Positions 1 to 64,000 of a stretch of 64,000 bases of DNA are shown piece by piece. The DNA comes from Anaerolineae bacterium (GTDB taxonomy: Bacteria > Chloroflexota > Anaerolineae > Aggregatilineales > UBA3940). Every line of letters starts with the position of its first letter. Within the stretch, counting starts at the first letter, position 1. The DNA lies in assembly GCA_034435375.1 (NCBI GenBank), contig DAOTXR010000048.1, positions 16,984 through 80,983 on the forward strand. Direction: 5' to 3'. The notes beneath the pieces are model-generated. The model had not been told where the DNA came from and made no database searches. It saw only the letters and a list, made by a program, of their open reading frames with translations. The position numbers and the translations under genes were made by a program.

Positions 1-359
1 AGTCCGTGCGCCAGGGCAGCCTTGATCTTCTTATTGACGGTCTCGTCGGTCTCGCCGAAATACTGGCGACGCTCCGAATGGCCGATGATGACAAAGTCGC
101 ACAGACCCTTGAGCATCACAGGTGACACCTCACCAGTGAAGGCTCCTTGATCCTCCCAGTGCATGTCCTGTGCGCCGACACGGATGCCGGTACCCTTCAA
201 TGCCTCGGCCACTGGCGCCAATGCGACAAACGATGGACAGACTGCTGTTACAACGCCCGACACGGAGGCCAACGAGTCCTTCACCGCATCCACGAGTTCC
301 AGCGCCTCAGGGATGGTCTTATACATCTTCCAGTTGCCCGCCAAGATGGGGATTCGCAT
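1..359 (-). CDS. tpiA: Triosephosphate isomerase, N-terminal ~120 codons (3' end runs off the window)
   Basis: Absent from the ORF track because no stop lies in the window. Reverse complement from 359 reads [15 protein letters not shown]...VCPSFVAL...[19 protein letters not shown], a canonical TIM N-terminus. It lies directly downstream of gap-pgk on the same strand. Confidence 0.9.
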
Positions 360-493
360 GGGATAAGTCTCCTTGTCATGTGACTTTGTGGTGCGGCATA
401 TTCTGGATACCCACGTACTTGCACGATTGTACCACACTAACGAAACGGCGCAGGTGAATGTGGCCTGCGCCGTCGTAATGCTTGTACAGCTAT

Positions 494-1681
494 CTATTTG
501 TCATTCAGTGCAGCCAGACCCGGCAGCACTTTGCCCTCCAACATCTCCAAGCTGGCGCCCCCGCCGGTGCTGACGTGCGTGACCTTGTCGGCCAGGCCGG
601 CCTGGTTGATAGCCGAGACCGAGTCGCCGCCGCCGATGATGGTGACCGCACCCTGGGCGGTGCGGGCTGCCACAGCGCGGGCGATAGCGAAGGTACCCTG
701 GGCAAACGGTTCCATCTCAAACACACCCATAGGACCATTCCACACGACAGTCATTGTGTCGGCGAGTTGGCCTTCGAACAGCTCGATAGTCTTCGGACCA
801 ATGTCCAGGATGCGCCAACCTGTAGGGACGCCATCTGTCACGGCGATGACCTTTGTCTTGGCGTCAGCATCAAAGGCATCGGCGATGACAGCATCCACCG
901 GTAACACCAGTTTGTCGCCAGCCTTGGCGAGCAGGCCCCTGGCCGTGTCCAACGCCTCGGCTTCGACGAGTGAGTCGCCCATGGCAATGCCTCTGGCGGC
1001 CAGAAAGGTATTGGCCATGCCTCCGCCAATCACGATCTTGTCTGCCTTGCCCAGTAGATTCTCGATCACACCGATCTTGTCGGAGATCTTGGCGCCGCCT
1101 AGGATGGCCATAAACGGCCTGCGCGGGTTCTCCAGCGCAGTGCCCAGGAACTCGATCTCCTTCTCCATGAGAAGACCGGCCACGGCAGGCAGGAAGCGGG
1201 CCACGCCCTCGGTGCTGGAGTGGGCGCGGTGCGCTGAGCCAAATGCATCATTGACATACACATCGCCCAACCTGGCCATCTGACTGGCAAGTTCCAGATC
1301 GTTTTTGGTCTCGCTGGGGTGGAAGCGTGTGTTCTCAAGCAGCAACACACCGCCTTCGGGCAGCCCTGCTACTGCTTTCTCGGCTATCTCTCCAACGCAG
1401 TCGTCGGCAAAGACGACCTCAGTTCCTAACAGTCTGGACAGCACCGGCGCCACTGGCCGGATCGAATACTTAGGATCGGGGCCCTCTTTGGGACGGCCAA
1501 AATGGGACATGAGGATCACGGCACGCGGCTTCTGGTCCAGGATAGCCTTAATGGTAGGAACGGCGGCTACGATGCGGGTGTCATCGATAACTTTGCCGTC
1601 CTCGACAGGCACATTAAAGTCCACACGGACCAACACCCGCTTGCCCTTCAGGTCAATGTCACGGATCGTCTTTTTACTCAT
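494..1681 (-). CDS. pgk: Phosphoglycerate kinase
   Basis: 395-aa ORF. N-terminus [25 protein letters not shown] and full-length PGK-like sequence. Conserved gap-pgk-tpiA order. Confidence 0.95.
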
Positions 1682-1728
1682 GAGTATCCTCTGCGACCTC
1701 TACCCAGGGAGTATGCTTGGCGCCCCTG

Positions 1729-2751
<1,023 letters not shown>

Positions 2752-2814
2752 TTAAGAAATTTAGATGCAGGTTTTCTGACGAATTGTCGATAGACGGCAT
2801 ATCCAGAGCCTGTC

Positions 2815-4122
2815 CTATGTAGGCATAGGTCTCGATTCTGCCAGCAGGCTGATCACTGCATGGGCCAGCCGTTCAGAGTCATGCCGCCATGGATGCCGCT
2901 CATCAACTAGCGATGTGGCCCGGATCGTGTAGTTCAGCCCAGCGCTTCCGTTCTTGTGTTCCAGTCGGACATAAGAGAAGTTGGAGTCAGCAGCCAGGGC
3001 AGGGAAAGCATCATTGACAAGCACCACATCGAACAGTCTCTCACCTACGTGTCGCTCGATAGCCTGAACATGGTCTGCGACTGTAAAGCCCTCTGTCTCA
3101 CCGCGCTGAGTAGCAACGTTACACACATAAACTTTGAGAGCCTGGCTGCTGCGGATAGCTTGGGTGATGCCATGCACCAGCAGATTGGGCAGAATGCTGG
3201 TAAACAGGCTTCCAGGCCCTAGCACGAGCAGATCGGCAGACAAAATAGCTTTCACGGCATCAGGATAGGCCGGAACGTCGTCTGGCTGAAGGAAGACCCG
3301 CTCGATAGATCCAACTGTGTCAGGGATAACCGACTCGCCTGCTACGCGCCGGGCATTGTTCGTTTCAGACTCGCGCAGGTCGGCAACCAGAGTCACGTCA
3401 GCCAATGTTGAGGGCATCACTTGGCCACGCACAGCCAGCACACGGCTGCTCTCGATCAGCGCCTGCTCAAAGCTGCCGGTCACGCCCACCAGCGCCGTGA
3501 TAAACAGGTTGCCAAAGCTGTGACCCTCCAATCCCCCCTCGCCAAAGCGGTACTGGAAAAGCTGGGTCATGAGACCCTCGTCACGGGCCATTGCTGCGAT
3601 ATTGTTGCGAAAGTCGCCTGGCGGGGGAACGCCCAAGTCTCGCCGTAGCTTGCCAGAGCTTCCGCCATCGTCAGCCATCGTCACGATAGCAGTCAGGTTG
3701 GCAGTGTAGGCTTTGAGGCCACGCAGCAGGATCGGTAGCCCAGTGCCTCCTCCAATGGCCACAATCTTTGGCCCTCGTTGAAGCTGCCGATGCTCCATCA
3801 GCGTGTCGATCAGCTGGCCTCCCTCGACCTCAAGCGGTGCCAGAATGGTCTGGGTGATGCGGGTCATAGCCAGGATGACCAGCACTGCGCCAAGTACGAC
3901 AAACAACCCGGCGCGTGCCCACAGCGAGGCACCTCCAAGTGTGAGGGCGAATTCAAAAGGCGGGATCGGATAGGCTCTAAAGAAGGCCAGCAGCAGGAGG
4001 GCGAAGGCCAATCCCAGGAAGGTCACGCCGAGAAACAGAACCCCCAGCCAACGCTTGATGCCGATTCCAGGCGTCAGCCACTTGCGCAGGGTATGAAAGG
4101 AGGGGATGTGACGCGCCAACAT
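2815..4122 (-). CDS. YvcK/CofD-family (UPF0052, gluconeogenesis-factor-like) protein with hydrophobic N-terminal extension
   Basis: 435 aa. KIVAIGGGTGLPILLRGLK family motif, preceded by ~100 aa containing two hydrophobic helices (WLGVLFLGVTFLGLAFALLLLAFF; LFVVLGAVLVILAM). Confidence 0.8.
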   Translation of the reverse strand: MLARHIPSFHTLRKWLTPGIGIKRWLGVLFLGVTFLGLAFALLLLAFFRAYPIPPFEFALTLGGASLWARAGLFVVLGAVLVILAMTRITQTILAPLEVEGGQLIDTLMEHRQLQRGPKIVAIGGGTGLPILLRGLKAYTANLTAIVTMADDGGSSGKLRRDLGVPPPGDFRNNIAAMARDEGLMTQLFQYRFGEGGLEGHSFGNLFITALVGVTGSFEQALIESSRVLAVRGQVMPSTLADVTLVADLRESETNNARRVAGESVIPDTVGSIERVFLQPDDVPAYPDAVKAILSADLLVLGPGSLFTSILPNLLVHGITQAIRSSQALKVYVCNVATQRGETEGFTVADHVQAIERHVGERLFDVVLVNDAFPALAADSNFSYVRLEHKNGSAGLNYTIRATSLVDERHPWRHDSERLAHAVISLLAESRPMPT

Positions 4123-4302
4123 TGTTTATCCAGTCGCGGTCATGACGCAGGAAACGAGCCGCCCTATACAGGAACGGCTTGACATGCGCCACGAACCGGT
4201 ATCGGCTTGCCACTAGGTCATGATACCCGGTATCAGATGAACTGTCAAAAATACCCAGAAGATGCAAGATCATGGGGGAGAGATGGCTGAAAGTGTGAGG
4301 CT

Positions 4303-4905
4303 TCAGTGCGTGAGATATTGCTCAACCCAGCCCAGCGACAGCGCCCCAGCATAAGCAATGAACAGCCCCTGAATGGTCTTGCCAATCCATGCGGCGATCA
4401 AGAACTGCCACCACCTGATACGCAGCGATCCGGCGACCAGTCCAGCCATGTCAAAAGCTGGGTTGGGGAAAGCAGCCAGCAACGTAATGACGATCAGGCC
4501 ATAACGCTCCATCCATGCCTTGATGCGATGATAGAGGCTAAAGTTGTCGATCACAGCGCTGCCGCCGTAGCCAGCCAGGTATCCTGAAAGTTCGCCTAGA
4601 GCTGCCCCTGGCCCGGCGACCAACCCTACCACCAGGGGATGAAGTGTACCACCCAACGCAAAAACGAAAATCAAGCCGGGGACGGGCAGCAACACCGTTG
4701 CGTTGCCAATCAGCATCGCCAAGAAGGCTCCCAGATAACCCAAGCTCTCAAGCTGGCGGAGCTGGTCGCGGAAGAGGAAGATGGCGAGCGTTACCCCGAT
4801 TGCAAATAGAAGCGCCAGGGCGTGTTTCAAGCCGAACGATTGACCCTGAGACTGCTCACGGGGCGAAGAAATGCGCTCTTCGGTGTCGCTGTCTGACTGG
4901 CTCAT
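4303..4905 (-). CDS. DedA/YqaA-like (VTT-domain) integral membrane protein
   Basis: 200 aa with several hydrophobic helices and a polar N-terminus. General resemblance to small DedA/YqaA family proteins. 4-nt overlap with the udk stop. Confidence 0.6.
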   Translation of the reverse strand: MSQSDSDTEERISSPREQSQGQSFGLKHALALLFAIGVTLAIFLFRDQLRQLESLGYLGAFLAMLIGNATVLLPVPGLIFVFALGGTLHPLVVGLVAGPGAALGELSGYLAGYGGSAVIDNFSLYHRIKAWMERYGLIVITLLAAFPNPAFDMAGLVAGSLRIRWWQFLIAAWIGKTIQGLFIAYAGALSLGWVEQYLTH

Positions 4906-5537
4906 AGCTGACCTCGCAAAGTCTGGATACGGGCCACGATCATCTCAATGGCAACCTCGTTCAGCCCGCCCTCAGGGATGATGACGTGAGCATAGCGTTT
5001 GCTCGGCTCGACAAACTCCAGATGCATGGGGCGCACTGTTTGCATCCATTGGTTGATCACTGAGTCGATGGTCCGTCCACGCTCGTGGATATCACGTTGC
5101 AAGCGGCGGATGAAGCGCACGTCGTCGTCGGTCTCGACGAAGATACGCACGTCGAACAGGTCGCGCAGGCGTGCTTCGGCAAAGATTAAGATGCCTTCCA
5201 CCAAAATGACGTGCTGCGGCCTGATGATTCGCACCTCTGAAGTGCGAGAATGGGTCGAGAAATCATAGACCGGCATCTCGATGGGCTGGCCGTTCTGCAG
5301 GGCGTGGATGTGCCTAACGAAAAGGTCAGTGTCCAGCGAGTCAGGGTGGTCAAAGTTAATCAGCGCTCGCTGTTCACGGGGAAGCTCACTCAAGTCACGG
5401 TAATAAGAATCATGGGGAATATAGGTAATGTTTTCCGCGCCAATGCGTTCCAGGATCACCCGTGCGACAGTGCTTTTCCCTGCTCCGCTGCCCCCAGCAA
5501 CGCCGATGGTGATCGGGCGGGACCTGTCTTCTGGCAT
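4902..5537 (-). CDS. udk: Uridine kinase
   Basis: P-loop ITIGVAGGSGAGKSTVA plus udk-like body (YDFSTHSR, ILVEGI). The ORF-track start at 5627 would overlap tRNA-Thr, so the start is placed at the in-frame ATG 5535-5537 (MPEDRSRP...). Confidence 0.88.
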   Translation of the reverse strand: MPEDRSRPITIGVAGGSGAGKSTVARVILERIGAENITYIPHDSYYRDLSELPREQRALINFDHPDSLDTDLFVRHIHALQNGQPIEMPVYDFSTHSRTSEVRIIRPQHVILVEGILIFAEARLRDLFDVRIFVETDDDVRFIRRLQRDIHERGRTIDSVINQWMQTVRPMHLEFVEPSKRYAHVIIPEGGLNEVAIEMIVARIQTLRGQL

Positions 5538-5600
5538 GGATGTTCCCTCTCCCTGTGGGCGGCTACAAAAAAACGCCCCAGAGCGGAGGCCAGGGCGTAA

Positions 5601-5673
5601 AGCCACCCGTGGGAATTGAACCCACAACCTGGCGCTTACGAAGCGTCTGCTCTGCCGATTGAGCTAGGGTGGC
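5601..5673 (-). tRNA. tRNA-Thr (anticodon CGU)
   Basis: Minus-strand read GCCACCCTAGCTCAATCGGCAGAGCAGACGCTTCGTAAGCGCCAGGTTGTGGGTTCAATTCCCACGGGTGGCT. It has a 7-bp acceptor stem GCCACCC/GGGTGGC, a TTCAATT T-loop and anticodon loop TTCGTAA (anticodon CGT). Confidence 0.9.
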
Positions 5674-5780
5674 GCTGGGTTGGAATTATACCAACCGTGG
5701 AAGGGGGCAGCAACATAAGAGTTGCTTCTGCTGTCTACATCCACTTTGGCGCTGTGCCTGCTGTCGCTGTTGTGCTCGGT

Positions 5781-5809
5781 TTGACCTGTTTGTGCCTGCA
5801 TGCTACGAT
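5781..5809 (+). promoter_or_regulatory. Sigma-70-type promoter for comM/yifB
   Basis: -35 TTGACC (5781-5786), 17-nt spacer, -10 TACGAT (5804-5809). This places the TSS near 5816, downstream of the ORF-track ATG at 5800. Confidence 0.5.
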
Positions 5810-5844
5810 TGGCCTGCCTATCCCCATTCTCTGGAGATGTAGAC

Positions 5845-7389
5845 GTGCTGGCCAAAGTCAACAGTTGCGCGTTGATCGGGCTGGACGCCATACTGGTCGA
5901 AGTCGAGGTAGATGCCGCCCATGGTATGCCCGGCATCACACTGGTTGGGCTGCCGGACACTGCTGTGAAGGAGTCAAAAGATCGTGTGTGGGCGGCCATC
6001 CGCAACAGCGGCCTGACCTTTCCTAGCAGTAAGCGGCTGACGATCAACCTGGCCCCTGCCGATCTGCGCAAAGAAGGCCCCGCCTACGATCTGAGCATTG
6101 CATTGGGGCTGCTGGTAGCGAGTGGCCAGATTCCTGCCGACACGTTGGATAGTTCGCTGGTGATGGGCGAGCTGTCACTGGATGGTAGTGTGAGGCATGT
6201 ACGGGGCATCCTCTCAGCCACGTATCTGGCACGCGAGCAGGGCTTCGAGCGTGTTTTCGTTCCAGCAGCAGATGCTGCCGAGGCATCGCTGATCCCCGAT
6301 GTGGAAGTCATCCCCGTTGATCACCTCATCTCGTTGGTTGAGCATCTGTTGGGGCTGGACACGATTCCGCCCTTCGACCGGGACAAACTGCATATCCCAG
6401 ACACACCGCCCGGCTATCTGACCGACTTTGCAGATGTGAAAGGGCAGGAACACGTCAAACGTGCGCTGGAGGTCGCAGCGGCGGGGGGGCACAATGTAAT
6501 GATGATCGGCCCACCCGGGGTGGGTAAGACATTGCTGGCGCGGGCTGTGCCAGGCATCCTGCCGCGCATGACGCTCGAAGAGTCGCTTGAGGTTACGCGC
6601 ATCTATTCTGTAGCCGACATGCTGCCCGAAGGTATTCCACTTGTGCGCCACCGACCATTCCGTGCGCCACATCATACCATCAGTCACGCTGGGCTGGTGG
6701 GCGGCGGATCGTGGCCCCACCCCGGTGAGATCAGCCTAGCGCACCGGGGCGTGCTGTTCCTAGATGAGCTTCCCGAATTTGGGCACAGTTTGGAAACACT
6801 TCGCCAACCGTTGGAGGATCGGCACGTAACGGTCAGCCGCGCTTCCGGCTCTATGACGTTCCCGGCCAATTTCATGCTGATTGCAGCCTCAAACCCCTGT
6901 CCATGCGGTTACTATGGCGACCCAGTCAGGCCATGCACGTGCAGTCACGCTATGATCACCCGTTATCACCAGCGTGTCTCTGGCCCGCTTCTGGATCGTA
7001 TCGACATCCACATTGAGGTGCCGCGGGTGGACTACGACAAACTGACCGATGCTCGTCGCGGCGAGTCATCGGAGACAATCCGGGAGCGAGTGCAGGCTGC
7101 CCGTGATCGGCAGGCAACCCGGTTTGGGCAGTCAGAGGAAGGCGGGAAAAAGCTGCTGTGCAACGCCGACATGGGCGCCCGAGAGATTACGCACTTTGCA
7201 CGGTTGGACTCTGACAGCGAGGCCCTGATCCGCATGGCAGTCCAGCAAATGCACCTGAGTGCGCGGACTTACCACCGGGTGCTGAAGCTGAGCCGCACCA
7301 TAGCAGACCTGGAAGACAGTGAGATGATCCGCTCTCACCACTTGGCAGAGGCTCTACAGTATCGGGCGCGGCAGCCACAAATCTCTTGA
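5845..7389 (+). CDS. comM: Mg-chelatase-like AAA+ protein YifB/ComM
   Basis: VLAKVNSCALIGLD family N-terminus, Walker A GPPGVGKT, C-terminal YHRVLKLSRTIADL. GTG 5845 is preceded by GGAGA at 8 nt and lies downstream of the predicted promoter. The ORF-track maximum is 5800..7389. Confidence 0.9.
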   Translation: MLAKVNSCALIGLDAILVEVEVDAAHGMPGITLVGLPDTAVKESKDRVWAAIRNSGLTFPSSKRLTINLAPADLRKEGPAYDLSIALGLLVASGQIPADTLDSSLVMGELSLDGSVRHVRGILSATYLAREQGFERVFVPAADAAEASLIPDVEVIPVDHLISLVEHLLGLDTIPPFDRDKLHIPDTPPGYLTDFADVKGQEHVKRALEVAAAGGHNVMMIGPPGVGKTLLARAVPGILPRMTLEESLEVTRIYSVADMLPEGIPLVRHRPFRAPHHTISHAGLVGGGSWPHPGEISLAHRGVLFLDELPEFGHSLETLRQPLEDRHVTVSRASGSMTFPANFMLIAASNPCPCGYYGDPVRPCTCSHAMITRYHQRVSGPLLDRIDIHIEVPRVDYDKLTDARRGESSETIRERVQAARDRQATRFGQSEEGGKKLLCNADMGAREITHFARLDSDSEALIRMAVQQMHLSARTYHRVLKLSRTIADLEDSEMIRSHHLAEALQYRARQPQIS

Positions 7390-7436
7390 ACAGGAGCGGC
7401 AGCGCCGCCTTCTCAGCACGTTTCCTCCGCAATAGA

Positions 7437-8774
7437 TTACTGAGACGTGCGGGGTAGGCTGACGCCTGTGTACATGGTCGGGAGCCAATTCAGTTCGCGG
7501 GCCTTGGCTTCCAATTCATCGCGGAATCGGGGGTGGGCAATGTTGATCAACGCCCGCACCCGTTCACGGATCGTTTTGCCGTGGAGATAAGCCACCCCGA
7601 ACTCAGTTACGACGTAATGTACGTCGTTACGTGTAGTCACGACGCCTGATCCTGGTTTGAGCTGCCACACGATCCGGCTGATAGTGTCATTTTTGGCGGT
7701 TGCAGGCAGGGCGATGATCGGCTTACCACCCTTGGAGCGAGCTGCACCGCGCACAAAGTCCACCTGCCCACCGACACCACTATAGAACCTCGGCCCAATG
7801 CTGTCGGCGCATACCTGTCCTGTTAGGTCAATTTCCAGGGCCGAATTGATCGAAATCATCTTGTCATTCTGAGCAATCCGAAATGGGTCATTCACGTACT
7901 CGGTGGGATGTAGTTCAACAATGGGGTTATCGTGCACAAAGTCATACAGGCGCTGTGTGCCAAGCATGAACCCGGCAATGATTTTGCCCGGGTGCAATGT
8001 CTTGGCCTCGTTGTTGATGATGCCGCGATCCACCAAATCGATGATGCCATCCGAGAATAGCTCGGTGTGAATGCCCAAATTCTTTTTATCGCCGAGGTAT
8101 TGGAGCACGGCATCGGGGATGCCCCCAATGCCCGTCTGGAGTGTGCTGCCATCCTCGATCATGTCGGCAATGTGCCTTCCGATCTCCTGCTGTATGGGCG
8201 ATGGTTCGCCCATCCTGAACTCTGGCAGGCGGTAGTCTACCTCGACAATGTAGTCAATCTTGCTGACGTGGATAAAACTGTCCCCCAGGGTGCGTGGCAT
8301 GCGCGGGTTGATCTCTGCGATCACGATTTTGGCGACCTCCGCCGCGGTCTTGGTGACCCCCACCTCAACGCCGTAGGAGCAGAAGCCGTGCTCATCGGGC
8401 GGTGAGACGTGGATCAGGGCGACATCGAGAGGCAACTCGGTGCTGTACAAGCGAGGAATCTCGGAGAGAAAGATGGGCGTAAAATCCGCACGTCCATCTT
8501 GTACAGCCTCACGCACATCCGCACTGATGAACATGGTATTCACCCGGATGTGTCCTGTCATCTCGGGATTGACGTAGTCTGCCGCGCCAACGGTGAGGAC
8601 TTGGGCGATCTCCACGTCGTGTAGATTCCGGGCGTGTTCGACCAGGGCCTTGAGTACAACCTGGGGCACTGAACAGTTGCCGGTCAGGAAAACACGCTGG
8701 CCAGATTGAATAACCTGTACTGCCTGCTCCGCCGTACAGCGTCGGTTGCGATAAATCTCCGCCCAGTGTGCCAT
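7437..8774 (-). CDS. Acetyl-CoA hydrolase/transferase family protein (4-hydroxybutyrate CoA-transferase-like)
   Basis: 445 aa. Family-typical N-terminus (...AEQAVQVIQSGQRVF...), GIGGIPDAV and EIDLTGQV motifs. Confidence 0.8.
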   Translation of the reverse strand: MAHWAEIYRNRRCTAEQAVQVIQSGQRVFLTGNCSVPQVVLKALVEHARNLHDVEIAQVLTVGAADYVNPEMTGHIRVNTMFISADVREAVQDGRADFTPIFLSEIPRLYSTELPLDVALIHVSPPDEHGFCSYGVEVGVTKTAAEVAKIVIAEINPRMPRTLGDSFIHVSKIDYIVEVDYRLPEFRMGEPSPIQQEIGRHIADMIEDGSTLQTGIGGIPDAVLQYLGDKKNLGIHTELFSDGIIDLVDRGIINNEAKTLHPGKIIAGFMLGTQRLYDFVHDNPIVELHPTEYVNDPFRIAQNDKMISINSALEIDLTGQVCADSIGPRFYSGVGGQVDFVRGAARSKGGKPIIALPATAKNDTISRIVWQLKPGSGVVTTRNDVHYVVTEFGVAYLHGKTIRERVRALINIAHPRFRDELEAKARELNWLPTMYTGVSLPRTSQ

Positions 8775-8776
8775 CC

Positions 8777-9868
8777 CTAGACCTCCTCCAACAGCACTGC
8801 CAGGTTCTGATTGAGAACCTGCCCATTGTGGACAGCTACGCCGCGCCGCAGCGCCTGGTCTTTGTCAATAGCCGCCTGTGTACCTTCGTTAGCTAACGCC
8901 TGGATGAAAGGCCAGGCTGCATTCAGATAGGCATGGGTCGCGGTGCGAGCGACCACGCTGGTCATGTTGGGCACGCAGTAGTGGATCACATCTTCCTCGA
9001 TGAAGACCGGATCGGCGTGGGTGGTTGGGCGGCTAGTCTCGACACATCCCCCCTGGTCAATCGAGATATCCAGGATCACACTGCGTGGGCGCATCGAGCG
9101 TACCATCTCACGGGTAATGAGAATCGGGGTCTTGGCGCCGGGGATCAGGACTGCGCCCACCAACACACGGGCATGCCTGACGACACGGGCCAGATTAAAA
9201 TCATATGCCATCATGGTCACAACCAAACCACCGAAGCGCTCCTCGACCATGCGTAGCCGGTCCAGATCCCTGTCGAGCAGATGGACCCGCGCCCCCAGGC
9301 TGAGGAATGTGCGGGCAGCGTTCACACCTACGACACCTGCACCTAGGATGCACACGTCAACAGGCGGAATGCCTGCTGCGCCACTGATCAACACGCCGCT
9401 CCCGCCACTATCATTTTGCAGCCAACGGGCGGCAATGGTAGGCGTCATACGGCCCGCGATCTCACTCAGTGGGTATAATACTGGCAGCACCCCGTCATCG
9501 CGCTGGATGGTCTCATATGCGACAGTCGTGATCTTCCGCTCGATCAATCCCCGCACCAACTCCCGCGGACGGGCCATCAAGTGCCAAAAGGCGCAGATCG
9601 TCTGACCCTCGCGCAGCATATCCATCTCATCGGCCCGCACGCTGCTGACCCGCAGCACCAGGTCTGCACGTTCGTAAACGCCACGTGCGCCGTAGACAAT
9701 CCGACCTCCGGCACGTTCGTAATCTGCGTCCGAAAAGCCAGCGCCCTCGCCTGCTCCGGCCTGAACATAGCAGCGGTGGCCGTCTTGTGTGGCTAGACGC
9801 ACACCTTGCGGCGACAGACCCACCCGGTATTCACCGGACTGGGTTTCGACAGGAATTCCGATATCCAT
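8777..9868 (-). CDS. ald: Alanine dehydrogenase
   Basis: MDIGIPVETQSGEYRVGL..., ILGAGVVGVNAA Rossmann motif, VLIPGAKTP, DISIDQGGCVETSRPTTH, HYCVPNM. ATG 9868 is preceded by AGGAG at 9 nt. The ORF-track GTG at 9889 is less likely. Confidence 0.9.
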   Translation of the reverse strand: MDIGIPVETQSGEYRVGLSPQGVRLATQDGHRCYVQAGAGEGAGFSDADYERAGGRIVYGARGVYERADLVLRVSSVRADEMDMLREGQTICAFWHLMARPRELVRGLIERKITTVAYETIQRDDGVLPVLYPLSEIAGRMTPTIAARWLQNDSGGSGVLISGAAGIPPVDVCILGAGVVGVNAARTFLSLGARVHLLDRDLDRLRMVEERFGGLVVTMMAYDFNLARVVRHARVLVGAVLIPGAKTPILITREMVRSMRPRSVILDISIDQGGCVETSRPTTHADPVFIEEDVIHYCVPNMTSVVARTATHAYLNAAWPFIQALANEGTQAAIDKDQALRRGVAVHNGQVLNQNLAVLLEEV

Positions 9869-9895
9869 GAGTCCATAACTCCTGCCCACAAGGGA

Positions 9896-10351
9896 TTATT
9901 GAGCCTGCTCAATCTCAAGGTGATCATCGACCCGGTAGACTCCCACTGTCGCGGACGCCAACCTCACAGCGGTGGTTTTCTCGTCTGGGTTGGTTACTGT
10001 GCCATGCAACGTCACGATCCCACCGTAGCTGGTAACGGTGATGGCCGGCGCTATCCCTTTAAGGGCAGGGTCGGCGGCCAAAGCGCGCGCCACAGCACGC
10101 TCGATGTCGGCGTCGCTGTATAGGCGGTCGATGACTTTTTCAACGCCTGGCACAGTGGCAGCGGCGTACAATACTCTCCGCCGTACCATCTCATTGAGCA
10201 CGACCCCCTTCACCGTTACCGCTCCCTTCTCAACGCTGACGGTGAACGGGACACGCGACTCGCGCACAACATTGTCACCTTCGATGGCCTCGATGACACT
10301 TTCGTAAATTTCCAGATCTGCTTCAGGCTGCTGTAACTCGATTGTTTGCAT
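9896..10351 (-). CDS. BON-domain protein (two BON repeats, OsmY-like)
   Basis: 151 aa. Two repeats of the pattern VTVKGVVLNEMVRRRVLYAAATVPGVEKVIDRL / IVTLHGTVTNPDEKTTAVRLASATVGVYRVDDHLEI. Confidence 0.7.
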   Translation of the reverse strand: MQTIELQQPEADLEIYESVIEAIEGDNVVRESRVPFTVSVEKGAVTVKGVVLNEMVRRRVLYAAATVPGVEKVIDRLYSDADIERAVARALAADPALKGIAPAITVTSYGGIVTLHGTVTNPDEKTTAVRLASATVGVYRVDDHLEIEQAQ

Positions 10352-10461
10352 GGTGGTCTTCCTTGCAGGTTACTCCCTGGCAATCAATCATGCCACAAGC
10401 TCATGAGAAGTGTCAATGAAAAACACCAGATCTGCATGTGACAATTGTCACCAATGCCGGC

Positions 10462-12777
10462 TCAGAGGTCAAAGAAGGTTTGCAGGTTGGCTCGGCGGAA
10501 ATATTGACGATAAGCTGACGATTCCTCCAACAAGGCATGGATCGCATCTTGCAGCGGGTCGGGGTCCTGCAAATCGGGGATGCCGCCGACAGTCAGGTGG
10601 GCTCGGTCGCCATCGATCCATTGTAGACTGATCTGCCCCTTGGCCACCAGCCAGTCCAATCCATAGCGAATCGCGATCTCACGCTGGGCAATTGCCGCAG
10701 CCAATCTGAGCACCGAGACCTCGCCACCGTAAACGCGCAGAGCATACTTGACTAGCCCAGCCAGCCGTCTCAGAAAAGCGCGTGGCGTATCTGCGGGAAT
10801 GTGATGAGCAATGACATAGAACTTGCGTGCGCCCGTCAGTTCCAACATCTGCCCCAGTTCCTGTGGTCCTGGGGGTGCAGTCCAGATCGCCAGAACTTGG
10901 CAACGCTGTGCCGTAAAGCGGCTGATGACACGTTCAGGCTCGAACGGCAATTCATCCGGCTTGATGGCCTCAGCCCACACGCAATACCTATCGGCAGGGA
11001 GCTTGGACAGAGGAGCTGGCTCGGCTCGCAGATCGACGATCTCGTAACGTGGCTCGACTTCGATCGCCACGCCTGGCGTTGGGCGGCTGCTGACCCACTC
11101 GATCTGCAACGAGCGATGGCCCTTGTAATCATTGATGCGTGGAATGTACAGCAGGTCAAAAACCGTGCTCGGCAGTGCATGTTCAGCGCCACGCCACCAT
11201 GTGACAGTTTGGCTAACTCCACGATCATCCTCGATCGTCACGCGACGATGCTTACGGTCCATCCCAAACAGCGTGTCGGCGACGATTCGCAGGCGCTTCG
11301 TCATCAGATGGACAGGCGGATTGCCTTCGCCGAATGGCGCAAGCCGATTCAGTTCATCCGCGAGGCTCATCGAGAGATCATCCAGCCTGACCTCGGCGTC
11401 AACGTGCAAACCGGTGGTCACGCTGCGATCCCAAATCTCACGTACTGTGTTTGACAGCCGACGCCGAAACTGGGGGACAAGATCGGCGGACAGAGCTAGC
11501 CCTGCTGCGCCGGGGTGCCCACCGTGCGTAATGAGCAGGTCGGCATTCATAGCAATCGCTGCGCCAATGTCTACACCTGGCACCGAGCGGGCTGACCCAC
11601 GAACGATCTCGCCAGGCGGACCGGCCAGCAGTACAACTGGTCGGCGATACTGCTCAACCAACCGGGCAGCAACAATGCCGATCACGCCAGGATGCCAGCG
11701 CTCCCCGACTAGCACCAGCGCCTCGAAATTCAGCAGCGACGAGTCACGCGCAATCTGCTGCTGGGCAGCGGCGTAAATCTGGTCTTCGATCTGCTTTCGT
11801 TTGTCATTCAGCATCTCAAGCTGAGCTGCGATCTGCGCGGCCAACGTGCGGTCGTGTGTCGTCAGCATCTCGACAGCCAAACGCGCCTCGTCCAGACGGC
11901 CCAACGCATTGAGGCGCGGTCCTACTTGATAGCCAATCGTATCAGCCGACAGATTGGAAGGATCCACCTGAGCAGCTCGCATCAATTCCTGCAGGCCCAC
12001 GCGATTGGGATAACGCAATACGTCAATGCCAAGCTGAAGCAGGTGACGTGTGTCGCGGCGCTGTGTGGCTACATCTGCCACAATGCCCAGGGCTACCAGA
12101 TCAAGCAGCCGACGCTCATCGCCAGCATGCCCAGCCAGCTCGTATAGTCGCTGGACGAGCTTGAATGCCACCCCTACCCCCGGAAGATCGTGCAGAGGAT
12201 GGTCGAGGGGCAACCGTTGTGGGTTGACAACAGCCAAAGCCTCGGGCAGTATGGGCGGCAGGGCATGATGGTCGGTGATCAACACCGCGACTCCCGCAGT
12301 GTGCGCCAGTTCAACCGCGTCGTGTGCAGTGATGCCTGTGTCACATGTCAGAACCACCCGGACTCCCTGGTCGATGTAGCTGCGCAGCACCTCAGAGTGT
12401 ACGCCATGCCCATGCTTCAGACGATGGGGGATATGATAGTCCACATCCGCGCCCAGGACGCGCAGCGCATCTACCAGCAGCGAGGTGGAGGTCTGGCCGT
12501 CTACATCAAAGTCACCCCATACCAGAATGCGTTCACCGAGTTGGATGGCCTCGATCAGTCGTCTAGCGGCAACATCAACATCCGGGATGGCGGTGGAGGG
12601 GGCAGGAACATAGCGCCGTGGATCGAGGAAAGCCAGCGCCTCGTCAGCGTCAGTGATGCCACGTCGCGCCAGGATTTCGGCCACCAGGGGGTGGCCTCCC
12701 ACAGCATCACGCAGCTCCTGACTGACGATCACATCTTGGGGAAACAGCCACTCCACAGATCCGCTCCACTGCTCCAC
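10462..12777 (-). CDS. recJ: Single-stranded-DNA-specific exonuclease RecJ (long form)
   Basis: 771 aa. DHH-family motifs (VWGDFDVDGQTS, VLTCDTG, ITDHH) and DHHA1 (GGHPGAAG). About 200 aa of extra C-terminal sequence. Confidence 0.9.
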   Translation of the reverse strand: MEQWSGSVEWLFPQDVIVSQELRDAVGGHPLVAEILARRGITDADEALAFLDPRRYVPAPSTAIPDVDVAARRLIEAIQLGERILVWGDFDVDGQTSTSLLVDALRVLGADVDYHIPHRLKHGHGVHSEVLRSYIDQGVRVVLTCDTGITAHDAVELAHTAGVAVLITDHHALPPILPEALAVVNPQRLPLDHPLHDLPGVGVAFKLVQRLYELAGHAGDERRLLDLVALGIVADVATQRRDTRHLLQLGIDVLRYPNRVGLQELMRAAQVDPSNLSADTIGYQVGPRLNALGRLDEARLAVEMLTTHDRTLAAQIAAQLEMLNDKRKQIEDQIYAAAQQQIARDSSLLNFEALVLVGERWHPGVIGIVAARLVEQYRRPVVLLAGPPGEIVRGSARSVPGVDIGAAIAMNADLLITHGGHPGAAGLALSADLVPQFRRRLSNTVREIWDRSVTTGLHVDAEVRLDDLSMSLADELNRLAPFGEGNPPVHLMTKRLRIVADTLFGMDRKHRRVTIEDDRGVSQTVTWWRGAEHALPSTVFDLLYIPRINDYKGHRSLQIEWVSSRPTPGVAIEVEPRYEIVDLRAEPAPLSKLPADRYCVWAEAIKPDELPFEPERVISRFTAQRCQVLAIWTAPPGPQELGQMLELTGARKFYVIAHHIPADTPRAFLRRLAGLVKYALRVYGGEVSVLRLAAAIAQREIAIRYGLDWLVAKGQISLQWIDGDRAHLTVGGIPDLQDPDPLQDAIHALLEESSAYRQYFRRANLQTFFDL

Positions 12778-12996
12778 TAGAGAAATGCGATAGATTAGCT
12801 ATACTTATTAAGGTGTTGAAGAGGTTGCACTGTAGTCCATCAAGTATACCCACCACACGAATCTCACCAAATCCCACAAAGGACTCGCGTTGGGGATGCT
12901 TGTGGACGGGCGCACTGCACTTAAAATCGGGTCGCTAACCATACGCTCCGATCGTATCCTTGTATCTTCACCAGAAAGTTAAGTATACGAGGGAAA

Positions 12997-15714
12997 ATGA
13001 GCATAAACCACCATCCTGATGATCCCTTTGGCTCCCGCGCGGTGATCGAGACTTCAGGGGGGCCAGTGGTCCTATACCGGCTGGACCGCCTTGAGATGCA
13101 AGGTGTGGGGCAGGTTTCGCGCCTGCCTTACTCAATCAAGATTTTGTTGGAGGCCGCCCTCCGTCAGCTTGACGATTTCGAGATCACACACGACGATGTG
13201 GTCCACTTGGCGCAGTGGCCTGGTCCTGCCCAGCAAGAAATACCCTTTAAGCCTGCGCGTGTCATCTTGCAGGACTTCACGGGTGTGCCTGCCTTAGTTG
13301 ACCTGGCCGCCCTGCGCTCAGCACTGGGGCGATTGGGCGGTGACCCAGTTCGTATCAACCCAACCGTGCCGGTGGACTTGGTGATCGATCACTCGGTGCA
13401 GGTAGATCAGTATGGATCGGCCATTGCTCTAATGTACAACGCCGAACGTGAGTTTGAACGCAACCGGGAGCGCTACGAATTCTTGAGGTGGGGTAAAGAC
13501 GCCTTTGATAACTTCCGCGTCGTACCGCCGGCCACCGGTATTGTCCACCAAGTTAACCTAGAGTATCTGGCGAGCGTCGTTCAGACCAGATCGACCGAAG
13601 GTAAGGTCTTGGCCTACCCTGATACGCTAGTCGGTACCGACTCGCATACCACGATGATCAACGGATTAGGCGTTGTCGGCTGGGGCGTCGGGGGCATCGA
13701 GGCGGAGGCCGTGATGCTCGGCCAACCCATTGCCATGCTGATGCCAGAGGTAATCGGCTTCAGGCTGACGGGTCAGCTCTGCGAGGGTGCGACGGCCACC
13801 GATCTAGTACTGACCGTAACCCAGATGCTGCGCCAGAAGGGCGTCGTGGATAAGTTCGTCGAGTTCTATGGCCCTGGCCTGAGCTGCCTGACCCTGCCCG
13901 ACCGGGCGACTATTGCCAACATGTCACCGGAGTACGGGGCGACAATGGGCTTCTTCCCGGTTGATGCCGAGACGCTAAGCTACTTGCGCAGCACAGGCCG
14001 CAGCCCGGAACTAGTCGACTTAGTCGAGCGCTACTGCAAAGAGCAGGGTCTCTTCCGTACTGACGAGACGCCTGCTCCCCTGTTCACCGATACGCTGGAG
14101 CTAGACCTGAGCACCATTGAGCCGAGCGTGGCTGGACCGAAACGCCCTCAGGATCGCATCCCGCTGCGCGATGCCAAGCAGGCTTACCACGTCGCGCTGT
14201 CTGGCATTCCTGACCGCAACCGGAGTGGGCGTCGCATGGAGATCGAGGTTGATGGCAGACCAGTCGAGATTGGTGATGGCGCGGTGGTGATCGCGGCCAT
14301 CACAAGCTGCACCAACACCTCGAATCCATCGGTGATGGTCGGCGCTGGACTACTTGCCCGCAAGGCGGTTGAGAAAGGGTTGAGCGTACCGCCTTACGTC
14401 AAGACCAGCTTGGCCCCTGGTTCGAAGGTCGTGACTCGCTACCTGGCTGGCGCTGGATTGCTGCCTTATTTGGAGGCGCTCCGCTACCATGTCGTCGGCT
14501 ATGGCTGCACAACATGTATTGGCAACAGTGGCCCGCTTCCACCAGAGGTGGAGGGAGCTGTTAAGGCCAATAACTTGGCGGTGGCGGCTGTGCTGAGCGG
14601 CAACCGCAACTTTGAAGGGCGCATCCACCCGCTAGTCCGCCTGAACTACCTGGCCTCGCCACCACTGGTGATCGCCTATGCACTGGCTGGGACGGTTGAC
14701 ATCGACTTCGAGCATGAACCGCTCGGTTACACGGCAGGCGGTGAGCCGATCTACCTGCGAGATATCTGGCCTACCCAGGGTGAGATCACAGAGACCATGA
14801 AGAACTCGCTTAAGCCAGAACTCTTCCAGGCTGAGTATGCCAACGTGTTCGATGGCGACGCGACCTGGAAAGCTATTGCCGCGCCGCGGGGTGAGTTGTA
14901 TGCCTGGGATCCGGCCTCGACTTACATTCAGGAGCCGCCATTTTTTGTCAACCTGACGCCGGAGGCGCCACCACTCCATGCGATTCGAAACGCGCGAGTG
15001 CTGGCCCTGCTGGGTGATTCCGTCACCACGGACCACATCTCGCCTGCCGGCTCGATCCCGGCAGACAGCCCTGCTGGTCGCTATCTGATTGCACACGGCG
15101 TGGAACGGCGCGACTTCAATTCATACGGCTCACGGCGCGGCAATCACGAAGTCATGATGCGCGGCACTTTTGCCAACATCCGGCTGCGCAACCAGCTTGT
15201 GCCCGGTACCGAAGGTGGCATGACGGTCTACCTGCCTGCGGGCGCGTCGGCGTACGCAGATGGCCAGGTGATGAGCATCTATGATGCTGCTATGCGCTAC
15301 AAGGATGAGGGCACACCGCTCATCATCATTGCGGGAAAGGAGTATGGGACCGGCAGCTCACGTGACTGGGCTGCCAAGGGCACGAGCCTGTTGGGTGTTC
15401 GGGCAGTGCTGGCCGAGAGCTACGAGCGCATTCACCGCAGCAACCTGATTGGCATGGGGGTGCTACCCCTGCAATTCAAGGCGGGCCAGAGTGCTCTGAC
15501 ACTCGGCCTGACAGGGTTTGAGCTTTTCGACATTGAGGGCCTGAACGATGATCTCCAGCCCCGGCAGGAAGTTGTGGTGCAGGTACGGCACGCCGACGGA
15601 TCTAAGACCGCCTTCCCGGTGATCGCCCGCCTCGATTCGCCCGTAGAAGTGAAGTACTATCGCAATGGTGGCATTCTTCACACTGTGCTGCGTGACATGT
15701 TGCAGGGATCGTAG
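12997..15714 (+). CDS. acnA: Aconitate hydratase A
   Basis: 905 aa. Collinear with AcnA/IRP family ([54 protein letters not shown]). Confidence 0.95.
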
Positions 15715-15831
15715 GGCTTGCAAGGAAGCCTCTCCACAACCACTCTGGGGAAGGCATCAACGCACATCGTCTCGCTGCCTCGATTGCACATGTGGCGGCA
15801 TTGGCCCATAATGCTGAGAAAAGAGGCAGGT

Positions 15832-16761
15832 ATGCAACGGCCTACGCGACTCACAACTCTGCCGGCAGCGACGATCACAATAGCCCTTATGTTAGCGGCC
15901 CTGGCATGCAATGCTGGGGCCAACAGGCCTGATGTGGCAGCTACTGTGCAGGCCGTCTATCTGACCATCACTGCCCAGGCAGCTACAGCAGGCGTGCCAG
16001 TCACAGATACACCTGTTGGCAGCCCATCACAGGCCACAACGACATCCACCCCGATCCAGACCTACACTCCTACTGCCTCGCCTACACCGCCTGATAGTCG
16101 CTCCAGCAATGGGCCAGATATCGCCATCGTGCGCTGCACGGGTGGCATTACCGTGGACGGCGACAGCGCTGACTGGGCTATGCTGTCCGATGTATGGCCC
16201 TTCGTATTGACGACGAGCACCTATGGCGCTGAGCAGTGGTCAGGTACAAGCGATCTCTCCGGGCAGGCACGCCTGTGCTGGACTGACAACGCGCTCTACC
16301 TATTTGTCGAAGTGACCGATGACGCACACGTCCAGACGCAAACCGGCAGCAATGCCTGGAAAGGTGACGAGGTTGAGTTGGTCTTCGATGGCGACCTGCG
16401 TGGAGACTTCTACGAGAAGCGCTGGAACAACGACGATACGCAGCTTGGCCTCTCTCCGGGCGATTTCAGCGATTTGCCTCCGGCAGCGGTGCGGTACTTC
16501 CCCTCGATCCAGGGCATGGATGATGTGCAGCTAGCCGCACGGAGGCCCATTGCCGTAGGGGGAAACTACACCCTGGAAGCAGCAATCGCGTGGGACGTGC
16601 TGGGCGTCATGCCGCAATCGGAGGGACATTACGGTTTGTGTCTGGCTCTCAGTGATAATGACCAGGTGGGTCAAGCCAGCCAGGATACCATGGTGAGCCA
16701 CTGCACGCGGCTGCTTGTCTCGGATCCTACGACATGGGCCACAGTGCAGTTGATGCCATAG
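15832..16761 (+). CDS. Secreted (possibly lipid-anchored) CBM9-like carbohydrate-binding domain protein
   Basis: Start moved to ATG 15832 (MQRPTRLTTLPAATITIALMLAALACNAG signal peptide, purine-rich AGAGGCAGG upstream). Then a Thr/Pro linker and a domain with DGDSADW...ARLCWTDNALYLFVEVTDD...GDEVELVFD pattern typical of CBM9/DOMON-like sugar-binding modules. Confidence 0.6.
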   Translation: MQRPTRLTTLPAATITIALMLAALACNAGANRPDVAATVQAVYLTITAQAATAGVPVTDTPVGSPSQATTTSTPIQTYTPTASPTPPDSRSSNGPDIAIVRCTGGITVDGDSADWAMLSDVWPFVLTTSTYGAEQWSGTSDLSGQARLCWTDNALYLFVEVTDDAHVQTQTGSNAWKGDEVELVFDGDLRGDFYEKRWNNDDTQLGLSPGDFSDLPPAAVRYFPSIQGMDDVQLAARRPIAVGGNYTLEAAIAWDVLGVMPQSEGHYGLCLALSDNDQVGQASQDTMVSHCTRLLVSDPTTWATVQLMP

Positions 16762-16762
16762 C

Positions 16763-18136
16763 CTACTTGAATACCAGCAGGTAACGCCCGCGTGTCAGCC
16801 AGGGCGTGCCAGTATACATGTATGTCAACCCGTCTACGATCAGCAGGTCAGCGTGGCCAATCCCCCAGTTGTCGACCACATTGCTCAGCACCGGGTTGCC
16901 AGCGAACTTCTCCCACGGGGCGTCGATTTCTTGGCTGCGGGCAAACGCTAGTGCGAACTGGTTATCACGCCCGACGGCATGTGAGTTAGGCCCGCGAATG
17001 CCCTCGTAGGTCATGTAATAATAACCATTGTCAAACACCACATCCGCTGAGGTCACGAAACGGAAATCGTAGTAGGGGTTGGCATCCATGCCCTGCGCGT
17101 CGATCGGCCCATATTCGGCTGCCCCGCTGAGGATGGGATTGGATTGGCACGCCGTGAAGGTCTTCAAATCGTTCAGATCGGACCAGAAGCACCCCATGTG
17201 GCCAGGGTTCTGCCCCAGCCCGACGAATACGTACAGCCTCCCCTCGGAGATGAATAGACCTGGTGGTCCACCTGCCATGCAGTCCTGATCGGGTGTCCAG
17301 AAGGGATGTGCTCCCACTAGGCGTGTGTCATCGCAGCCACGATCCCAGCCAAACCACATGCCAGTACCTGGCACCTGCCAGGGCTGCGCCCACACGATGC
17401 CATCCATTGACCAAGTGAGCCAGGCTGCAGCCCCGTGTTCGTAGACCATGAGAAAGCTACGGTCCGGTGCACGGATCACACGTGGGTATTGCTGCTGCCA
17501 GGTCTGGTCGTCGTTGTCACAGGGACAGCTATTACAGGGAAACAGGCACTGCGGCCTGTCGAGCGTGAAGTGTTGGCCACCGTCCGTGCTGACCCATAAC
17601 GTCACGCAGCCGGGGTATTGGACTTCGCCGCCGCACGAGTCGTGGATGCCGGCTGAGTGTGTGCTGGCGTGTAGATACGACCAGTACACGTTGCCGCCCA
17701 TGTGGAGCGTATCTGATTCGCCCATCGGCAACCCAGTATCGGCGATGTTCAATATCCACTGCGCCTTGCCTGACCAGAGGTCCGACAAGGTGGCAGGATC
17801 GCCTGGTGCAGGGGTCGGAGTCAGCGTGTTGGTCGGTGTGAAGGTGGGAGTTGGCGTGAAGGTGGGCAAAGGGGTATCGGTGGGTGTTGAGGTTAACGTT
17901 GGCGTCGAGGTCAATGTGGCGGTCTCAGTGAGTGTAGCTGATGGGGTGATGGTTGGCTCGACTGCCCTGGTAGGTAGCTGTGTGGCCGTGAGTGGGATGT
18001 GAGTTGGGAGAGGTGGCGGGAGCGGGCTGGGGGTAAGTGAGATCGACGCCACAGATATAGGATTAACACCGCATGCGATGGCAAACCATGCAACAATGAG
18101 TAGGCTGATGGCAGAGCGACGTAGGCAGTGACGCAA
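16763..18136 (-). CDS. Secreted protein: signal peptide, Thr/Pro linker, Cys-rich domain of unknown function (paralog A)
   Basis: 457 aa. MRHCLRRSAISLLIVAWFAIACG signal. C-terminal ~330 aa is collinear with ORF 18176..20005 (shared blocks DTGLP.GESDTL, NSCPCD.DDQTWQQQYPRV, MVYEHGAAAW, DCMAGGPPGL, YYYM.YEGIRGP, DNWGIGHAD, TYMYTGTP). Confidence 0.75.
   Translation of the reverse strand: MRHCLRRSAISLLIVAWFAIACGVNPISVASISLTPSPLPPPLPTHIPLTATQLPTRAVEPTITPSATLTETATLTSTPTLTSTPTDTPLPTFTPTPTFTPTNTLTPTPAPGDPATLSDLWSGKAQWILNIADTGLPMGESDTLHMGGNVYWSYLHASTHSAGIHDSCGGEVQYPGCVTLWVSTDGGQHFTLDRPQCLFPCNSCPCDNDDQTWQQQYPRVIRAPDRSFLMVYEHGAAAWLTWSMDGIVWAQPWQVPGTGMWFGWDRGCDDTRLVGAHPFWTPDQDCMAGGPPGLFISEGRLYVFVGLGQNPGHMGCFWSDLNDLKTFTACQSNPILSGAAEYGPIDAQGMDANPYYDFRFVTSADVVFDNGYYYMTYEGIRGPNSHAVGRDNQFALAFARSQEIDAPWEKFAGNPVLSNVVDNWGIGHADLLIVDGLTYMYTGTPWLTRGRYLLVFK
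17800..18005 (-). repeat. Low-complexity Thr/Pro-rich linker coding repeat inside paralog A
   Basis: Encodes TPSATLTETATLTSTPTLTSTPTDTPLPTFTPTPTFTPTNTLTPTPAP. The DNA shows reiterated GGTG/GGCG-rich units. Confidence 0.6.
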
Positions 18137-18175
18137 AGGTGGTTCTCCTGGGAAGAGGGGATGTAGCGCTGGTGC

Positions 18176-20005
18176 CTACTTGAACGTCAGGACATACCGC
18201 CCACGAGTGAAGCCTGGCGTACCGGTATACATGTATGTCACTCCATCAACAACCAGGATGTCAGCATGGCCTATGCCCCAGTTATCAACCACATCGCTCA
18301 GCACCGGATTGCCGGGATACTTTTCCCATTTGCCGTCCACGACCGAGCTGCGGGCAAAAGCCAGTGCAAACTGATCGTCACGACCTGTCGCCGGCGAACT
18401 TGGCCCACGGATGCCCTCATAGGCCATATAGTAATAACCGTCTATGCGTACCACATCGGCGGAAGTCGCGTAGCGAAAGTCAAAATAGGGGTTGGCTGAC
18501 GCGCCTCGCGCCTCAAGCGGTCCATACTCCCGCGCACCGTCGAAAAGAGGATTCGCGCTGCATGGCGTAAACCTATATTCATTGAGCGATGCCGAAAAGC
18601 AGCCCATTGAGCCAGGGTTTTGACCCAACCCAACAAAAACATATATCCGTCCACCAACAACCAGAAGTCCCGGAGGGCCACCAGCCATGCAATCCTTCTC
18701 ATGCTCGAAAAATGGGCTGGGACCGATCCGCATCCAGGGTTGACAAGCACCTACGTCAAGTGTCCACACGCCGGTGCCAGGGATGGACCTAGGACGTGTC
18801 CATGTCACGCCATCGGATGAGTAGCTGATCCAGGCTGCAGCGCCATGCTCGTAGACCATAATATACCCCCTGCCAGGCGCCCATGTCACGCGCGGGTATT
18901 GTTGTTGCCAAGTCTGGTCGTCGTCGTCGCAGGGGCAGCTGTTGCACTTGAAGATGCAGCGCGGCTCAGCCAGCGAGAAGTGTCGCCCGCCGTCAGTGCT
19001 AACCCATCGAGTCACGCAGCCAGGAAAATCTACCGTGTTGCCGCACGAGTCGCGTATCCCGGCAGAGCGGGTGCTGGCGTGCAGATAAGCCCAGTAGACA
19101 TTGTTGCCCATGTAGAGCGTGTCCGACTCGCCGACCGGCAGTCCTGTGTCAGGTACTTGGAGCACCCAGTCTGCCCGGCCGCTCCAGAAGTCGGCCAGCG
19201 AGGCATAGACGCTCGAAGCCGGATCGGGGGCCGGAGGCGAGGGAACAGCTGCCACGCTTGGAGCCTGGCTATAACTGCTGACCACGGGAACGTCGTTTAG
19301 ATTGCCATTGATCTGGCATAACCAAGCAGCAACCCAGACCTGTGCTCCGCCGCGCTCCACGAGGACCCACGATTCACTTGGATCACGGCCCAGAACAGAC
19401 ATGGTGACACCGCTGCCAACCAGGCCAATCTGGGGATACCCCGTGCCGGGGCCGGATCGCAGGCGCAGCTCTGTGGCTGTTGTGGCAGTGACGCTCCCAG
19501 GTACAGAGGAGGAAGACTCAGCAACCGCCGTTCCAGCAGCGCTGCCCGCCACCGAGTCAGTGACCGGGACTCCTGCCAAGTCGCCTGCAAAGGTGCATAG
19601 CCAGCCCGCGATCCAGCCGCGCATGCCATGAAACTCGATCACGATCCAGCTCCCATCGGCATTGCGACCCAACACAGGCAGAGTCGTGTCGGCAGGCACC
19701 AACCCCATCTGACTGTAGCCTGTGCCAGGGCCGGATCGGATGCGTAGGGTGTCGGTCGTCGTTGCTAGGGCGGCAATTTGTAGAGGAGCGGGTTGCTGCG
19801 GCGCACGCTCGATGGCGGTAGGAACGACCTGGATCGGAGATGAGACAGCTTCTACATGTCTCTCAGGAGGTTCAGCGTCCTCAGGGGCGGGTTTCTGCCC
19901 CTGTGAAGTGACTAGCGTCACGGTGAGTGCTAGCATCACCACAGCGGCAGAAACCTGCCACAGAAGATATTTTCGCCTGGTGAGATTCTCAAAAGCGGTC
20001 TTCAT
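18176..20005 (-). CDS. Secreted protein: signal/anchor, two SH3b domains, Cys-rich domain of unknown function (paralog B)
   Basis: 609 aa. Two SH3b-like units (TLRIRSGPGTGYSQMGLV...WIVIEFHGMRGWIAGWL; ELRLRSGPGTGYPQIGLV...WVLVERGGAQVWVAAWL). The C-terminal domain is paralogous to 16763..18136. Confidence 0.75.
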   Translation of the reverse strand: MKTAFENLTRRKYLLWQVSAAVVMLALTVTLVTSQGQKPAPEDAEPPERHVEAVSSPIQVVPTAIERAPQQPAPLQIAALATTTDTLRIRSGPGTGYSQMGLVPADTTLPVLGRNADGSWIVIEFHGMRGWIAGWLCTFAGDLAGVPVTDSVAGSAAGTAVAESSSSVPGSVTATTATELRLRSGPGTGYPQIGLVGSGVTMSVLGRDPSESWVLVERGGAQVWVAAWLCQINGNLNDVPVVSSYSQAPSVAAVPSPPAPDPASSVYASLADFWSGRADWVLQVPDTGLPVGESDTLYMGNNVYWAYLHASTRSAGIRDSCGNTVDFPGCVTRWVSTDGGRHFSLAEPRCIFKCNSCPCDDDDQTWQQQYPRVTWAPGRGYIMVYEHGAAAWISYSSDGVTWTRPRSIPGTGVWTLDVGACQPWMRIGPSPFFEHEKDCMAGGPPGLLVVGGRIYVFVGLGQNPGSMGCFSASLNEYRFTPCSANPLFDGAREYGPLEARGASANPYFDFRYATSADVVRIDGYYYMAYEGIRGPSSPATGRDDQFALAFARSSVVDGKWEKYPGNPVLSDVVDNWGIGHADILVVDGVTYMYTGTPGFTRGRYVLTFK

Positions 20006-20197
20006 GCTGCTTCCTCACCCATCAGCCCATACCCCGTCTAGTATATGCTAAAGCCGTCATCTGTGCTGAACTCTTGGTTCTCAGATAAGCCCTTGATGGA
20101 GGCAAAACAGCAACTGCATGTGCCACAGGCTTTTGGCCCGTCAGCAAGTGCCTAACGGTTGCACAATCGGAAATAGTTAGACGAGCGTCTCATTAAA

Positions 20198-20206
20198 TGG
20201 TATAGT
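20198..20206 (+). promoter_or_regulatory. Extended -10 promoter element upstream of the ABC exporter pair
   Basis: TGgTATAGT at 20198-20206. It implies a TSS near 20213, which argues against the ORF-track GTG 20210 start. Confidence 0.4.
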
Positions 20207-20236
20207 AGTGTGATCACCATAGGTGAGATGTGGCTT

Positions 20237-22000
20237 ATGTCTGTCGAGTTTACGGCGCGTCTGTTTGAAAGGACCGATCGTCGCAGTGCGATGCGATTTA
20301 TCTGGTCACACGTCCGCCGCCATCCTCTGGTCGGCGCGGGGATCATCTTCGGCGCGTTCAGCAACGCAGCCCTGGCCTCCGCCATTCCGTATTTCACCGG
20401 TGAAGCCTTCAATGCCATTATTCATGGTCCGGATCTCAGACGTGTGGGACTGCTGGCCCTGGCGATTGTCCTGAGCCAACTCGCACGCGGCGCACTCCAG
20501 TTGGTACGCAACTTCTCAGCGGAGACATTTGCCCAGCGTATTGAGCGCGATGTTCGCGACGAACTCTATGCCAGCCTGCTCGGCAAGAGCATGACATACC
20601 ATGACAGTACACCGGTTGGGGAAATCATGGCGCGGGTGACCAACGACGTACGTGAGATGAACCTGATGATGAGCCCCGGCCTGAATCTGGTGTTAGGCTC
20701 AGCCATGTTCGTCGCAGTTCCTTTGTTTGCTGCCCCCATCATTTGCCCTCAGTTGATCCTCGTCCCAGCGTTGTTCGTCATCTTGTATATCCTCATCCAG
20801 ATTCGCTACGTTAGGTCTGTGCACACGGTGGCCCAGCAGGTACGGGCGAGCTTTGGCCGCATGAATGCCCGTCTGGCGGAGACCCTGGATGGCATCGAGA
20901 TCGTCAAAGGTTCAGCGCAAGAAGACCAGGAGGCTCTGCACTTCAGTACGCTGGTCGATGAGGTACGTGACCGCTTTGTCGAGCAGGGCAAGATCGAGGC
21001 GCGGTACTTTGCAGCATTGCTGCTGGCGATGGCCTTGGTGGCCGGGTTCTTACACGCTGCTCTCCTGTACCGAGCCGGCCTGATCAATGCGGGAGACATC
21101 GTGGCCTTTATGGGGCAGCTTGGGTTGTTCGGGTTTCCGGTCTTCAGTTCGCTTTTTTCGCTGTCGCGCATGGCGTCGGGCTATGCCAGCGCCCAGCGCA
21201 TTCTCAACGTGATCACCACCACCACTGTTCTTGACCAGAATGAGCAGGGCCATGACGCGCCCTTGCGGGGTGCCATCACCTTTGAGCACGTGGATTTCGG
21301 ATATGCGCCAGGCAAACAGGTGCTGCATGACCTATCGTTCACCCTTCAGCCAGGGCAGACAGTAGCCCTTGTTGGCCAGACAGGGTCGGGCAAAAGTACA
21401 GTGGCCAAGCTCATCAATCGCACCTATGACGTGAGTGCTGGCCGGGTGTTGATCGACGGTGTAGACGTGCGTGACTGGAAGTTGGAGGCATTGCGTTCAC
21501 AGATCAGCATCGTCGAACAGGAAATCTTCCTGTTCAGCCGTAGCATCGCCGATAACATCCGCTTTGGCAGGACAAATGCCACAGACGAAGAGGTCGAGGA
21601 GGCAGCCTACAAGGCCCAAGCCCACGAGTTTATCTCAGGTTTTCCAGAAGGCTATGATACGGTGATCGGTCAGCGGGGCGTGACACTGAGCGGTGGTCAG
21701 CGCCAGCGGCTGGCGATTGCACGCGCCTTCCTGACCAATCCGCGCATCCTGATCCTGGATGACAGCACCAGCGCGATTGACAGCGCCACAGAGGATCACA
21801 TCCAGCGGGCTATCTGGGCTGCTGCCAGAGGGCGGACGACGATCATCATCACCCATCGGCTGTCGCAGATCCGATGGGCCGATCACATTATTGTGCTGCG
21901 CCGAGGGCGGGTGGTGGCTCAGGGCAGGCACGAGGACCTGATCCAGACGTCTGAGGTATACCGCCGCATCTTCGCACGCTATGAAGGAACCGTGCCCTAG
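20237..22000 (+). CDS. ABC exporter, fused permease/ATPase, subunit with non-canonical Walker B (degenerate-site half)
   Basis: Six-helix TMD plus NBD. Walker A GQTGSGKST, signature LSGGQRQR, Walker B ILILDDS (Asp in place of the catalytic Glu), H-loop ITHRL. ATG 20237 follows GGTGA at ~9 nt. ORF-track maximum is 20210..22000. Confidence 0.88.
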   Translation: MSVEFTARLFERTDRRSAMRFIWSHVRRHPLVGAGIIFGAFSNAALASAIPYFTGEAFNAIIHGPDLRRVGLLALAIVLSQLARGALQLVRNFSAETFAQRIERDVRDELYASLLGKSMTYHDSTPVGEIMARVTNDVREMNLMMSPGLNLVLGSAMFVAVPLFAAPIICPQLILVPALFVILYILIQIRYVRSVHTVAQQVRASFGRMNARLAETLDGIEIVKGSAQEDQEALHFSTLVDEVRDRFVEQGKIEARYFAALLLAMALVAGFLHAALLYRAGLINAGDIVAFMGQLGLFGFPVFSSLFSLSRMASGYASAQRILNVITTTTVLDQNEQGHDAPLRGAITFEHVDFGYAPGKQVLHDLSFTLQPGQTVALVGQTGSGKSTVAKLINRTYDVSAGRVLIDGVDVRDWKLEALRSQISIVEQEIFLFSRSIADNIRFGRTNATDEEVEEAAYKAQAHEFISGFPEGYDTVIGQRGVTLSGGQRQRLAIARAFLTNPRILILDDSTSAIDSATEDHIQRAIWAAARGRTTIIITHRLSQIRWADHIIVLRRGRVVAQGRHEDLIQTSEVYRRIFARYEGTVP

Positions 22001-22036
22001 CATACAGAGGTTGAGGAGTAAGCCAGGAAACCAGAG

Positions 22037-23863
22037 ATGGGAATGTTCATCGGGCTTGATGCAGAAAAGTACGATCGTCAGTACCCTGACTCCTACCTCT
22101 TTCGGCGGTTGTGGGATTACCTCCGGCCACAGCGGCGTCGGCTACTAGCCGTGATAGGGATGAGCCTGATCGCCTCATTGGTCCAGGCCCTGATCCCAAT
22201 CCTGATCGCCGCTGGGGTGGGCGTATTGGAAAATCAGGCGGCGGGTAGCTGGCTGGCTCTGTTGATTGGCGCGCTGCTGATTGCCGAGCTGACCGACTAT
22301 CTAGCCAACTGGCTGCGACGCCGATTGATGAATTGGATGGTGGCTGACCTGGTGAGCCAGTGGCGCAAAGATGCTCTGACCGCAGCAGCCCACCGCGATA
22401 TGGCGTTCTACGATCAGAACAAGTCAGGCAAGATCCTTAGCCGTATTACTCACGACACCGATGAGCTGGGCCAGAGTCTCATCCTCACGTCCGATATCAT
22501 CACTCAGGTCGTGCAGGCCATGCTGCTGATCGGCGTCCTGTTCAGCCGCAACGTGCAGCTGACACTGATGATGCTTATCTTTACGCCCATTATCGTCAGT
22601 GTAGCCATGCTGTTCCGCAAGCTGGCCCGCCAGGTCACGCGGCAGGGGTCGCGCGCTATGGCTGCCGTCAACGATGCCATCCAGGAAACCGTCTCAGGCA
22701 TCATTGTGGCCAAGAACTTCCGCCAAGAAGCGATGATCTACGACCAGTTTGTCCAGGTCAACACCCAGTCGTACCGGATCAACATGCAACGCGGTTTCGT
22801 GTTGTCTACTGTGTTTCCAGCGTTGAACGCGCTGGCGGGGTTTGCGATAGCAGCTATCGTCTACTTTGGCGCGCGGGCGGTCGTGGGCGGTGCGATCGAT
22901 GTCAGCGTGTGGTATCTGTACATCCAGTCGGTGGATCGCTTCTGGTTTCCCTTCATCAACATTGCCACCTTCTGGAGCCAATTTCAGCAGGCAATGAGCG
23001 ACCTGGAGCGCGTCTTTGCACTGATTGATGCCGAGAACACAGTCAAGCAGATCGACAACCTACCCGCTGGGCGGTTGCGGGGACATATCCTGTTTGACCA
23101 TGTACACTTCTCCTATCAATCGGAATTGCCTGTGCTTGAGGACTTCTGTCTGACTATCGAAGCTGGGGAAAACGTGGCATTCGTTGGGCACACGGGGGCA
23201 GGTAAAAGCACGATCGCTAAGTTGATCACGCGCTTTTACGAGTTCCAGGGTGGGCGCATTCTGATCGATGGACGTGACATCCGATCGTTTGACCTGCAAT
23301 CGTACCGAAGCCAGTTGGGGCTGGTCCCTCAAGCCCCGTTTCTGTTCAGCGGTACCATCGCTGACAACATCCGCTATGGCAGGCCGAGTGCGACGGACGC
23401 TGAGATCGAGAAGATTGCTTATAGCATTGGAAATGGGGAATGGTTGGAGACAATCCCTCAAGGTCTCCAGACCGATGTGGGGGAACGTGGATCGCGGCTG
23501 AGCATGGGCCAGCGCCAGCTCATCAGCCTACTGCGTGTGCTGGCCCAGCGGCCTGCCATCTTCATCTTGGATGAAGCCACAGCCAGCGTTGACCCCTTTA
23601 CCGAGATGCAAATCCAGGAAGCGCTGCAGATGATCTTGGCGCGGTCGACCTCGATCCTGATCGCCCATCGATTAAGCACAGTGCGCACAGCAGACCGCAT
23701 CATTGTGCTACGGGAAGGGAGTATCATTGAGGAAGGCAATCATGACTCGTTGCTGAAGCAGGGTGGGCACTACGCAGATCTGTACAACACCTATTTTCGC
23801 CACCAGTCGCTCAGCTATGTGGAGGGGTCGCGTGCTATGTTTGGATCTGAAGCCGCCGACTGA
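22037..23863 (+). CDS. ABC exporter, fused permease/ATPase, subunit with degenerate signature motif (consensus-site half)
   Basis: Walker A GHTGAGKST, signature LSMGQRQ (degenerate), Walker B IFILDEAT (canonical Glu), H-loop IAHRL. Lies 36 nt downstream of the partner gene. Confidence 0.9.
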   Translation: MGMFIGLDAEKYDRQYPDSYLFRRLWDYLRPQRRRLLAVIGMSLIASLVQALIPILIAAGVGVLENQAAGSWLALLIGALLIAELTDYLANWLRRRLMNWMVADLVSQWRKDALTAAAHRDMAFYDQNKSGKILSRITHDTDELGQSLILTSDIITQVVQAMLLIGVLFSRNVQLTLMMLIFTPIIVSVAMLFRKLARQVTRQGSRAMAAVNDAIQETVSGIIVAKNFRQEAMIYDQFVQVNTQSYRINMQRGFVLSTVFPALNALAGFAIAAIVYFGARAVVGGAIDVSVWYLYIQSVDRFWFPFINIATFWSQFQQAMSDLERVFALIDAENTVKQIDNLPAGRLRGHILFDHVHFSYQSELPVLEDFCLTIEAGENVAFVGHTGAGKSTIAKLITRFYEFQGGRILIDGRDIRSFDLQSYRSQLGLVPQAPFLFSGTIADNIRYGRPSATDAEIEKIAYSIGNGEWLETIPQGLQTDVGERGSRLSMGQRQLISLLRVLAQRPAIFILDEATASVDPFTEMQIQEALQMILARSTSILIAHRLSTVRTADRIIVLREGSIIEEGNHDSLLKQGGHYADLYNTYFRHQSLSYVEGSRAMFGSEAAD

Positions 23864-24010
23864 GCACAGCGGGCATCTAAAGAGGAGAGGATGTCTTGCA
23901 GGTTGCCCAGGAGGATGTGAGAGGTGTCTATACATTCCCCTTCCTCCAAACCAGAGCATTCTGTTCAACGGCGTGAGACCCTTAGTGAGCTTGCTCGTTG
24001 GGGGGGAGCG

Positions 24011-24847
24011 CTAAAAGAGACGGCGGAGTAAGCCCACGACCAGTGTCAACATCCCCATTGCGGCCAGCGAAATAATCACCGCAGCAGGAGCAATACCGCC
24101 TTGTTCGAGCTGGGCCGTCTGCGGTTCGGGCAGTACATCGGGTTGAATGTAGGGCTGCGGCGGAGTGAAGGTTGGCAGCGGCCCTGCAGCCGCCTGTCCC
24201 TCAAGGGCTGGTGGCTGGGTGAAAACGCCCGTTGGGATGAACAAAGCCGTGGTGGTGGCTGTCTCCGCTGCTCCAGGCGTTTGTAGCAGGAGCGTGGCAG
24301 TGGCCTGGATCGCTGCCTGGGTGGGATCGACGGTAGGGGGGGCAGGTGGCGTGACTGCCGGGACGGTGGTGATGTCGCCCCGCACGATCACCAGCGGTGC
24401 ATACACCCATGCCTTGCCATCGGGTCCGTCCGCCCATGCTACTAAGTACCAGTCATAGCCCAGCCAACGCCCAATGATGGGCAGCATCAGCCCTGGCTGA
24501 AGTTCAGCCAGCACATCAAAGTCCATACCTGGACCTGTGCGCAAGTTGGTCGGGTTGCCGAAGATCTCAGCCAGGACTGGCACGGGGGTCGGAGTGCGGC
24601 TTGGCGTAGCTGTCGGCCCCCCGATCATCGTGGGCGTTGCGGTCGGGAAGAGAAAGCCGCTGACCGGGGTGTTGGATGGCTGCTGCTCGACAGGCAGGTC
24701 GCCGGCGGCAGTTGCCGCGCTGGCAGAGACGCCGAGCGTGAGAAGTGCCAGTAAACCCAGCACAAATGTGAGTCTGATGCTTTTAGGGAAAGTCAACCAG
24801 CAGTTCATGGCGGGCGTGATCGTACCGCTGCACAGAGAAGTTGGCAA
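24011..24847 (-). CDS. SH3b-domain surface protein with C-terminal membrane anchor
   Basis: 278 aa. Signal-like N-terminus, Pro/Thr-rich spacers, SH3b-like NLRTGPGMDFDVLAEL...WYLVAWADGPDGKAWVYAPLV, C-terminal helix GIAPAAVIISLAAMGMLTLVVGLLRRLF. The start may be the internal MNCW at 24808. Confidence 0.65.
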   Translation of the reverse strand: MPTSLCSGTITPAMNCWLTFPKSIRLTFVLGLLALLTLGVSASAATAAGDLPVEQQPSNTPVSGFLFPTATPTMIGGPTATPSRTPTPVPVLAEIFGNPTNLRTGPGMDFDVLAELQPGLMLPIIGRWLGYDWYLVAWADGPDGKAWVYAPLVIVRGDITTVPAVTPPAPPTVDPTQAAIQATATLLLQTPGAAETATTTALFIPTGVFTQPPALEGQAAAGPLPTFTPPQPYIQPDVLPEPQTAQLEQGGIAPAAVIISLAAMGMLTLVVGLLRRLF

Positions 24848-24979
24848 CCTGCATTTGTCAGATGGCTCCCAGGCATGCGGTCTGTGCGCTTTGGCGCGGT
24901 GTGAGGGTCAAAGTGTGCGTCTCTTCGATTGCGCTGTTCGCGCCGTTATAATCACGCACTGAATCTACTGTACTACATG

Positions 24980-24988
24980 TGCTATAAT
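24980..24988 (+). promoter_or_regulatory. Extended -10 promoter (TGcTATAAT) positioned for a leaderless tilS mRNA
   Basis: TGCTATAAT at 24980-24988. The tilS ATG (24996) begins 8 nt after the -10 hexamer and there is no room for a Shine-Dalgarno sequence. Confidence 0.45.
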
Positions 24989-24995
24989 CGGCTTG

Positions 24996-26471
24996 ATGGA
25001 CCTGTTCAACGAGTTTGTACGAACGCTGTCTGCCTTTAACGTCTTGGGGCCCAACGATCCGGTAGTGATAGGTGTGTCCGGCGGACCGGACTCGCTGGCG
25101 CTGCTGCACCTGTTCGTGCGCGCCCGCGGCACACTGGGAGTGGCGCCGCATGTCGTCCACCTGAACCACCGGATTCGGGGTCAAGAGGCTGATATTGACG
25201 CCGAGTTCGTCGCAGCCATGGCAGCGGAGTGGCAAGTGCCGTGCCGTGTGGAGCAGATGGACGTACCCGCGCTGGCCAACGAACGGCGATTGTCGCTGGA
25301 AGAGGCGGCTAGACAGGCCCGTTACACTGCGCTGGGACGGGCCGCAGCTCAGATAGGCGCTCGGGTAGTTGCCGTCGCGCACAATGCCGATGACCAGGCC
25401 GAGACAGTGCTGATGCACCTCTTGCGCGGCGCAGGGCTGGTCGGCCTGCGTGGCATGTTGCCCATCACGCGACTGAACGACTACCATCTGCTGGTCCCCC
25501 TCGATGCCACCGTGCTGTTGATTCGCCCCCTGCTCGAAGTGCCGCGTTCAGACATCGAAGCTTACTGCATCGCTCATAATCTTTCCCCCCGCTTCGACCG
25601 TTCCAATCTGGATACGACCTATTTCCGCAATCGGCTGCGGCATGAGATCATCCCACACCTGGAAGAGATCAACCCAAATGTGCGTGTGATTCTGACTCGC
25701 ACAGCCTCAGTGATCTCAGCCTACTACGATGTTCTGCGGCCTCAGATTGACGCTGTTTGGAAGGCTACAGTACGTGAGGCTAACGCTGAGCGAATTAGCT
25801 TTGACCTGGCGGGTTGGCGGGCTTTGCCTCTGGCTCTACAGCGTGCTCTGATTCGGCGCGCCACGCGGCGCCTGCGCTTGACACTGCGCGATGTAACCTA
25901 CCAGCATGTCGAGGATGCAGTGAGCATAGCGCAACGTGGTGAGACCGGCGCCCAGGCAACTTTGCCCGGTGGACTGGTGCTGCGTGTCACCTATGATGAG
26001 ATCGTCATTGCCCCGGTGGACCACCGACCTACTGCTCCAGACTGGCCGCTGATTGCGCCGGGTAGCTCCATCGAGATCAGCGGACCGGGCGAGCACGTAC
26101 TGCCAGGGTCTGCGTGGGACTTTAGCCTGCAAGTTTATGATGGCCCTCGGTCCGGCTCGGCCTGGCAAGCTTTGCTGTCTGGTCCATGGACCAGTCCTAT
26201 CAACGCCGATGTGATCAAGCAGCCCCTCGTGCTGCGGACGCGGCGATCTGGCGATCGTTTCTTTCCGTTAGGGCTGGGAGGCACTCAGAAGGTCAGCGCT
26301 TTCATGATCAACCAGAAGATTCCGCTGGAATGGCGCGACCAAGTACCGCTGTTAGTGGCTGGCGATCAGGTGGCGTGGGTATGTGGTTGGCGGATCGATG
26401 AGCGGTTTGCTGTTCGTGACGACACACAGACGGTATGGGTGGCCAGCTTCGAACAGATCAAGAGTGGGTGA
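24996..26471 (+). CDS. tilS: tRNA(Ile)-lysidine synthetase
   Basis: PP-loop VIGVSGGPDSLAL, HLNH, AHNADDQAET, and C-terminal TilS domain (RTRRSGDRF...QKVSAFMINQKIP). Confidence 0.92.
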   Translation: MDLFNEFVRTLSAFNVLGPNDPVVIGVSGGPDSLALLHLFVRARGTLGVAPHVVHLNHRIRGQEADIDAEFVAAMAAEWQVPCRVEQMDVPALANERRLSLEEAARQARYTALGRAAAQIGARVVAVAHNADDQAETVLMHLLRGAGLVGLRGMLPITRLNDYHLLVPLDATVLLIRPLLEVPRSDIEAYCIAHNLSPRFDRSNLDTTYFRNRLRHEIIPHLEEINPNVRVILTRTASVISAYYDVLRPQIDAVWKATVREANAERISFDLAGWRALPLALQRALIRRATRRLRLTLRDVTYQHVEDAVSIAQRGETGAQATLPGGLVLRVTYDEIVIAPVDHRPTAPDWPLIAPGSSIEISGPGEHVLPGSAWDFSLQVYDGPRSGSAWQALLSGPWTSPINADVIKQPLVLRTRRSGDRFFPLGLGGTQKVSAFMINQKIPLEWRDQVPLLVAGDQVAWVCGWRIDERFAVRDDTQTVWVASFEQIKSG

Positions 26472-26506
26472 GAGTCACAATGCTCGGCCTACCCATCCAA
26501 GCAAAA

Positions 26507-26526
26507 CGTCTGCCGCACGGCAGACG
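26507..26526 (-). terminator. Rho-independent terminator of the 134-aa gene (also closes the convergent tilS)
   Basis: Hairpin CGTCTGCC-gcac-GGCAGACG. On the minus strand it is followed by TTTTG. Confidence 0.6.
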
Positions 26527-26568
26527 ATTGCAAGCCCCTCATTCTCCTGATGAAACCAGGCAAGGCTC

Positions 26569-26973
26569 TTACTCTTTCGGCGCGTCCTTCTCTTCGACAG
26601 GTGTGAAACTGCCTGCCATGCGGTCGAGCGCCTCGCTCGCGCTACGGAGCGCAGTCACTACCCCTCGACGCACTTCCTCAGCGACCTTGCCGCTGCGGAC
26701 TTCTTCAGCTACCTGCTGAACGCCCGTCTCGACCTTCTTGCCAGCCTCCGTCTCGCGTAGCTCGCGGACAGCTCGATCGACCTCGGTGACGAAGCGATTC
26801 AGTCCTTCGCGGATTTCACCCTGAATCTTGTGACGCTCCTCACTATTCCAGGCCGTGTCCATAGCCGCAACCAGCTTCCTGCCCAGCGCGGCGAACTCAG
26901 CAGCGATATCGACCCCTTCTTCCTGTGGCCGCTCGTTCTCAGGTATTTCTGGGTGTTCTTTTCCAGTACTCAT
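26569..26973 (-). CDS. Hypothetical highly charged helical protein
   Basis: 134 aa, no hydrophobic segment, Glu/Arg/Ala-rich, internal repeat VAEEVRSGKVAEEVRRG. Has its own terminator. No recognisable family. Confidence 0.55.
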   Translation of the reverse strand: MSTGKEHPEIPENERPQEEGVDIAAEFAALGRKLVAAMDTAWNSEERHKIQGEIREGLNRFVTEVDRAVRELRETEAGKKVETGVQQVAEEVRSGKVAEEVRRGVVTALRSASEALDRMAGSFTPVEEKDAPKE

Positions 26974-27082
26974 TGCATAGCTCCTTGCCTAAATGTCTGA
27001 AATCCTGCCAAGTGCTACCTATGTATACGTATATTCAGACAGCAAGTTGCAGACCTCTCTGATAGGCCAGGACATCTTGCTC

Positions 27083-27796
27083 CTATCGCCCTTGTCTGCC
27101 AATCTCACTTTTCACCTCGGCGATTAGGCGCGTGACAGGGATATCGCGCGGGCAGGCCGAGGTGCAATTGAAGATCGTGCGGCAGCGCCACACGCCGCTC
27201 TCATCGCTCAGGAGCGCCAGACGCCGAGCGGCGGCCCTATCACGGCTGTCGAAGATAAAACGGTGAGCCTGGACAATGGCCGCTGGGCCTATGTATGACC
27301 CGTTAGCCCAGAAAGACGGGCAAGATGTTGTGCAGGCAGCACACAGGATGCATTTGGTCCCTTCCTCATAGATAGCCTGTTGTTCTGGCGTCTGCAGCCG
27401 TTCGCGTTCCGGAGCCGGGCTGTCGTTGACAAAGTAAGGCATCACCGAGCGGTAGTGCTCCATAAAGGGTTCCATGTCAACCACCAGATCTTTGATCACT
27501 GGAAGACCCAAGATCGGTTCGATCTGGATTGTGCCTCTCTCGCGCCGGATCAGGTGCTTGACTAGCGCTTTACAGGCTAGCATGTTCACGCCGTTGATGC
27601 GCATAGCGTCTGAGCCACACACGCCATGAGCGCACGAGCGTCGCAGCGCTAGCGTGCCATCGATCTCCCATCTGACACGATGGAGCAGGTCCAGCACACG
27701 ATCCACTGGCTCGACGTTAGCCAGGGTGTATTCTTTCCAGCTAGGTTTGCGGTCCTTTTCCGGGTTAAAACGCCGGATGCGCAATGTGGCTTCCAT
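27083..27796 (-). CDS. sdhB: Succinate dehydrogenase / fumarate reductase iron-sulfur subunit
   Basis: 237 aa. Cluster motifs CAHGVCGSDAMRING, CILCAACTTSCP, CTSACPRDIP. Confidence 0.95.
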   Translation of the reverse strand: MEATLRIRRFNPEKDRKPSWKEYTLANVEPVDRVLDLLHRVRWEIDGTLALRRSCAHGVCGSDAMRINGVNMLACKALVKHLIRRERGTIQIEPILGLPVIKDLVVDMEPFMEHYRSVMPYFVNDSPAPERERLQTPEQQAIYEEGTKCILCAACTTSCPSFWANGSYIGPAAIVQAHRFIFDSRDRAAARRLALLSDESGVWRCRTIFNCTSACPRDIPVTRLIAEVKSEIGRQGR

Positions 27797-29593
27797 TCAG
27801 TAAACTCGCTCCTTTGGCTGATGTCGGGTGATGACTACAGGTTTGTAGGTCAGCTCGAGCGTACCGTCAGGCTGGCGGGTGGCCAGTGTATGCTTGAGCC
27901 AATGCTCGTCGTCGCGGGCAGGGTAATCTTCGCGCGAGTGCGCCCCTCGGCTTTCGGTGCGAGCCAACGCCGACACGGCAGTCACCTCGGCCAGGTCGAG
28001 CATAGCCCCCAGCTCCCATGCTTCAAGCATATCGTAGTTAAAGACCTTGCCTCGATCATCAATGTGGAGGTCAGTCTGATAGCGATGCTTGAGCAAGCGT
28101 AGGGTCTCGATGGCTTGTTGCATTCCGGCAGCCTCGCGGAAGACCCCCACGTACTTTGACATGGTCTGCTGCATCTGGCTGCGTAGGACGGCCACACGGC
28201 TTGTCCCCGCTGCAAACCGGATGCGTTCCAGCTCAGCCCTGGCAGCGGCAGTGGGATCAGCTGGCAGAGGCACAAATTCTGTCTGCTGGCAGAACTTGGC
28301 CATGGCCCTACCCCCACGGCGGCCAAACACTACCAAGTCCACGAGGGAGTTGGTGCCCAGACGATTCGCGCCGTGGACCGACACACAGGCACACTCACCT
28401 GCGGCATACAGACCCGGCAGTATCGTACCCTGGTGATCGATCACAACCTCAGCATCGAGATTAGTTGGAATGCCGCCCATAGCATAGTGAGCGGTTGGTT
28501 GGACCGGTATTGGCTTGGTGACGGGATCGATGCCCAAGTAGGTCCGGCAGAAGTCAAGGATGTCGGGCAGCTTGCTCTCGATATAAGCCCGGTCAACGCG
28601 GCGGGTCTCACCCCCCTCAGCCAGCACCCGGTTGACCGTCTCGGGCCGCACGTCGAGGTACACATAATCCTTGCTATCGACGCCACGCCCAGCCTGGGTC
28701 TCCAGGTAGATGGCCCGTGACACCACATCGCGACTGGCCAGGTCCTTGATGGTTGGGGCGTAGCGCTCCATGAAGCGCTCGCCCAACCCATTCACCAGGA
28801 TGCCTCCCTCACCACGTACCCCCTCGGTGATCAGGATACCCAGACGATAAATGCCAGTCGGATGGAACTGGTAAAATTCCATGTCCTCCAGTGGAATGCC
28901 GCGCCGGTAAAGGATGGCGCTGCCATCACCTGTGAGCGTGTGAGCGTTGCTGGTGATGTGCCACAGCTTGCCCCAGCCTCCAGTGGCAAACAGGACTGCT
29001 TTGGCGTGGAAGACGTGGAACTCGCCAGTGGCAATCTCAACCGCGACCACCCCCGTTGCGCGGCCATCGCTGATGATCACATCGATGGTGTGGTACTCGT
29101 CAAAGAACGTTACATCGTTCTTAATGCACTGCTGGTAGAGTGTCTGCAAAATCATGTGCCCGGTGCGGTCAGCAGCGTGGCAGGCACGGCGCACTGGCTG
29201 TTTTGTTTCGTTATTGGTGTGTCCACCAAACCGACGTTGGGCAATCTTGCCTTCTGGAGTCCGGTCGAATGGCAAGCCCATGTGCTCCAACTCGATCACC
29301 ACCTCGATTGCTTCACGGCACAACACGTCTACGGCATCCTGATCTGCCAGGTAGTCGGAGCCTTTGACGGTATCGAAGGCATGCCACTCCCAGCGGTCCA
29401 CCTCATGGTTGCCCAGGGCAGCGCCGATGCCGCCCTGGGCTGCGCCAGTATGCGAGCGGGTGGGATAAAGCTTGCTGATGACGGCAGTCTTGACCTCGCG
29501 CGAAGCATACAGTGCAGCCATCAGTCCAGCTCCGCCTGCGCCGACGACGATCGCATCAAACTGGTGGAGTTTCATCGCGAATACCCTTTTCAC
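27797..29593 (-). CDS. sdhA: Succinate dehydrogenase / fumarate reductase flavoprotein subunit
   Basis: [16 protein letters not shown] fold, covalent-FAD site [27 protein letters not shown] 29593 overlaps the sdhD stop (GTGA). The alternative start ATG 29575 (MKLHQFD...) is equally plausible. Confidence 0.93.
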
Positions 29594-30006
29594 CGCTCCG
29601 GCAGGAGAAATGGAGTACCGATCAGGGCGATGCTGCCCAGGGTTAGAATGGTTAACATGATGATCAGCATTCCCACACGCAAAGCCTGGTTGATCAGCCG
29701 ACCGTGTACGTAGTCATTAACGACGTAGACGAATCCCCGATAGCCATGCAGACCAGCAAACCACAGCATAAAAGCGTCGTAGATACGCCAGCCCAGGTAT
29801 GACCAACGGGCGGTGACAACCCAGTGGTAATCGATGACTGCCACACTGTTGATCAGATGGACAATCAGCAAATGGCCTAAGACCAGTGGAATAAGCAGCA
29901 GGCCCGACCACCTCATATACCTCCACCACCATAACTCGGCGCGGTGGATCTGGGCGGGCTTAGCCCGCCCTCCTGTCTGGGTGTGGATTGGCTCATAAGT
30001 GACCAT
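29590..30006 (-). CDS. sdhD: Succinate dehydrogenase membrane anchor subunit (SdhD-like)
   Basis: 138 aa, three hydrophobic helices with His ([10 protein letters not shown]). Position is between sdhC and sdhA. Confidence 0.75.
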
Positions 30007-30018
30007 GCTCTTCCCTAC

Positions 30019-30420
30019 CTATTTCCCCGTGATGAGATCGCGCATGTGTCCGACCATAAGAATAAAGGCCGGGGCGTAGAGCATCGCCACCAACCCAAAT
30101 GTCCCCAGGGTCATCTGTCGCTGGTATCTCCAGAGTTGCGGCCTGAAGTCCATCAGTGCAACCCGCAGGCCATTGACCCCGTGGTAAATGACAGCCAGCA
30201 CCAGTACCAGCTCGCCGATCAAGAATGGCACTGACTTATAAAGCGCAATGGCATGCCCATAACCTTCCGGCCAGAAGTACACCCACGAGGTATCGACAAC
30301 GTGGATCATAAAGAAAAGCAGTGTGCCCAGCCCGGCCAGGCGATGGCTCATCCAGGCAAACTGCCCTTCCTTTCCCCGGTAACGCAGGGCTTCACGGATG
30401 GTCGTGACTAATGGTGCCAT
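30019..30420 (-). CDS. sdhC: Succinate dehydrogenase cytochrome b subunit (SdhC-like)
   Basis: Start set to ATG 30420 (MAPLVTTIREALRY...), preceded by GGGAGG at 7 nt. Three helices, SHRLAGLGTLLFFMIHVVD. The ORF-track extension to 30528 has no support. Confidence 0.78.
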   Translation of the reverse strand: MAPLVTTIREALRYRGKEGQFAWMSHRLAGLGTLLFFMIHVVDTSWVYFWPEGYGHAIALYKSVPFLIGELVLVLAVIYHGVNGLRVALMDFRPQLWRYQRQMTLGTFGLVAMLYAPAFILMVGHMRDLITGK

Positions 30421-30639
30421 GAGATACCTCCCTGAACCAGCAAGAAGCTGATCGTGAAAAGGGCGGGGTCGGGGACGCAATTGGTGATAACAGCTATCTT
30501 TTATATCAGATTTTGAGGCGGAATACAATGAGCGTCTGGGCTTACCAGCCGTGGGCGATTATGAGGTGCAGGCCGGCGTCTTCCTCTGAGTGGATGCGAG
30601 GGTTACTCCCGGAACCGATCTGGCAGGCCAACGTGGATG

Positions 30640-31821
30640 TCAGCTCGTCCAGGTGCGCCGCAGAACAGCAAAAGTCCAACCGTCTTCGCGGCGGGCGACC
30701 TTGTAAATCCAGCCGCGGCCAAAGAATGGTTCAAAGCGACAGTCAAAGCTGACAAGCCCTTCGCAATTGACGGGAAGTGTCTCTGGGTAGCTGATCACAA
30801 TGGTCGCTGCCGAGTCGCCGGGACGTTTGAACTGAGAGAATCGACCGGGCGGTGGTCCGCTGCGCTGTTGAAGCTGTGGTCCCTGCGATACATACTCCCA
30901 CACGCCGACGATCTCAGCATCGTTGGCGCGGGGATCGGGCGGTGTGTCACCTCCATAGCGGCGCACGGTGATGGTGCACCGATCTGGGATGCGTCCGTCA
31001 CTCAGAAATGTATCCAGGATCAGATGTTCGATGGCAACCCGCACGATCAGGAACTGGAGCAGATCGTCATCACTGGCTTCGATCTGGCGGTGCATCCAAT
31101 AAATGGGGTGCAGGCGGTCCGGGGGAGGTTCTGGGATTTCGGAGGGTGGGTTCAGGAACTGTTCAGCTCGCTCGTCCATGAGGCCCAGCGCCCACTGGGC
31201 AGCATCACGCACCCGGGGATCCTCATCCTCAATCAGGTCCTCCAGGCGGGGCCGTTCGGTCTCCGAGCCAATAGCTCCTAAAGCCCGGGTTGCGACGATC
31301 CGCAGGCTTTGGTCCTCCAACATCTCCAGAATGTCGGGCAGAACGAGCAGCCGGCCACTGTGCGCCAGTGCCATGATAGCCTGAACCAGAGTACGCTCAG
31401 CCAGGACGCGTGTGGGCGAAAAGCGCTTGCCCTGTTCAGCGTAGACCTTCTCCCTGGCCTCCTGGATCAGGTCGCGAATTGGTTCAATTGCCAGCTCATT
31501 GGGATAAGTCTCCAGCAATCGGGTGGCGATCAAGCGCTGTTCCCAGTCGTCTACGGCCAGGAACGGGATCAAGGCCTCGGCCAAGCCGTAGCGGTCGAGG
31601 GGCATGTATTTGTTGGCCAGCACTCGCAGGGCCTCCAACCCAGCACGTCCGGCCTCTGGCGGCTGATCGCGCAGATGCTCAACCACGGCGTCCAGGGCCT
31701 CTGCCTCACCCACGGCAGCCAGTCGCTCTAGAGCCTCTTCCTGTTCACTGGGGGACCCGTGGCGCAAATCGTGTAGCAGCTCGGCTTGCGTGCGGTAGTC
31801 AGAGCTTGGTTGAGCAGACAT
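30640..31821 (-). CDS. HEAT-repeat protein with C-terminal domain of unknown function
   Basis: 393 aa. The N-terminal ~230 aa are PBS-lyase-type HEAT repeats (EEALERLAAVGEAEALDAVVEHLRD; RIVATRALGAIGSE...LIEDEDPRVRDAAQWALG). The C-terminal ~150 aa match no family I recognise. SD GGGAGAGG lies 8 nt before the ATG. Confidence 0.7.
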   Translation of the reverse strand: MSAQPSSDYRTQAELLHDLRHGSPSEQEEALERLAAVGEAEALDAVVEHLRDQPPEAGRAGLEALRVLANKYMPLDRYGLAEALIPFLAVDDWEQRLIATRLLETYPNELAIEPIRDLIQEAREKVYAEQGKRFSPTRVLAERTLVQAIMALAHSGRLLVLPDILEMLEDQSLRIVATRALGAIGSETERPRLEDLIEDEDPRVRDAAQWALGLMDERAEQFLNPPSEIPEPPPDRLHPIYWMHRQIEASDDDLLQFLIVRVAIEHLILDTFLSDGRIPDRCTITVRRYGGDTPPDPRANDAEIVGVWEYVSQGPQLQQRSGPPPGRFSQFKRPGDSAATIVISYPETLPVNCEGLVSFDCRFEPFFGRGWIYKVARREDGWTFAVLRRTWTS

Positions 31822-31833
31822 AAGTCTTACCTC

Positions 31834-31847
31834 TCCCTGGCCAGGGA
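31834..31847. promoter_or_regulatory. Perfect 14-bp palindrome TCCCTGGCCAGGGA overlapping the Shine-Dalgarno of the HEAT-repeat gene
   Basis: Read directly. One arm (AGGGA on the mRNA) is part of the SD GGGAGAGG (31830-31837). Confidence 0.4.
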
Positions 31848-31925
31848 AGCTAAAACATTGTACGTGGCAGTTGGCCTAAGGGTTTCCCCGAAGGTTTTTT
31901 TCGAGACTTTCAGGGAAACCTCAAG

Positions 31926-31960
31926 TTTTGCGAAAAGTAATCGAGTTATTTTTCGCAAAA
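31926..31960. terminator. AT-rich 11-bp hairpin immediately after the icd stop (putative terminator)
   Basis: TTTTGCGAAAA-13 nt-TTTTCGCAAAA, 3 nt from the icd stop codon (31964). A second inverted repeat GGTTTCCC...GGGAAACC lies at 31881-31920. Confidence 0.5.
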
Positions 31961-31963
31961 CAC

Positions 31964-33217
31964 TTAAAGGTTGCGCATATTCTCGATCACAGCTGACGCA
32001 AACTCTGAAGTCTTGACCTCCCGCGCGCCCTCCATCTGGCGGGCAAAGTCGTAGGTCACGATCTTTTGCTTGATGGTAGCCTCATATGACTGTGTAATGA
32101 GGTGGGCAGCTTCCCACCACTGCATATATTCTAACATCATCACGCCAGAAAACAGCAAGGAACCAGGATTCACCTTGTCTAGGTTGGCATACTTGGGAGC
32201 CGTGCCATGGGTTGCCTCGAACAGCGCCACGGTGTCGCCAATGTTTGCACCCGGCGCGATGCCGACACCGCCTACCTGAGCGGCCACTGCATCTGAGAGG
32301 TAATCACCGTTCAGGTTAGGCGTGGCCAACACGTCGAACTCAGTGGGACGCAGCAGCATCTGTTGGAACATGATGTCGGCAATCCTGTCCTTGATCACAA
32401 CTTTGCCTTCGGGCTGTTTGCCATCATACTTTGACCACAACTCTTCTTCGGTGATAGTGTAGTCGCCAAACTCTTCGGCTGCTACTTCATAACCCCACTT
32501 GCGGAAAGCGCCTTCTGTGAATTTCTGAATGTTGCCTTTGTGTACCAATGTGACACTCTTACGGCCTCGTTGGAGAGCGTACTGGATCGCCATGCGAACC
32601 AATCGCTTGGTGCCAAAGGCGCTGATCGGCTTGATGCCAATCCCTGCACCCTCAAAGAATTTGGCCCCCATCTCCTCGCGCAGGAAACGAGCTACCCGCT
32701 CATTTTCACGTGTTCCAGCCTCATACTCGATGCCGGCGTATACGTCTTCGGTGTTTTCGCGGAAGATGACCACATTAGTGTTCCACGGTTCACGCAAGGG
32801 ACTGGGCACACCCTGATACCAGCGCACCGGACGGACGCAGGCGTACAGGTCCAGCTCCTGGCGCAATGTGACGTTCAGACTACGGAAGCCCTCCCCCACC
32901 GGCGTGGTCAGCGGACCTTTAATGCCAATCACAAATTGGCGCAGCGCCTCAAAGGTCTCTTCCGGCATATAATGGCCACCATAGATTGAGGCAGCCTTCT
33001 CACCCGCATAGACCTCCATCCAGACTATGCGGCGCTGGCTGCCGTAAGCCTGCTCAATCGCAGCATCCCAGATGCGGCGTGACGCCCGCATAATGTCAGG
33101 TCCAATGCCGTCACCCTCAATGAAGGCGATGATTGGCTGATCGGGGATGTGCAGCTTGCCGTCGGTGATCGTCACCGGTTCGCCGCGATTGGGCACAACG
33201 ATGTGTTCAAAACTCAT
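31964..33217 (-). CDS. icd: Isocitrate dehydrogenase (NADP-dependent, prokaryotic Icd type)
   Basis: 417 aa. [52 protein letters not shown]. Confidence 0.95.
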
Positions 33218-33427
33218 TCTGATGCTCTCCCCTATGACAATTCCGAGATGCTGATGTGGAAGGCCAAAACTGAAACGGATTTGTATAGAACGTAGCCAGA
33301 GATTTCATTGGCGAATTATACCATACGGCGTGAGGGGGCTATCAACGGGAGGTCTGTACTAGGGGAGTCATCCCAGGCGTGGTATACTTCCGCTGGCCCC
33401 AGCCTATCTTGACACGGGAGACATAGC

Positions 33428-34387
33428 ATGCACACCATCATCGGTGTCGATGTCGGCGGGACGCTTGTCCGCGCTGCGCTTTTTGACCACAACTTCACTT
33501 TGTTAGAGCGAATTGAGCAGCCTGTTCTGGCTGAGCGGGGCGAGGAAGCAGTGATTGCTCGACTGATCGAGACCATCGAGCAGGTCTTGCCCGAGTCGGC
33601 TGAAGATCTGGCTGGGATTGGCATAGCGCTGCCCGGGCCGCTCGACCCAGAACATGGGATCGTGATTGCCACGCCCAACCTGCCCTTCAGGAATGTGCCT
33701 ATCGCTAGATTGGTGGAGGATGCCATCGGCGGGCCGGTGTTCATCGGCAACGATGCTGATCTCGCGGGCCTGGCCGAGCATCGCTTTGGCGCCGGGCGTG
33801 GCACACGTAACATGGTTTACATGACGATCAGCACTGGGATCGGCGGTGGGCTGATTCTCAACAACCGACTGCACACTGGGCTTGGGCAGGGTGGGGAGAT
33901 CGGTCATATGGTTGTTGATCCCGCCGGACCGGTGTGTGGCTGTGGCCAGCGTGGCCATCTGGAAGCTGTCGCCTCAGGGACAGCCATTGCGCGCATCGCT
34001 CGCGAGCGGCTCGCAGCCGGCAGTGCATCCGCTATCCATGACATGGTCGGCGGCGATCTGACCCTGATCACGGCCCAAGCTGTCGGGCAGGCCGCTCAGA
34101 ATGGCGATCCATTGGCGCGGGAGATCATCGCTCAGGCCGGATGGTACATTGGCGTTGGCATCAGTTCACTGATGATGCTGCTCAATCCCGACCTGTTTGT
34201 GCTGGGCGGTGGTGTCACCCGGCTGGGGGAGCTGCTATTCGAGCCAATGCATAAGGCCGCCCGTGAGTTTGCCATGCACCCGATTTTCTGGGAAAACACG
34301 CCGATTGTTACTGCGGAGTTGGGAGGGGATGTAGGTCTGTTTGGTGCGGCGGCGTTGGTGCAGATGCGGCTGGAAGAAAGTCAGTGA
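33428..34387 (+). CDS. glk: ROK-family glucokinase
   Basis: 319 aa. IIGVDVGGT N-terminus, GIGGG, ROK zinc motif GHMVVDPAGPVCGCGQRGHLE. Confidence 0.85.
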   Translation: MHTIIGVDVGGTLVRAALFDHNFTLLERIEQPVLAERGEEAVIARLIETIEQVLPESAEDLAGIGIALPGPLDPEHGIVIATPNLPFRNVPIARLVEDAIGGPVFIGNDADLAGLAEHRFGAGRGTRNMVYMTISTGIGGGLILNNRLHTGLGQGGEIGHMVVDPAGPVCGCGQRGHLEAVASGTAIARIARERLAAGSASAIHDMVGGDLTLITAQAVGQAAQNGDPLAREIIAQAGWYIGVGISSLMMLLNPDLFVLGGGVTRLGELLFEPMHKAAREFAMHPIFWENTPIVTAELGGDVGLFGAAALVQMRLEESQ

Positions 34388-34410
34388 GGGCGGGTTATAA
34401 TCGAATAGCT

Positions 34411-35793
34411 TCAGCGCTGTCTAGCGTGCCGATCTTCCGAACTGCGGCGAAAGCTCAACAGGATAGGTGTACCGGTGAAGGGGTAAGCAGCCCGAATCTG
34501 ATTCTCCAGATACCGCTCGTAGGAGAAGTGCACCAGTTCTGGATTGTTCACATGGAACAGGAACTTGGGCGGATCGACCGCCACCTGGCTGGCATAGCGA
34601 ATCTTGAGGCGCTTCCCAGATTGGGTCGGCGGGGCCTGGCGGGCAACTGCATCCTGCACAATGCGATTAACCTCAGACGTGGCCAGGCGGTGGAAGCGCT
34701 CTTCCCACACCTGCTTAGCCAGTGGGATCAGCTTGCTGGCACGTTGACCCGTCAGCGCCGAGATGAACATCAGTGGCGCATAAGGCAGAAATTTAAACGC
34801 CTCACGCACCAGATCGGTAAAAGTATAGATGGTGTAGCTGTCCTTCTCAACGGCATCCCATTTGTTGACAACGATAATAACGCTCTTCATCTCTTCCAGT
34901 ACGTAACTGGCGACGTGTGTGTCTTGTGAGGTGACGCCCTCGGTTGCGTCGATCATCAGCAACACAACATTGGCACGCTTGATGGCCTTGAGCGCTCTGA
35001 GCACACTCCACCGCTCGACAGTCGGATCAATCTTGCCGCGGCGGCGGATGCCTGCCGTATCGATCAACGTGATCGGCTCACCGTGCCAAGTAAGCTGTGT
35101 GTCGATCGCGTCGCGGGTAGTACCCGGCACCGGGCTAACGATCACGCGCGGTTCACCTAACAGGCGATTCAACAGCGATGACTTGCCCACGTTAGGCCGT
35201 CCGACAATGGCAATCTTGAGGGAGGTATCTTCTTCATCAGATTCCGGTGGCGCGTGCGGCAGATGCTCGACCACAGCGTCCAGCAGATCGCCCACCCCCG
35301 TTCCATGCAGGGCTGAAATGGGGAACACCTCCCCCAGGCCCAGTGCGTAAAAGTCAGTTGCGTCGAAACGCAGGCTAGGGTTATCGCCCTTGTTGGCCGC
35401 GATCAACACTGGCTTGCCCGACTGGCGCAAGATGTGGGCCACCTCTTCGTCAGCAGATGTCAGGCCGGCCATCACGTCCACCACCAGGATGACCACATCG
35501 GCCACTGAGATGGCAGCCTCAGCCTGCTCACGAATCTCCTGCAAAAAGCGAGCCGAGTCCTCGGCTAGCGGTTCCGACTCGCCCCTGAGCACCTCTTCCA
35601 ACGCCTCGATCCCGCCGGTGTCAACCAGCGTGAAAACGACGCCCCGCCACTCGGCCTCAGCCTGCTGACGGTCGCGTGTCGTGCCTGGGCGATTGTGGAC
35701 GACGGCCAATCGTTCGCCGACGACACGATTAAACAGAGTCGATTTGCCCACGTTGGGTCGCCCTACCAGAGCGACCATCGGATAACTGCTCAT
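34411..35793 (-). CDS. der: Ribosome-biogenesis GTPase Der (EngA)
   Basis: 460 aa. Two G domains (GRPNVGKST twice, DTGG/DTAG, NKGD/NKWD) and a KH-like C-terminus. Confidence 0.95.
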   Translation of the reverse strand: MSSYPMVALVGRPNVGKSTLFNRVVGERLAVVHNRPGTTRDRQQAEAEWRGVVFTLVDTGGIEALEEVLRGESEPLAEDSARFLQEIREQAEAAISVADVVILVVDVMAGLTSADEEVAHILRQSGKPVLIAANKGDNPSLRFDATDFYALGLGEVFPISALHGTGVGDLLDAVVEHLPHAPPESDEEDTSLKIAIVGRPNVGKSSLLNRLLGEPRVIVSPVPGTTRDAIDTQLTWHGEPITLIDTAGIRRRGKIDPTVERWSVLRALKAIKRANVVLLMIDATEGVTSQDTHVASYVLEEMKSVIIVVNKWDAVEKDSYTIYTFTDLVREAFKFLPYAPLMFISALTGQRASKLIPLAKQVWEERFHRLATSEVNRIVQDAVARQAPPTQSGKRLKIRYASQVAVDPPKFLFHVNNPELVHFSYERYLENQIRAAYPFTGTPILLSFRRSSEDRHARQR

Positions 35794-35799
35794 AAGTTC

Positions 35800-37104
35800 C
35801 TACGGAGTTCCACTGGGTGAACCTGTCCCGATCTGGACCTGGATCAAGGTCGGCAGCACTGACTCGATCAACACTTTCTGCAGTTCGGTGGCTGGGATCT
35901 CCCCGCTGACGATCTGAACTTCTGGCTCAATCTGGTAACTCCCTGGTTCCAGGCTGGACAGATCAAGGGTGACGATCACCTCTTCTTGGGGATCAAGGTT
36001 TTCAAGGATCGGCAACGGGCCGGACAGGAACACGACCGCTGTGTCGGGCAGCAAGGTTGCCGCCAGATTCTCGCCCAACCCTACGGTCTGGATCGGGATT
36101 TCCAGCACACGAAAGTCAGGCTGCGCCTGGACGACAATGTTGACCTGTACCGTGGTAATGCCTTCTAGCGTTACGCCCTCCGGCGGGACCAACTGGGCAT
36201 TGATGGTGGTGCTTTCTTTCAATCCCGGCAGGTTGATAGGCTGTGTCTCGACGAATAGCAAACTCTTAATGACATTCGGATCGCCACGCACTGGCACGAG
36301 AGGCGGATCCGCCGTGACGCGCGAAATGTAGTATCCTGGGGCAGGCAGGACGTTAGCCGCATTGACCCGCACGGCTACCTCGCGAAAGTCCTCTTCCTGG
36401 TAAATGGGAATGGTGACGTTGGCAGTAGGTGGTGTGATCGTCACATGGGTGACCACATTGCCATCGCTATCGTAAGCTTGCAGAGTCAGCGATCCCTGGA
36501 ACGTGTCACGCAGCCCGGCGAGCGAGGTTGAGGCACGGACTTCGCTGACAAGCGAAACACGTGAGCGAGGGCCGTCGATGATGGCCATGGTGGGAACGAT
36601 CTCAGCGACCTGGGCGCGGAAACCAACGGGCAACTCGCCCTGCGTTGTCACGTGAATTGGCATCTCGCGTTGCTGGGTTTCCTCAAGTTCCACCCGGATC
36701 TGGGCCGGACGGGAAGCCACCACTATAGCCCGGGCTGCAATCTCAACCTGGAGAGGGACCAGGTGCACACCCGGCCCCAGTCCGGTTAGATCGGCAGTGA
36801 TGGCGAAATCTTCCTGCGAGAGCGAGCGCAGAGTCGAGCGCGGCGCACGCAGCTCAACAATCGCTGAGTCGGGCGGTTCGTTGATGATGATCAGGTCGGA
36901 GTCCATCCCCACAATCTCGATAGGGATCGGGCGCTCAAAGTCGGTTTGTTCGACCGGGTTTTCTTCCTGTGTGGCAGCGATCCACACCGTCAGAGCCAGT
37001 AGGATGGCGAGCAGCATCGAGATCAGATTGGACTCAAGCCACCGGAGCCATCGATTCCACATAGACCACAATTCTATCTGACGCCGCGACGCTGGGACAG
37101 CCAC
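35800..37104 (-). CDS. cdaR: YbbR-domain protein (CdaR-like regulator of diadenylate cyclase)
   Basis: 434 aa. N-terminal membrane helix, then repeated ~90-aa beta-rich YbbR-like units. Lies immediately downstream of cdaA. The GTG 37104 start overlaps cdaA by 31 nt. The alternative is ATG 37062. Confidence 0.75.
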   Translation of the reverse strand: MAVPASRRQIELWSMWNRWLRWLESNLISMLLAILLALTVWIAATQEENPVEQTDFERPIPIEIVGMDSDLIIINEPPDSAIVELRAPRSTLRSLSQEDFAITADLTGLGPGVHLVPLQVEIAARAIVVASRPAQIRVELEETQQREMPIHVTTQGELPVGFRAQVAEIVPTMAIIDGPRSRVSLVSEVRASTSLAGLRDTFQGSLTLQAYDSDGNVVTHVTITPPTANVTIPIYQEEDFREVAVRVNAANVLPAPGYYISRVTADPPLVPVRGDPNVIKSLLFVETQPINLPGLKESTTINAQLVPPEGVTLEGITTVQVNIVVQAQPDFRVLEIPIQTVGLGENLAATLLPDTAVVFLSGPLPILENLDPQEEVIVTLDLSSLEPGSYQIEPEVQIVSGEIPATELQKVLIESVLPTLIQVQIGTGSPSGTP

Positions 37105-37916
37105 AACGAGAATGGTGGGCGCTCGTGACGCTGCCGAATATACTCAGCCAGGATCATTGCCAGACGCTCGGTGTCAAGGCCGCGAATGAAGCGCCCGCCA
37201 ACCGCGACCGAGATACGCCCTGTCTCTTCAGACACGACAATCGTTACCGCGTCGCTGACTTCCGAGATGCCTAGCGCCGATCGGTGGCGCAGCCCCATCT
37301 GTGGATCGGGCATGTGCCGAGTGGTCGAGATTGGCAGCGTGCAGGCGGCAGCCACAACCCGGTTGTGACGAACAATGGCCGCGCCATCGTGGAGGGCTGT
37401 GTTCGGGAAAAAGATCGTCAGGAGCAGTTCGCTAGTGACCTCGGCATCCAAACGGACTCCCGACTCGATGTACTCCTGCAAGCCGGTGTCCCGTTCGATG
37501 ACAATTAGCCCGCCCTGCCGCCGCCGCGACAGATGGGCAACAGCATCACATACCTCGTCGATCAGATGCTGGCGCTCATCGCGGCCCACTCTCTCTTCGC
37601 CAAAGAATGGCAGGAAACGCCCCAGACGGTCGAGCCAGCGGCGCAGTTCCTCCTGGAAGATCACCGGCAAGGCAATCGATAAGGTGGTCAGGGTACGGCT
37701 GAGCAGCCATGAAAAGGCGCGCAGGTTGAGCAAGAACGACAAAGTCCACAGTAGGATGAGCACCACAGCGATCCCGCGCAGAAGCGTCGCGGCACGAGTG
37801 CCACGCACGAGTTGCAGGATCAGGAAAAAGATAGTAGCAACTAGCAGAATGTCAAGCACATTCTGCCAACTGCTTAGCAGATTCTCAATTGCCCACAGGA
37901 TCTCTGTCAGGCCCAC
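37074..37916 (-). CDS. cdaA: Diadenylate cyclase CdaA (c-di-AMP synthase)
   Basis: 280 aa. Three N-terminal TM helices plus a DAC domain (GGLIVIERD, LHDGAAIV, GLRHRSALGISEVSDAVTIVVSEETGRIS). Confidence 0.92.
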   Translation of the reverse strand: MGLTEILWAIENLLSSWQNVLDILLVATIFFLILQLVRGTRAATLLRGIAVVLILLWTLSFLLNLRAFSWLLSRTLTTLSIALPVIFQEELRRWLDRLGRFLPFFGEERVGRDERQHLIDEVCDAVAHLSRRRQGGLIVIERDTGLQEYIESGVRLDAEVTSELLLTIFFPNTALHDGAAIVRHNRVVAAACTLPISTTRHMPDPQMGLRHRSALGISEVSDAVTIVVSEETGRISVAVGGRFIRGLDTERLAMILAEYIRQRHERPPFSLWLSQRRGVR

Positions 37917-37937
37917 GCGAGGTCTCTCAAACCGGCA

Positions 37938-40208
37938 TCAGCGAGCACCGCTCTCCAGTTGTTCAAGGAGATGGCGGTATCCCTCTACATCCGGCGGATT
38001 CATGCCGATGATCTTCTTGATAGTTGCTATGGCTTCGTCTATGCGGCCTGCGTCGAGCAGCAGCTCGCCTAGCGCATCCATCTGCGCGATGGACTCCTGG
38101 ATGCGTCCATTCTGGCGATAGACCTCGGCCAACCTCTGGCGCAGGGGGATCACGTCTGGGCGCTGCCGGACCTGATCCTCTAGGATGGGGAGGATGTGAG
38201 CGCCCTGGCCAGTGGTAATGCACTGCCGAATGCAGTTGTCCAACGCAGCCACAGCCTTGGCTGCTTCGCCAACCTGGAAATACAGGTCCACTGCCGCCAG
38301 TGCCGAGGTTCTGTCACTGGGGTCCAGCTCGATCACGCGGTCGTAGTAGCGTAGTGCTTCGCGCCAGTTGAGTCGCTGACTTTCAATGTCGGCCAGGGCC
38401 TTCAGAATTGGCACGATAGCCGAGGCCTCGGCATTTTTGCGTTTGGCATAGTCGAGCGCCTCGCTGTACACCCGTGTAGCCTGGTCTGGATCGGCCATCA
38501 GGCGGTAGTACAGATTGGCCAATTCGGCATAGTGATGCAGTGCCTCAGAGACACGTTCCTGGCTGATCATCATGTCGATCACCCGTCGGCGAGCCTCAGT
38601 GTCTGCAGGCCACAAGTCGATCACCTCGGCGAACAGATCAGCAGCCTTGTCCATGTTGCCCCGCATCAGGTAGGCGTTGGCGATCAGGTTAATCTTGACC
38701 ACAGCCTCCTGGGTGCGTGCCTCTCGAATGAAGATGTCTGCCAGACGCCGATGGGCAGGCAGGTAGTCTGGCGCCCGCCCGATGGCATAGTGAACCTCCT
38801 CAATGGCCATGGCTAGCTGATTACGCTCCATGTACATGTTGATGCGCTGCATTACATCAGCGATCTCGGGCCGTCCACCCTCAATAATCAGCTCGAGCAG
38901 GTCCTGCACATAGCTGACTTTGCCCTGGGCGGTGTAACTCGTCACCGATGTGTGGAGCTTCTCACGCCACTTGGCATCTTGAAGGTAAAAGGTCAGCGCT
39001 TTTACCAGCTCATTCAGGTACTCGACAGGCTGCTCGGTCAAGCCAGACAGCGCCCGCTCGTAGCCGCGCACGTCGACCTGGCCCGTATTGACCAACTCAT
39101 CGACCATGCGCAGAGCCTGAAGCAGATGCGTGGCCGAGGCGCGCAGATCATCCTGGGCGAAAAAGGCCTGTCCCAGCACTAGATGGCTAGCCAGCGAATA
39201 GTCGGGATTATCAGCGATGCGGGCCAATATTGTAACAGCTTCTTGAAACCGACGGGCGTGATTGTACAATGCTCCCAGGCAGAAGCGCAGCGCTGGGTGA
39301 TCCAGACCTGCCTTAAGCACTTGAGAGTATGCTTCAATCGCTCCTTCTAGGTCCCCGACCTGGTGGGCATCAATCCCTTCGAGCAGGGGAGCCTGTGCCG
39401 CAGGGGGCACTTCTCCTGTCCAGATGATGTCGGCAAGAACACCCATTGCGTAGCGAGCTGTCTCGTCGATGGGTGTACGCCCCACCTCGCCCTCTTCTAG
39501 GGCCTTAATCAGTTCGTCTTCCTGCTCCTCCTCAGCAACCTGCGGTGCAGGCTGGCCCAGGGGACCGGTCGATCTGGGCTGGGGGGCGGGCGTAAGCTGC
39601 TCGCCAACCTGGATCGGCTTGCCTCGCTTAAGATCATCCACCGCGTTGCGGACGTCTGAGTTAATGGAATCGAGATTCAGCGCTCGCTGCAGGGCTTGCT
39701 CAGCACGTTGAACCTGTCCATACTGCTGGAGCAGGCGAGCAAGCTGCAGGTATTCATAGATGGCCTGCTGGTGTGTAGCCGGGTTTTGCTCATAAACAAG
39801 GGCCAGCCGCATGTGGGCCTGGGCTACATCTGGGTCCAGACGAACAGCATTCTCCCAGTTGGGAACGGCCCGTTGTATATCTTTGCGGGCCCAGTAGACC
39901 TCACCAGCAGTCAGGTATTTCTGAGCTGCCTCTCTAGGTTTGCCGATAATCTCGAAGATCTCGGCCAGTTTCTCTTGAGGGAGCGGATCGCTGGGCACCA
40001 GCTTGCTGACACGTTCGTAGGTGCCGATAGCCTGATTGTACTGACCAGCCCCCATCTGACACGACGCCAACCCGACCAGTGCCTGTGAGTCGTCAGGAGC
40101 AGCCTGGAGGGCACGTTGATACGCCTGGATGGCACGTGCCCAGTCCTGATCCCAAGCTGCACTGGCTGCCTCTTTCATTGCCGCCTGATATACATTCGTC
40201 TGCGACAT
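37938..40208 (-). CDS. Large cytoplasmic TPR-repeat protein
   Basis: 756 aa of degenerate 34-aa Ala/Leu/Tyr-patterned repeats (e.g. WARAIQAYQRALQAAPDD, AIGTYERVSKLVPSD, ALRYYDRVIELDPSD). No signal peptide. The stop is 21 nt before the cdaA start. Confidence 0.8.
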   Translation of the reverse strand: MSQTNVYQAAMKEAASAAWDQDWARAIQAYQRALQAAPDDSQALVGLASCQMGAGQYNQAIGTYERVSKLVPSDPLPQEKLAEIFEIIGKPREAAQKYLTAGEVYWARKDIQRAVPNWENAVRLDPDVAQAHMRLALVYEQNPATHQQAIYEYLQLARLLQQYGQVQRAEQALQRALNLDSINSDVRNAVDDLKRGKPIQVGEQLTPAPQPRSTGPLGQPAPQVAEEEQEDELIKALEEGEVGRTPIDETARYAMGVLADIIWTGEVPPAAQAPLLEGIDAHQVGDLEGAIEAYSQVLKAGLDHPALRFCLGALYNHARRFQEAVTILARIADNPDYSLASHLVLGQAFFAQDDLRASATHLLQALRMVDELVNTGQVDVRGYERALSGLTEQPVEYLNELVKALTFYLQDAKWREKLHTSVTSYTAQGKVSYVQDLLELIIEGGRPEIADVMQRINMYMERNQLAMAIEEVHYAIGRAPDYLPAHRRLADIFIREARTQEAVVKINLIANAYLMRGNMDKAADLFAEVIDLWPADTEARRRVIDMMISQERVSEALHHYAELANLYYRLMADPDQATRVYSEALDYAKRKNAEASAIVPILKALADIESQRLNWREALRYYDRVIELDPSDRTSALAAVDLYFQVGEAAKAVAALDNCIRQCITTGQGAHILPILEDQVRQRPDVIPLRQRLAEVYRQNGRIQESIAQMDALGELLLDAGRIDEAIATIKKIIGMNPPDVEGYRHLLEQLESGAR

Positions 40209-40461
40209 ACCCTTATGCCCACTCTGAGCCGTGCCCGCCGCACGTTGCGCTGGGGAATATCACGAACGAGGTCAGTATACATGATCCACACGGCTGTCGC
40301 AATCGACTTCCACCCGATAGGCTTTGCGCCATGCCTCTGCACAAACTGCGATTCCAAACGGACAGATCGCGTGCTGCAACCGCAAGAGTCGTTGCTGCTC
40401 GTTCGATGGCCTATGGTCTTGTTAGTAGACCTCTTCCGAATTAAAGTTCGTGGAGGTTAGC

Positions 40462-41373
40462 TCAGGACCTTGTGCCCAGCCTGCTGAGCAACCGTATCTG
40501 CTCTAGCCCCGCTGCAGTGTAGACAGCCAATGAGCTGAGGAATGTAACCTGGTGCTCTGAAAGCGGTTCGGCCAGTGTAGTGATGACTAGTGCGCCAACC
40601 GTCCCGCCGACATACATGGGAACGGCCAGCGGTACTGTGAACTCCTGGACTGTGTCATCGTACTCGGCCCCACCCACACGCGGCTCATTAGCCTGGATGA
40701 CCTCCCAGGCTAAGCTGTCATCCAGTGGCGTGCCAAGTACCTCCACGCCTCCGCCAACCCCAGTGCGGGCCAGGCAGATCAGCGACTGCTCATCCTCGGC
40801 CACCAGCAGCAGGCGTGCCGATTGAGGCCTCACAACCTGCATCACGGCCTCCAGTGCACGTACAGCCAGGGCTGAGGTAGTGGATGTAGTAACAAGCGCC
40901 CTGCCGACCTCGGCCAGTATCTTGAGGTCTTGCACCTGCTGAGCCAGGTTGTCATTAGCTGCCATCAGTTGGGCTGTCAGGTTGTCACGTTCCTCACGAA
41001 GCCGCCGCTCTGTCAGGGCCTGCTCAATAGCTTCCAGCAACTCATCCTCGGAAAACGGCTTGATGATGTAGTTCCGCACCCCCAGCCGGAAGACCTCGAT
41101 GGCAATTTCCTCTGAGCCATACATTGTCATCAGGACAACTGGGACGGCAATGTTGTACTCGCGCAACTTGTGGAGGAACCCGACTCCATCTAGGCGTGGC
41201 ATCTGGAGGTCCAGCAAGATCAGATCAGGTGTCACCTTCTTCAGAAGCTCGATCGCCTCCAGACCATCTTTGGCCTCCAGGTAGTCGTAGGCGTTAGGCT
41301 TCAGGATGTACTTGGTGATCGTCTCGCGGATATCGGCACCATCGTCTACCACCAGAATGCGCTCACCAGTCAT
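40462..41373 (-). CDS. Response regulator: receiver domain, coiled-coil, GAF-like domain, no recognisable output domain
   Basis: 303 aa. RILVVDDGADIRE, phospho-acceptor context LILLDLQMPRLDG, KPF. The C-terminal ~150 aa have a GAF-like pattern. No adjacent kinase. Confidence 0.8.
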   Translation of the reverse strand: MTGERILVVDDGADIRETITKYILKPNAYDYLEAKDGLEAIELLKKVTPDLILLDLQMPRLDGVGFLHKLREYNIAVPVVLMTMYGSEEIAIEVFRLGVRNYIIKPFSEDELLEAIEQALTERRLREERDNLTAQLMAANDNLAQQVQDLKILAEVGRALVTTSTTSALAVRALEAVMQVVRPQSARLLLVAEDEQSLICLARTGVGGGVEVLGTPLDDSLAWEVIQANEPRVGGAEYDDTVQEFTVPLAVPMYVGGTVGALVITTLAEPLSEHQVTFLSSLAVYTAAGLEQIRLLSRLGTRS

Positions 41374-41502
41374 AGGGATACCCCTGTCACACTAACACGG
41401 ACCGGATTGGTCCTGGCAGAGTCAATGGGGAAAGACTTACTGCCAGTATAGCATTGCTGGATGTGGGAAGCCAAAGAGAATGGCATAGAGGGCATCAAAA
41501 TA

Positions 41503-41532
41503 CAGGAGGCGCAAAATATCTTGCGCCTCCTG
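41503..41532 (-). terminator. Rho-independent terminator of pheST
   Basis: CAGGAGGCGCAA-aatatc-TTGCGCCTCCTG perfect 12-bp stem. On the minus strand it is followed by TATTTTG. Lies 24 nt after the pheT stop. Confidence 0.8.
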
Positions 41533-41555
41533 TGAAGTCTGCAAGTATCTAACAC

Positions 41556-44228
41556 TCACGCCCGCAGGCGAGCGCCCAGTTTTGACTCCAGCGTCTTGAC
41601 GATCTTCTCGCGAATCCGGTCGACGTCCTTATCGCGCAAAGTCTTGTCGTCGGCCTGGAAGGTCAGCGCGTAGGCCAGGCTCTTTTTACCAGCGCCAATC
41701 TGGCCACCCCGATACACGTCGAACAGCCGCACACTGCGCAATAGCCATCCCCCGGCCTCGCGGATCACGGTCTCCACCTCAGCCGCGGGGATTGACTCGT
41801 CTACCACGATGGCAATGTCCTGGTAGACTGCCGGATAGCTCGACACGGGTCGGATGCAGTGCGGGCCTGGCACAGCCTCGATCAGGGCGCTCAGGTCCAA
41901 TTCGGCAATCAATACCGGCTGGTCAGGCAGATCGAAGGCTTCGCGCACCAGAGGGTGTAGTTCCCCCATCGTGCCGATCTCAGCGCCGTTCACTTTCACG
42001 CAGGCCGTCCGCCCCGGAAAGAACGTGTTATGTTCGGCGGCTTCGTAACTCACATTGTCGATGTGCAGTCCAGCCACCAGCATTTCGACCACGCCCTTAA
42101 GATCGAAGTAGTCCATTAGTGCAGGCCCAGCATCGCGCGGGTCTTGCCATGTAGGAAGCACTCGTTCGCCAGTCATGGCCAGGCACAGGTGGCCGATTTC
42201 AGCAGGCAGCTTTTCATCCTTGACTGGCCAGTAGACCTGTCCGATCTCAAACAAAGCCAGCCGTGTAGTCAGCCGAATGTTGGTTGCGAGGACGGCAAGC
42301 ATACGTGCCAGCAATGTATGCCGCAGCACGGTCTGATCCTGGTTGATGGGATTGGCGATCTGGACATAAGGTAGCTGAGGCCAGCTTGACTGAGCTTCTG
42401 GCGGCGTCAGTTTCGCCTCAAGCATCGGTGTGGTCATGCTGTGCGTGACGACTTCCTGGAACCCGGCTTTAACCAGCAGATCGCGAATCATCTCCTCGCG
42501 CTCAAGTGACATGTTAGCCCGCTGGGGAGGAAGCTCGTCTTTGAGCAGGGTGGCTGGGATGCGATCGTAGCCGTAGATCCGTGCGATCTCCTCCAGCAGA
42601 TCAGCTCGGGCAATCACATCCTGGATGTCTTGTTCCGCCGGGCTGTTCGTGAACCCGATGTCTAGTCTGTGGTCAGGCGCGATGACACGCAGCATGTCTG
42701 CGCCGATCCGCTCTACTTTGAACTCAAGCGATTCAAGGATCGCAGTGACCTCATCGCAACTGACAGCAATGCCGAGGATGCGATCCACTTCTTCCATGGG
42801 TAGGTCTACTGCGATCTCTGGCGCGGTTCGCGGGTACTCATCCAGAATGCCCTGTGCGATCTCACCTCCAGCGATCTGGCGCATCAGCTCGATGGCACGC
42901 CGCAGACCAACCTCGGCCAGGGCAGGGTGAACCCCTCGGCTGAAGCGATCGGCTGCCTCGGAGCTGATCTCCTGGCCGCGTTTGCGCTGTGCGCTGAGCG
43001 TCTGCCGGATGTTGATGAAGTTCCAACTCGCTGCCTCGAGCAGCACATTGGTTGTGCTGTGGGGGCGGATGTCGGCCTTGCCGTGCTTAGGCTTCTCGTC
43101 TTCCGGAAGCGATACCCCCTGCCCATCGAGTACGTACTGGGAGGCATCGTAAACCTCTGACTCAAGCCCGCCCATGATCCCAGCGATGCTCAGGGCGCCC
43201 GCCGTATCTGTCACAAGCTCGGTGAATGAGTCCAATGTGCGGTCAATGCCGTCAAGCGTGGTCAGCTTCTCGCCCGGTTCTGCCCGCCGCGTGATGATCG
43301 TCGGTGTAGTGCCCTCAGCTCGCTCGACCAACACGTCGTAGTCAAAGGCATGCAAAGGCTCGCCAAACTCCATCATCACATAATTGGTAATATCGACAAT
43401 GTTGTTGATCGGACGCATGCCGACCAATCTCAATCGTCGCTGCATCCATTCCGGCGAAGGGGCGAGAGTGACTCCTCTGATCAGTGCCAACATGAAGCGC
43501 GGATTCAGCTCAGGTTCGCGGATCTCAATGTGGGCCTGTCCCTGGATCGGCGCGCCAGTGGCGACAACCTCCAGTGATGGGTAGCGGACCTGCTGACCGG
43601 TGAGGGCTGCCACTTCCCGCGCGATGCCCACTATCGATTGGCAACGGGCCATGTTGGGTGTGATAGCAATGTCGAAGATCACGTCGCCAAGTACGTCTTG
43701 CAGAGGCGTGCCGGGTGGAGCATCGCTTGTCAACAGCAGGATGCCCTCGTGATCATCAGAGAGGCCCAACTCTTTCTCGGAGCATACCATGCTCTTGTTG
43801 TCGATCCCCCGCAGTTTGCGCGGCTTGATGATCAGGCGAGAGCCATCGTCCTTGTGCCCATCTATCAGTTCTGCCCCCTCGCGAGCATAGGGCGCGACCA
43901 GCGGTGGGTTGAGCGGCCCTTGACTCTTGTATGGGTACAAGTTGGGGGCGCCAGTGACAACCGTCTCGACCTCTCCGATTCCCGATTCGACTATCGCCAG
44001 CACCAGCCGATCGGCGTCGGGATGGGGTTTCACTTCGAGGATGTGGCCGATCACAACCTTCTCGCGATCCCACACTAAGTGGTTTGTCTGAACACCCTGA
44101 CCTGCTGGAACGCCAATATACTTAATGTTCTCGACTTCCAGACCGGCCATTGTCAGGCGATGTGCCAGTTCCTCAACTGGCATCTTGATATCTACATAGT
44201 CTTTAAGCCATGAAAGCGGCACCAGCAT
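41556..44228 (-). CDS. pheT: Phenylalanine--tRNA ligase beta subunit
   Basis: 890 aa. MLVPLSWLKDYVD N-terminus, tRNA-binding domain, B3/4, B5, FDX-ACB-like C-terminus. Downstream of pheS. Confidence 0.95.
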   Translation of the reverse strand: MLVPLSWLKDYVDIKMPVEELAHRLTMAGLEVENIKYIGVPAGQGVQTNHLVWDREKVVIGHILEVKPHPDADRLVLAIVESGIGEVETVVTGAPNLYPYKSQGPLNPPLVAPYAREGAELIDGHKDDGSRLIIKPRKLRGIDNKSMVCSEKELGLSDDHEGILLLTSDAPPGTPLQDVLGDVIFDIAITPNMARCQSIVGIAREVAALTGQQVRYPSLEVVATGAPIQGQAHIEIREPELNPRFMLALIRGVTLAPSPEWMQRRLRLVGMRPINNIVDITNYVMMEFGEPLHAFDYDVLVERAEGTTPTIITRRAEPGEKLTTLDGIDRTLDSFTELVTDTAGALSIAGIMGGLESEVYDASQYVLDGQGVSLPEDEKPKHGKADIRPHSTTNVLLEAASWNFINIRQTLSAQRKRGQEISSEAADRFSRGVHPALAEVGLRRAIELMRQIAGGEIAQGILDEYPRTAPEIAVDLPMEEVDRILGIAVSCDEVTAILESLEFKVERIGADMLRVIAPDHRLDIGFTNSPAEQDIQDVIARADLLEEIARIYGYDRIPATLLKDELPPQRANMSLEREEMIRDLLVKAGFQEVVTHSMTTPMLEAKLTPPEAQSSWPQLPYVQIANPINQDQTVLRHTLLARMLAVLATNIRLTTRLALFEIGQVYWPVKDEKLPAEIGHLCLAMTGERVLPTWQDPRDAGPALMDYFDLKGVVEMLVAGLHIDNVSYEAAEHNTFFPGRTACVKVNGAEIGTMGELHPLVREAFDLPDQPVLIAELDLSALIEAVPGPHCIRPVSSYPAVYQDIAIVVDESIPAAEVETVIREAGGWLLRSVRLFDVYRGGQIGAGKKSLAYALTFQADDKTLRDKDVDRIREKIVKTLESKLGARLRA

Positions 44229-44276
44229 AATCTTTTACTCCAGCCTGTCCTTTTGAGATACGCGCGGGGTCTGGAT

Positions 44277-45266
44277 TCAGAACTGTTCCAGGAAACGCAG
44301 ATCGTTGCCCCAGAAATAGCGGATGTCCTCGATACCGTGTTTAATCATCGTGATGCGTTCCGGCCCGATCCCAAATGCAAAACCGGAGTACAGCCGCGGA
44401 TCGTAGCCGCCGTTTTTCAGCACAACCGGGTGTACCATCCCCGCGCCGCCGATCTCCAGCCAGCCACCTTCCCATTCCACGTCAACCTCAACGCTTGGCT
44501 CGGTGAAAGGGAAGTGTGAGCAGCGGAAACGCACCTGCCTCCCTTCGCCGTACACCCGATGGGCATAAGCTATCATCGTTCCTTTCAGGTCGGACATACG
44601 CACATGCTTCCCAACGGCCAGCCCTTCGACCTGATTAAACTGCGTCTCATGGGTGGCGTCGATCTGCTCGTACCGGTAGCACATACCCGGCAGAATCACG
44701 CGGATCGGCTCTGGCGCGTACTCGCGCATCACACGTATCTGGCCTGGTGAAGTGTGGGTCCGCAGCAGCACACCCTCTGTGGTGGTGTAAAGGGTATCCC
44801 ACATGTCGCGAGCCGGATGGTGCGGCGGCATGTTAAGCAGGGTGAAATTGTAGTCATCGTACTCCACATCCCGGCTGCGATATACTTGGAAGCCCATCTC
44901 TGCCCAGATGTGACGAATCTCGCGCAGCGTTAGCGTCGAGGGATGCAGCCGGCCAACTGGCATTGGCCGTCCCGGCAGTGTGACATCGATGGAGCCTTCT
45001 TCCATGCTGCGGGCTAATTCGTGAGTCTTGAGCAGCTCCTCGCGCGCAGCGAAGGCTGCCTCAAGTTCCTGCCGCACTTCATTGGCCAGTTTGCCCACTG
45101 CCGGGCGCTCTTCGGGTGAGAGCTGGCCAAGCGAGCGCAGGATCGCAGTCAGCTCTCCCTTTTTGCCCAATATGGCATTGTACCGCTGTCTGAGAGCATC
45201 TGTTGTGGGGATCGTCTCGATCTCCTTAAGGGTCAGTTCCCTGAGCATCTTTAACTTTTCCAGCAT
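44277..45266 (-). CDS. pheS: Phenylalanine--tRNA ligase alpha subunit
   Basis: 329 aa. HPARDMWDT, class II motifs (FRCSHFPFTEPS, GAGMVHP, GFAFGIGPERI). Confidence 0.95.
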   Translation of the reverse strand: MLEKLKMLRELTLKEIETIPTTDALRQRYNAILGKKGELTAILRSLGQLSPEERPAVGKLANEVRQELEAAFAAREELLKTHELARSMEEGSIDVTLPGRPMPVGRLHPSTLTLREIRHIWAEMGFQVYRSRDVEYDDYNFTLLNMPPHHPARDMWDTLYTTTEGVLLRTHTSPGQIRVMREYAPEPIRVILPGMCYRYEQIDATHETQFNQVEGLAVGKHVRMSDLKGTMIAYAHRVYGEGRQVRFRCSHFPFTEPSVEVDVEWEGGWLEIGGAGMVHPVVLKNGGYDPRLYSGFAFGIGPERITMIKHGIEDIRYFWGNDLRFLEQF

Positions 45267-45335
45267 AGCTCCTCCTGGATCGGCAGCCTATTCGACATTA
45301 GACGCTCTCCGCCGCGAGCCACTGTGCCTGTAGCC

Positions 45336-45678
45336 CAAACAAAAACTCCCATCCCCTCTCAGGGACGGGAGCGACAAATCTGGATCTCGCTCACGTGGTA
45401 CCACCCTGCTTGGCCGATGCATAGATAGCATTAGCCCTCTCCTCACCAACGGCGCTCTGGCGCATTATGCCCCTCGGCGCGATTGGCTACCCGTGTAACG
45501 GCGGGCTACCCGGAGTGGACTACTAGGCGCGTCCCGCTCAGTGCCGTTGGCCCATCGGCTCCGGAGAGAATGTCTGCAACCGGCGTTCGAATCGGGCTTC
45601 CAGTCTCAGGCCCGATCTCCCTGGCGATGCCTCACGCCACAAACCCGTCTCCCTCACAGCCGTTCAGGTATGCAATTG
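45336..45678 (-). promoter_or_regulatory. T-box leader (tRNA-sensing riboswitch) of pheST with intrinsic terminator
   Basis: Minus-strand read contains the conserved T-box motif AGGGUGGUACCACG (45394-45407). It is followed by terminator CUCCCGUCCCUGAGAGGGGAUGGGAG + UUUUUG (hairpin 45346-45371, U-tract 45336-45345). AGGGU of the T-box can pair with GUCCCU in the 5' arm of the terminator (antiterminator competition). UGGU is compatible with an A73 tRNA. The 5' boundary is set by the predicted promoter. The stem I/specifier was not resolved by eye. Confidence 0.75.
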
Positions 45679-45684
45679 GGCGGG

Positions 45685-45713
45685 ATTATGCCACCCGCCT
45701 GGGGAATTGTCAA
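45685..45713 (-). promoter_or_regulatory. Sigma-70-type promoter driving the pheST T-box leader
   Basis: Minus strand: -35 TTGACA (45708-45713), exactly 17-nt spacer, -10 CATAAT (45685-45690), with TGG just upstream of the -10. Confidence 0.6.
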
Positions 45714-45819
45714 ATGCGGCTTCAGAAGACCTGCAACCTATGGAATAAGCCTGCATCTAATCGGTTAGAACAGACGAAGAACTGCGCCTAGCGCATAGCT
45801 GAAAGATGAGGGCTTAATC

Positions 45820-46206
45820 ATGGAGATGGAAGTCGTTTTTCCAGGTGACCTGCGCGTTGATGCCGTGATGGGGGACATGGTCATCCCAACCGACCAGAAT
45901 GGCTCGGCTCCGGCGCCCTTTGGGCTATTTCTGGCTTCGATTGGTACGTGTGCGGGGATCTATGTGTTGAGTTTCTGTAAGCAGCGCAACCTACCCACCG
46001 ACCACATCCGCATCGTTCAGCGGATGCGAACTAATCCTTTTACGCGCATGGTCGAGGAAATTGAACTGGATATCCAGCTTCCCCCTGACTTTCCGGAGAA
46101 GTATATAGAGGCTGTGATCCGCGCTGCCGACCAGTGTGCGGTCAAGAAGCACCTCGAAAATCCCCCTGTGTTCAACGTTCATACTTCAGTGGTCGAGTCC
46201 GTTTGA
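45820..46206 (+). CDS. OsmC-family protein
   Basis: 128 aa. APAPFGLFLASIGTCAGIYVLSFC... and AADQCAVKKHL pattern (two conserved Cys) typical of OsmC/Ohr-like proteins. Confidence 0.7.
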   Translation: MEMEVVFPGDLRVDAVMGDMVIPTDQNGSAPAPFGLFLASIGTCAGIYVLSFCKQRNLPTDHIRIVQRMRTNPFTRMVEEIELDIQLPPDFPEKYIEAVIRAADQCAVKKHLENPPVFNVHTSVVESV

Positions 46207-46345
46207 TCGGGCTTTGAGGGGTTGGCCAGGAGGCGCTTCGGGGCTGATCTCACATGATCGGGTCACCCCTTAGGCGCTTTGAAGGTTTAGATGATGTACA
46301 GCGGCCATGCCCTCCTCAGTTTCTGTAGTGGGGCAGGCCGCTCTG

Positions 46346-47419
46346 TCATACACCATCGTCAGCAGTGCCGACATGAGCGCGATAAGCCTTGACCCATTCC
46401 TGGTCGTAGCGGGCAATGTACTCCTCCACCCGCTCGACCAGCTCTTTGTTGCCGGCGTAGAAGGGGGTCCGCTGGTGCAGGCTATGTGGCTGGATGTTCA
46501 GGATACGGTGGACGCCGTCCGAGGCGCTGCCTCCTGCCTGTTCGGCGATCAAGGCCAGCGGAGCACACTCATAGCACAGGCGCAGCTTGCCGAAGGGTTT
46601 GGTCGGCTCGATGGTATCAGGAGGGTACAAGAAGATGCCCCCTGACAACAGATTGCGGTGAAAATCGGCTACCATGGAGCCAACGTACCGCAACGATAGC
46701 CCCTTGTAAGGCTGCTCTTCATCCTGCCCGGTGATCCACTTCACATATCGACGTATCCCTTCAGACCAGTACTTGTCGTGTCCCTGGTTTATGCTGTAGT
46801 ACTTGGGTCTTTCAGGGATGTGGATGTTCTCGTGTGAGAGCAGGAACTCACCCACGCTGGGATCGAGCGTGAAGCCATGCACCCCTTGCCCGGCAGTGTA
46901 GACTAGCATGGTGCTAGAACCAAAGATCACGTAGCCGGCGGCCACCTGCCGATATCCCGGCTGGAGCAGGTCCTTTAGCCCACACTCCTCTTCAGGGGGT
47001 GTGATGCGACGGTGAATGGAGAAAATGGTGCCGATGCTGATGTTGTAATCAATGTTTGAGGAGCCATCGAGTGGATCAAACAACAGAACGTAGTTGCCGC
47101 GTGGAAAGCGGTCGGGGATGGCGATAGGGTCGGGGTCCTCTTCGGAAGCCATGATGCACAGTCGACCAGTGTGATCCATCATGTGGATCATGGTCTGGTT
47201 GGCAAACACATCGAGCTTTTGCTGTTCTTCCCCCTGGATATTGCTCGTCCCGGCGCGCCCCAAGATGTTGACCAGTCCAGCACGGGTCGTCTCGCGGGCG
47301 ATGATCTTGGCCGCCAGCGCGATGTCGTACATCAACCCAGTGAAGACCCCGGTAGCGTGTGGGAATTGTCTCTGCTGGTCGAGAATGTGGCGCTCAATCG
47401 TGACCAGTGTCGAGGTCAT
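46346..47419 (-). CDS. fbp: Fructose-1,6-bisphosphatase class 1
   Basis: 357 aa. [64 protein letters not shown]. Confidence 0.93.
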
Positions 47420-47486
47420 GCCGCCTCCTCGTCGATCCCGCTGCCGATTTCTCAGAGCTCAGTTCTCATGACTTACTTGAAGAGCT

Positions 47487-48302
47487 TCAGAGCACAACGA
47501 ACGTCAGGTAGTAGTAGCCCAACAGCACACCAATGATGAGCGCATCGATTCGATCCAGAAAGCCACCATGTCCGGGGATGAGCTGGCTGGAATCTTTGGC
47601 TTTGACGTGACGCTTGAGGATACTAATGCCTAGGTCGCCCACGGGGCCAATGGCCGAGATCAGCAGGCCAATCACAAGGCCATGAAGAGGAGATACTGCT
47701 ACACTTGCGCCAAGCTCTCGCCAGGCCAACGTCGCGGCAGTTGAAATGGCGCCACCGATAACTATCCCCCCCAGGTAGCCTTCCAGGGTTTTGCCAGGGC
47801 TGATGTCGTGGATGAGGGGAGTGTGTCCAACAGTCCGCCCAACCAGGTAGGCGCCGGTATCGGCGGCCCATGTAGCGAACACCACGGTCAGTGTCCAGAA
47901 CAGACCATCGTTTAGCGCCCGTAGGCTGATAAAGTGTGCTGCCGACCAGCCGATATAGAGGCTCCCGGCCAACGTCATCGCAAAGCCTGTAAAAGCGTTA
48001 GCAGTTCCCTGGCGATAGCGAACCAGCGCCCAGGCCATACTTAGCACCAGCAGCAAAGCCGTGCCTGGAGCAAGCAGCTGCGCCTGAGGCAAGACACGGT
48101 CGATGACAAACAGCAGCATCCACAGCAGCATCAATCCACTAGAGGCCCGGTGTCCTTGACGGGCAACCAGATGGACGAACTCCAATAGGGCAATGGAGCC
48201 GATGATCAGCACCAGCAGAGCCGTCCAGATGCCTCCAGCGGCGAGCAACACCAGGACAGGCACGCCAAGCAGAATGCCACTGACAAAACGATCACGAAAC
48301 AC
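47487..48302 (-). CDS. cdsA: Phosphatidate cytidylyltransferase
   Basis: 271 aa polytopic. C-terminal signature SILKRHVKAKDSSQLIPGHGGFLDRIDAL. Confidence 0.9.
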   Translation of the reverse strand: MFRDRFVSGILLGVPVLVLLAAGGIWTALLVLIIGSIALLEFVHLVARQGHRASSGLMLLWMLLFVIDRVLPQAQLLAPGTALLLVLSMAWALVRYRQGTANAFTGFAMTLAGSLYIGWSAAHFISLRALNDGLFWTLTVVFATWAADTGAYLVGRTVGHTPLIHDISPGKTLEGYLGGIVIGGAISTAATLAWRELGASVAVSPLHGLVIGLLISAIGPVGDLGISILKRHVKAKDSSQLIPGHGGFLDRIDALIIGVLLGYYYLTFVVL

Positions 48303-48304
48303 AG

Positions 48305-49042
48305 CTATTTGACGCGGCCAAACCGCCGGTCACGTTGAGCAAAGTGAATGAGTGCCTTGAGTAGTTCTTCTCTGTCGAAATCGGGCCAGTACACTGGTGC
48401 AAAGTAACACTCAGCGTAGGCTCCCTGCCAGAGCAGGAAATTGCTCAGACGCAACTCCCCGCTGGTACGGATGATAAGGTCTGGGTCAGGCAGGTCGCCG
48501 GTGTACAGGTAGCGGCTCACCAGCTCTTCGGTGATCTCTTCTGGCCTGTAACCCTGCCTGACGATCTCCTGAATGGCATGAACGATCTCGGCGCGTCCTC
48601 CGTAGTTAAAGGCCACGTTAAGGATCAAGCGGTTGTTGTCCTTGGTCAACTCAATGGCCTGATACACCTTCTGCTGAAGGTCCTGATCGATACGAGACAG
48701 ATCGCCCAGATGGCGAAGCTGTACTCCCTCGGCATGCAATTCGCCTAACTCGCGGTCGATCACATCGCGCAGAATTGACAATAGCCCCTTGACCTCGGCC
48801 TCAGGACGTCCCCAGTTCTCAGTGGAGAAGGCATAGATTGTCAGAATCTTGACGCCAAACTCTACACAGGCACGCAGCACGCGCCGCAGATTCTCCGTTC
48901 CGGCACGATGTCCTGCCAGGCGAGGCAGCCCACGTTGCTTAGCCCAACGCCCATTCCCATCCATGATGATGGCAATGTGGATGGGCACGCGGTCGGGTGC
49001 CAGCCCAACCTCTTGATCGGGCGTTGTTCGTACTAAGTCCAT
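48305..49042 (-). CDS. uppS: Isoprenyl (undecaprenyl) diphosphate synthase
   Basis: 245 aa. [40 protein letters not shown]. Confidence 0.93.
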
Positions 49043-49046
49043 AAAA

Positions 49047-49604
49047 TCACACTTCCCTGATCTCCTGCTCCTTGCGCTGCCCTACCTTGTCGGCCTCCTC
49101 GATATAGTAGTCGGTCAACTTTTGTAGGTCTTCCTTGCCGCGAAAGAGTTCATCTTCAGAGATCAACTTCTCTTTTTCGAGCTCACGCAGATCGTCAAGC
49201 GTGTCACGGCGGACGTTGCGGACGGCCACCTTTGCTTCTTCGACCCGTCTGTGCACCACCTTAACCAGATCCTGCCGCCGCTCTTCAGTCAGTGGCGGGA
49301 TGGTCAGCCGGATCAGCTTGCCATCATTGCTGGGGGTCAGCCCCAGGTCCGAGGACTGGATGGCTTTTTCGATGGTGGCGATCGACTTAGGATCAAATGG
49401 CCGGATGGTAATCAGTTGCGGCTCAGGTGCGCTAATGGTAGCTAACTGCTGGAGCGGGGTCGGTGTGCCGTAGTAAGGAACCATCAGCCGTTCTACCAGT
49501 GCTGGCGAAGCACGACCTGTCCGGATGGCGGCCATATCATCTTCCAGAGCTTTGATAGCGCTTTTCATGCGGACTTCTGCATCGTGTAAGGTGTCTTTGA
49601 TCAT
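49047..49604 (-). CDS. frr: Ribosome recycling factor
   Basis: 185 aa. [11 protein letters not shown]..., [32 protein letters not shown]. Confidence 0.95.
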
Positions 49605-49779
49605 TGTACACAGACTCCGGTGTAAGTACGCAGTTCAAGCACATCTCAGAGGCTGCAGTCGAAGGTCTCCGCACACTCGACGACCAGCGCGTTCTCATTG
49701 TGTCGCATCTAGGAATGGTTGTCAACCAATCCCTTCAGACCTGAGAGGTCCTGAAAGCTTCGAGTGGACCTTGCCCACC

Positions 49780-52700
49780 TTACTTTTCGTCATGCGTTGA
49801 GAACCAATCTTGAGAATCGGCCCCATTTGATGCACGTCGCCTGAGGCTGCGCCAGTATAGCCAGCTCACCACTGCCGCGACGAGTGCAGCCCCAACTAGC
49901 CCTGCCGGCACCACTGGGCTTTGCCGAAGACGCTCGACAAGAATCGGCGGCGCTGGTGGAATCGTGTCAGCAAAATCGGCAGAGGCAGTAGTGAAAGTCC
50001 ACAGCGGGCCGCGTATAGTATCACCCTGTGCATCAGCAGCCTCAACTTGCCAATGGTAGGTGCGCAGCGGATCCAGCTCACTCATTTGAAGTGCAGGCTC
50101 GCTGATTCCCTCGCCCAGGAGAGGTGGATCATCTACCACACCCAGATAGACGCGGTAGGACAGTGGGTTACAGCGGTCAGGCGGCGGTCCCCAGGTCAAC
50201 AGCGGGGTCAGCGAGACGCCATCTCGCAGGTTAGCCGGATCTGGAAACTGCGGCTGAGGGGGGAATACTGCTGGGAGGTCTGGCTCGTAGCGCAGCGTGA
50301 GGAGATGGTTAGCTTCAGCCAGATAGATCAGGTCATGGCTGTTCTGTGGCCTCACTGCGACATCACTGGCGTAGCTGCCAAGCCAGTACCCTTGCTCCTG
50401 CGGATTGGCGTTGTCAGTCAGGTCGATCACACGCAGGCCGCATGTGCCATCGGCCACGTATAGCTGGTCGCTGCCAGCTATCCCGCCAAACGCCACGCTT
50501 TGTGCTTCACCCGGCGTATCGACCAGACTCGCCAGGTGGAGTGTACCCTCATCGGTCAGCTCGAGCAGCAAGACGCCCTCTGTGCCTAGCGCCAGCGCCG
50601 CACGGCGGCCATCGGCGGCCAGCGCCAGGCCAAGCGCCTGGGAGTAACCTGAGTCGAAGACCGACAACAAGTGCGGGGCGGACGTGACAGCGCTCACGTC
50701 CAGCACGTCAATGCCACCCTCCCAGCTCACCAACAGGTTATTGCCATCCAACGGCAGCAAGTCGCGGACAAACTGGCCTGAAGCGGAGGTATAGAGAAAT
50801 AAGCTTTGCGGATGAGCTGGTTCAGATACTCCAACCACGAGCAGCCCTCCTCGGTGCAGAGCTAGATAGGCTCGCTGCCCAACCTGCACCGCCTGATCCA
50901 CGGCATCAATGGTCGTGAGCTGGCCCAGGAGCGAGAGAGCTGTGCCATCCCAGGCGACAGTCGCGAGGCCCCCGTCCAGGCTCAACAGCAACCCTCCACT
51001 GCCGGACATTGGCGCGATGTGGCGTCCAGGCGTTGCCAGCGGCAACGAGGCGATCAAGTGCGGGGATGTTGGATGGGAGACATCCCAGGCGGTCAGCGCT
51101 GTGCCGAGTGCAAATAACACACTGCCCTCCCGATACAGGGCGTGGACTGGTTCGTTGTAAAAGGTGCTGCTCGCACCTGATGCAGTCAGGTCGATTAGCC
51201 CCAGACCGTCTGCACCGTAAGCTGCGTAAATCGTCGTGCCATAGACCAAGAATGTCTCGCCGGCTGCCGCGATCCTGCCGACCTGAGTGGCAGCGCCTGA
51301 GGCGAGTGCGCTCACGTCATATAGCCGGATGGCGTCACCGGGGTCAACGGCCCACAACAGTGCATCGACGAAAAAACCATGTGTGGCCACGGCAGTGAGC
51401 TTGCCTGCCGCCAGCACTGCTAGGCGATCGGGGTTGCTCACCAGAAGCCGAATCAGTGTATCGTCGGCTAGACCGTAGACCGTTCGCCCATCCGGGGCGG
51501 TAATCAGGGCATTGGGACGCCGGGCGCTGGTTGTGCTGCGCACGCGGATGCCGCCGGTTGGGTCAGCCAGGTCGACGATCGCCACTTGTCCATCTGCCAG
51601 CGGCAGGTAGGCTCGTCCCATGCTGAGGTTCAGACCCATGGCTGGCGCGGGCGTGCTGATGTGTGACACGGGTAGCAGGTAACGGCGGTCGTAGATGGAC
51701 AGCCCGGCAGCATCGGCGACATAAACAAAACGACTGTCCAACACAACGCCGGTGGCCGGGCCATAGGCGCTATGCTGGGCGAACAGATGTGGTTCGTCTC
51801 CCGCCGCCAGGGTATAGAGCCTTACCCCCTGGTCGCCTGCCGCCACAGCGATGGTATCCCCGTCGAGCGACAGGTCACGCACGGCCAGACCATCAAACGA
51901 CTGGCTTGATAGATGGGGTAGGACATTATCAGCCAGCTCCAGCAATGACCAGCCACCACGGCCCCCCACCAACAAATAGTTACCCTGGACTGAGACCCGA
52001 TGGGCCTCAGGGACGGTGGCGTAGATTCCGGCTGGGATTAGCGCTCCACCCTCGGTCAGGGTATAACGGCGCAGCCCGCCAGTACCAAGTGCCAGGATCA
52101 CCTCACTGCCTGATGACCATGCCCGGTAAGATGAGCCAACCGAAGGAGTGGCATCTGTCTCGATGGGATAGTCAGGAGCAGAGAGGTCCAGCACTTGCAG
52201 CTCAGGTCCATCTCCTGCGCTGCTCACCAACAGGCGATTTCCGACAGCCGAGAGACTACTCACGTGCCCCAAGCCGGTGTACACCCGCACCAGGACTAGG
52301 TTGGCCACAGCCTGGGCATCGAGCATCGCGATGTGGTCACCATCGACCGCATACAGGCGCGAGCCGCTGGCTGCTATGTGCACAGCAGGCACATCAAGGC
52401 GAGCCAGGCGGTTCATCTGGGTGGGTGAGCCTACGTCGGCCACGATGAGGCTCTCTTCTTCGCACAGGTAAGCCTGCCTGTCATTGAGTGTCACGCAGGA
52501 CACACTGTGGCCATCCTCAAGCGGCAGTACGCCAACCAGCGTTGGCAATGCAGATTGGCTGACGTCGACAGCGACCAGTCCGGCAACGCCGCCAGCGACA
52601 AACAATGTTGAGTCGCGGCGCACGATGTCAAGCGCAGGGCCGGGTAGCTGAAAGGTACCCAACAATGTCTCGTTGCGTGGGCCAGCCGGATCGACGACCG

Positions 52701-53949
52701 CCAATCCACTCTCGCCAGTCGCGACATAGAGTGTTTTGCCATCAAAGGCGACCTCGCGGGCTGCTCCTTGCAGTGGAATGCGACGAACCAGACGTGGGCT
52801 GCTCAGATTGGAAACATCGACAATGCCGACACCCTCTTCGCCCAGAGCGACAAACGCCCGGCCCGGCGTCACTTCGATCCCCTGAGGCAACCCAGGGAGG
52901 GCCAGTTGTGATACCTGCAGAGGGCGGTAACGGTTGCCAATGTTCAGGATGCGCAATCCTTGAGCGCCCACCAGATAGAGTGTGTCGCCTTCGATCCACA
53001 GATCGTAGGCTGAGCGCCCGGTCTCGCCGTATATCTGCACCAGCCGATCCGGTGTGACCACCCAAAACACTTTTAGACCGTCATCGGTGTCGGCCACGAA
53101 CAGAAAATCCCCCTGGGCAGCGATACGCCGTCCGTCGTGTAGCGGCTCATATGTGCCTACCAGCCGCTCTGCGCCAGGGGTGGGATCCGCGATCAGTATC
53201 CGTTCGTGGCTGCCGATCGCCAGCAGTGCTCCGACCAGTTCAACCGACTCAGCAGAGGGTATGTGGGGGAGTGTGTTAATCAAGTGAGGCGCGGCAGGGT
53301 TGCCTGTGTCGACCATGTGAACTCCGGCTTCCATCCCGGCCACATAGGCGCGAGTCCCATCGGGTGACAGGACCACGTCAAGCGACGTCCCTGCGAGCCA
53401 CACTGTAGCGACCGAATCGATAGACCCTTGTGAGGTGACGTGCAATACTCGCAGGCCCGCCTGCCTTGCGGCGATGGCTACCAACGTCCCCTGGTCGCCC
53501 GGCAAGGGCTGCACTGAAAATGTCTGCCCACCGCCTGGTGCGAAATCGACCTCCTGTGGCACAGTGTCGTTGCTGGCCACTAAGGTGGCTAGCCCCTCCT
53601 CGGTGAGTGCATAGAAGAGACCCCCTGCCTGCACCAGGTCAAGGATCAAGCCGTGGCCGAGGTCGTGCTGAGCCAGCACGGTGGGCAATTCCCCTGACAG
53701 TTCGATACGTGCCAGCGCCGAGCCTTCGGCGACCAGCAGTGTTCCGTCGATCAGCGGAGCAGCTGCCATGACTATCCCACCTGCCTGGCCTAGTAGCTCG
53801 ACACGTTGTGCATCGATGTAAGTTGGGTTGACGGGCTGTTGCAGCCTGTGACTCCAGACGGCAGACGTCGGTTCAATCAGTGCTGCCAGAACGGTGAGCA
53901 TTAGCACACGTGGAACAAGTCGCAGAAGAAGGCAGTGCAAAGCATTCAT
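49780..53949 (-). CDS. Giant LVIVD-repeat (beta-propeller) surface protein with C-terminal FN3-like domain and membrane anchor
   Basis: 1389 aa. Signal peptide, then many reiterations of the pattern G(L/V)x(I/V)(I/V/L)D(V/L)s..s.P..(L/V) (e.g. GVGIVDVSNLSSPRLV, GLAVVDPAGPRNETLLG, GLRVIDLTDNANPQEQG, GIDVLDVSAVTSAPHLL). Then an FN3-like segment (YRVYLG...YHWQVEAAD...WTFTT) and a TM helix (VVPAGLVGAALVAAVVSWLYW) plus a short tail. Confidence 0.75.
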   Translation of the reverse strand: MNALHCLLLRLVPRVLMLTVLAALIEPTSAVWSHRLQQPVNPTYIDAQRVELLGQAGGIVMAAAPLIDGTLLVAEGSALARIELSGELPTVLAQHDLGHGLILDLVQAGGLFYALTEEGLATLVASNDTVPQEVDFAPGGGQTFSVQPLPGDQGTLVAIAARQAGLRVLHVTSQGSIDSVATVWLAGTSLDVVLSPDGTRAYVAGMEAGVHMVDTGNPAAPHLINTLPHIPSAESVELVGALLAIGSHERILIADPTPGAERLVGTYEPLHDGRRIAAQGDFLFVADTDDGLKVFWVVTPDRLVQIYGETGRSAYDLWIEGDTLYLVGAQGLRILNIGNRYRPLQVSQLALPGLPQGIEVTPGRAFVALGEEGVGIVDVSNLSSPRLVRRIPLQGAAREVAFDGKTLYVATGESGLAVVDPAGPRNETLLGTFQLPGPALDIVRRDSTLFVAGGVAGLVAVDVSQSALPTLVGVLPLEDGHSVSCVTLNDRQAYLCEEESLIVADVGSPTQMNRLARLDVPAVHIAASGSRLYAVDGDHIAMLDAQAVANLVLVRVYTGLGHVSSLSAVGNRLLVSSAGDGPELQVLDLSAPDYPIETDATPSVGSSYRAWSSGSEVILALGTGGLRRYTLTEGGALIPAGIYATVPEAHRVSVQGNYLLVGGRGGWSLLELADNVLPHLSSQSFDGLAVRDLSLDGDTIAVAAGDQGVRLYTLAAGDEPHLFAQHSAYGPATGVVLDSRFVYVADAAGLSIYDRRYLLPVSHISTPAPAMGLNLSMGRAYLPLADGQVAIVDLADPTGGIRVRSTTSARRPNALITAPDGRTVYGLADDTLIRLLVSNPDRLAVLAAGKLTAVATHGFFVDALLWAVDPGDAIRLYDVSALASGAATQVGRIAAAGETFLVYGTTIYAAYGADGLGLIDLTASGASSTFYNEPVHALYREGSVLFALGTALTAWDVSHPTSPHLIASLPLATPGRHIAPMSGSGGLLLSLDGGLATVAWDGTALSLLGQLTTIDAVDQAVQVGQRAYLALHRGGLLVVGVSEPAHPQSLFLYTSASGQFVRDLLPLDGNNLLVSWEGGIDVLDVSAVTSAPHLLSVFDSGYSQALGLALAADGRRAALALGTEGVLLLELTDEGTLHLASLVDTPGEAQSVAFGGIAGSDQLYVADGTCGLRVIDLTDNANPQEQGYWLGSYASDVAVRPQNSHDLIYLAEANHLLTLRYEPDLPAVFPPQPQFPDPANLRDGVSLTPLLTWGPPPDRCNPLSYRVYLGVVDDPPLLGEGISEPALQMSELDPLRTYHWQVEAADAQGDTIRGPLWTFTTASADFADTIPPAPPILVERLRQSPVVPAGLVGAALVAAVVSWLYWRSLRRRASNGADSQDWFSTHDEK

Positions 53950-54211
53950 GCTCTAGGTGAGATATATTCTGTGATAGGTCCACAGAGAGCGCGAGACGCC
54001 AAATCTACAGGTGTCGATACGATGATGATGAAACCCTCCTTGTATCATAGTGGGTCTTTTTCCGGCTGCGCAATCATTCATGCTATCGGGACAGCCGGTA
54101 TATAGCCCTGGCGGATCTGGCTCACACCAACTGAACTGTAACTGAAATCTGACTTTCTGCAAGAATCGCATATAATAGACGACAGAAGCTCATCATCGAG
54201 GAGGTTCCCAC

Positions 54212-54838
54212 GTGGCAGATGACAGCCTGGAGAAAATCGCCGCCGAGGTTTCGGCCTGTACGCGGTGTCCACTCCATAAAGGCCGCACCAGAGCTGTGCC
54301 AGGCGAAGGCCCAGCTACCGCCGAGATCATGTGCATTGGCGAGGGGCCAGGCTTCCATGAAGACCAGTCAGGCCGGCCCTTTGTGGGCGCTGCCGGGAAC
54401 TTCCTGAACGAGCTGCTGGCGAGTGTCGGCCTGAAGCGTGAAGATGTTTTCATCGCCAACGTCGTCAAGTGCCGGCCTCCGGGCAACCGTGATCCGGAAC
54501 CAGGGGAGATCGCTGCATGCCAGCAGTATCTGGACCGGCAGATCGAGCTGATCAATCCCAAGGTGATCGTCACGTTGGGGCGTTACAGCATGGCGCGTTG
54601 GTTTCCCTCAGCACGCATCTCACACATTCATGGGCAAGCGCGGCAGTTCGGCAAACGGCTGGTTGTTCCGATGTATCATCCTGCGGCTGCTTTGCATCAG
54701 CCCAGCCTACATCAGGCAGTGGTTGAGGATTTCAAGAAGCTGCCGGACATCTTGGCCAAGGTTCGCGCTGGCTGGCAGGCCGATCAGGCTGAAGAAGAAC
54801 CTTCCGATGATGGGTTCCAGCAGTTGAGTCTGTTTTAA
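54212..54838 (+). CDS. Uracil-DNA glycosylase, family 4
   Basis: 208 aa. CTRCPL (Fe-S Cys), GEGPGFHEDQSGRPFVGAAG, NVVKCRPP, HPAAAL. The GTG start is preceded by GAGGAGG at 7 nt. Confidence 0.88.
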   Translation: MADDSLEKIAAEVSACTRCPLHKGRTRAVPGEGPATAEIMCIGEGPGFHEDQSGRPFVGAAGNFLNELLASVGLKREDVFIANVVKCRPPGNRDPEPGEIAACQQYLDRQIELINPKVIVTLGRYSMARWFPSARISHIHGQARQFGKRLVVPMYHPAAALHQPSLHQAVVEDFKKLPDILAKVRAGWQADQAEEEPSDDGFQQLSLF

Positions 54839-54925
54839 GGGTGTAAACGGCAGACAATCTGTCTGCTCCCTAAATTGTCGGTTTGTAGCTGTGCACGAAC
54901 ATGCAGAGTTGTGAGGAGCATCGTG

Positions 54926-55087
54926 ATGCCAAACAAGCCCGCTGGAGATGTTCACGCCCCGATTGAGGATACCGAGGTATCACTCGGCCTCAAGGTCCTG
55001 GTTGTCATCATGTTTCTGATCCTGACGGGGATGACAGTTACTGTTGCCCTGACGCTGAGCCAGTCAGGGCTGCTTCGACTGGTCTAG
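54926..55087 (+). CDS. Possible small single-pass membrane protein (53 aa)
   Basis: ATG 54926 is preceded by GAGGAG at 7 nt. Encodes MPNKPAGDVHAPIEDTEVSLGLKVLVVIMFLILTGMTVTVALTL..., one clear TM helix. No homology evidence. Confidence 0.4.
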   Translation: MPNKPAGDVHAPIEDTEVSLGLKVLVVIMFLILTGMTVTVALTLSQSGLLRLV

Positions 55088-55183
55088 AGATCTCCGAGGA
55101 CATGACCAGCTAATCTGGAATGTCTGTAGGCGCGTCTTGTGCTTATGGGGGGTGTGAGATCACCTGACTGGCGTCATTGGCTC

Positions 55184-56614
55184 TCACCGATGACGCGGCA
55201 GGTGATGAGCTGTTTCATCTGTCGGGCGCGGCAGGGGCAGCCACACGAGAAACGTCGCTCCTTGCCCTTCAACGCTCTCTGCATAGATGCGCCCTCCGTG
55301 CGCCACAACGAGTTCCTTGCAGATCGTCAGCCCCAGACCGGTCCCCTTGCGGTCGCCGCGCATCCGTGATTTGTCAACCTGGTAAAATCGCTCAAACACG
55401 CGCTTTAGGTCTCCTTCTGGGATGCCAGGCCCTGTATCTGTCACAGTGACAAGCACGCCCTCATCCTTCTGTCTTGCCCTCACTGTCACCTGGCCTCCTG
55501 CAGGGGTGTGGGTGATGGCGTTATCTAGCAGGTTGGTGAAGACCTGCGCCAGCCTATCGCCGTCTCCAACCACTTGGGGCAGCGGTTCTACCTCGCGGAT
55601 CAGAGCCACATTCCGCTCGCTAGCAGCCAGGGACAGATTGGACAAAACTACGTCGAGCAGCCCGCCCAGGTCTACCCTGGTGCGCCGCAACCTGGTTTGC
55701 CCACTCTCGATGCGGGCCAGATCGAGCAGGTCCTCGACCAGTCGACGCATCCTGCCAGCTTCGTCGTAGATCACAATGGCGGCATGGGTGGGATCGGAGG
55801 CTGCGCCATCCAGGATAGCCTGGGAATACCCCTGGATCGAGGTCAGCGGCGTTTTGAGTTCGTGTGAGATGTTGGCCAGAAAGTCGCGCTGGGTCTGTTG
55901 AGTGCGTTGTACTCGCTCAGCCATGTCATTGAAGGCATGAACCAGCTCGCGCACTTCGCGCGGCCCTTCCTCCGGCGCACGCTGGCTGTAGTCTCCAGCG
56001 GCAATAGCCTGTGCGGCCTGGGCCGCCCGCCGCAGTGGGCGCGCCACCGACACGCTGATCGCGATAGCCAGAATGACCGAGACGATCAAACCAATGAGTC
56101 CTGCCCGGAGCAGTGGCCCCAGGGCATTGTCGCCAAACAACTCAACCAGTCGCGGACGTGTTCGTGGCCTGGCAAAGATGATCTGGCCTATGTTGCGACG
56201 CAGCCGTGGCACGTTCAGGCTGACAAAGAGCCACAGCCGACCTTCTGGATCGCGATAGCTGCCGAATTGCTCAAAGGACTGCTCAGTGCGCCGGACGCTC
56301 CGAAGGTCGATGGTACTGCCGGAAGCGATTTGCCCTGCGCTGTCGAACAGAACCTGGCCACCCTCGCCCACGCGCAGAATGCGGACGTTGTTAGTCGCTG
56401 CAACGGCGGTCAGGTGGCTGTCGATGGAGTCTGAACGGAGATCGATCTGAAGCAGGGTTTCGTGGGCAATGGCGCGCAGTGCCTCGAAGGCGGGAAGGTT
56501 TATCAGAGGGCTACGGGCCAGCAACACAATTAAGGTTATGCTGAAAATGCACAGCATCAGCCCAATGACGAAAAGGTAGGAGATCAGCAGTCGTGTCCGC
56601 AGACTAGCAAACAT
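55184..56614 (-). CDS. Sensor histidine kinase (2 TM, periplasmic loop, HAMP, HisKA, HATPase_c)
   Basis: 476 aa. H-box SHELKTPLTSIQGY, N-box LLDNAITHTP, G-boxes DTGPGIP and GTGLGLTICKELV. Confidence 0.92.
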   Translation of the reverse strand: MFASLRTRLLISYLFVIGLMLCIFSITLIVLLARSPLINLPAFEALRAIAHETLLQIDLRSDSIDSHLTAVAATNNVRILRVGEGGQVLFDSAGQIASGSTIDLRSVRRTEQSFEQFGSYRDPEGRLWLFVSLNVPRLRRNIGQIIFARPRTRPRLVELFGDNALGPLLRAGLIGLIVSVILAIAISVSVARPLRRAAQAAQAIAAGDYSQRAPEEGPREVRELVHAFNDMAERVQRTQQTQRDFLANISHELKTPLTSIQGYSQAILDGAASDPTHAAIVIYDEAGRMRRLVEDLLDLARIESGQTRLRRTRVDLGGLLDVVLSNLSLAASERNVALIREVEPLPQVVGDGDRLAQVFTNLLDNAITHTPAGGQVTVRARQKDEGVLVTVTDTGPGIPEGDLKRVFERFYQVDKSRMRGDRKGTGLGLTICKELVVAHGGRIYAESVEGQGATFLVWLPLPRPTDETAHHLPRHR

Positions 56615-56655
56615 GGCTTCATCCTGGCAGCCATCAGTGCGGTTTGCGCCACCCT

Positions 56656-57054
56656 TTACTCGTCTACCACCTTGGCCTGGCCCTCAATCACATCTGCCTC
56701 GTCGTGCGATATGCGCTTGCTGCCAAGCTCTCGAAGATACTCGCGCACCACATCGGGCGGCGCGGCCTGAACGAACAGATTCAGTGCTAGCAGCATGATG
56801 CCAACATCGTCCAGTGTCCCCAACGGTGCGAGTGGCCCCAGCGCCACTGCTGGAACCAAGTCGATTGGCGATACCAGGTAGACCACTGCCAGCAGCGGGA
56901 TCAACTTGGGCAAAAAGCCCACCCGTCGGTCCCACAGCAGCTTCCAGGTAAGAAGGGAGCGCTCGTACAAAGCACGGATCAAACCGACCCGCTCAGCGGC
57001 TTGGGCGGGATCATGGTGGTCAAGTGGGTACTGGCTGCCTTGTTGCTCTGACAT
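56656..57054 (-). CDS. DUF1232 (YkvA-like) membrane protein
   Basis: 132 aa. KLIPLLAVVYLVSPIDLVPAVALGPLAPLGTLDDVGIMLLALNLF matches the DUF1232 signature (Y..SP.DLIPD...G..DD). Confidence 0.7.
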   Translation of the reverse strand: MSEQQGSQYPLDHHDPAQAAERVGLIRALYERSLLTWKLLWDRRVGFLPKLIPLLAVVYLVSPIDLVPAVALGPLAPLGTLDDVGIMLLALNLFVQAAPPDVVREYLRELGSKRISHDEADVIEGQAKVVDE

Positions 57055-57101
57055 TGAATACCTCTCCTCTCTCTGTCTTGGCTAACACAAGGTACGTGCT
57101 C

Positions 57102-57584
57102 CTACTGTCCAATTGCTCTCAGCAGATTTGTGCCAACCGTCAAGGCCCAGACTGCCCGCTCGTCCCAGCGCAGCACGTATCCAGTGAAGTCCACCAGCAG
57201 CACCAATACCAGCAAGGCCATGCCGATCAGCCAATTGGAGCGGCGACGTTTGTATCCGCCGCTCAACGCCACACGGATCATGTGGAGTGTCACTGTCACG
57301 ACCATCGCTTGTCCGGCCCAGAAATGCAAATTACGGATCAGCCAGCCGTAAGGCACCACATAGGCAACCAGCTTCACGCTGTCGTTAGCTGCTTCCGGTG
57401 TAGGTAGGTAGTAGAATGTCTCCAGGATTCCCGTCACCGCCAGTATTACAAACAGAGCAATGCTGATTGTGCCCAGGTGAAAGGTGTAGGTGAATCGCGC
57501 GGCCGGCTGGGGCGTGCTCGGCATCCGCAGGTGCTCGTAGAAGGTAGGGCGACGCGCCATCGCTACTCTCTCACAGGCCATCAT
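57102..57584 (-). CDS. Cytochrome b, N-terminal fragment (helices A-C only)
   Basis: 160 aa. Helix A GTISIALFVILAVTGILETFYYLP. Helix B RNLHFWAGQAMVVTVTLHMIRVALSGGY (His-x13-His). Helix C FTGYVLRWDERAVWALTVGTNLL, then a stop. The ATGA overlap with the Rieske stop suggests translational coupling. Confidence 0.85.
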   Translation of the reverse strand: MMACERVAMARRPTFYEHLRMPSTPQPAARFTYTFHLGTISIALFVILAVTGILETFYYLPTPEAANDSVKLVAYVVPYGWLIRNLHFWAGQAMVVTVTLHMIRVALSGGYKRRRSNWLIGMALLVLVLLVDFTGYVLRWDERAVWALTVGTNLLRAIGQ

Positions 57585-58039
57585 ACCACGGGCAGCCGGA
57601 ATGTCCCATCCACCAGCTTCGAGCGATCGATGATGAGTTGTCCATCTTCATTCCAGTACATTTGCACAAAGTGCAACGGCTGCGATGCCGGCCCGGCCAC
57701 TACTGCGCCATTCAGTGCAAAGCGGCTTCCGTGGCATCCACAGTCAAAGCCCTGGCCTGCTTCCAGTCGCACGGTGCAACCGAGGTGTGTGCAGGTCGCA
57801 TCGACTGCATAGTAGCCCTCTACATCGCGGAATAGCCATACTCGCCCCTCTTCTATGTATGCTGGGAGGTCGGGCAACGACTCTGGCGCTCCCACGTTGA
57901 TCTGTGTGGCAGCGCGTGCAGGAGGCTCAAAGCCCAAGAAGCGGATTAGCTGGCCGATCCCTACCCCCAACGGGAGAATCCAGGCCAGATTCGCCACCCC
58001 AACCAGAATGTCCCTACGGCAGGCTGGCTTCTCACGCAC
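57581..58039 (-). CDS. Rieske [2Fe-2S] protein
   Basis: 152 aa. RRD-containing N-terminal anchor. Cluster boxes CTHLGC and CGCHGS. Confidence 0.9.
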   Translation of the reverse strand: MREKPACRRDILVGVANLAWILPLGVGIGQLIRFLGFEPPARAATQINVGAPESLPDLPAYIEEGRVWLFRDVEGYYAVDATCTHLGCTVRLEAGQGFDCGCHGSRFALNGAVVAGPASQPLHFVQMYWNEDGQLIIDRSKLVDGTFRLPVV

Positions 58040-58063
58040 AGCGATATTTTCCTCCTTTGGCTC

Positions 58064-58732
58064 CTATCGCAAGGCGGCGCGCACCGTCAGCGCCAGGATA
58101 GCCACGAACAGGACAATGACCACGATCTGCACGGCCCTTCCCTGCCGGTTGAACCACACTGCCACTCCCTCGTTTGACCAGTCGAAGTACGGCAGCAGGG
58201 CCAGCACCAGTAGCACGGCCAGCGGAACCAACACTCCAGCGATGGCAGGCGGCCATACCCGCAGCAGCTCTTGGATCCATAAGAAGATCCAGGGCGCCTG
58301 TGTATGCTCGACCAGCGCGCCCGGCTTGGCGGGCGGCCCCACCGGCGCATCAACCACTGTCGAGAGGACAATGAGCGACGCCAAGGTTAGGAAGAAGATC
58401 AGGACCTCACGCTGGATGAGGACCGCACGAGATACACGCGGCAGCGGCGGTTCACCAACGCCACGCTCTGGGCTGGAGACCCCGCCATCGCGCCGGACAC
58501 GGAAGCCATGCCATACGATCAACAGGAACAGAGGGACAGCGAGACCCATCATGTGCCAGGCGTAAAAGCGCAACAACGTCGTCTCGTTGATGGTTGGCCC
58601 ACCAACCACCAGCCGGTACAAAGCCTCACCGAACGGCATGGTTTCAAGGGGTGTATTGGCAACGCAGGCCGTCATCAGCAGGCTGACGGCTGCCACTACA
58701 GCAATGGTGATACCCTGTCTGGGGTGTAGCAC
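58064..58732 (-). CDS. Cytochrome b, C-terminal fragment (helix D plus subunit-IV-like helices E-G)
   Basis: PFGEALYRLVVGGPTINETTLLRFYAWHMMGLAVPLFLLIVWHGFRV (helix D, His-x14-His), then APWIFLWIQELLR at the PEWY position and two more helices. Start proposed at GTG 58732 (GAGAGG 6 nt upstream). The ORF-track maximum extends to 58882. Confidence 0.8.
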   Translation of the reverse strand: MLHPRQGITIAVVAAVSLLMTACVANTPLETMPFGEALYRLVVGGPTINETTLLRFYAWHMMGLAVPLFLLIVWHGFRVRRDGGVSSPERGVGEPPLPRVSRAVLIQREVLIFFLTLASLIVLSTVVDAPVGPPAKPGALVEHTQAPWIFLWIQELLRVWPPAIAGVLVPLAVLLVLALLPYFDWSNEGVAVWFNRQGRAVQIVVIVLFVAILALTVRAALR

Positions 58733-59091
58733 GTGAAGCCTCTCACGGCCAATTCCAGGTGCTTGTATGGGCGCATCCCAAGAGACCTGAATAGGTACAT
58801 GGCTGTACGGGCACAGATCGATGTCACTCCTCCCAACAACTCGAGCGAGCGGGCCGTGGGCCAGTATGACATACCTGCCCAACCCTTAGCAACATTTTAC
58901 CAGCGTCACTTCCGCAAAAAGGAAGTTGCCCGGTTCAACACCGGGCAACCGCGGCTCGTTAGGGCCTGCTTCCTATGTCGTCGTTAGTCAACTACGACCG
59001 GGTAGTTACATGACATTCGTCACAGCCCGTTTGTGACACCCGGCACTATTGACGGTGGGCAGACAGTATAGACTCATTGACGTAAGATATA

Positions 59092-59111
59092 TGCATATAC
59101 GCATATATGCA
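59092..59111. promoter_or_regulatory. Near-perfect 20-bp palindrome, candidate ArsR-family operator in the divergent intergenic region
   Basis: TGCATATACG|CATATATGCA (9 of 10 positions complementary). ATATATGCA also occurs as a direct repeat (59087-59095 and 59103-59111). It lies 25 nt upstream of the arsR-like ATG. TTGACG hexamers occur at 59049 and 59077. Confidence 0.5.
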
Positions 59112-59135
59112 AGCTCGGTGCACTGAGGGCCTGAC

Positions 59136-59483
59136 ATGGACACTAACCTCCGCGAAGAGGTCTCCCGGCTGCATGCCCAGGTGTGTGGCGGGTTAGCCGA
59201 TCCCAACCGTATTCTGATTCTCTATGCCCTAAGCGAGAAGCCACATAGTGTTACAGACCTGGCAATTGGGTTAGGACTTTCACAGCCCACTGTCTCACGT
59301 CACCTCAAGACGTTACGTGAGCGCGGCATGGTGAACGCAACCCGTGAAGGTCAGTCGGTGATCTATGCCTTGTCTGACCACCGTATTATTCAGGCGCTGG
59401 ACCTGCTGCGTGCTTTTCTAGCTGAAAGCCTGGAGAGTCAGAGCGCGTTGGCCAGAACCGCCAGTGAAGAGACGCGCAGCTGA
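59136..59483 (+). CDS. ArsR/SmtB-family transcriptional regulator
   Basis: 115 aa. LADPNRILILYALSEKPHSVTDLAIGLGLSQPTVSRHLKTLRERGMV winged-helix core. A single Cys (AQVCGG). Confidence 0.88.
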   Translation: MDTNLREEVSRLHAQVCGGLADPNRILILYALSEKPHSVTDLAIGLGLSQPTVSRHLKTLRERGMVNATREGQSVIYALSDHRIIQALDLLRAFLAESLESQSALARTASEETRS

Positions 59484-59543
59484 GGTTCTGAGGAGGACCC
59501 CGGAGCCTGTTGACTATAGCCTGTTACGACTCAGGAGGCGCTT

Positions 59544-60497
59544 ATGCCCATCAACCGCATACGATATATGTTGATCGTCGCCCTGTTGGGCCTGATGGCC
59601 GCTGTCCTGCTGTGGCCCAGCCCGGTCGATGCTCAGTGCGGTACCCAGGCTTCGTCGTGCAAGAACTGCCACGAAGTTCAGGGCCAGGATCCTGTCAACG
59701 CCGACGGAGCCTGGCACGTCGATCATGCCTTTGGCGACTTCTGCGAGTGGTGTCATGCTGGCAACGTGACTGCCACCGATAAAGACGCCGCCCATCAGGG
59801 AATGATCTACCCCCTGGATGACGTGAAAACCAACTGCTCGACCTGTCATCCCGATGACTACGAGGCCCTGGCCGCCGGTTATGCCAGTGTGCTAGGCGTC
59901 ACGCTGACGACAGGCGAGTCGGCGAGTAGCAGTGATGCCGAAGCCCTAACGCAACTGCCAGATGAAGCAGCTTCTTCAGCGGAGCAGCCAGCTGGGCCGG
60001 ACCAGACCGAGACTGTCGTCTCATCATCTGCTGGAGCCTCGGATGCTGGTGTTGAGCTGATTGACCTCAATGACCGCTATGAAGAGGCAGTCGCCAGGCG
60101 CACACCAGGTCAGGTGAATGTGGGCAACGTGATCCTTGGTGTGATGCTAGTGGGGCTGGTTGGCGTTTCGGGTGTACTGATCTGGCGCTTTGAAGGGCTG
60201 GGGGACCGCTGGGCCGAGTTGCGTGGAAGACTGCCCAAACCCGCCCCCCCGATGGGCACTGCCGCCGTGGCTTCTGAAGCCTACCAGACACTCTTGCCAC
60301 TGCTTGAAAAGGCCAGCCCAGCAACGCTGGCATCCATTGCCCGACTGCTGGAGGAGGACCCACAGCGCGGTGGGCAGATGATCGAGGCGCTGGCCCGCAT
60401 CGACCCCCGCCTGGTCGAGATAGTGCGTCGCTTGGATGAGCGCGACCTCGATCTGCTAATGGTATTGGTCCGTGAGTTGAAGGACCGCAGCCAGTAA
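59544..60497 (+). CDS. Membrane-anchored triheme c-type cytochrome with acidic linker and cytoplasmic helical C-terminal domain
   Basis: 317 aa. Signal peptide, three CxxCH motifs (CKNCH, CEWCH, CSTCH) within ~70 aa, a Ser/Ala/Glu/Asp-rich linker, TM helix VGNVILGVMLVGLVGVSGVLIW, and ~110 aa of helical C-terminus. GGAGG lies 6 nt before the ATG. Confidence 0.8.
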   Translation: MPINRIRYMLIVALLGLMAAVLLWPSPVDAQCGTQASSCKNCHEVQGQDPVNADGAWHVDHAFGDFCEWCHAGNVTATDKDAAHQGMIYPLDDVKTNCSTCHPDDYEALAAGYASVLGVTLTTGESASSSDAEALTQLPDEAASSAEQPAGPDQTETVVSSSAGASDAGVELIDLNDRYEEAVARRTPGQVNVGNVILGVMLVGLVGVSGVLIWRFEGLGDRWAELRGRLPKPAPPMGTAAVASEAYQTLLPLLEKASPATLASIARLLEEDPQRGGQMIEALARIDPRLVEIVRRLDERDLDLLMVLVRELKDRSQ

Positions 60498-60594
60498 GGA
60501 CGCCCTGGGGCGCTCCGGGTGGTTATAGGAGTTGTTCTAACAGTGCACTTGCTGCCCTTGAACGCAGAACTGTCCTATTTAAGGAGATCGCGAA

Positions 60595-61110
60595 ATGCAA
60601 AATCCACTGAAGCAAGAGGAATGGTCGCCCTACGTAGCTGGCGCAGGGCTGGGACTGGTAGCGGTCCTGGCGCTGCTGTTAACCGAACAACTCCCCGGTT
60701 CGTCGGGCGCCTTCCAGAACCTAGCGGCATTTGTTGCCAAACCGCTTTTCCCTGACAACTTCTTTTTCCAATATATGATGCCCCCTGCCATTACCTGGCA
60801 GGTGTGGTTGTTGGTTGGCATCTTCTTCGGCGCGATGGCCTCTGCCCTTCTGGCTGGAGTGTGGAAGCTCGATCCCAACCCCGACCAGCAGTGGAAGAAA
60901 ATCTTCGGTCCTCAACCCTGGAAGCGCTGGGTGATGGCCTTCGTGGGAGGCATTGTTCTGGAATTTGCCGCCGGGATCGCGGGGGGTTGTACCAGTGGCC
61001 TGGCGATCAGTGGGTCGGTGCAGCTGGCCCCTGCTGCCTTTCTGTTCATCCCTGGGATGTTCATTGGCGGCATTCCCGTTGCGCTTGTGATCTACGGCAA
61101 GCGGTACTGA
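60595..61110 (+). CDS. YeeE/YedE-family (sulfur-compound transport) membrane protein, half 1
   Basis: 171 aa, four helices, conserved GGCTSG motif. AAGGAG lies 8 nt before the ATG. Confidence 0.75.
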   Translation: MQNPLKQEEWSPYVAGAGLGLVAVLALLLTEQLPGSSGAFQNLAAFVAKPLFPDNFFFQYMMPPAITWQVWLLVGIFFGAMASALLAGVWKLDPNPDQQWKKIFGPQPWKRWVMAFVGGIVLEFAAGIAGGCTSGLAISGSVQLAPAAFLFIPGMFIGGIPVALVIYGKRY

Positions 61111-61126
61111 TCGAGGAGGCTTTGCC

Positions 61127-61714
61127 ATGACTGTTGGATCTGTAATCATGACGATTGCACTTGGCTTCGTATTCGGTTGGACGCTGGATAAGGCCGGGCT
61201 GACCAAGTACAGCAAGATCGTGAATGTCTTTCGCTTCACCGACCTGACCGTGCTCAAATATATGCTCAGTGCAGTGGTCGTAGGCATGATTGGCATCTGG
61301 ACGTTCAAGGGACTAGGTTGGCTGGACCTGACCGGCACGGTCAATACCTATATCGTCGGCAACCTGCTGGGCGGGGTCTTGTTCGGCGTCGGCATGGCCG
61401 CCGCTGGTTTTTGTCCGGGCACCTGTGTCGCCGGTGGCGGCAGAGGACATTTGGACTATCTCGTCCCTGGTCTGTTGGGTTTTCTGACCGGCGCGGTAAT
61501 CTTTGGTCTGACCTATCGGAGCTTTATGCCTCAGCTCAAGGACATGTTGGATTTCGGCGCGTTGCCGCTTCCTCAGCTGCTCAATGTCAGCGCTGGGTTG
61601 ATGGTAGCTGTTTTTGCCCTGATGTTTCTCCTGGTGCTGTACATCCTGGATCGCACCGGAGCAGCCCGCAAAGACAGGCTGGCCGAGACGCTCAACGATA
61701 CTAGCGGGGACTAG
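61127..61714 (+). CDS. YeeE/YedE-family (sulfur-compound transport) membrane protein, half 2
   Basis: 195 aa, GFCPGTC motif. GAGGAGG lies upstream. 16 nt after half 1. Confidence 0.75.
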   Translation: MTVGSVIMTIALGFVFGWTLDKAGLTKYSKIVNVFRFTDLTVLKYMLSAVVVGMIGIWTFKGLGWLDLTGTVNTYIVGNLLGGVLFGVGMAAAGFCPGTCVAGGGRGHLDYLVPGLLGFLTGAVIFGLTYRSFMPQLKDMLDFGALPLPQLLNVSAGLMVAVFALMFLLVLYILDRTGAARKDRLAETLNDTSGD

Positions 61715-61769
61715 GCTGTGCAAGAGCAAGTAGCCATTCCGCCCCCTTGCTTCTTGTGAGGAGTTAACC

Positions 61770-64000
61770 ATGACCTATAAGCCGACGTCATTCCCCAGCC
61801 AGCCCCGTTTGACGCGCCGAGATTTCCTACGACTGGCAGCTATGGCCGGGACGGGTGCGGCCTACATGGCTATGACGAGCGATGCTAGGGCAGCGTCCAC
61901 TAACGGGCCTCACCTGCCCGGCCCACGTGTGGATGCCGTCGTGCCGACCATGTGCGAGATGTGTGTCTGGCGTTGCGGTGTTCTGGCCAAGGTGCGAGAA
62001 GGCAAGATTGTCAAGCTGGAGGGCAACCCTGAGCACTTGCACTCGCAGGGTCACCTGTGTGCACGCGGCCAGAGCGGCTTGATGATGACCTATGACCCCG
62101 ATCGCCTGCCGTTCCCGCTCAAGCGGGTGGGGGAGCGCGGCAGTGGCCGCTTCCAGCGTATCAGTTGGGAGCAAGCCCTTGACGAGATTGCTGAGAAGAT
62201 GCTCCAGATCAAAGAGCAGTACGGCCCGGAGGCCATGATCTTCTCTAGCACCCACAACCTCAGCCAGCCGTTGTTTGAGAACCTTCTCAGTGCCTACGGC
62301 TCGCCTAATTACGGCACGCAGCGCAGCCTGTGTTTTAACGCCATGATCGCTGCTCACCTGACCACCTTTGGCATTGAGGAGCCAAACCGCAACTATGACG
62401 GCGTTCGGTACATCATCCTCACCGGACGCAACCTGATGGAAGCCATCTCGACCAACGAGACCAAGGCGTTGATGCAGGCCATCGCCGACGGGGCGCATGT
62501 GGTCTATCTCGACCCACGTTTCACCAAGACGGCTTCCAAGTCAACTGAGTGGCTGCCAGTCAAGCCGGGTACCGACTTGGCATTTCACCTGGCATTGATC
62601 CACGTGATCGTCACCGAGAACCTCTATGATGCCGAGTTTGTCCAGCGGTACACGGTTGGGTTCGAGGAGCTGGAGCAGGCCATCCGGCCTTATACGCCGG
62701 AATGGGCTGCGCCCATCACCCAAATCCCAGCGGAGACCATTGCACGCATCGCCCGCGAATTTGCCGCCGCTAAGCCAGACAGTTTCGCTCATCCCGGCTG
62801 GCGTACTTCGAACTTCGTCAACAGCTTCCAGACCGAGCGCGCCATCACTATCCTGAATGCCCTGGTTGGAGTGTGTCACCAGCCGGGCATCTGCCGCCTG
62901 TTCTCCGAAGAGCCGCCAGTCGGGCTGGGTGCGCCGCCCCGACCCGCCTTCCCGCGCATCACAGCGCCGCGTTTGGACGGCGTGCCGTGGAAATATCCAC
63001 TCGTCCCACTCAAACTGGGTGTGTTCCAGGAGCTGCGCGATAACGTCTTGATCGGCCAGCCCTACCAGGCGCATGGTTGGTTCATCAGTCGCCAGAACCC
63101 AGCCATGAGCATCCCAGAGCGGGCCAAGACGGTGGCAGCCTTCAATAAGCTTGACCTGATGGTTGTGGTGGACATTTTTGTCAACGATACGGCCTGGTAC
63201 GCCGATTATGTTCTCCCGGAAGCTACCTACTTAGAGCGTTACGATCCGCTCCATGTCGTTGCCGACCGGGTATTCATCCGCCAGCCGGTGGTTGAACCGC
63301 TGGGCGAGTCGCGGTCGGCGCTATGGATCTACAAGCAACTTGGCGAGCGGTTGGGTCTGGGTGATTACTTCCAGTATGAAGACGATGAGGACTACATCCG
63401 CCAGCAACTTGCGCCGCTGGGCGTTAGCCTGGAGGAGATACGCCAGGTAGGCTACATTGAGGTGCACAACCCAGAACTTGAACCCCGATTCGTCTGGAAC
63501 ACCCCCAGCGGCAAGATCGAGATCGCCAGCGAGACGCTGCGCAATGCCGGTTTCTCTGCCGTGCCCACCTGGGAAGCTCCGCCTGAGCCTCCTGTTGGTC
63601 AGTTCTACTTGCTGACTGGCAAGGTGGGACAGCACACGCAGTTTGCTACTCAGAACAATCTGTACCTGCATGAGGTCTTCCCACGCAATGCGCTGTGGAT
63701 CCACCCCACTCCAGCCGCCGAACGTGGTATCCAGAGCGGTGATGAGGTGATTGTGCGCAGTGAGGTGGGCGAGGTGCGCATCGAAGCGTTGGTGACCGAA
63801 GGCATTCGTCCCGACTGCGTGTACATGACGCCCGGCTTTGGCCATCTCAGCAAGGGGTTGACAACTGCCTTCGGCGAAGGGGCAAGCAGCAGCGATGTGC
63901 ACGTCACCTACACCGATCCGGTCAGCGGCAGCCAGGCGCTTACGCAGACCTTCGTCACCGTCGAGAAGGCTCCGGTCATCAGCCTACTCTCGGTACCGGA
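61770..64000 (+). CDS. Tat-exported molybdopterin (bis-MGD) oxidoreductase catalytic subunit, polysulfide/thiosulfate-reductase-like (PsrA/PhsA-like), 3' end off window
   Basis: Absent from the ORF track (no stop in the window). My hand translation is open from ATG 61770 (GAGGAG upstream) to 64000. It shows twin-arginine signal LTRRDFLRLAAMAGTGAA, an N-terminal [4Fe-4S] motif CEMCVWRCG...(27 residues between Cys3 and Cys4)...C, and MGD-domain blocks (ILTGRN, VYLDPRFTKTA, WLPVKPGTDLA, LTGKVGQHTQF, GDEVIVRSEVGEV). Confidence 0.85.
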   Translation, partial: MTYKPTSFPSQPRLTRRDFLRLAAMAGTGAAYMAMTSDARAASTNGPHLPGPRVDAVVPTMCEMCVWRCGVLAKVREGKIVKLEGNPEHLHSQGHLCARGQSGLMMTYDPDRLPFPLKRVGERGSGRFQRISWEQALDEIAEKMLQIKEQYGPEAMIFSSTHNLSQPLFENLLSAYGSPNYGTQRSLCFNAMIAAHLTTFGIEEPNRNYDGVRYIILTGRNLMEAISTNETKALMQAIADGAHVVYLDPRFTKTASKSTEWLPVKPGTDLAFHLALIHVIVTENLYDAEFVQRYTVGFEELEQAIRPYTPEWAAPITQIPAETIARIAREFAAAKPDSFAHPGWRTSNFVNSFQTERAITILNALVGVCHQPGICRLFSEEPPVGLGAPPRPAFPRITAPRLDGVPWKYPLVPLKLGVFQELRDNVLIGQPYQAHGWFISRQNPAMSIPERAKTVAAFNKLDLMVVVDIFVNDTAWYADYVLPEATYLERYDPLHVVADRVFIRQPVVEPLGESRSALWIYKQLGERLGLGDYFQYEDDEDYIRQQLAPLGVSLEEIRQVGYIEVHNPELEPRFVWNTPSGKIEIASETLRNAGFSAVPTWEAPPEPPVGQFYLLTGKVGQHTQFATQNNLYLHEVFPRNALWIHPTPAAERGIQSGDEVIVRSEVGEVRIEALVTEGIRPDCVYMTPGFGHLSKGLTTAFGEGASSSDVHVTYTDPVSGSQALTQTFVTVEKAPVISLLSVP

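Follow-up and report, generated by a model that had tools for sequence, protein, structure and literature searches.

Two adjacent genes in the analysed stretch of DNA from an Anaerolineae bacterium (64,000 nucleotides, hereafter the window) encode paralogous proteins that share a C-terminal domain, modelled as a five-bladed beta-propeller and belonging to the GH43/GH62/GH32/GH117/GH130 superfamily. As far as can be judged from sequence comparison, the propeller proteins constitute a distinct, uncharacterised family that is almost wholly confined to Anaerolineae, and they are predicted to be extracytoplasmic. That they represent a new family of extracytoplasmic enzymes within the GH43 superfamily whose active site has been remodelled is considered about evenly balanced, this reading carrying putative disulfides, a presumed catalytic competence and a presumed class of substrate. 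Anaerolineae are abundant filamentous bacteria of sludge, sediments and hot springs, of which few have been cultured and whose envelope is poorly understood; a slowly diverging family that is predicted to be surface-exposed and has no assigned function offers a concrete handle on the biology of that envelope.

The three open reading frames put forward by the first-pass annotation, the two paralogs and a CBM9-like neighbour, were all recovered with the same boundaries. The features of the locus, in window coordinates, are the following:

15832..16761, + strand: gene for the CBM9-like predicted lipoprotein, 309 aa, with lipobox, Thr/Pro linker and CBM9_1 (ORF list)
about 16219-16752, + strand: CBM9_1 domain of the CBM9-like gene (Pfam match)
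16763..18136, - strand: paralog A, 457 aa, with lipoprotein-type signal, Pro/Thr linker and propeller domain (ORF list)
16766..17794, - strand: modelled five-bladed beta-propeller domain of paralog A, aa 115-457 (AF2 model and Foldseek matches)
17480-17497, - strand: invariant QQQYPR at the entry of blade II, shortly after the CLFPCNSCPC motif
17519..17548, - strand: CLFPCNSCPC motif (domain C83, C87, C90, C92), in the loop of the top face that connects blades I and II
17795..18070, - strand: Pro/Thr-rich linker of paralog A, aa 23-114 (read from sequence)
18071..18136, - strand: predicted signal peptide of paralog A with lipobox LLIVAWFAIAC, Cys22 (PROSITE-type lipobox pattern)
18176..20005, - strand: paralog B, 609 aa, with putative N-terminal membrane anchor or signal, two SH3b and propeller domain (ORF list)
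18179..19204, - strand: modelled five-bladed beta-propeller domain of paralog B, aa 268-609, with ten conserved Cys and 66% identical to the A domain
19319..19477, - strand: SH3b (SH3_3) domain 2 of paralog B, about aa 177-229 (second Pfam stretch, second LRLRSGPG repeat)
19598..19756, - strand: SH3b (SH3_3) domain 1 of paralog B, about aa 84-136 (Pfam PF08239 best stretch 85-135)
19901..19966, - strand: hydrophobic N-terminal segment of paralog B, aa 14-35, LLWQVSAAVVMLALTVTLVTSQ, a putative signal anchor or signal peptide (read from sequence)

Paralog A starts with TTG, 8 nt after a putative ribosome-binding site (AGGAG), and paralog B with ATG, preceded by GAGGAAG. Promoter and terminator scans of the locus stayed at background level and gave nothing informative. 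The head-to-tail arrangement formerly ascribed to the CBM9-like gene applies only to B followed by A, which are separated by a 39-nt gap; the CBM9-like gene lies on the + strand and ends at 16761, whereas the stop codon of A occupies 16763-16765 on the - strand, so that these two genes are convergent, tail-to-tail and 1 nt apart. The naming of this neighbour holds, its protein matching Pfam CBM9_1 (PF06452) with E 3.8e-16 and 60 bits against a cut-off of 23.4, over profile positions 19-182 of 185; with a lipobox that fits the PROSITE-type pattern (TIALMLAALAC) it is a predicted bacterial lipoprotein. Of 80 reference loci searched by tblastn, no more than 2 have a CBM9 homolog near the family gene, and these belong to a single closely related MAG; the relatives L001-L003 have one as well, and there it travels with aconitase and RecJ. 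The adjacency is ordinary local synteny, and with convergent genes and housekeeping genes in the flanks the proposal of a functional set that includes the CBM9-like protein was abandoned. The same convergence and flanks, together with the lack of conserved linkage, do not correspond to a polysaccharide-utilisation locus or operon. Unbiased clustering of the neighbours in 80 loci found no conserved partner, the best non-self cluster being present in 14 of them, and neither this clustering nor the flanks revealed a conserved neighbour, transporter or regulator.

The collinearity claimed for the C-terminal domains of the two paralogs is far beyond chance: BLASTP of A 115-457 against B 268-609 returned one collinear alignment of 343 aa with 66% identity, 80% positives and one gap (E 2e-168), in which every motif block named earlier is visible. 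The cysteines are indeed conserved between the copies, but the earlier count of at least eight was too low, the actual number being ten. Across the shared region the two copies agree in 66% of their nucleotides, falling to 43% at third positions; dS is about 3.3, which is saturated, dN/dS is 0.08, and A and B have separate orthologs. On these sequence measures the duplication that gave rise to A and B is old and has been retained, as had been suggested. Both copies are constrained, since dN/dS is low and every invariant family residue is kept in A and in B. Tandem pairs are nonetheless the exception in the family, occurring in 3 of 80 loci.

The AF2 model of the propeller domain (pLDDT 89, pTM 0.90) has five four-stranded blades. 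Foldseek against the PDB gave 385 matches with E ≤ 1e-3, the best 35 listed being GH43, GH62 or GH117 entries, with GH32 and sialidases lower among the matches listed; the probability is 1.00 to many GH43 entries, with a TM of about 0.5 and 11-18% identity to solved glycosidases. The loose resemblance to five-bladed propeller glycosidases noted at first was correct at the level of the fold, as the model and the GH43, GH62, GH117 and GH32 matches indicate; the separate Cys-rich domain is not retained, because the cysteines belong to the propeller, in loops of its top face. No characterised family fits the domain in Pfam, NCBIfam or PDB sequence searches, in agreement with the first reading. No Pfam or NCBIfam model scored above its cut-off: Pfam GH43 (PF04616) reached 20.4 and 21.3 bits on the paralogs against a gathering cut-off of 32.2, over profile positions 178-257 only, and 22 of 96 members gave such sub-threshold matches, located in blades IV-V, with E ≤ 1e-3, the strongest reaching 5.4e-7. 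The GH130, GH32, GH68 and GH62 profiles did not match either paralog at E ≤ 1, and searches of PDB sequences with a single sequence and with a profile gave only local single-blade matches. In a profile search the nearest proteins outside the family are GH43, GH130, GH32N or BNR_2 propellers; full-length relatives end at about E 1e-109, the next-best proteins follow at about 1e-12, and it is this gap, together with the absence of any Pfam or NCBIfam model above its cut-off, that delimits the family. About 800 homologs are known, nearly all labelled "hypothetical" and almost all from the Chloroflexota class Anaerolineae, and species-representative genomes hold 196 confirmed places for the family; it diverges about as slowly as RecJ, and a full-text literature search found no paper on it.

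Like the GH43 proteins 5JOW (B. ovatus GH43A), 5ZQJ (B. pumilus beta-xylosidase) and E. coli YagH, it has a five-bladed beta-propeller, blade motifs that align once anchored on the AB-hairpin Gly, a putative acid at the catalytic-base position (GH43 D14, family E26 in the motif register), a conserved Gly-His where blade V begins (family H314) and the YYxxY and NP[VI]L blade signatures. Unlike them, it carries three extra axial Asp, ten conserved Cys and long top loops probably stapled by disulfides, adopts a lipoprotein or PT-stalk architecture and is nearly confined to Anaerolineae, apart from the low identity, TM and Pfam score given above. The GH117 anhydro-alpha-L-galactosidases (3P2N, 5TA7, 4AK5) share the fold superfamily, are among the top Foldseek matches and are the best PDB matches by sequence (E 5.5e-4 to 9e-4), but only a single blade is aligned, out of register (family blade IV against GH117 residues about 155-222), with a TM of only 0.38-0.41 and an rmsd above 10 A; collinear similarity to GH117 was not found, the one-blade matches spanning E 5.5e-4 to 3e-3. 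GH130, GH32, GH62 and the unnamed GH43-like proteins P0222-P0241 belong to the same superfamily and align with the family profile in blades IV-V (E 1e-12 to 1e-8); however, full-length collinearity is limited to P0241-like proteins, and none has the ten-Cys pattern or the QQQYPR or GIGHAD motifs.

Export signals are predicted in much of the family, with a lipobox in 41 of 106 homologs and another hydrophobic N-terminus in 35, followed by linkers rich in P, T, S and A (median P+T+S+A fraction 0.66). Paralog A, whose lipobox ends in Cys after a hydrophobic N-terminal segment, is a predicted bacterial lipoprotein, and the N-terminal difference described between the copies was borne out, A having the Pro/Thr linker and B two SH3b domains (PF08239, E 3.9e-21, 75.4 bits against a cut-off of 27, in two stretches). 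Wall-binding modules are rare in the family, SH3b occurring in 4 members and LysM in 1, and in the tree B stands apart from P0025 and P0030, which also carry SH3b. The fusion of SH3b or LysM to a catalytic-type domain in B and a few homologs resembles the SH3b- or LysM-tethered cell-wall enzymes of monoderm bacteria, which differ in having an amidase, peptidase or lysozyme fold in place of the propeller, and most family members lack a wall-binding module. Tat export with a cofactor was considered on account of an RR pair near the N-termini of both paralogs, and rejected because the pair is not conserved across about 120 homologs, in which lipobox or plain hydrophobic signals dominate.

Of 181 full-length members, 176 have the complete set of ten Cys, which lie on top-face loops or adjoining strand ends. 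They behave like disulfide partners in that one member lacks both C54 and C90, and another both C154 and C172 (one sequence per pair; domain numbering with A115 as residue 1), which agrees with the earlier view of a disulfide-rich extracellular protein and suggests that five disulfides staple the long top-face loops. A radical-SAM-like or Fe-S reading of CX3CX2C was judged unlikely, the proteins being exported and the cysteines lost in pairs. Conservation is concentrated on the same face, where 38 of 156 top-loop positions are at least 97% conserved, whereas in the bottom loops 3 of 45 are (Fisher p 0.011). Around the axial funnel lies an invariant polar set composed of Glu26, Asp28, Gln100-102, Tyr103, Arg105, Glu119, Arg245, Ser249, Asp251, Glu264, Arg267, His314 and Asp316; the three Asp stand at corresponding i+2 places in the innermost strand of blades I, IV and V, and the top face is lined with at least four invariant Arg.

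For catalytic mapping, the blade register was set against E. coli YagH, a real GH43, by a hairpin-anchored motif alignment and not by structural superposition, since hhalign -glob against YagH gave a probability of 0.2; an hhalign alignment of the family profile with the GH43-like P0230 (96.9% probability) was dropped because its blades were out of register. In the motif register the GH43 base position (D14, YagH/SXA numbering) corresponds to the invariant Glu26 (97%), which is acidic but not Asp, and the blade V His is kept as His314. The pKa-modulating Asp127 at the blade III entry is absent, YagH FDPSLF facing family GPPGLF with Pro177 (at least 97% conserved), and so is the general acid Glu186 at the blade IV entry, where YagH TEGAHLY faces TSADVVF with Ser249; the HMMER alignment to 4QQS places Thr/Ser248 at this position, and neither 248 nor 249 is acidic. 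Hydrolytic activity should not be assumed, given these two replacements. Among the GH43 structures, entry 5ZQX is an E186Q mutant.

In the preferred reading, that of an enzyme with a remodelled active site, paralog A would be tethered to the cell surface through a lipid anchor and a long Pro/Thr stalk, and paralog B through a membrane anchor and two peptidoglycan-binding SH3b modules, each presenting long top-face loops, on the usual active-site face of the superfamily enzymes, that five putative disulfides would staple. The most likely activity would be cleavage or remodelling of a cell-surface glycan, probably not plant hemicellulose but some conserved polymer that belongs to the organism's own envelope; the "glycan-processing" role proposed at the outset is putative, two of the three GH43 catalytic residues being missing. 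Catalysis would be unlike that of canonical GH43, with Glu26 at the base position, His314 kept, the missing acid supplied from elsewhere, e.g. by Asp251 or Glu264; in addition, Asp28, Asp251 and Asp316 might hold a metal on the axis. For enzymology, a scaffold of the GH43 superfamily that has exchanged two canonical catalytic residues and keeps another invariant polar constellation could yield a new mechanism or specificity. A bolder version, possible but rather improbable, makes the paralogs founding members of a new carbohydrate-active enzyme family, in which Glu26/His314 and the Asp28/Asp251/Asp316 trio, perhaps with a metal, on a five-disulfide top face would serve, as filaments grow, to remodel a polysaccharide of envelope or sheath that is specific to Anaerolineae; if true, the family would merit a CAZy number of its own and would use a catalytic apparatus unseen in GH43-type propellers.

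The presence of Pro and Ser at two of the three catalytic positions, and of genes without linkage to a sugar transporter or catabolic gene, would also suit a non-catalytic propeller, that is, a surface lectin, receptor or adhesin that binds a glycan or another ligand in the funnel without cleaving it; non-enzymatic five-bladed propellers are known, e.g. tachylectin-2. This is regarded as unlikely, since the putative base-position acid and the blade V His are kept, and the conservation of E26, D28, E119, D251, E264, H314, D316 and four Arg at 96% or more across orders is more typical of catalysis. The equivalent placement of the Asp trio and the Arg-lined top face could instead belong to a metal-dependent enzyme of other chemistry, be it a phosphodiesterase, an apyrase-like enzyme, a lyase or a cyclase. 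Its substrate would be an anionic polymer of the envelope, for instance a phosphorylated glycan or one that resembles teichoic acid, and its axial metal would be bound by the trio and/or by CX3CX2CXC, since C83-x3-C87-x2-C90-x-C92 looks like metal-binding motifs, and five-bladed propellers with axial Ca2+ exist among apyrases and many GH43s. The closest structural matches are, however, all glycosidases, export through Sec or lipoprotein signals that lack a conserved twin-arginine motif argues against a pre-assembled cofactor, and the pairwise loss of Cys (one sequence per pair) fits disulfides, which makes this chemistry quite improbable. An ordinary GH43 arabinofuranosidase or xylosidase that scavenges plant hemicellulose and relies on the CBM9-like protein to bind the substrate, for which the weak Pfam matches, the name "beta-xylosidase" given to the homolog P0049 in one JGI record and the classical binding of CBM9 modules to xylan or cellulose ends might be invoked, is very hard to credit, given a score under the gathering cut-off over about 80 aa only, the lack of Asp127 and Glu186 equivalents, a convergent CBM9 gene with a homolog nearby in so few loci, no PUL-like or sugar-uptake context, and a family that is restricted to a single bacterial class and conserved to a degree similar to RecJ.

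On the practical side, the occasional "beta-xylosidase" label in the family is unsupported, and the public gene call for paralog A (P0001) is shortened, 320 aa against the 457-aa ORF. The public call for the CBM9-like gene has 309 aa, and the paralog B protein has an exact copy on public record, annotated PF08239.

The paralogous genes picked out by the first-pass annotation are a real feature, correctly observed, and the three ORFs it claimed are all present as described:

15832..16761, plus strand: CBM9-like gene, with a Pfam CBM9_1 match at 60 bits against a cut-off of 23.4
16763..18136, minus strand: paralog A, 457 aa, with a TTG start 8 nt downstream of AGGAG
18176..20005, minus strand: paralog B, 609 aa, with an ATG start and GAGGAAG upstream

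A collinear alignment of the two paralogs covers 343 residues (A 115-457, B 268-609; 66% identity, a single gap, E 2e-168), and all the motif blocks quoted in that annotation are recovered in this alignment; paralog B also carries two SH3_3 domains (Pfam, 75 bits against a cut-off of 27). The head-to-tail placement of the CBM9-like gene beside paralog A was mistaken, the two genes being convergent with 3' ends 1 nt apart; paralog B followed by paralog A, 39 nt on, is the only co-directional pair among the three. The flanks are of a housekeeping nature (ComM-like ATPase, acetyl-CoA hydrolase, alanine dehydrogenase, RecJ, aconitase, two ABC exporters, TilS, SdhA), and the remainder of the window is similar in gene content. 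It includes a 1389-aa ORF (49780-53949, minus strand), whose sole Pfam match is to LVIVD repeats (E 7e-35) and which is probably another large beta-propeller surface protein, and a 278-aa ORF (24011-24847, minus strand) between the ABC exporter pair and tilS, with no Pfam match at E<=1e-5.

The public call for paralog A (P0001, 320 aa; Logan contig SRR10095342_1532, loci L086 and L087) begins at internal Met138, so that lipobox signal and Pro/Thr linker are missing together with about 23 conserved propeller residues (window 17725-18136, minus strand); a spurious 85-aa antisense ORF is annotated across the missing part. The 457-aa product is supported by the TTG at 18136 with its AGGAG ribosome-binding site and by the architectures of homologs.

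No Pfam or NCBIfam model claims the shared domain, the sole match being to GH43 at 20-21 bits (cut-off 32.2) over the final ~80 residues, and PDB sequence searches returned only single-blade local matches (GH117, GH43). AlphaFold2, given an alignment of 39 sequences, produced a confident model (mean pLDDT 89.1, pTM 0.90), with a strand pattern of five four-stranded blades, blade V being closed by the N-terminal strand. Foldseek against the PDB gave 385 matches at E<=1e-3, of which the best 35 are GH43, GH62 or GH117 entries, GH32 and sialidases ranking lower; TM-scores are only about 0.4-0.54 and identities 11-18%. On the model and these Foldseek, Pfam and PDB results, the shared domain is predicted to be a divergent five-bladed beta-propeller of the GH43/32/62/117/130 superfamily. 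An earlier guess at such a propeller was right at fold level (AlphaFold2 model, Foldseek matches), and the region described as a Cys-rich domain is this modelled propeller, not a separate Cys-rich fold.

The catalytic residues were compared with those of E. coli YagH. This GH43 beta-xylosidase shares its subfamily with B. pumilus XynB, for which the PDB includes the catalytic mutant E186Q. In this subfamily we take D14 to be the base, D127 the pKa modulator and E186 the general acid. The register was set blade by blade on the AB-hairpin glycine, and is a motif alignment, not a structural superposition.

YagH active-site positions and their equivalents in the family (domain numbering, A115 = 1)
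Blade I: YagH D14 (base), NPDPSL; family E26, MGESDT; retained as acid
Blade III: YagH D127 (pKa modulator), FDPSLF; family P177, GPPGLF; lost
Blade IV: YagH E186 (general acid), TEGAHLY; family S249, TSADVVF; lost
Blade V: YagH His, SGHGSLL; family H314, IGHADLL; retained

An independent HMMER alignment to 4QQS puts T/S248 at the general-acid position. In the family, the innermost strands of three blades also carry an invariant Asp two positions onward: Asp28 in blade I (Ser in YagH), Asp251 in blade IV (Ala in YagH) and Asp316 in blade V (Ser in YagH). With the equivalents of D127 and E186 lost and these invariant Asp residues in place, the family is, in this motif-based register, not canonical GH43, and its centre appears remodelled yet still highly constrained.

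The domain has ten conserved cysteines (positions 54, 63, 83, 87, 90, 92, 154, 172, 202 and 216). The complete set occurs in 176 of 181 full-length members, and in the AlphaFold2 strand map all ten lie in top-face loops (BC, DA) or adjoining strand ends. The rare losses come in pairs, C54 with C90 in one member and C154 with C172 in another, as would be expected of disulfide partners, each pattern coming from one sequence. In that map top loops span 13-35 residues (blades II, III and V have shorter BC loops) and bottom loops 2-10; positions at least 97% conserved number 38 of 156 in top loops and 3 of 45 in bottom loops (Fisher p 0.011). The invariant polar residues (E26, D28, Q100-Q102, Y103, R105, E119, R245, S249, D251, E264, R267, H314, D316) group at innermost-strand entries and in BC loops. 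A non-catalytic lectin or receptor, set beside both the lost D127 and E186 equivalents and the retained E26 and H314, is unlikely. A metal-dependent enzyme of other chemistry is a somewhat poorer prospect.

N-terminal extensions were compared in 106 homologs: a lipobox occurs in 41 and a different hydrophobic segment in 35, followed by a Pro/Thr/Ser/Ala-rich linker (median 0.66); a twin-arginine pair is not conserved among homologs. Paralog A and the CBM9-like protein each have a lipobox match, LLIVAWFAIAC and TIALMLAALAC respectively. Accessory domains are rare (SH3_3 in 4/96, LysM in 1/96, CarboxypepD_reg in 1/96); paralog B and the SH3b-bearing homologs P0025 and P0030 fall in different clades of the tree, which suggests that wall-binding modules were recruited repeatedly. 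From signals, linkers and accessory domains, the propeller is predicted to act on the outer side of the membrane, at or within the wall.

A word-indexed search gave 796 homologs; the 120 with at least 50% identity to the query, the matches listed, are almost all unnamed or "hypothetical protein" and from Anaerolineae or Chloroflexota MAGs. Searched exhaustively with a profile, 1.84 billion cluster representatives gave 238 proteins at E<=1e-3, and the family is compact and well separated, since full-length relatives end near E 1e-109 and the next proteins, GH43, GH130, GH32N or BNR_2 propellers, stand at about 1e-12. A set of 185,579 species genomes yielded 196 confirmed stretches. Of these, 80 were kept, and nearly every one is from Chloroflexota (Anaerolineales, Thermoflexales, Ardenticatenales, Promineifilaceae, Aggregatilineales), the exceptions being one Zixibacteria-labelled MAG (L014) and one "uncultured bacterium" (L021). 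L014, the only other-phylum label among the 80, is a 4.3-kb contig (DASRZI010000441.1, Candidatus Zixiibacteriota) with a propeller copy 51% identical; because it is short, mis-binning is as likely as horizontal transfer. A literature search for the family found no paper.

Over the shared region the paralogs are 66% identical in nucleotides and 43% at third positions (dN 0.25, dS 3.3, saturated; dN/dS 0.08). The closest relatives of paralog B are proteins from other metagenomes (P0004 and P0002, both 68%), not paralog A, which clusters with P0008/L006_9, L009_1 and P0017 in a neighbour-joining tree without bootstrap values. Because of this divergence, the dN/dS and the separate closest relatives, the duplication is placed before the split from other Anaerolineae, with both copies under purifying selection. 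Tandem pairs are unusual (3/80 loci); the metagenomic P0121 (767 aa), with two complete propeller domains in one chain (about residues 40-395 and 405-765), is the domain-level counterpart of this gene-level duplication. In the MAG locus L006 the second copy (9110-10808) is split into overlapping ORFs (9110-9955 and 9879-10808), which suggests a frameshift, as pseudogene or assembly error.

Of the 80 reference loci only 2 have a CBM9 homolog nearby, and both belong to a single MAG that ranks with the closest relatives; relatives L001-L003 have one as well. In these loci the CBM9 gene adjoins aconitase, and RecJ where the contig reaches; ComM is present too in L001 and L006, and the genes between CBM9 homolog and propeller differ from locus to locus. 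The adjacency is general synteny of related genomes, not a functional module, and the three-gene set proposed earlier is unsupported, the CBM9-like gene being convergent with paralog A and its association so rare. The neighbourhood of ComM, propeller, CBM9-like gene, aconitase and RecJ is common to L001, L006, L009 and window 5800-20005, the window version being rearranged: ComM lies beyond RecJ, and genes for acetyl-CoA hydrolase and alanine dehydrogenase have been inserted. In L001, propeller and CBM9 genes are separated by a lactamase_B gene, and CBM9 and aconitase genes by a glyoxalase gene. When 842 neighbour ORFs were clustered without bias, no conserved partner gene emerged, and the best cluster (14/80 loci) is probably a shadow ORF. 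In comparisons of syntenic genomes, propeller divergence (58-64% identity) is close to that of RecJ (56-69%) and CBM9 (55-63%), and aconitase (73-76%) changes more slowly. An ordinary GH43 hemicellulase acting with the CBM9 protein, a reading that has weak GH43 Pfam matches on its side and the lost catalytic positions and the rarity of a nearby CBM9 homolog against it, is very improbable.

The best-supported reading, which we put at about an even chance, is a carbohydrate-active enzyme, extracytoplasmic and tethered to the surface, that belongs to a new family in the GH43-type propeller superfamily; its substrate face would be rigidified by disulfides and its catalytic constellation would be non-canonical. 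Confinement to a single class, steady conservation, a low copy number and the absence of linked uptake or catabolic genes make a conserved polymer of the cell's own envelope a likelier candidate substrate than hemicellulose from the environment. This is an uncharacterised, lineage-restricted family within a well-known fold superfamily, not a surprising new system, and a good candidate for biochemical characterisation. A Cys-less cousin, P0241 (341 aa), lies above the GH43 Pfam cut-off at 36 bits and shares with the family the N-terminal TLDDxWxGKA strand motif and the YYYMxxEG blade; it could serve as a bridging family for tracing the active-site remodelling.

Follow-up and report, generated by a model that had tools for sequence, protein, structure and literature searches.

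A cytochrome b split between helices C and D, with its pieces encoded in reversed order around the Rieske gene, in a group of Chloroflexota bacteria

A split cytochrome b with reversed gene order is found in a group of Chloroflexota bacteria. The cut is in the cd1/cd2 turn (bovine Tyr155-Gly157), as located by profile and PDB alignments; the C-piece, the Rieske protein and the N-piece are encoded in that order. Helix B is carried by the N-piece and helix D by the C-piece; haems bL and bH must therefore span both chains. The split is real biology and the reading as an artefact is excluded.

Locus and break point

The window is the whole stretch of DNA that was analysed (64,000 nucleotides). The three minus-strand ORFs that an earlier note had described in it are all present in the sequence. 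The features of the module are the following.

58064..58732, minus strand: C-piece of cytochrome b; cd2 helix and helices D-G; 222 aa, GTG start
58664..58732, minus strand: lipoprotein-type signal peptide, C-piece residues 1-23; positive N-region, hydrophobic core, lipobox L-M-T-A-C
58496..58633, minus strand: cd2 helix (FGEALYRLVVGG) and helix D; aligned to mouse/bovine cytochrome b G157-H182
58553..58555 and 58508..58510, minus strand: haem ligands His60 and His75 of the C-piece; invariant in the C-piece alignment
58286..58297, minus strand: Qo motif APWI; at the PEWY position of the ef loop in the alignment with mitochondrial cytochrome b
57581..58039, minus strand: Rieske protein, 152 aa; encoded between the C-piece and the N-piece
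57102..57560, minus strand: N-piece of cytochrome b; helices A-C and cd1; 152 aa from the MARRP start
57324..57326 and 57282..57284, minus strand: haem ligands His87 and His101 of the N-piece (160-aa numbering)

The longest N-piece ORF opens at 57584 (160 aa). The ATGA overlap with the Rieske gene that had been proposed does lie at this position, which is probably not the real start; the MARRP start at 57560 (152 aa) is conserved in 20 of 20 aligned homologues. For the C-piece, two starts had been given: 58732 (GTG) is retained, 58882 is not, and the 222-aa product is the database protein P0001.

The N-piece matches Pfam Cytochrome_B (PF00033) over profile positions 9-138 of 189 (E 7e-30) and NCBIfam ExtP over positions 6-149 of 205. 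It is aligned to cytochrome b6 residues 33-157, its best PDB sequence matches are cytochromes b6, and its C-terminus reads GTNLLRAIGQ, directly before the stop codon. The C-piece matches Cytochrom_B_N_2 (60-162 of 169), Cytochrome_B (134-181 of 189), Cytochrom_B_C (2-80 of 102) and also ExtQ. In the PDB alignments, bovine cytochrome b residues 30-153 are covered by the N-piece and the C-piece is aligned from about 145-155 on; the pieces are therefore complementary, with negligible overlap or gap. These coordinates bear out the break after helix C that had been read from the sequence, and the upstream ORF has no helices A-C of its own. About 40 clusters at 90% identity were found for the N-piece and about 90, of 215-240 aa, for the C-piece.

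The helix B pair is on the N-piece as His-x13-His, read as HFWAGQAMVVTVTLH; helix D of the C-piece reads WHMMGLAVPLFLLIVWH, His-x14-His (WH-x13-WH). Both pairs are as previously claimed. The distribution of the haem ligands over two polypeptides, also claimed, follows from a break point between helices B and D. His87 and His101 are invariant among the aligned homologues of the N-piece; together with His60 and His75 they align to bovine H83, H97, H182 and H196. The motif APWI had likewise been noted; in the C-piece alignment A146, P147 and W148 are invariant and I149 is nearly so. The equivalent of the CxGG haem-ci motif reads FHLG, WGMG or FGLG in the N-piece alignment, with no Cys.

The C-piece consists of the signal peptide, the cd2 helix, helix D and the subunit-IV-like helices E, F and G. 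Helix D had been placed at the very start of the ORF; it is in fact preceded by the signal peptide with its lipobox Cys (residues 1-23). The AF2 model has helices at 4-25, 34-43, 50-78, 102-126, 148-159, 162-183 and 196-221. That of an N-piece homologue in its cytochrome c form (P0130) has helices A, B and C. Both isolated models have pLDDT 65-66 and pTM about 0.4, and their secondary structure alone is usable; Foldseek with the C-piece model, a low-confidence query, returned matches at E about 1 only. A possible cd1 relic in the C-piece was considered: HMMER pairs VANTPLETMPF with VITNLLSAIPY. This match is treated as chance because the linker is not conserved among C-piece homologues.

The Rieske protein matches PF00355 (E 2.7e-10); its PetC and Rieske_proteo matches are under their cut-offs. 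It carries the cluster motifs CTHLGC and CGCHGS and an N-terminal membrane anchor containing RR. An Rfam scan of the locus gave 0 matches.

Distribution and origin of the split

About 16 independent loci (the window, L002-L010, L013 and L081-L085) share the order C-(M)-Rieske-N, where M is an octahaem cytochrome gene; this upholds the permuted order first described in the window. Every split locus has the Rieske gene between the two cytochrome b pieces. Two independent contigs of the strain, from NCBI (409 kb) and Logan (85 kb), carry identical genes arranged in the same way; misassembly, which the earlier note had wished to exclude, is thereby excluded.

Unsplit Chloroflexota relatives (such as L012, L022, L028 and L073) encode a dihaem lipoprotein cytochrome c, a TorD-like protein, a Rieske protein, cytochrome b and octahaem M. 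The gene orders N.C-M-R, R-N.C-M and C-M-R-N are rotations of one cycle (cytochrome b, M, Rieske). In the tree, the split forms group as a single clade (98/100 bootstrap) within a wider set of unsplit relatives; its sister is the unsplit Rieske-b-M group (bootstrap 76), and the short-N subclade, to which the window belongs, is nested within it. Unsplit outgroups, together with the monophyly of the split forms, clearly polarise the fission, which has a single derived origin. Over its full length, each piece shares 40-60% identity with unsplit relatives.

N- and C-piece distances correlate (r = 0.91, a value reached in 0 of 2000 Mantel permutations). The dN/dS ratios are 0.09-0.14 for the N-piece, 0.11-0.21 for the C-piece and 0.14-0.26 for the Rieske gene (dS >1, saturated); decay of the pieces, the other objection raised at the outset, is excluded by these ratios.

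Two other loci from long-read MAGs, L032 and L047, seem to encode N then C as separate genes, but this results from frameshifts. In a representative library of 1.84 billion proteins, no independent C/D split was found among 16 short matches inspected, besides P0032 of the split family itself; the 16 open inside helix C or at an internal Met of the cd loop and look truncated. One of them, P0269, mimics a C-piece; the DNA shows a contig-edge fragment of an unsplit gene (the sole library match checked at DNA level). No sequence that could be a relic of a duplication intermediate was seen.

Lipoprotein-type signal peptide of the C-piece

The signal peptide is absent from the earlier note. The codon of the lipobox Cys23 is at 58664..58666, and this residue is invariant in the C-piece alignment. 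The lipobox test used a PROSITE PS51257-like pattern, required upstream of helix D. Bacterial lipoproteins in general have a positive N-region, a hydrophobic core and a lipobox [LVI][ASTVI][GAS]C in the first 35 or so residues, and the C-piece has all three. The combined test was passed by 71 of 91 short homologues; the remaining 20 comprise 11 with a lipobox (the anchor pattern alone failed), one with a near-lipobox (LPLTAC) and eight truncated fragments. A lipobox is present in essentially all full-length C-pieces, 23-37 residues ahead of TLLRFY, and in none of 29 unsplit relatives. LAGC, LAAC, LTAC and LSAC are the commonest forms; the window C-piece has MTAC.

Judged from its sequence, the signal peptide would put the N-terminus of helix D on the outer (p) side. 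The dihaem cytochrome c of the unsplit sister group is likewise a lipobox protein. BLASTP of the C-piece signal peptide against this upstream protein of the unsplit sister operons gave no match.

Cytochrome c partners and the divergent cluster

N-pieces of 256 aa carry a C-terminal class I cytochrome c domain (PF00034), with a fold like that of the caa3 cytochrome c domain (TM 0.74). In the ancestral split form the N-piece bears this domain as a fusion, and the M gene separates the C-piece gene from the Rieske gene. In the window's subclade the fused domain is secondarily lost and M relocated. The short form of the N-piece is represented in at least five genomes and by at least 13 protein clusters, all sharing the 152-aa end point. 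No homologue of the fused domain was found near the unsplit loci (0 at any locus). A reciprocal exchange, with the dihaem lipoprotein cytochrome c of sister operons as its source, was rejected: BLASTP gave generic class I likeness only (E 0.02-0.03).

The statement that no c1/f-type gene accompanies the module holds for the operon itself and fails for its surroundings, which include a divergent trihaem cytochrome c at 59544..60497 and, about 7 kb from the operon and just beyond the window, an octahaem ExtM-like M gene (47% identity). The divergent cluster, as defined by Pfam and NCBIfam matches, is composed as follows.

59136..64000, plus strand: divergent partner cluster
59136..59483, plus strand: ArsR
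59544..60497, plus strand: trihaem membrane cytochrome c (H3)
60595..61110 and 61127..61714, plus strand: two YeeE/YedE halves
61770 onward, past the window end, plus strand: Tat-exported PhsA-like molybdoenzyme
59010..59110, no strand: shared regulatory region between the divergent operons; TATGCG-type repeat and CRP/FNR-like palindrome TGTGACGAATGTCA

A cluster of this kind (ArsR, trihaem cytochrome, YeeE, PhsABC-like) adjoins C-Rieske-N in L081-L085; the opposite flank varies by genome. Four of the five loci have an ArsR call; the exception is L083, which has no called regulator between H3 and the C-piece. All 5 short-N loci carry H3, against 0 of 10 loci with an N-piece of the cytochrome c lineage (one of the 10, L007, lies on a contig that stops short of the domain). 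Blocks of the regulatory region, which contains inverted repeats, are conserved in five genomes whose coding dS is >1.

Proposed interpretation

The module very probably encodes a functional Rieske/cytochrome b quinol-cytochrome c oxidoreductase of the b6-like, seven-helix APWY clade type, nearest to Geobacter ExtO/P/Q, with a lineage-specific fission at cd1/cd2 and chains that reassemble. N-piece and C-piece would be made separately and then join in the membrane as a normal four-helix haem bundle; bL and bH would each be ligated by one His of helix B (N-piece) and one of helix D (C-piece). The Sec/SPII signal would be cleaved at the invariant Cys, which would leave a lipid-anchored N-terminus on the p side, about 10 residues ahead of cd2. 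Helix D must come into the membrane from the p side; this is the probable reason why the C-piece bears such a signal.

The C-(M)-Rieske-N order may be a rotation of the ancestral cycle; a tandem duplication whose ends were then lost is the simplest route, an equivalent translocation another, and in either case one boundary would fall within the cytochrome b gene. The class I cytochrome c domain that the ancestral split form has at the p-side C-terminus of its N-piece could plausibly receive electrons from the Rieske head, as a built-in acceptor. In the window's subclade, M has moved to the end of the divergent ArsR-H3-YeeE-PhsABC-like operon; the trihaem H3 is a candidate acceptor.

An artefact, with an ordinary cytochrome b gene wrongly joined or frameshifted in a metagenome contig, has a negligible probability. 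The frameshifts in related long-read MAGs and the contig-edge fragment described above do mimic splits or C-pieces; however, a frameshift cannot yield a permuted order with the Rieske gene between the pieces. The order recurs in loci of unrelated projects and in the two assemblies of the strain, and each piece has a stop codon and a ribosome-binding site of its own, besides the dedicated signal peptide. It is very improbable that they are decaying remnants of a disrupted gene in a bacterium that respires via another complex. The window N-piece without a cytochrome c domain and the operon without M resemble a reduction, but this reduced form is conserved with a single end point in the genomes and clusters counted above, the haem ligands and Rieske motifs are invariant, dN/dS is low (on saturated dS), and M is still nearby.

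The pieces might also function without rebuilding a canonical cytochrome b, as homo-oligomeric haem bundles or in separate complexes with new roles. The break is within the cd1-cd2 hairpin, part of the Qo pocket and of the Rieske docking surface, and catalysis may therefore be altered; the Qo motif APWI is atypical, with no acidic residue, in a clade that is itself uncharacterised (PMC4122944); and the AF2 models of the isolated pieces are of low confidence. Set against this, N, C and Rieske are always in one operon, N and C co-diverge, and exactly the bis-His residues of helices B and D are kept in proteins that resemble unsplit relatives over their full length; such non-canonical roles are improbable. 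A variant of the reassembly model, in which the N-terminal segment of the C-piece escapes cleavage and serves as a signal anchor, an eighth transmembrane helix, has a small but appreciable chance of being right. Residues 4-25 are helical in the AF2 model and helix D would be correctly oriented under either solution. However, sequence varies freely elsewhere in the segment and in the linker, but never at the Cys, which has a canonical L-[AST]-[AG]-C context; this is the signature of SPII processing and not of a packing helix.

Comparison with known systems

PetB and PetD of b6f and QcrB/QcrC of Firmicutes share with the window module a total of seven helices, His-x13-His in helix B, His-x14-His in helix D and two polypeptides; QcrC also has a class I cytochrome c domain fused to one piece. 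In these systems the split is after helix D (four-helix b6 and three-helix subunit IV), so that the haem bundle stays on one chain; here it is between C and D. The contrast had been drawn from the window sequence and stands: classical b6-type relatives stop just past WRIRKDGGISVPL, which is internal to the C-piece here. Their gene order is N then C, whereas here it is C, Rieske, N. The C-piece bears a lipoprotein signal peptide, and any c domain follows cd1 on the N-piece and is not fused to subunit IV. The cysteine of the CxGG motif for covalent haem ci, defined in PMC4122944, is missing here (FHLG), unlike in the b6f type.

The best NCBIfam matches are to the Geobacter ExtM/ExtO/ExtP/ExtQ module (PMC5877670; NF040969, NF040970, NF040943), which belongs to a selenite/tellurite reduction cluster (PMC5877670): ExtP and ExtQ for the pieces and ExtM for octahaem M. 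Both modules combine a Rieske protein, a b6-like cytochrome b, a multihaem cytochrome c and a chalcogen/sulfur gene context. The scores are far under the equivalog cut-offs (ExtP 159.1 against 290, ExtQ 42.7 against 150, ExtM 155.6 against 800); the window proteins are therefore not orthologues of ExtP, ExtQ and ExtM. Geobacter ExtP/ExtQ are split at the classical site, unlike the window cytochrome b, and M has about 8 CxxCH motifs against the 12 haems reported for ExtM (PMC5877670).

The APWY clade (Kao and Hunte 2014, PMC4122944) shares Ala-Pro-Trp with the window protein, in which the fourth residue is Ile and not Tyr. It takes in Chloroflexi and delta-Proteobacteria; its complexes are uncharacterised, and a role with low-potential quinones or in reverse has been proposed (PMC4122944). 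Members so far are unsplit or have a b6-like split, and the WCMGG cysteine is missing in the window cytochrome b. The unsplit Chloroflexota relatives have 50-62% identity to both pieces, the same M and Rieske families and the same cyclic order; their cytochrome b is one ORF of 337-345 aa with no lipobox and no cytochrome c domain attached.

Some features have precedents in protein families other than cytochrome b. In Bacillus CtaC and QoxA, respiratory subunits that span the membrane, an SPII signal places the N-terminus on the outer side; in cytochrome b559 (PsbE/F) and SdhC/D, a bis-His haem is shared by two polypeptides. To our knowledge, neither is known for cytochrome b of the bc1/b6f superfamily.

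Split forms treated in reviews (b6 and subunit IV, QcrB/QcrC, haloarchaeal, scattered proteobacterial) separate the N- from the C-terminal domain. Whether long or short cytochrome b is ancestral is debated, and part of the argument is that repeated splits at one point are improbable (PMC5600118, PMC4122944). The method of PMC4122944 paired models of the whole N- and C-domains, and no helix C/D split was reported there; no description of this split site was found in the literature searched.

Significance

The fission site differs from the classical one: it is inside the haem bundle and inside the hairpin of the Qo lid. A new placement of a c-type haem domain is revealed, and operon rotation can apparently cut through a gene. 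The split genes receive no fuller label from annotation pipelines than 'cytochrome b N-terminal domain-containing' or 'hypothetical'; the architecture is missed or miscounted by surveys that pair whole N- and C-domain matches.

If the chains reassemble as proposed, the bundle tolerates construction from two polypeptides. More tentatively, the fission may have been selected and not merely tolerated, with the SPII signal as a general route for an outside-to-inside first helix of a polytopic protein; a p-side C-terminus would then have been created at the Rieske docking surface, with the fused c domain as a built-in 'c1'. In that case, the haem bundle of a bc complex would be buildable from two independently inserted chains, and the N and C modules, with their differing electron-exit partners (fused c domain, trihaem H3, octahaem M), would be evolutionarily exchangeable. 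The split cytochrome b is a natural system for haem insertion and assembly order, for cd1/cd2 connectivity in Qo-site gating and for membrane insertion driven by a lipoprotein signal.

Break point in the cytochrome b

The split operon consists of three tightly packed ORFs, all found on the minus strand.

57102..57584 (-), N-piece; matches the Cytochrome_B and ExtP profiles
57581..58039 (-), Rieske protein; motifs CTHLGC and CGCHGS
58064..58882 (-), C-piece; internal GTG at 58732

The profile search outlined in the earlier note gave complementary coverage of Cytochrome_B by the two ORFs. The N-piece matches positions 9-138 of 189 of this Pfam profile and positions 6-149 of 205 of ExtP (NCBIfam). 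The C-piece matches Cytochrome_B (134-181 of 189), Cytochrom_B_N_2 (60-162 of 169) and Cytochrom_B_C (2-80 of 102), all from Pfam, and also ExtQ (NCBIfam). In alignments with solved structures, the N-piece covers residues 33-157 of cytochrome b6 and 30-153 of bovine cytochrome b; the C-piece covers residues ~145-155 to ~317 of the mouse and bovine proteins. The last residue of the N-piece is equivalent to bovine Tyr155 (…GTNLLRAIGQ vs …ITNLLSAIPY) and homology restarts in the C-piece at bovine Gly157 (FGEALYRLVVGG vs IGTNLVEWIWGG), so the cut lies in the turn between the surface helices cd1 and cd2. Profile coordinates and structure alignments thus agree with the cut after helix C that had been claimed from the sequence. 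From this break point it follows that the two haem-ligating helices, B (His-x13-His) and D (His-x14-His), lie on separate polypeptides, as also proposed. The helix-D motif is found in a single copy in the window (degenerate search). Reading of the PEWY position in the C-piece gave APWI, the Qo motif announced in the earlier note.

Conservation of the split arrangement

The 222-aa C-piece (start at 58732) and the N-piece are public database entries from a 409-kb NCBI contig, and the gene order is identical in an independent Logan assembly of 85 kb, which argues against misassembly. C-pieces of 215-240 aa form about 90 clusters and N-pieces about 40 clusters at 90% identity, from Chloroflexota and Anaerolineae MAGs. 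The three window proteins were mapped onto 80 related loci from species-representative genomes. The order C-piece, Rieske, N-piece was found in ten of the 80 (L002-L010, L013) and in five more loci (L081-L085); this synteny establishes that the permuted order is real. In L001 the C-piece is cut off by the contig end. Cytochrome b is unsplit in 65 loci. Two apparent splits in the order N then C, in L032 (5559-6609) and L047 (2530-3712), are single frameshifts in a contiguous gene of long-read (MFD) MAGs; such genes are a warning for automated surveys of split genes.

The pieces are not decaying. Between the window and its relatives (dS > 1), dN/dS ranges from 0.09 to 0.26 (N-piece, 0.09-0.14; C-piece, 0.11-0.21; Rieske, 0.14-0.26), and all four haem histidines are invariant in the alignments of N- and C-pieces. 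Pairwise divergences of N- and C-pieces are correlated (r = 0.91; none of 2000 Mantel permutations as high). The split arrangement is neither an artefact nor a product of decay: the observation is confirmed, and its interpretation as a split, permuted cytochrome b is supported.

N-terminus and topology of the C-piece

Helix D crosses the membrane in the p-to-n direction, so a protein starting with helix D requires an exported N-terminus. In an alignment of 25 C-pieces, cd2 is preceded by a variable positive and hydrophobic N-terminal segment, an invariant Cys23 in the context L-[AST]-[AG]-C, and a short variable linker. A PROSITE-like lipobox pattern and a helix-D anchor regex were scanned in 91 short homologues. 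Both are found in 71; 11 others have the lipobox and fail the anchor regex alone, one has LPLTAC, and the remaining eight are N-terminally truncated fragments. The lipobox pattern is found in none of 29 unsplit relatives. The AF2 model of the C-piece, of low confidence (pLDDT 65), has helices at the expected places: 4-25 (signal), 34-43 (cd2), 50-78 (D), 102-126 (E), 148-159 (ef), 162-183 (F) and 196-221 (G). These features point to processing by SPII, after which the N-terminus would be held on the p side by a lipid anchor. The N-terminal segment could instead be an uncleaved anchor, which would give helix D the same orientation; this is a minor alternative to SPII processing.

Long and short forms

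In most split loci the N-piece has 256 aa and extends past cd1 into a cytochrome c domain of class I (CxxCH, PF00034); the modelled fold of this fused domain is similar to that of the corresponding domain in caa3 oxidase (TM 0.74). In this ancestral form, the gene of M (an octahaem, ExtM-like cytochrome of about 440 aa) separates those of the C-piece and the Rieske protein. In the window's subclade (at least 13 clusters) the N-piece, 152 aa, ends directly after cd1 and M is absent from the operon. M of the window's strain is located ~7 kb away on the opposite strand, just past the window end (47% identity to M of L002).

In each of the subclade's five loci, the split operon is divergent from a conserved cluster; the operon's other flank varies from genome to genome. 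The cluster includes:

ArsR; no call in L083, called in the other four loci
59544-60497 (+), H3, trihaem membrane cytochrome c; signal/anchor, three CxxCH, acidic Ser/Ala-rich linker, transmembrane helix
60595-61714 (+), two YeeE/YedE halves (Sulf_transp)
Small protein
61770-64000 (+), PhsA-like molybdoenzyme with a Tat signal, cut by the window end; 629 bits vs cut-off 694
4Fe-4S subunit
Ni_hydr_CYTB-type b subunit

Past the window, in the locus continuing the same strain (L085, 1-7000), the PhsA-like gene is followed by those of the 4Fe-4S subunit, the Ni_hydr_CYTB-type cytochrome b, the relocated M and an FmdE-like protein. Five genomes show linkage of the PhsA-like cluster with the split Rieske/b operon. 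H3 is found in all five short-N loci and in none of ten long-form split loci (nine with the fused cytochrome c domain; the contig of L007 ends first). This distribution suggests that H3 and the fused domain are alternative electron partners. Some unsplit operons also have H3 upstream. The domain layout of H3 is unusual, and its cytoplasmic tail (about 100 aa) has no family match.

Of the two YeeE/YedE genes, the first matches positions 172-309 of the Pfam profile, its C-terminal half, and the second matches positions 8-157, its N-terminal half. Judged from these matches, their order also looks permuted; it may be ordinary, given the internal repeat of the family.

In the intergenic region (58732-59136), sequence blocks within 59010-59110 are kept in five genomes whose coding dS exceeds 1. 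They are a TATGCG-type repeat, GCATATATGCGTATATGCATATAT, and a CRP/FNR-like palindrome, TGTGACGAATGTCA(y), preceded by TAGTG-N7-TCACAA. Both are probably operators shared by the two divergent operons. Ahead of the C-piece gene, in its 5′ leader, lies a terminator-like hairpin (58924-58950, minus strand; GGTTGCCCGG…CCGGGCAACT, then a T-run), with no gene upstream on that strand in need of termination. The hairpin is not kept among relatives and matches nothing in Rfam.

Origin of the split

In a neighbour-joining tree of re-joined N- and C-pieces and unsplit relatives (41 taxa, 332 columns, 100 bootstraps), the split forms are a single clade (bootstrap 98). Its sister group (76) consists of unsplit loci ordered dihaem cytochrome c, TorD-like, Rieske, b, M. 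Monophyly and tree position show that the fission is derived and occurred once. The short-N subclade is nested within the split clade, so loss of the c domain is secondary.

Gene orders across all loci are N.C-M-R (majority), R-N.C-M and C-M-R-N, which are rotations of one cycle (R, Rieske; N.C, unsplit cytochrome b; N and C apart, split pieces). An insertion into the cytochrome b gene is unable to yield the C…N order. That order could have arisen if the operon was duplicated in tandem and then lost its ends, or by an equivalent translocation with one breakpoint in the cd loop; no intermediate was found. Derivation of the signal peptide and c domain from the neighbouring dihaem lipoprotein cytochrome c received no support on comparison.

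The unsplit sister loci L012, L022, L028 and L073 encode a TorD/NarJ-type chaperone (PF02613) between the dihaem lipoprotein cytochrome c and the Rieske protein. Its presence is odd, since no molybdoenzyme gene was seen in the stretch examined; its client may be the Tat-exported Rieske protein. A database homologue, P0161 (173 aa), is an unsplit-type (LKTIP) N-terminal fragment whose end (…GTNLLKTIPQ) is the cd1 position where the window's N-piece ends. Its contig being just 804 bp, it may be an edge artefact, a frameshift artefact or a second fission.

Comparison with known systems and proposed mechanism

The closest curated families are ExtP, ExtQ and ExtM of Geobacter, with scores of the split family far under the equivalog cut-offs (PMC5877670). 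Among solved structures, cytochromes b6 are the nearest in sequence. Like b6/Firmicute types, the split family has seven helices and His-x14-His, but it lacks their defining split site and their CxGG cysteine. The only splits covered in reviews and surveys of cytochrome b evolution are those between N-domain and C-domain (PMC4122944, PMC5600118), and the literature searched gave no account of a cut separating helix C from helix D. No other credible C-piece-like family was found in the best 150 matches among 1.84 billion representative proteins (16 short matches inspected).

As predicted from the sequences, the two chains would insert separately, helices A-C packing against D-G, and two bis-His b haems would form across the interface of the N- and C-pieces. 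To Qo the N-piece would contribute helix C and cd1, and the C-piece cd2, helix F and the ef loop with its APWI motif. The Rieske head would pass electrons to c-type haems: those of the fused domain in the ancestral form, those of H3 or M in the window's form. For the APWY-type clade, which is uncharacterised, reverse operation has been proposed (PMC4122944). The adjacent Phs-like enzyme has a quinol-binding b subunit of its own. Chain assembly and activity of the complex are putative; the split cytochrome b is a conserved family under selection, with specific adaptations (lipoprotein signal, fused c domain).
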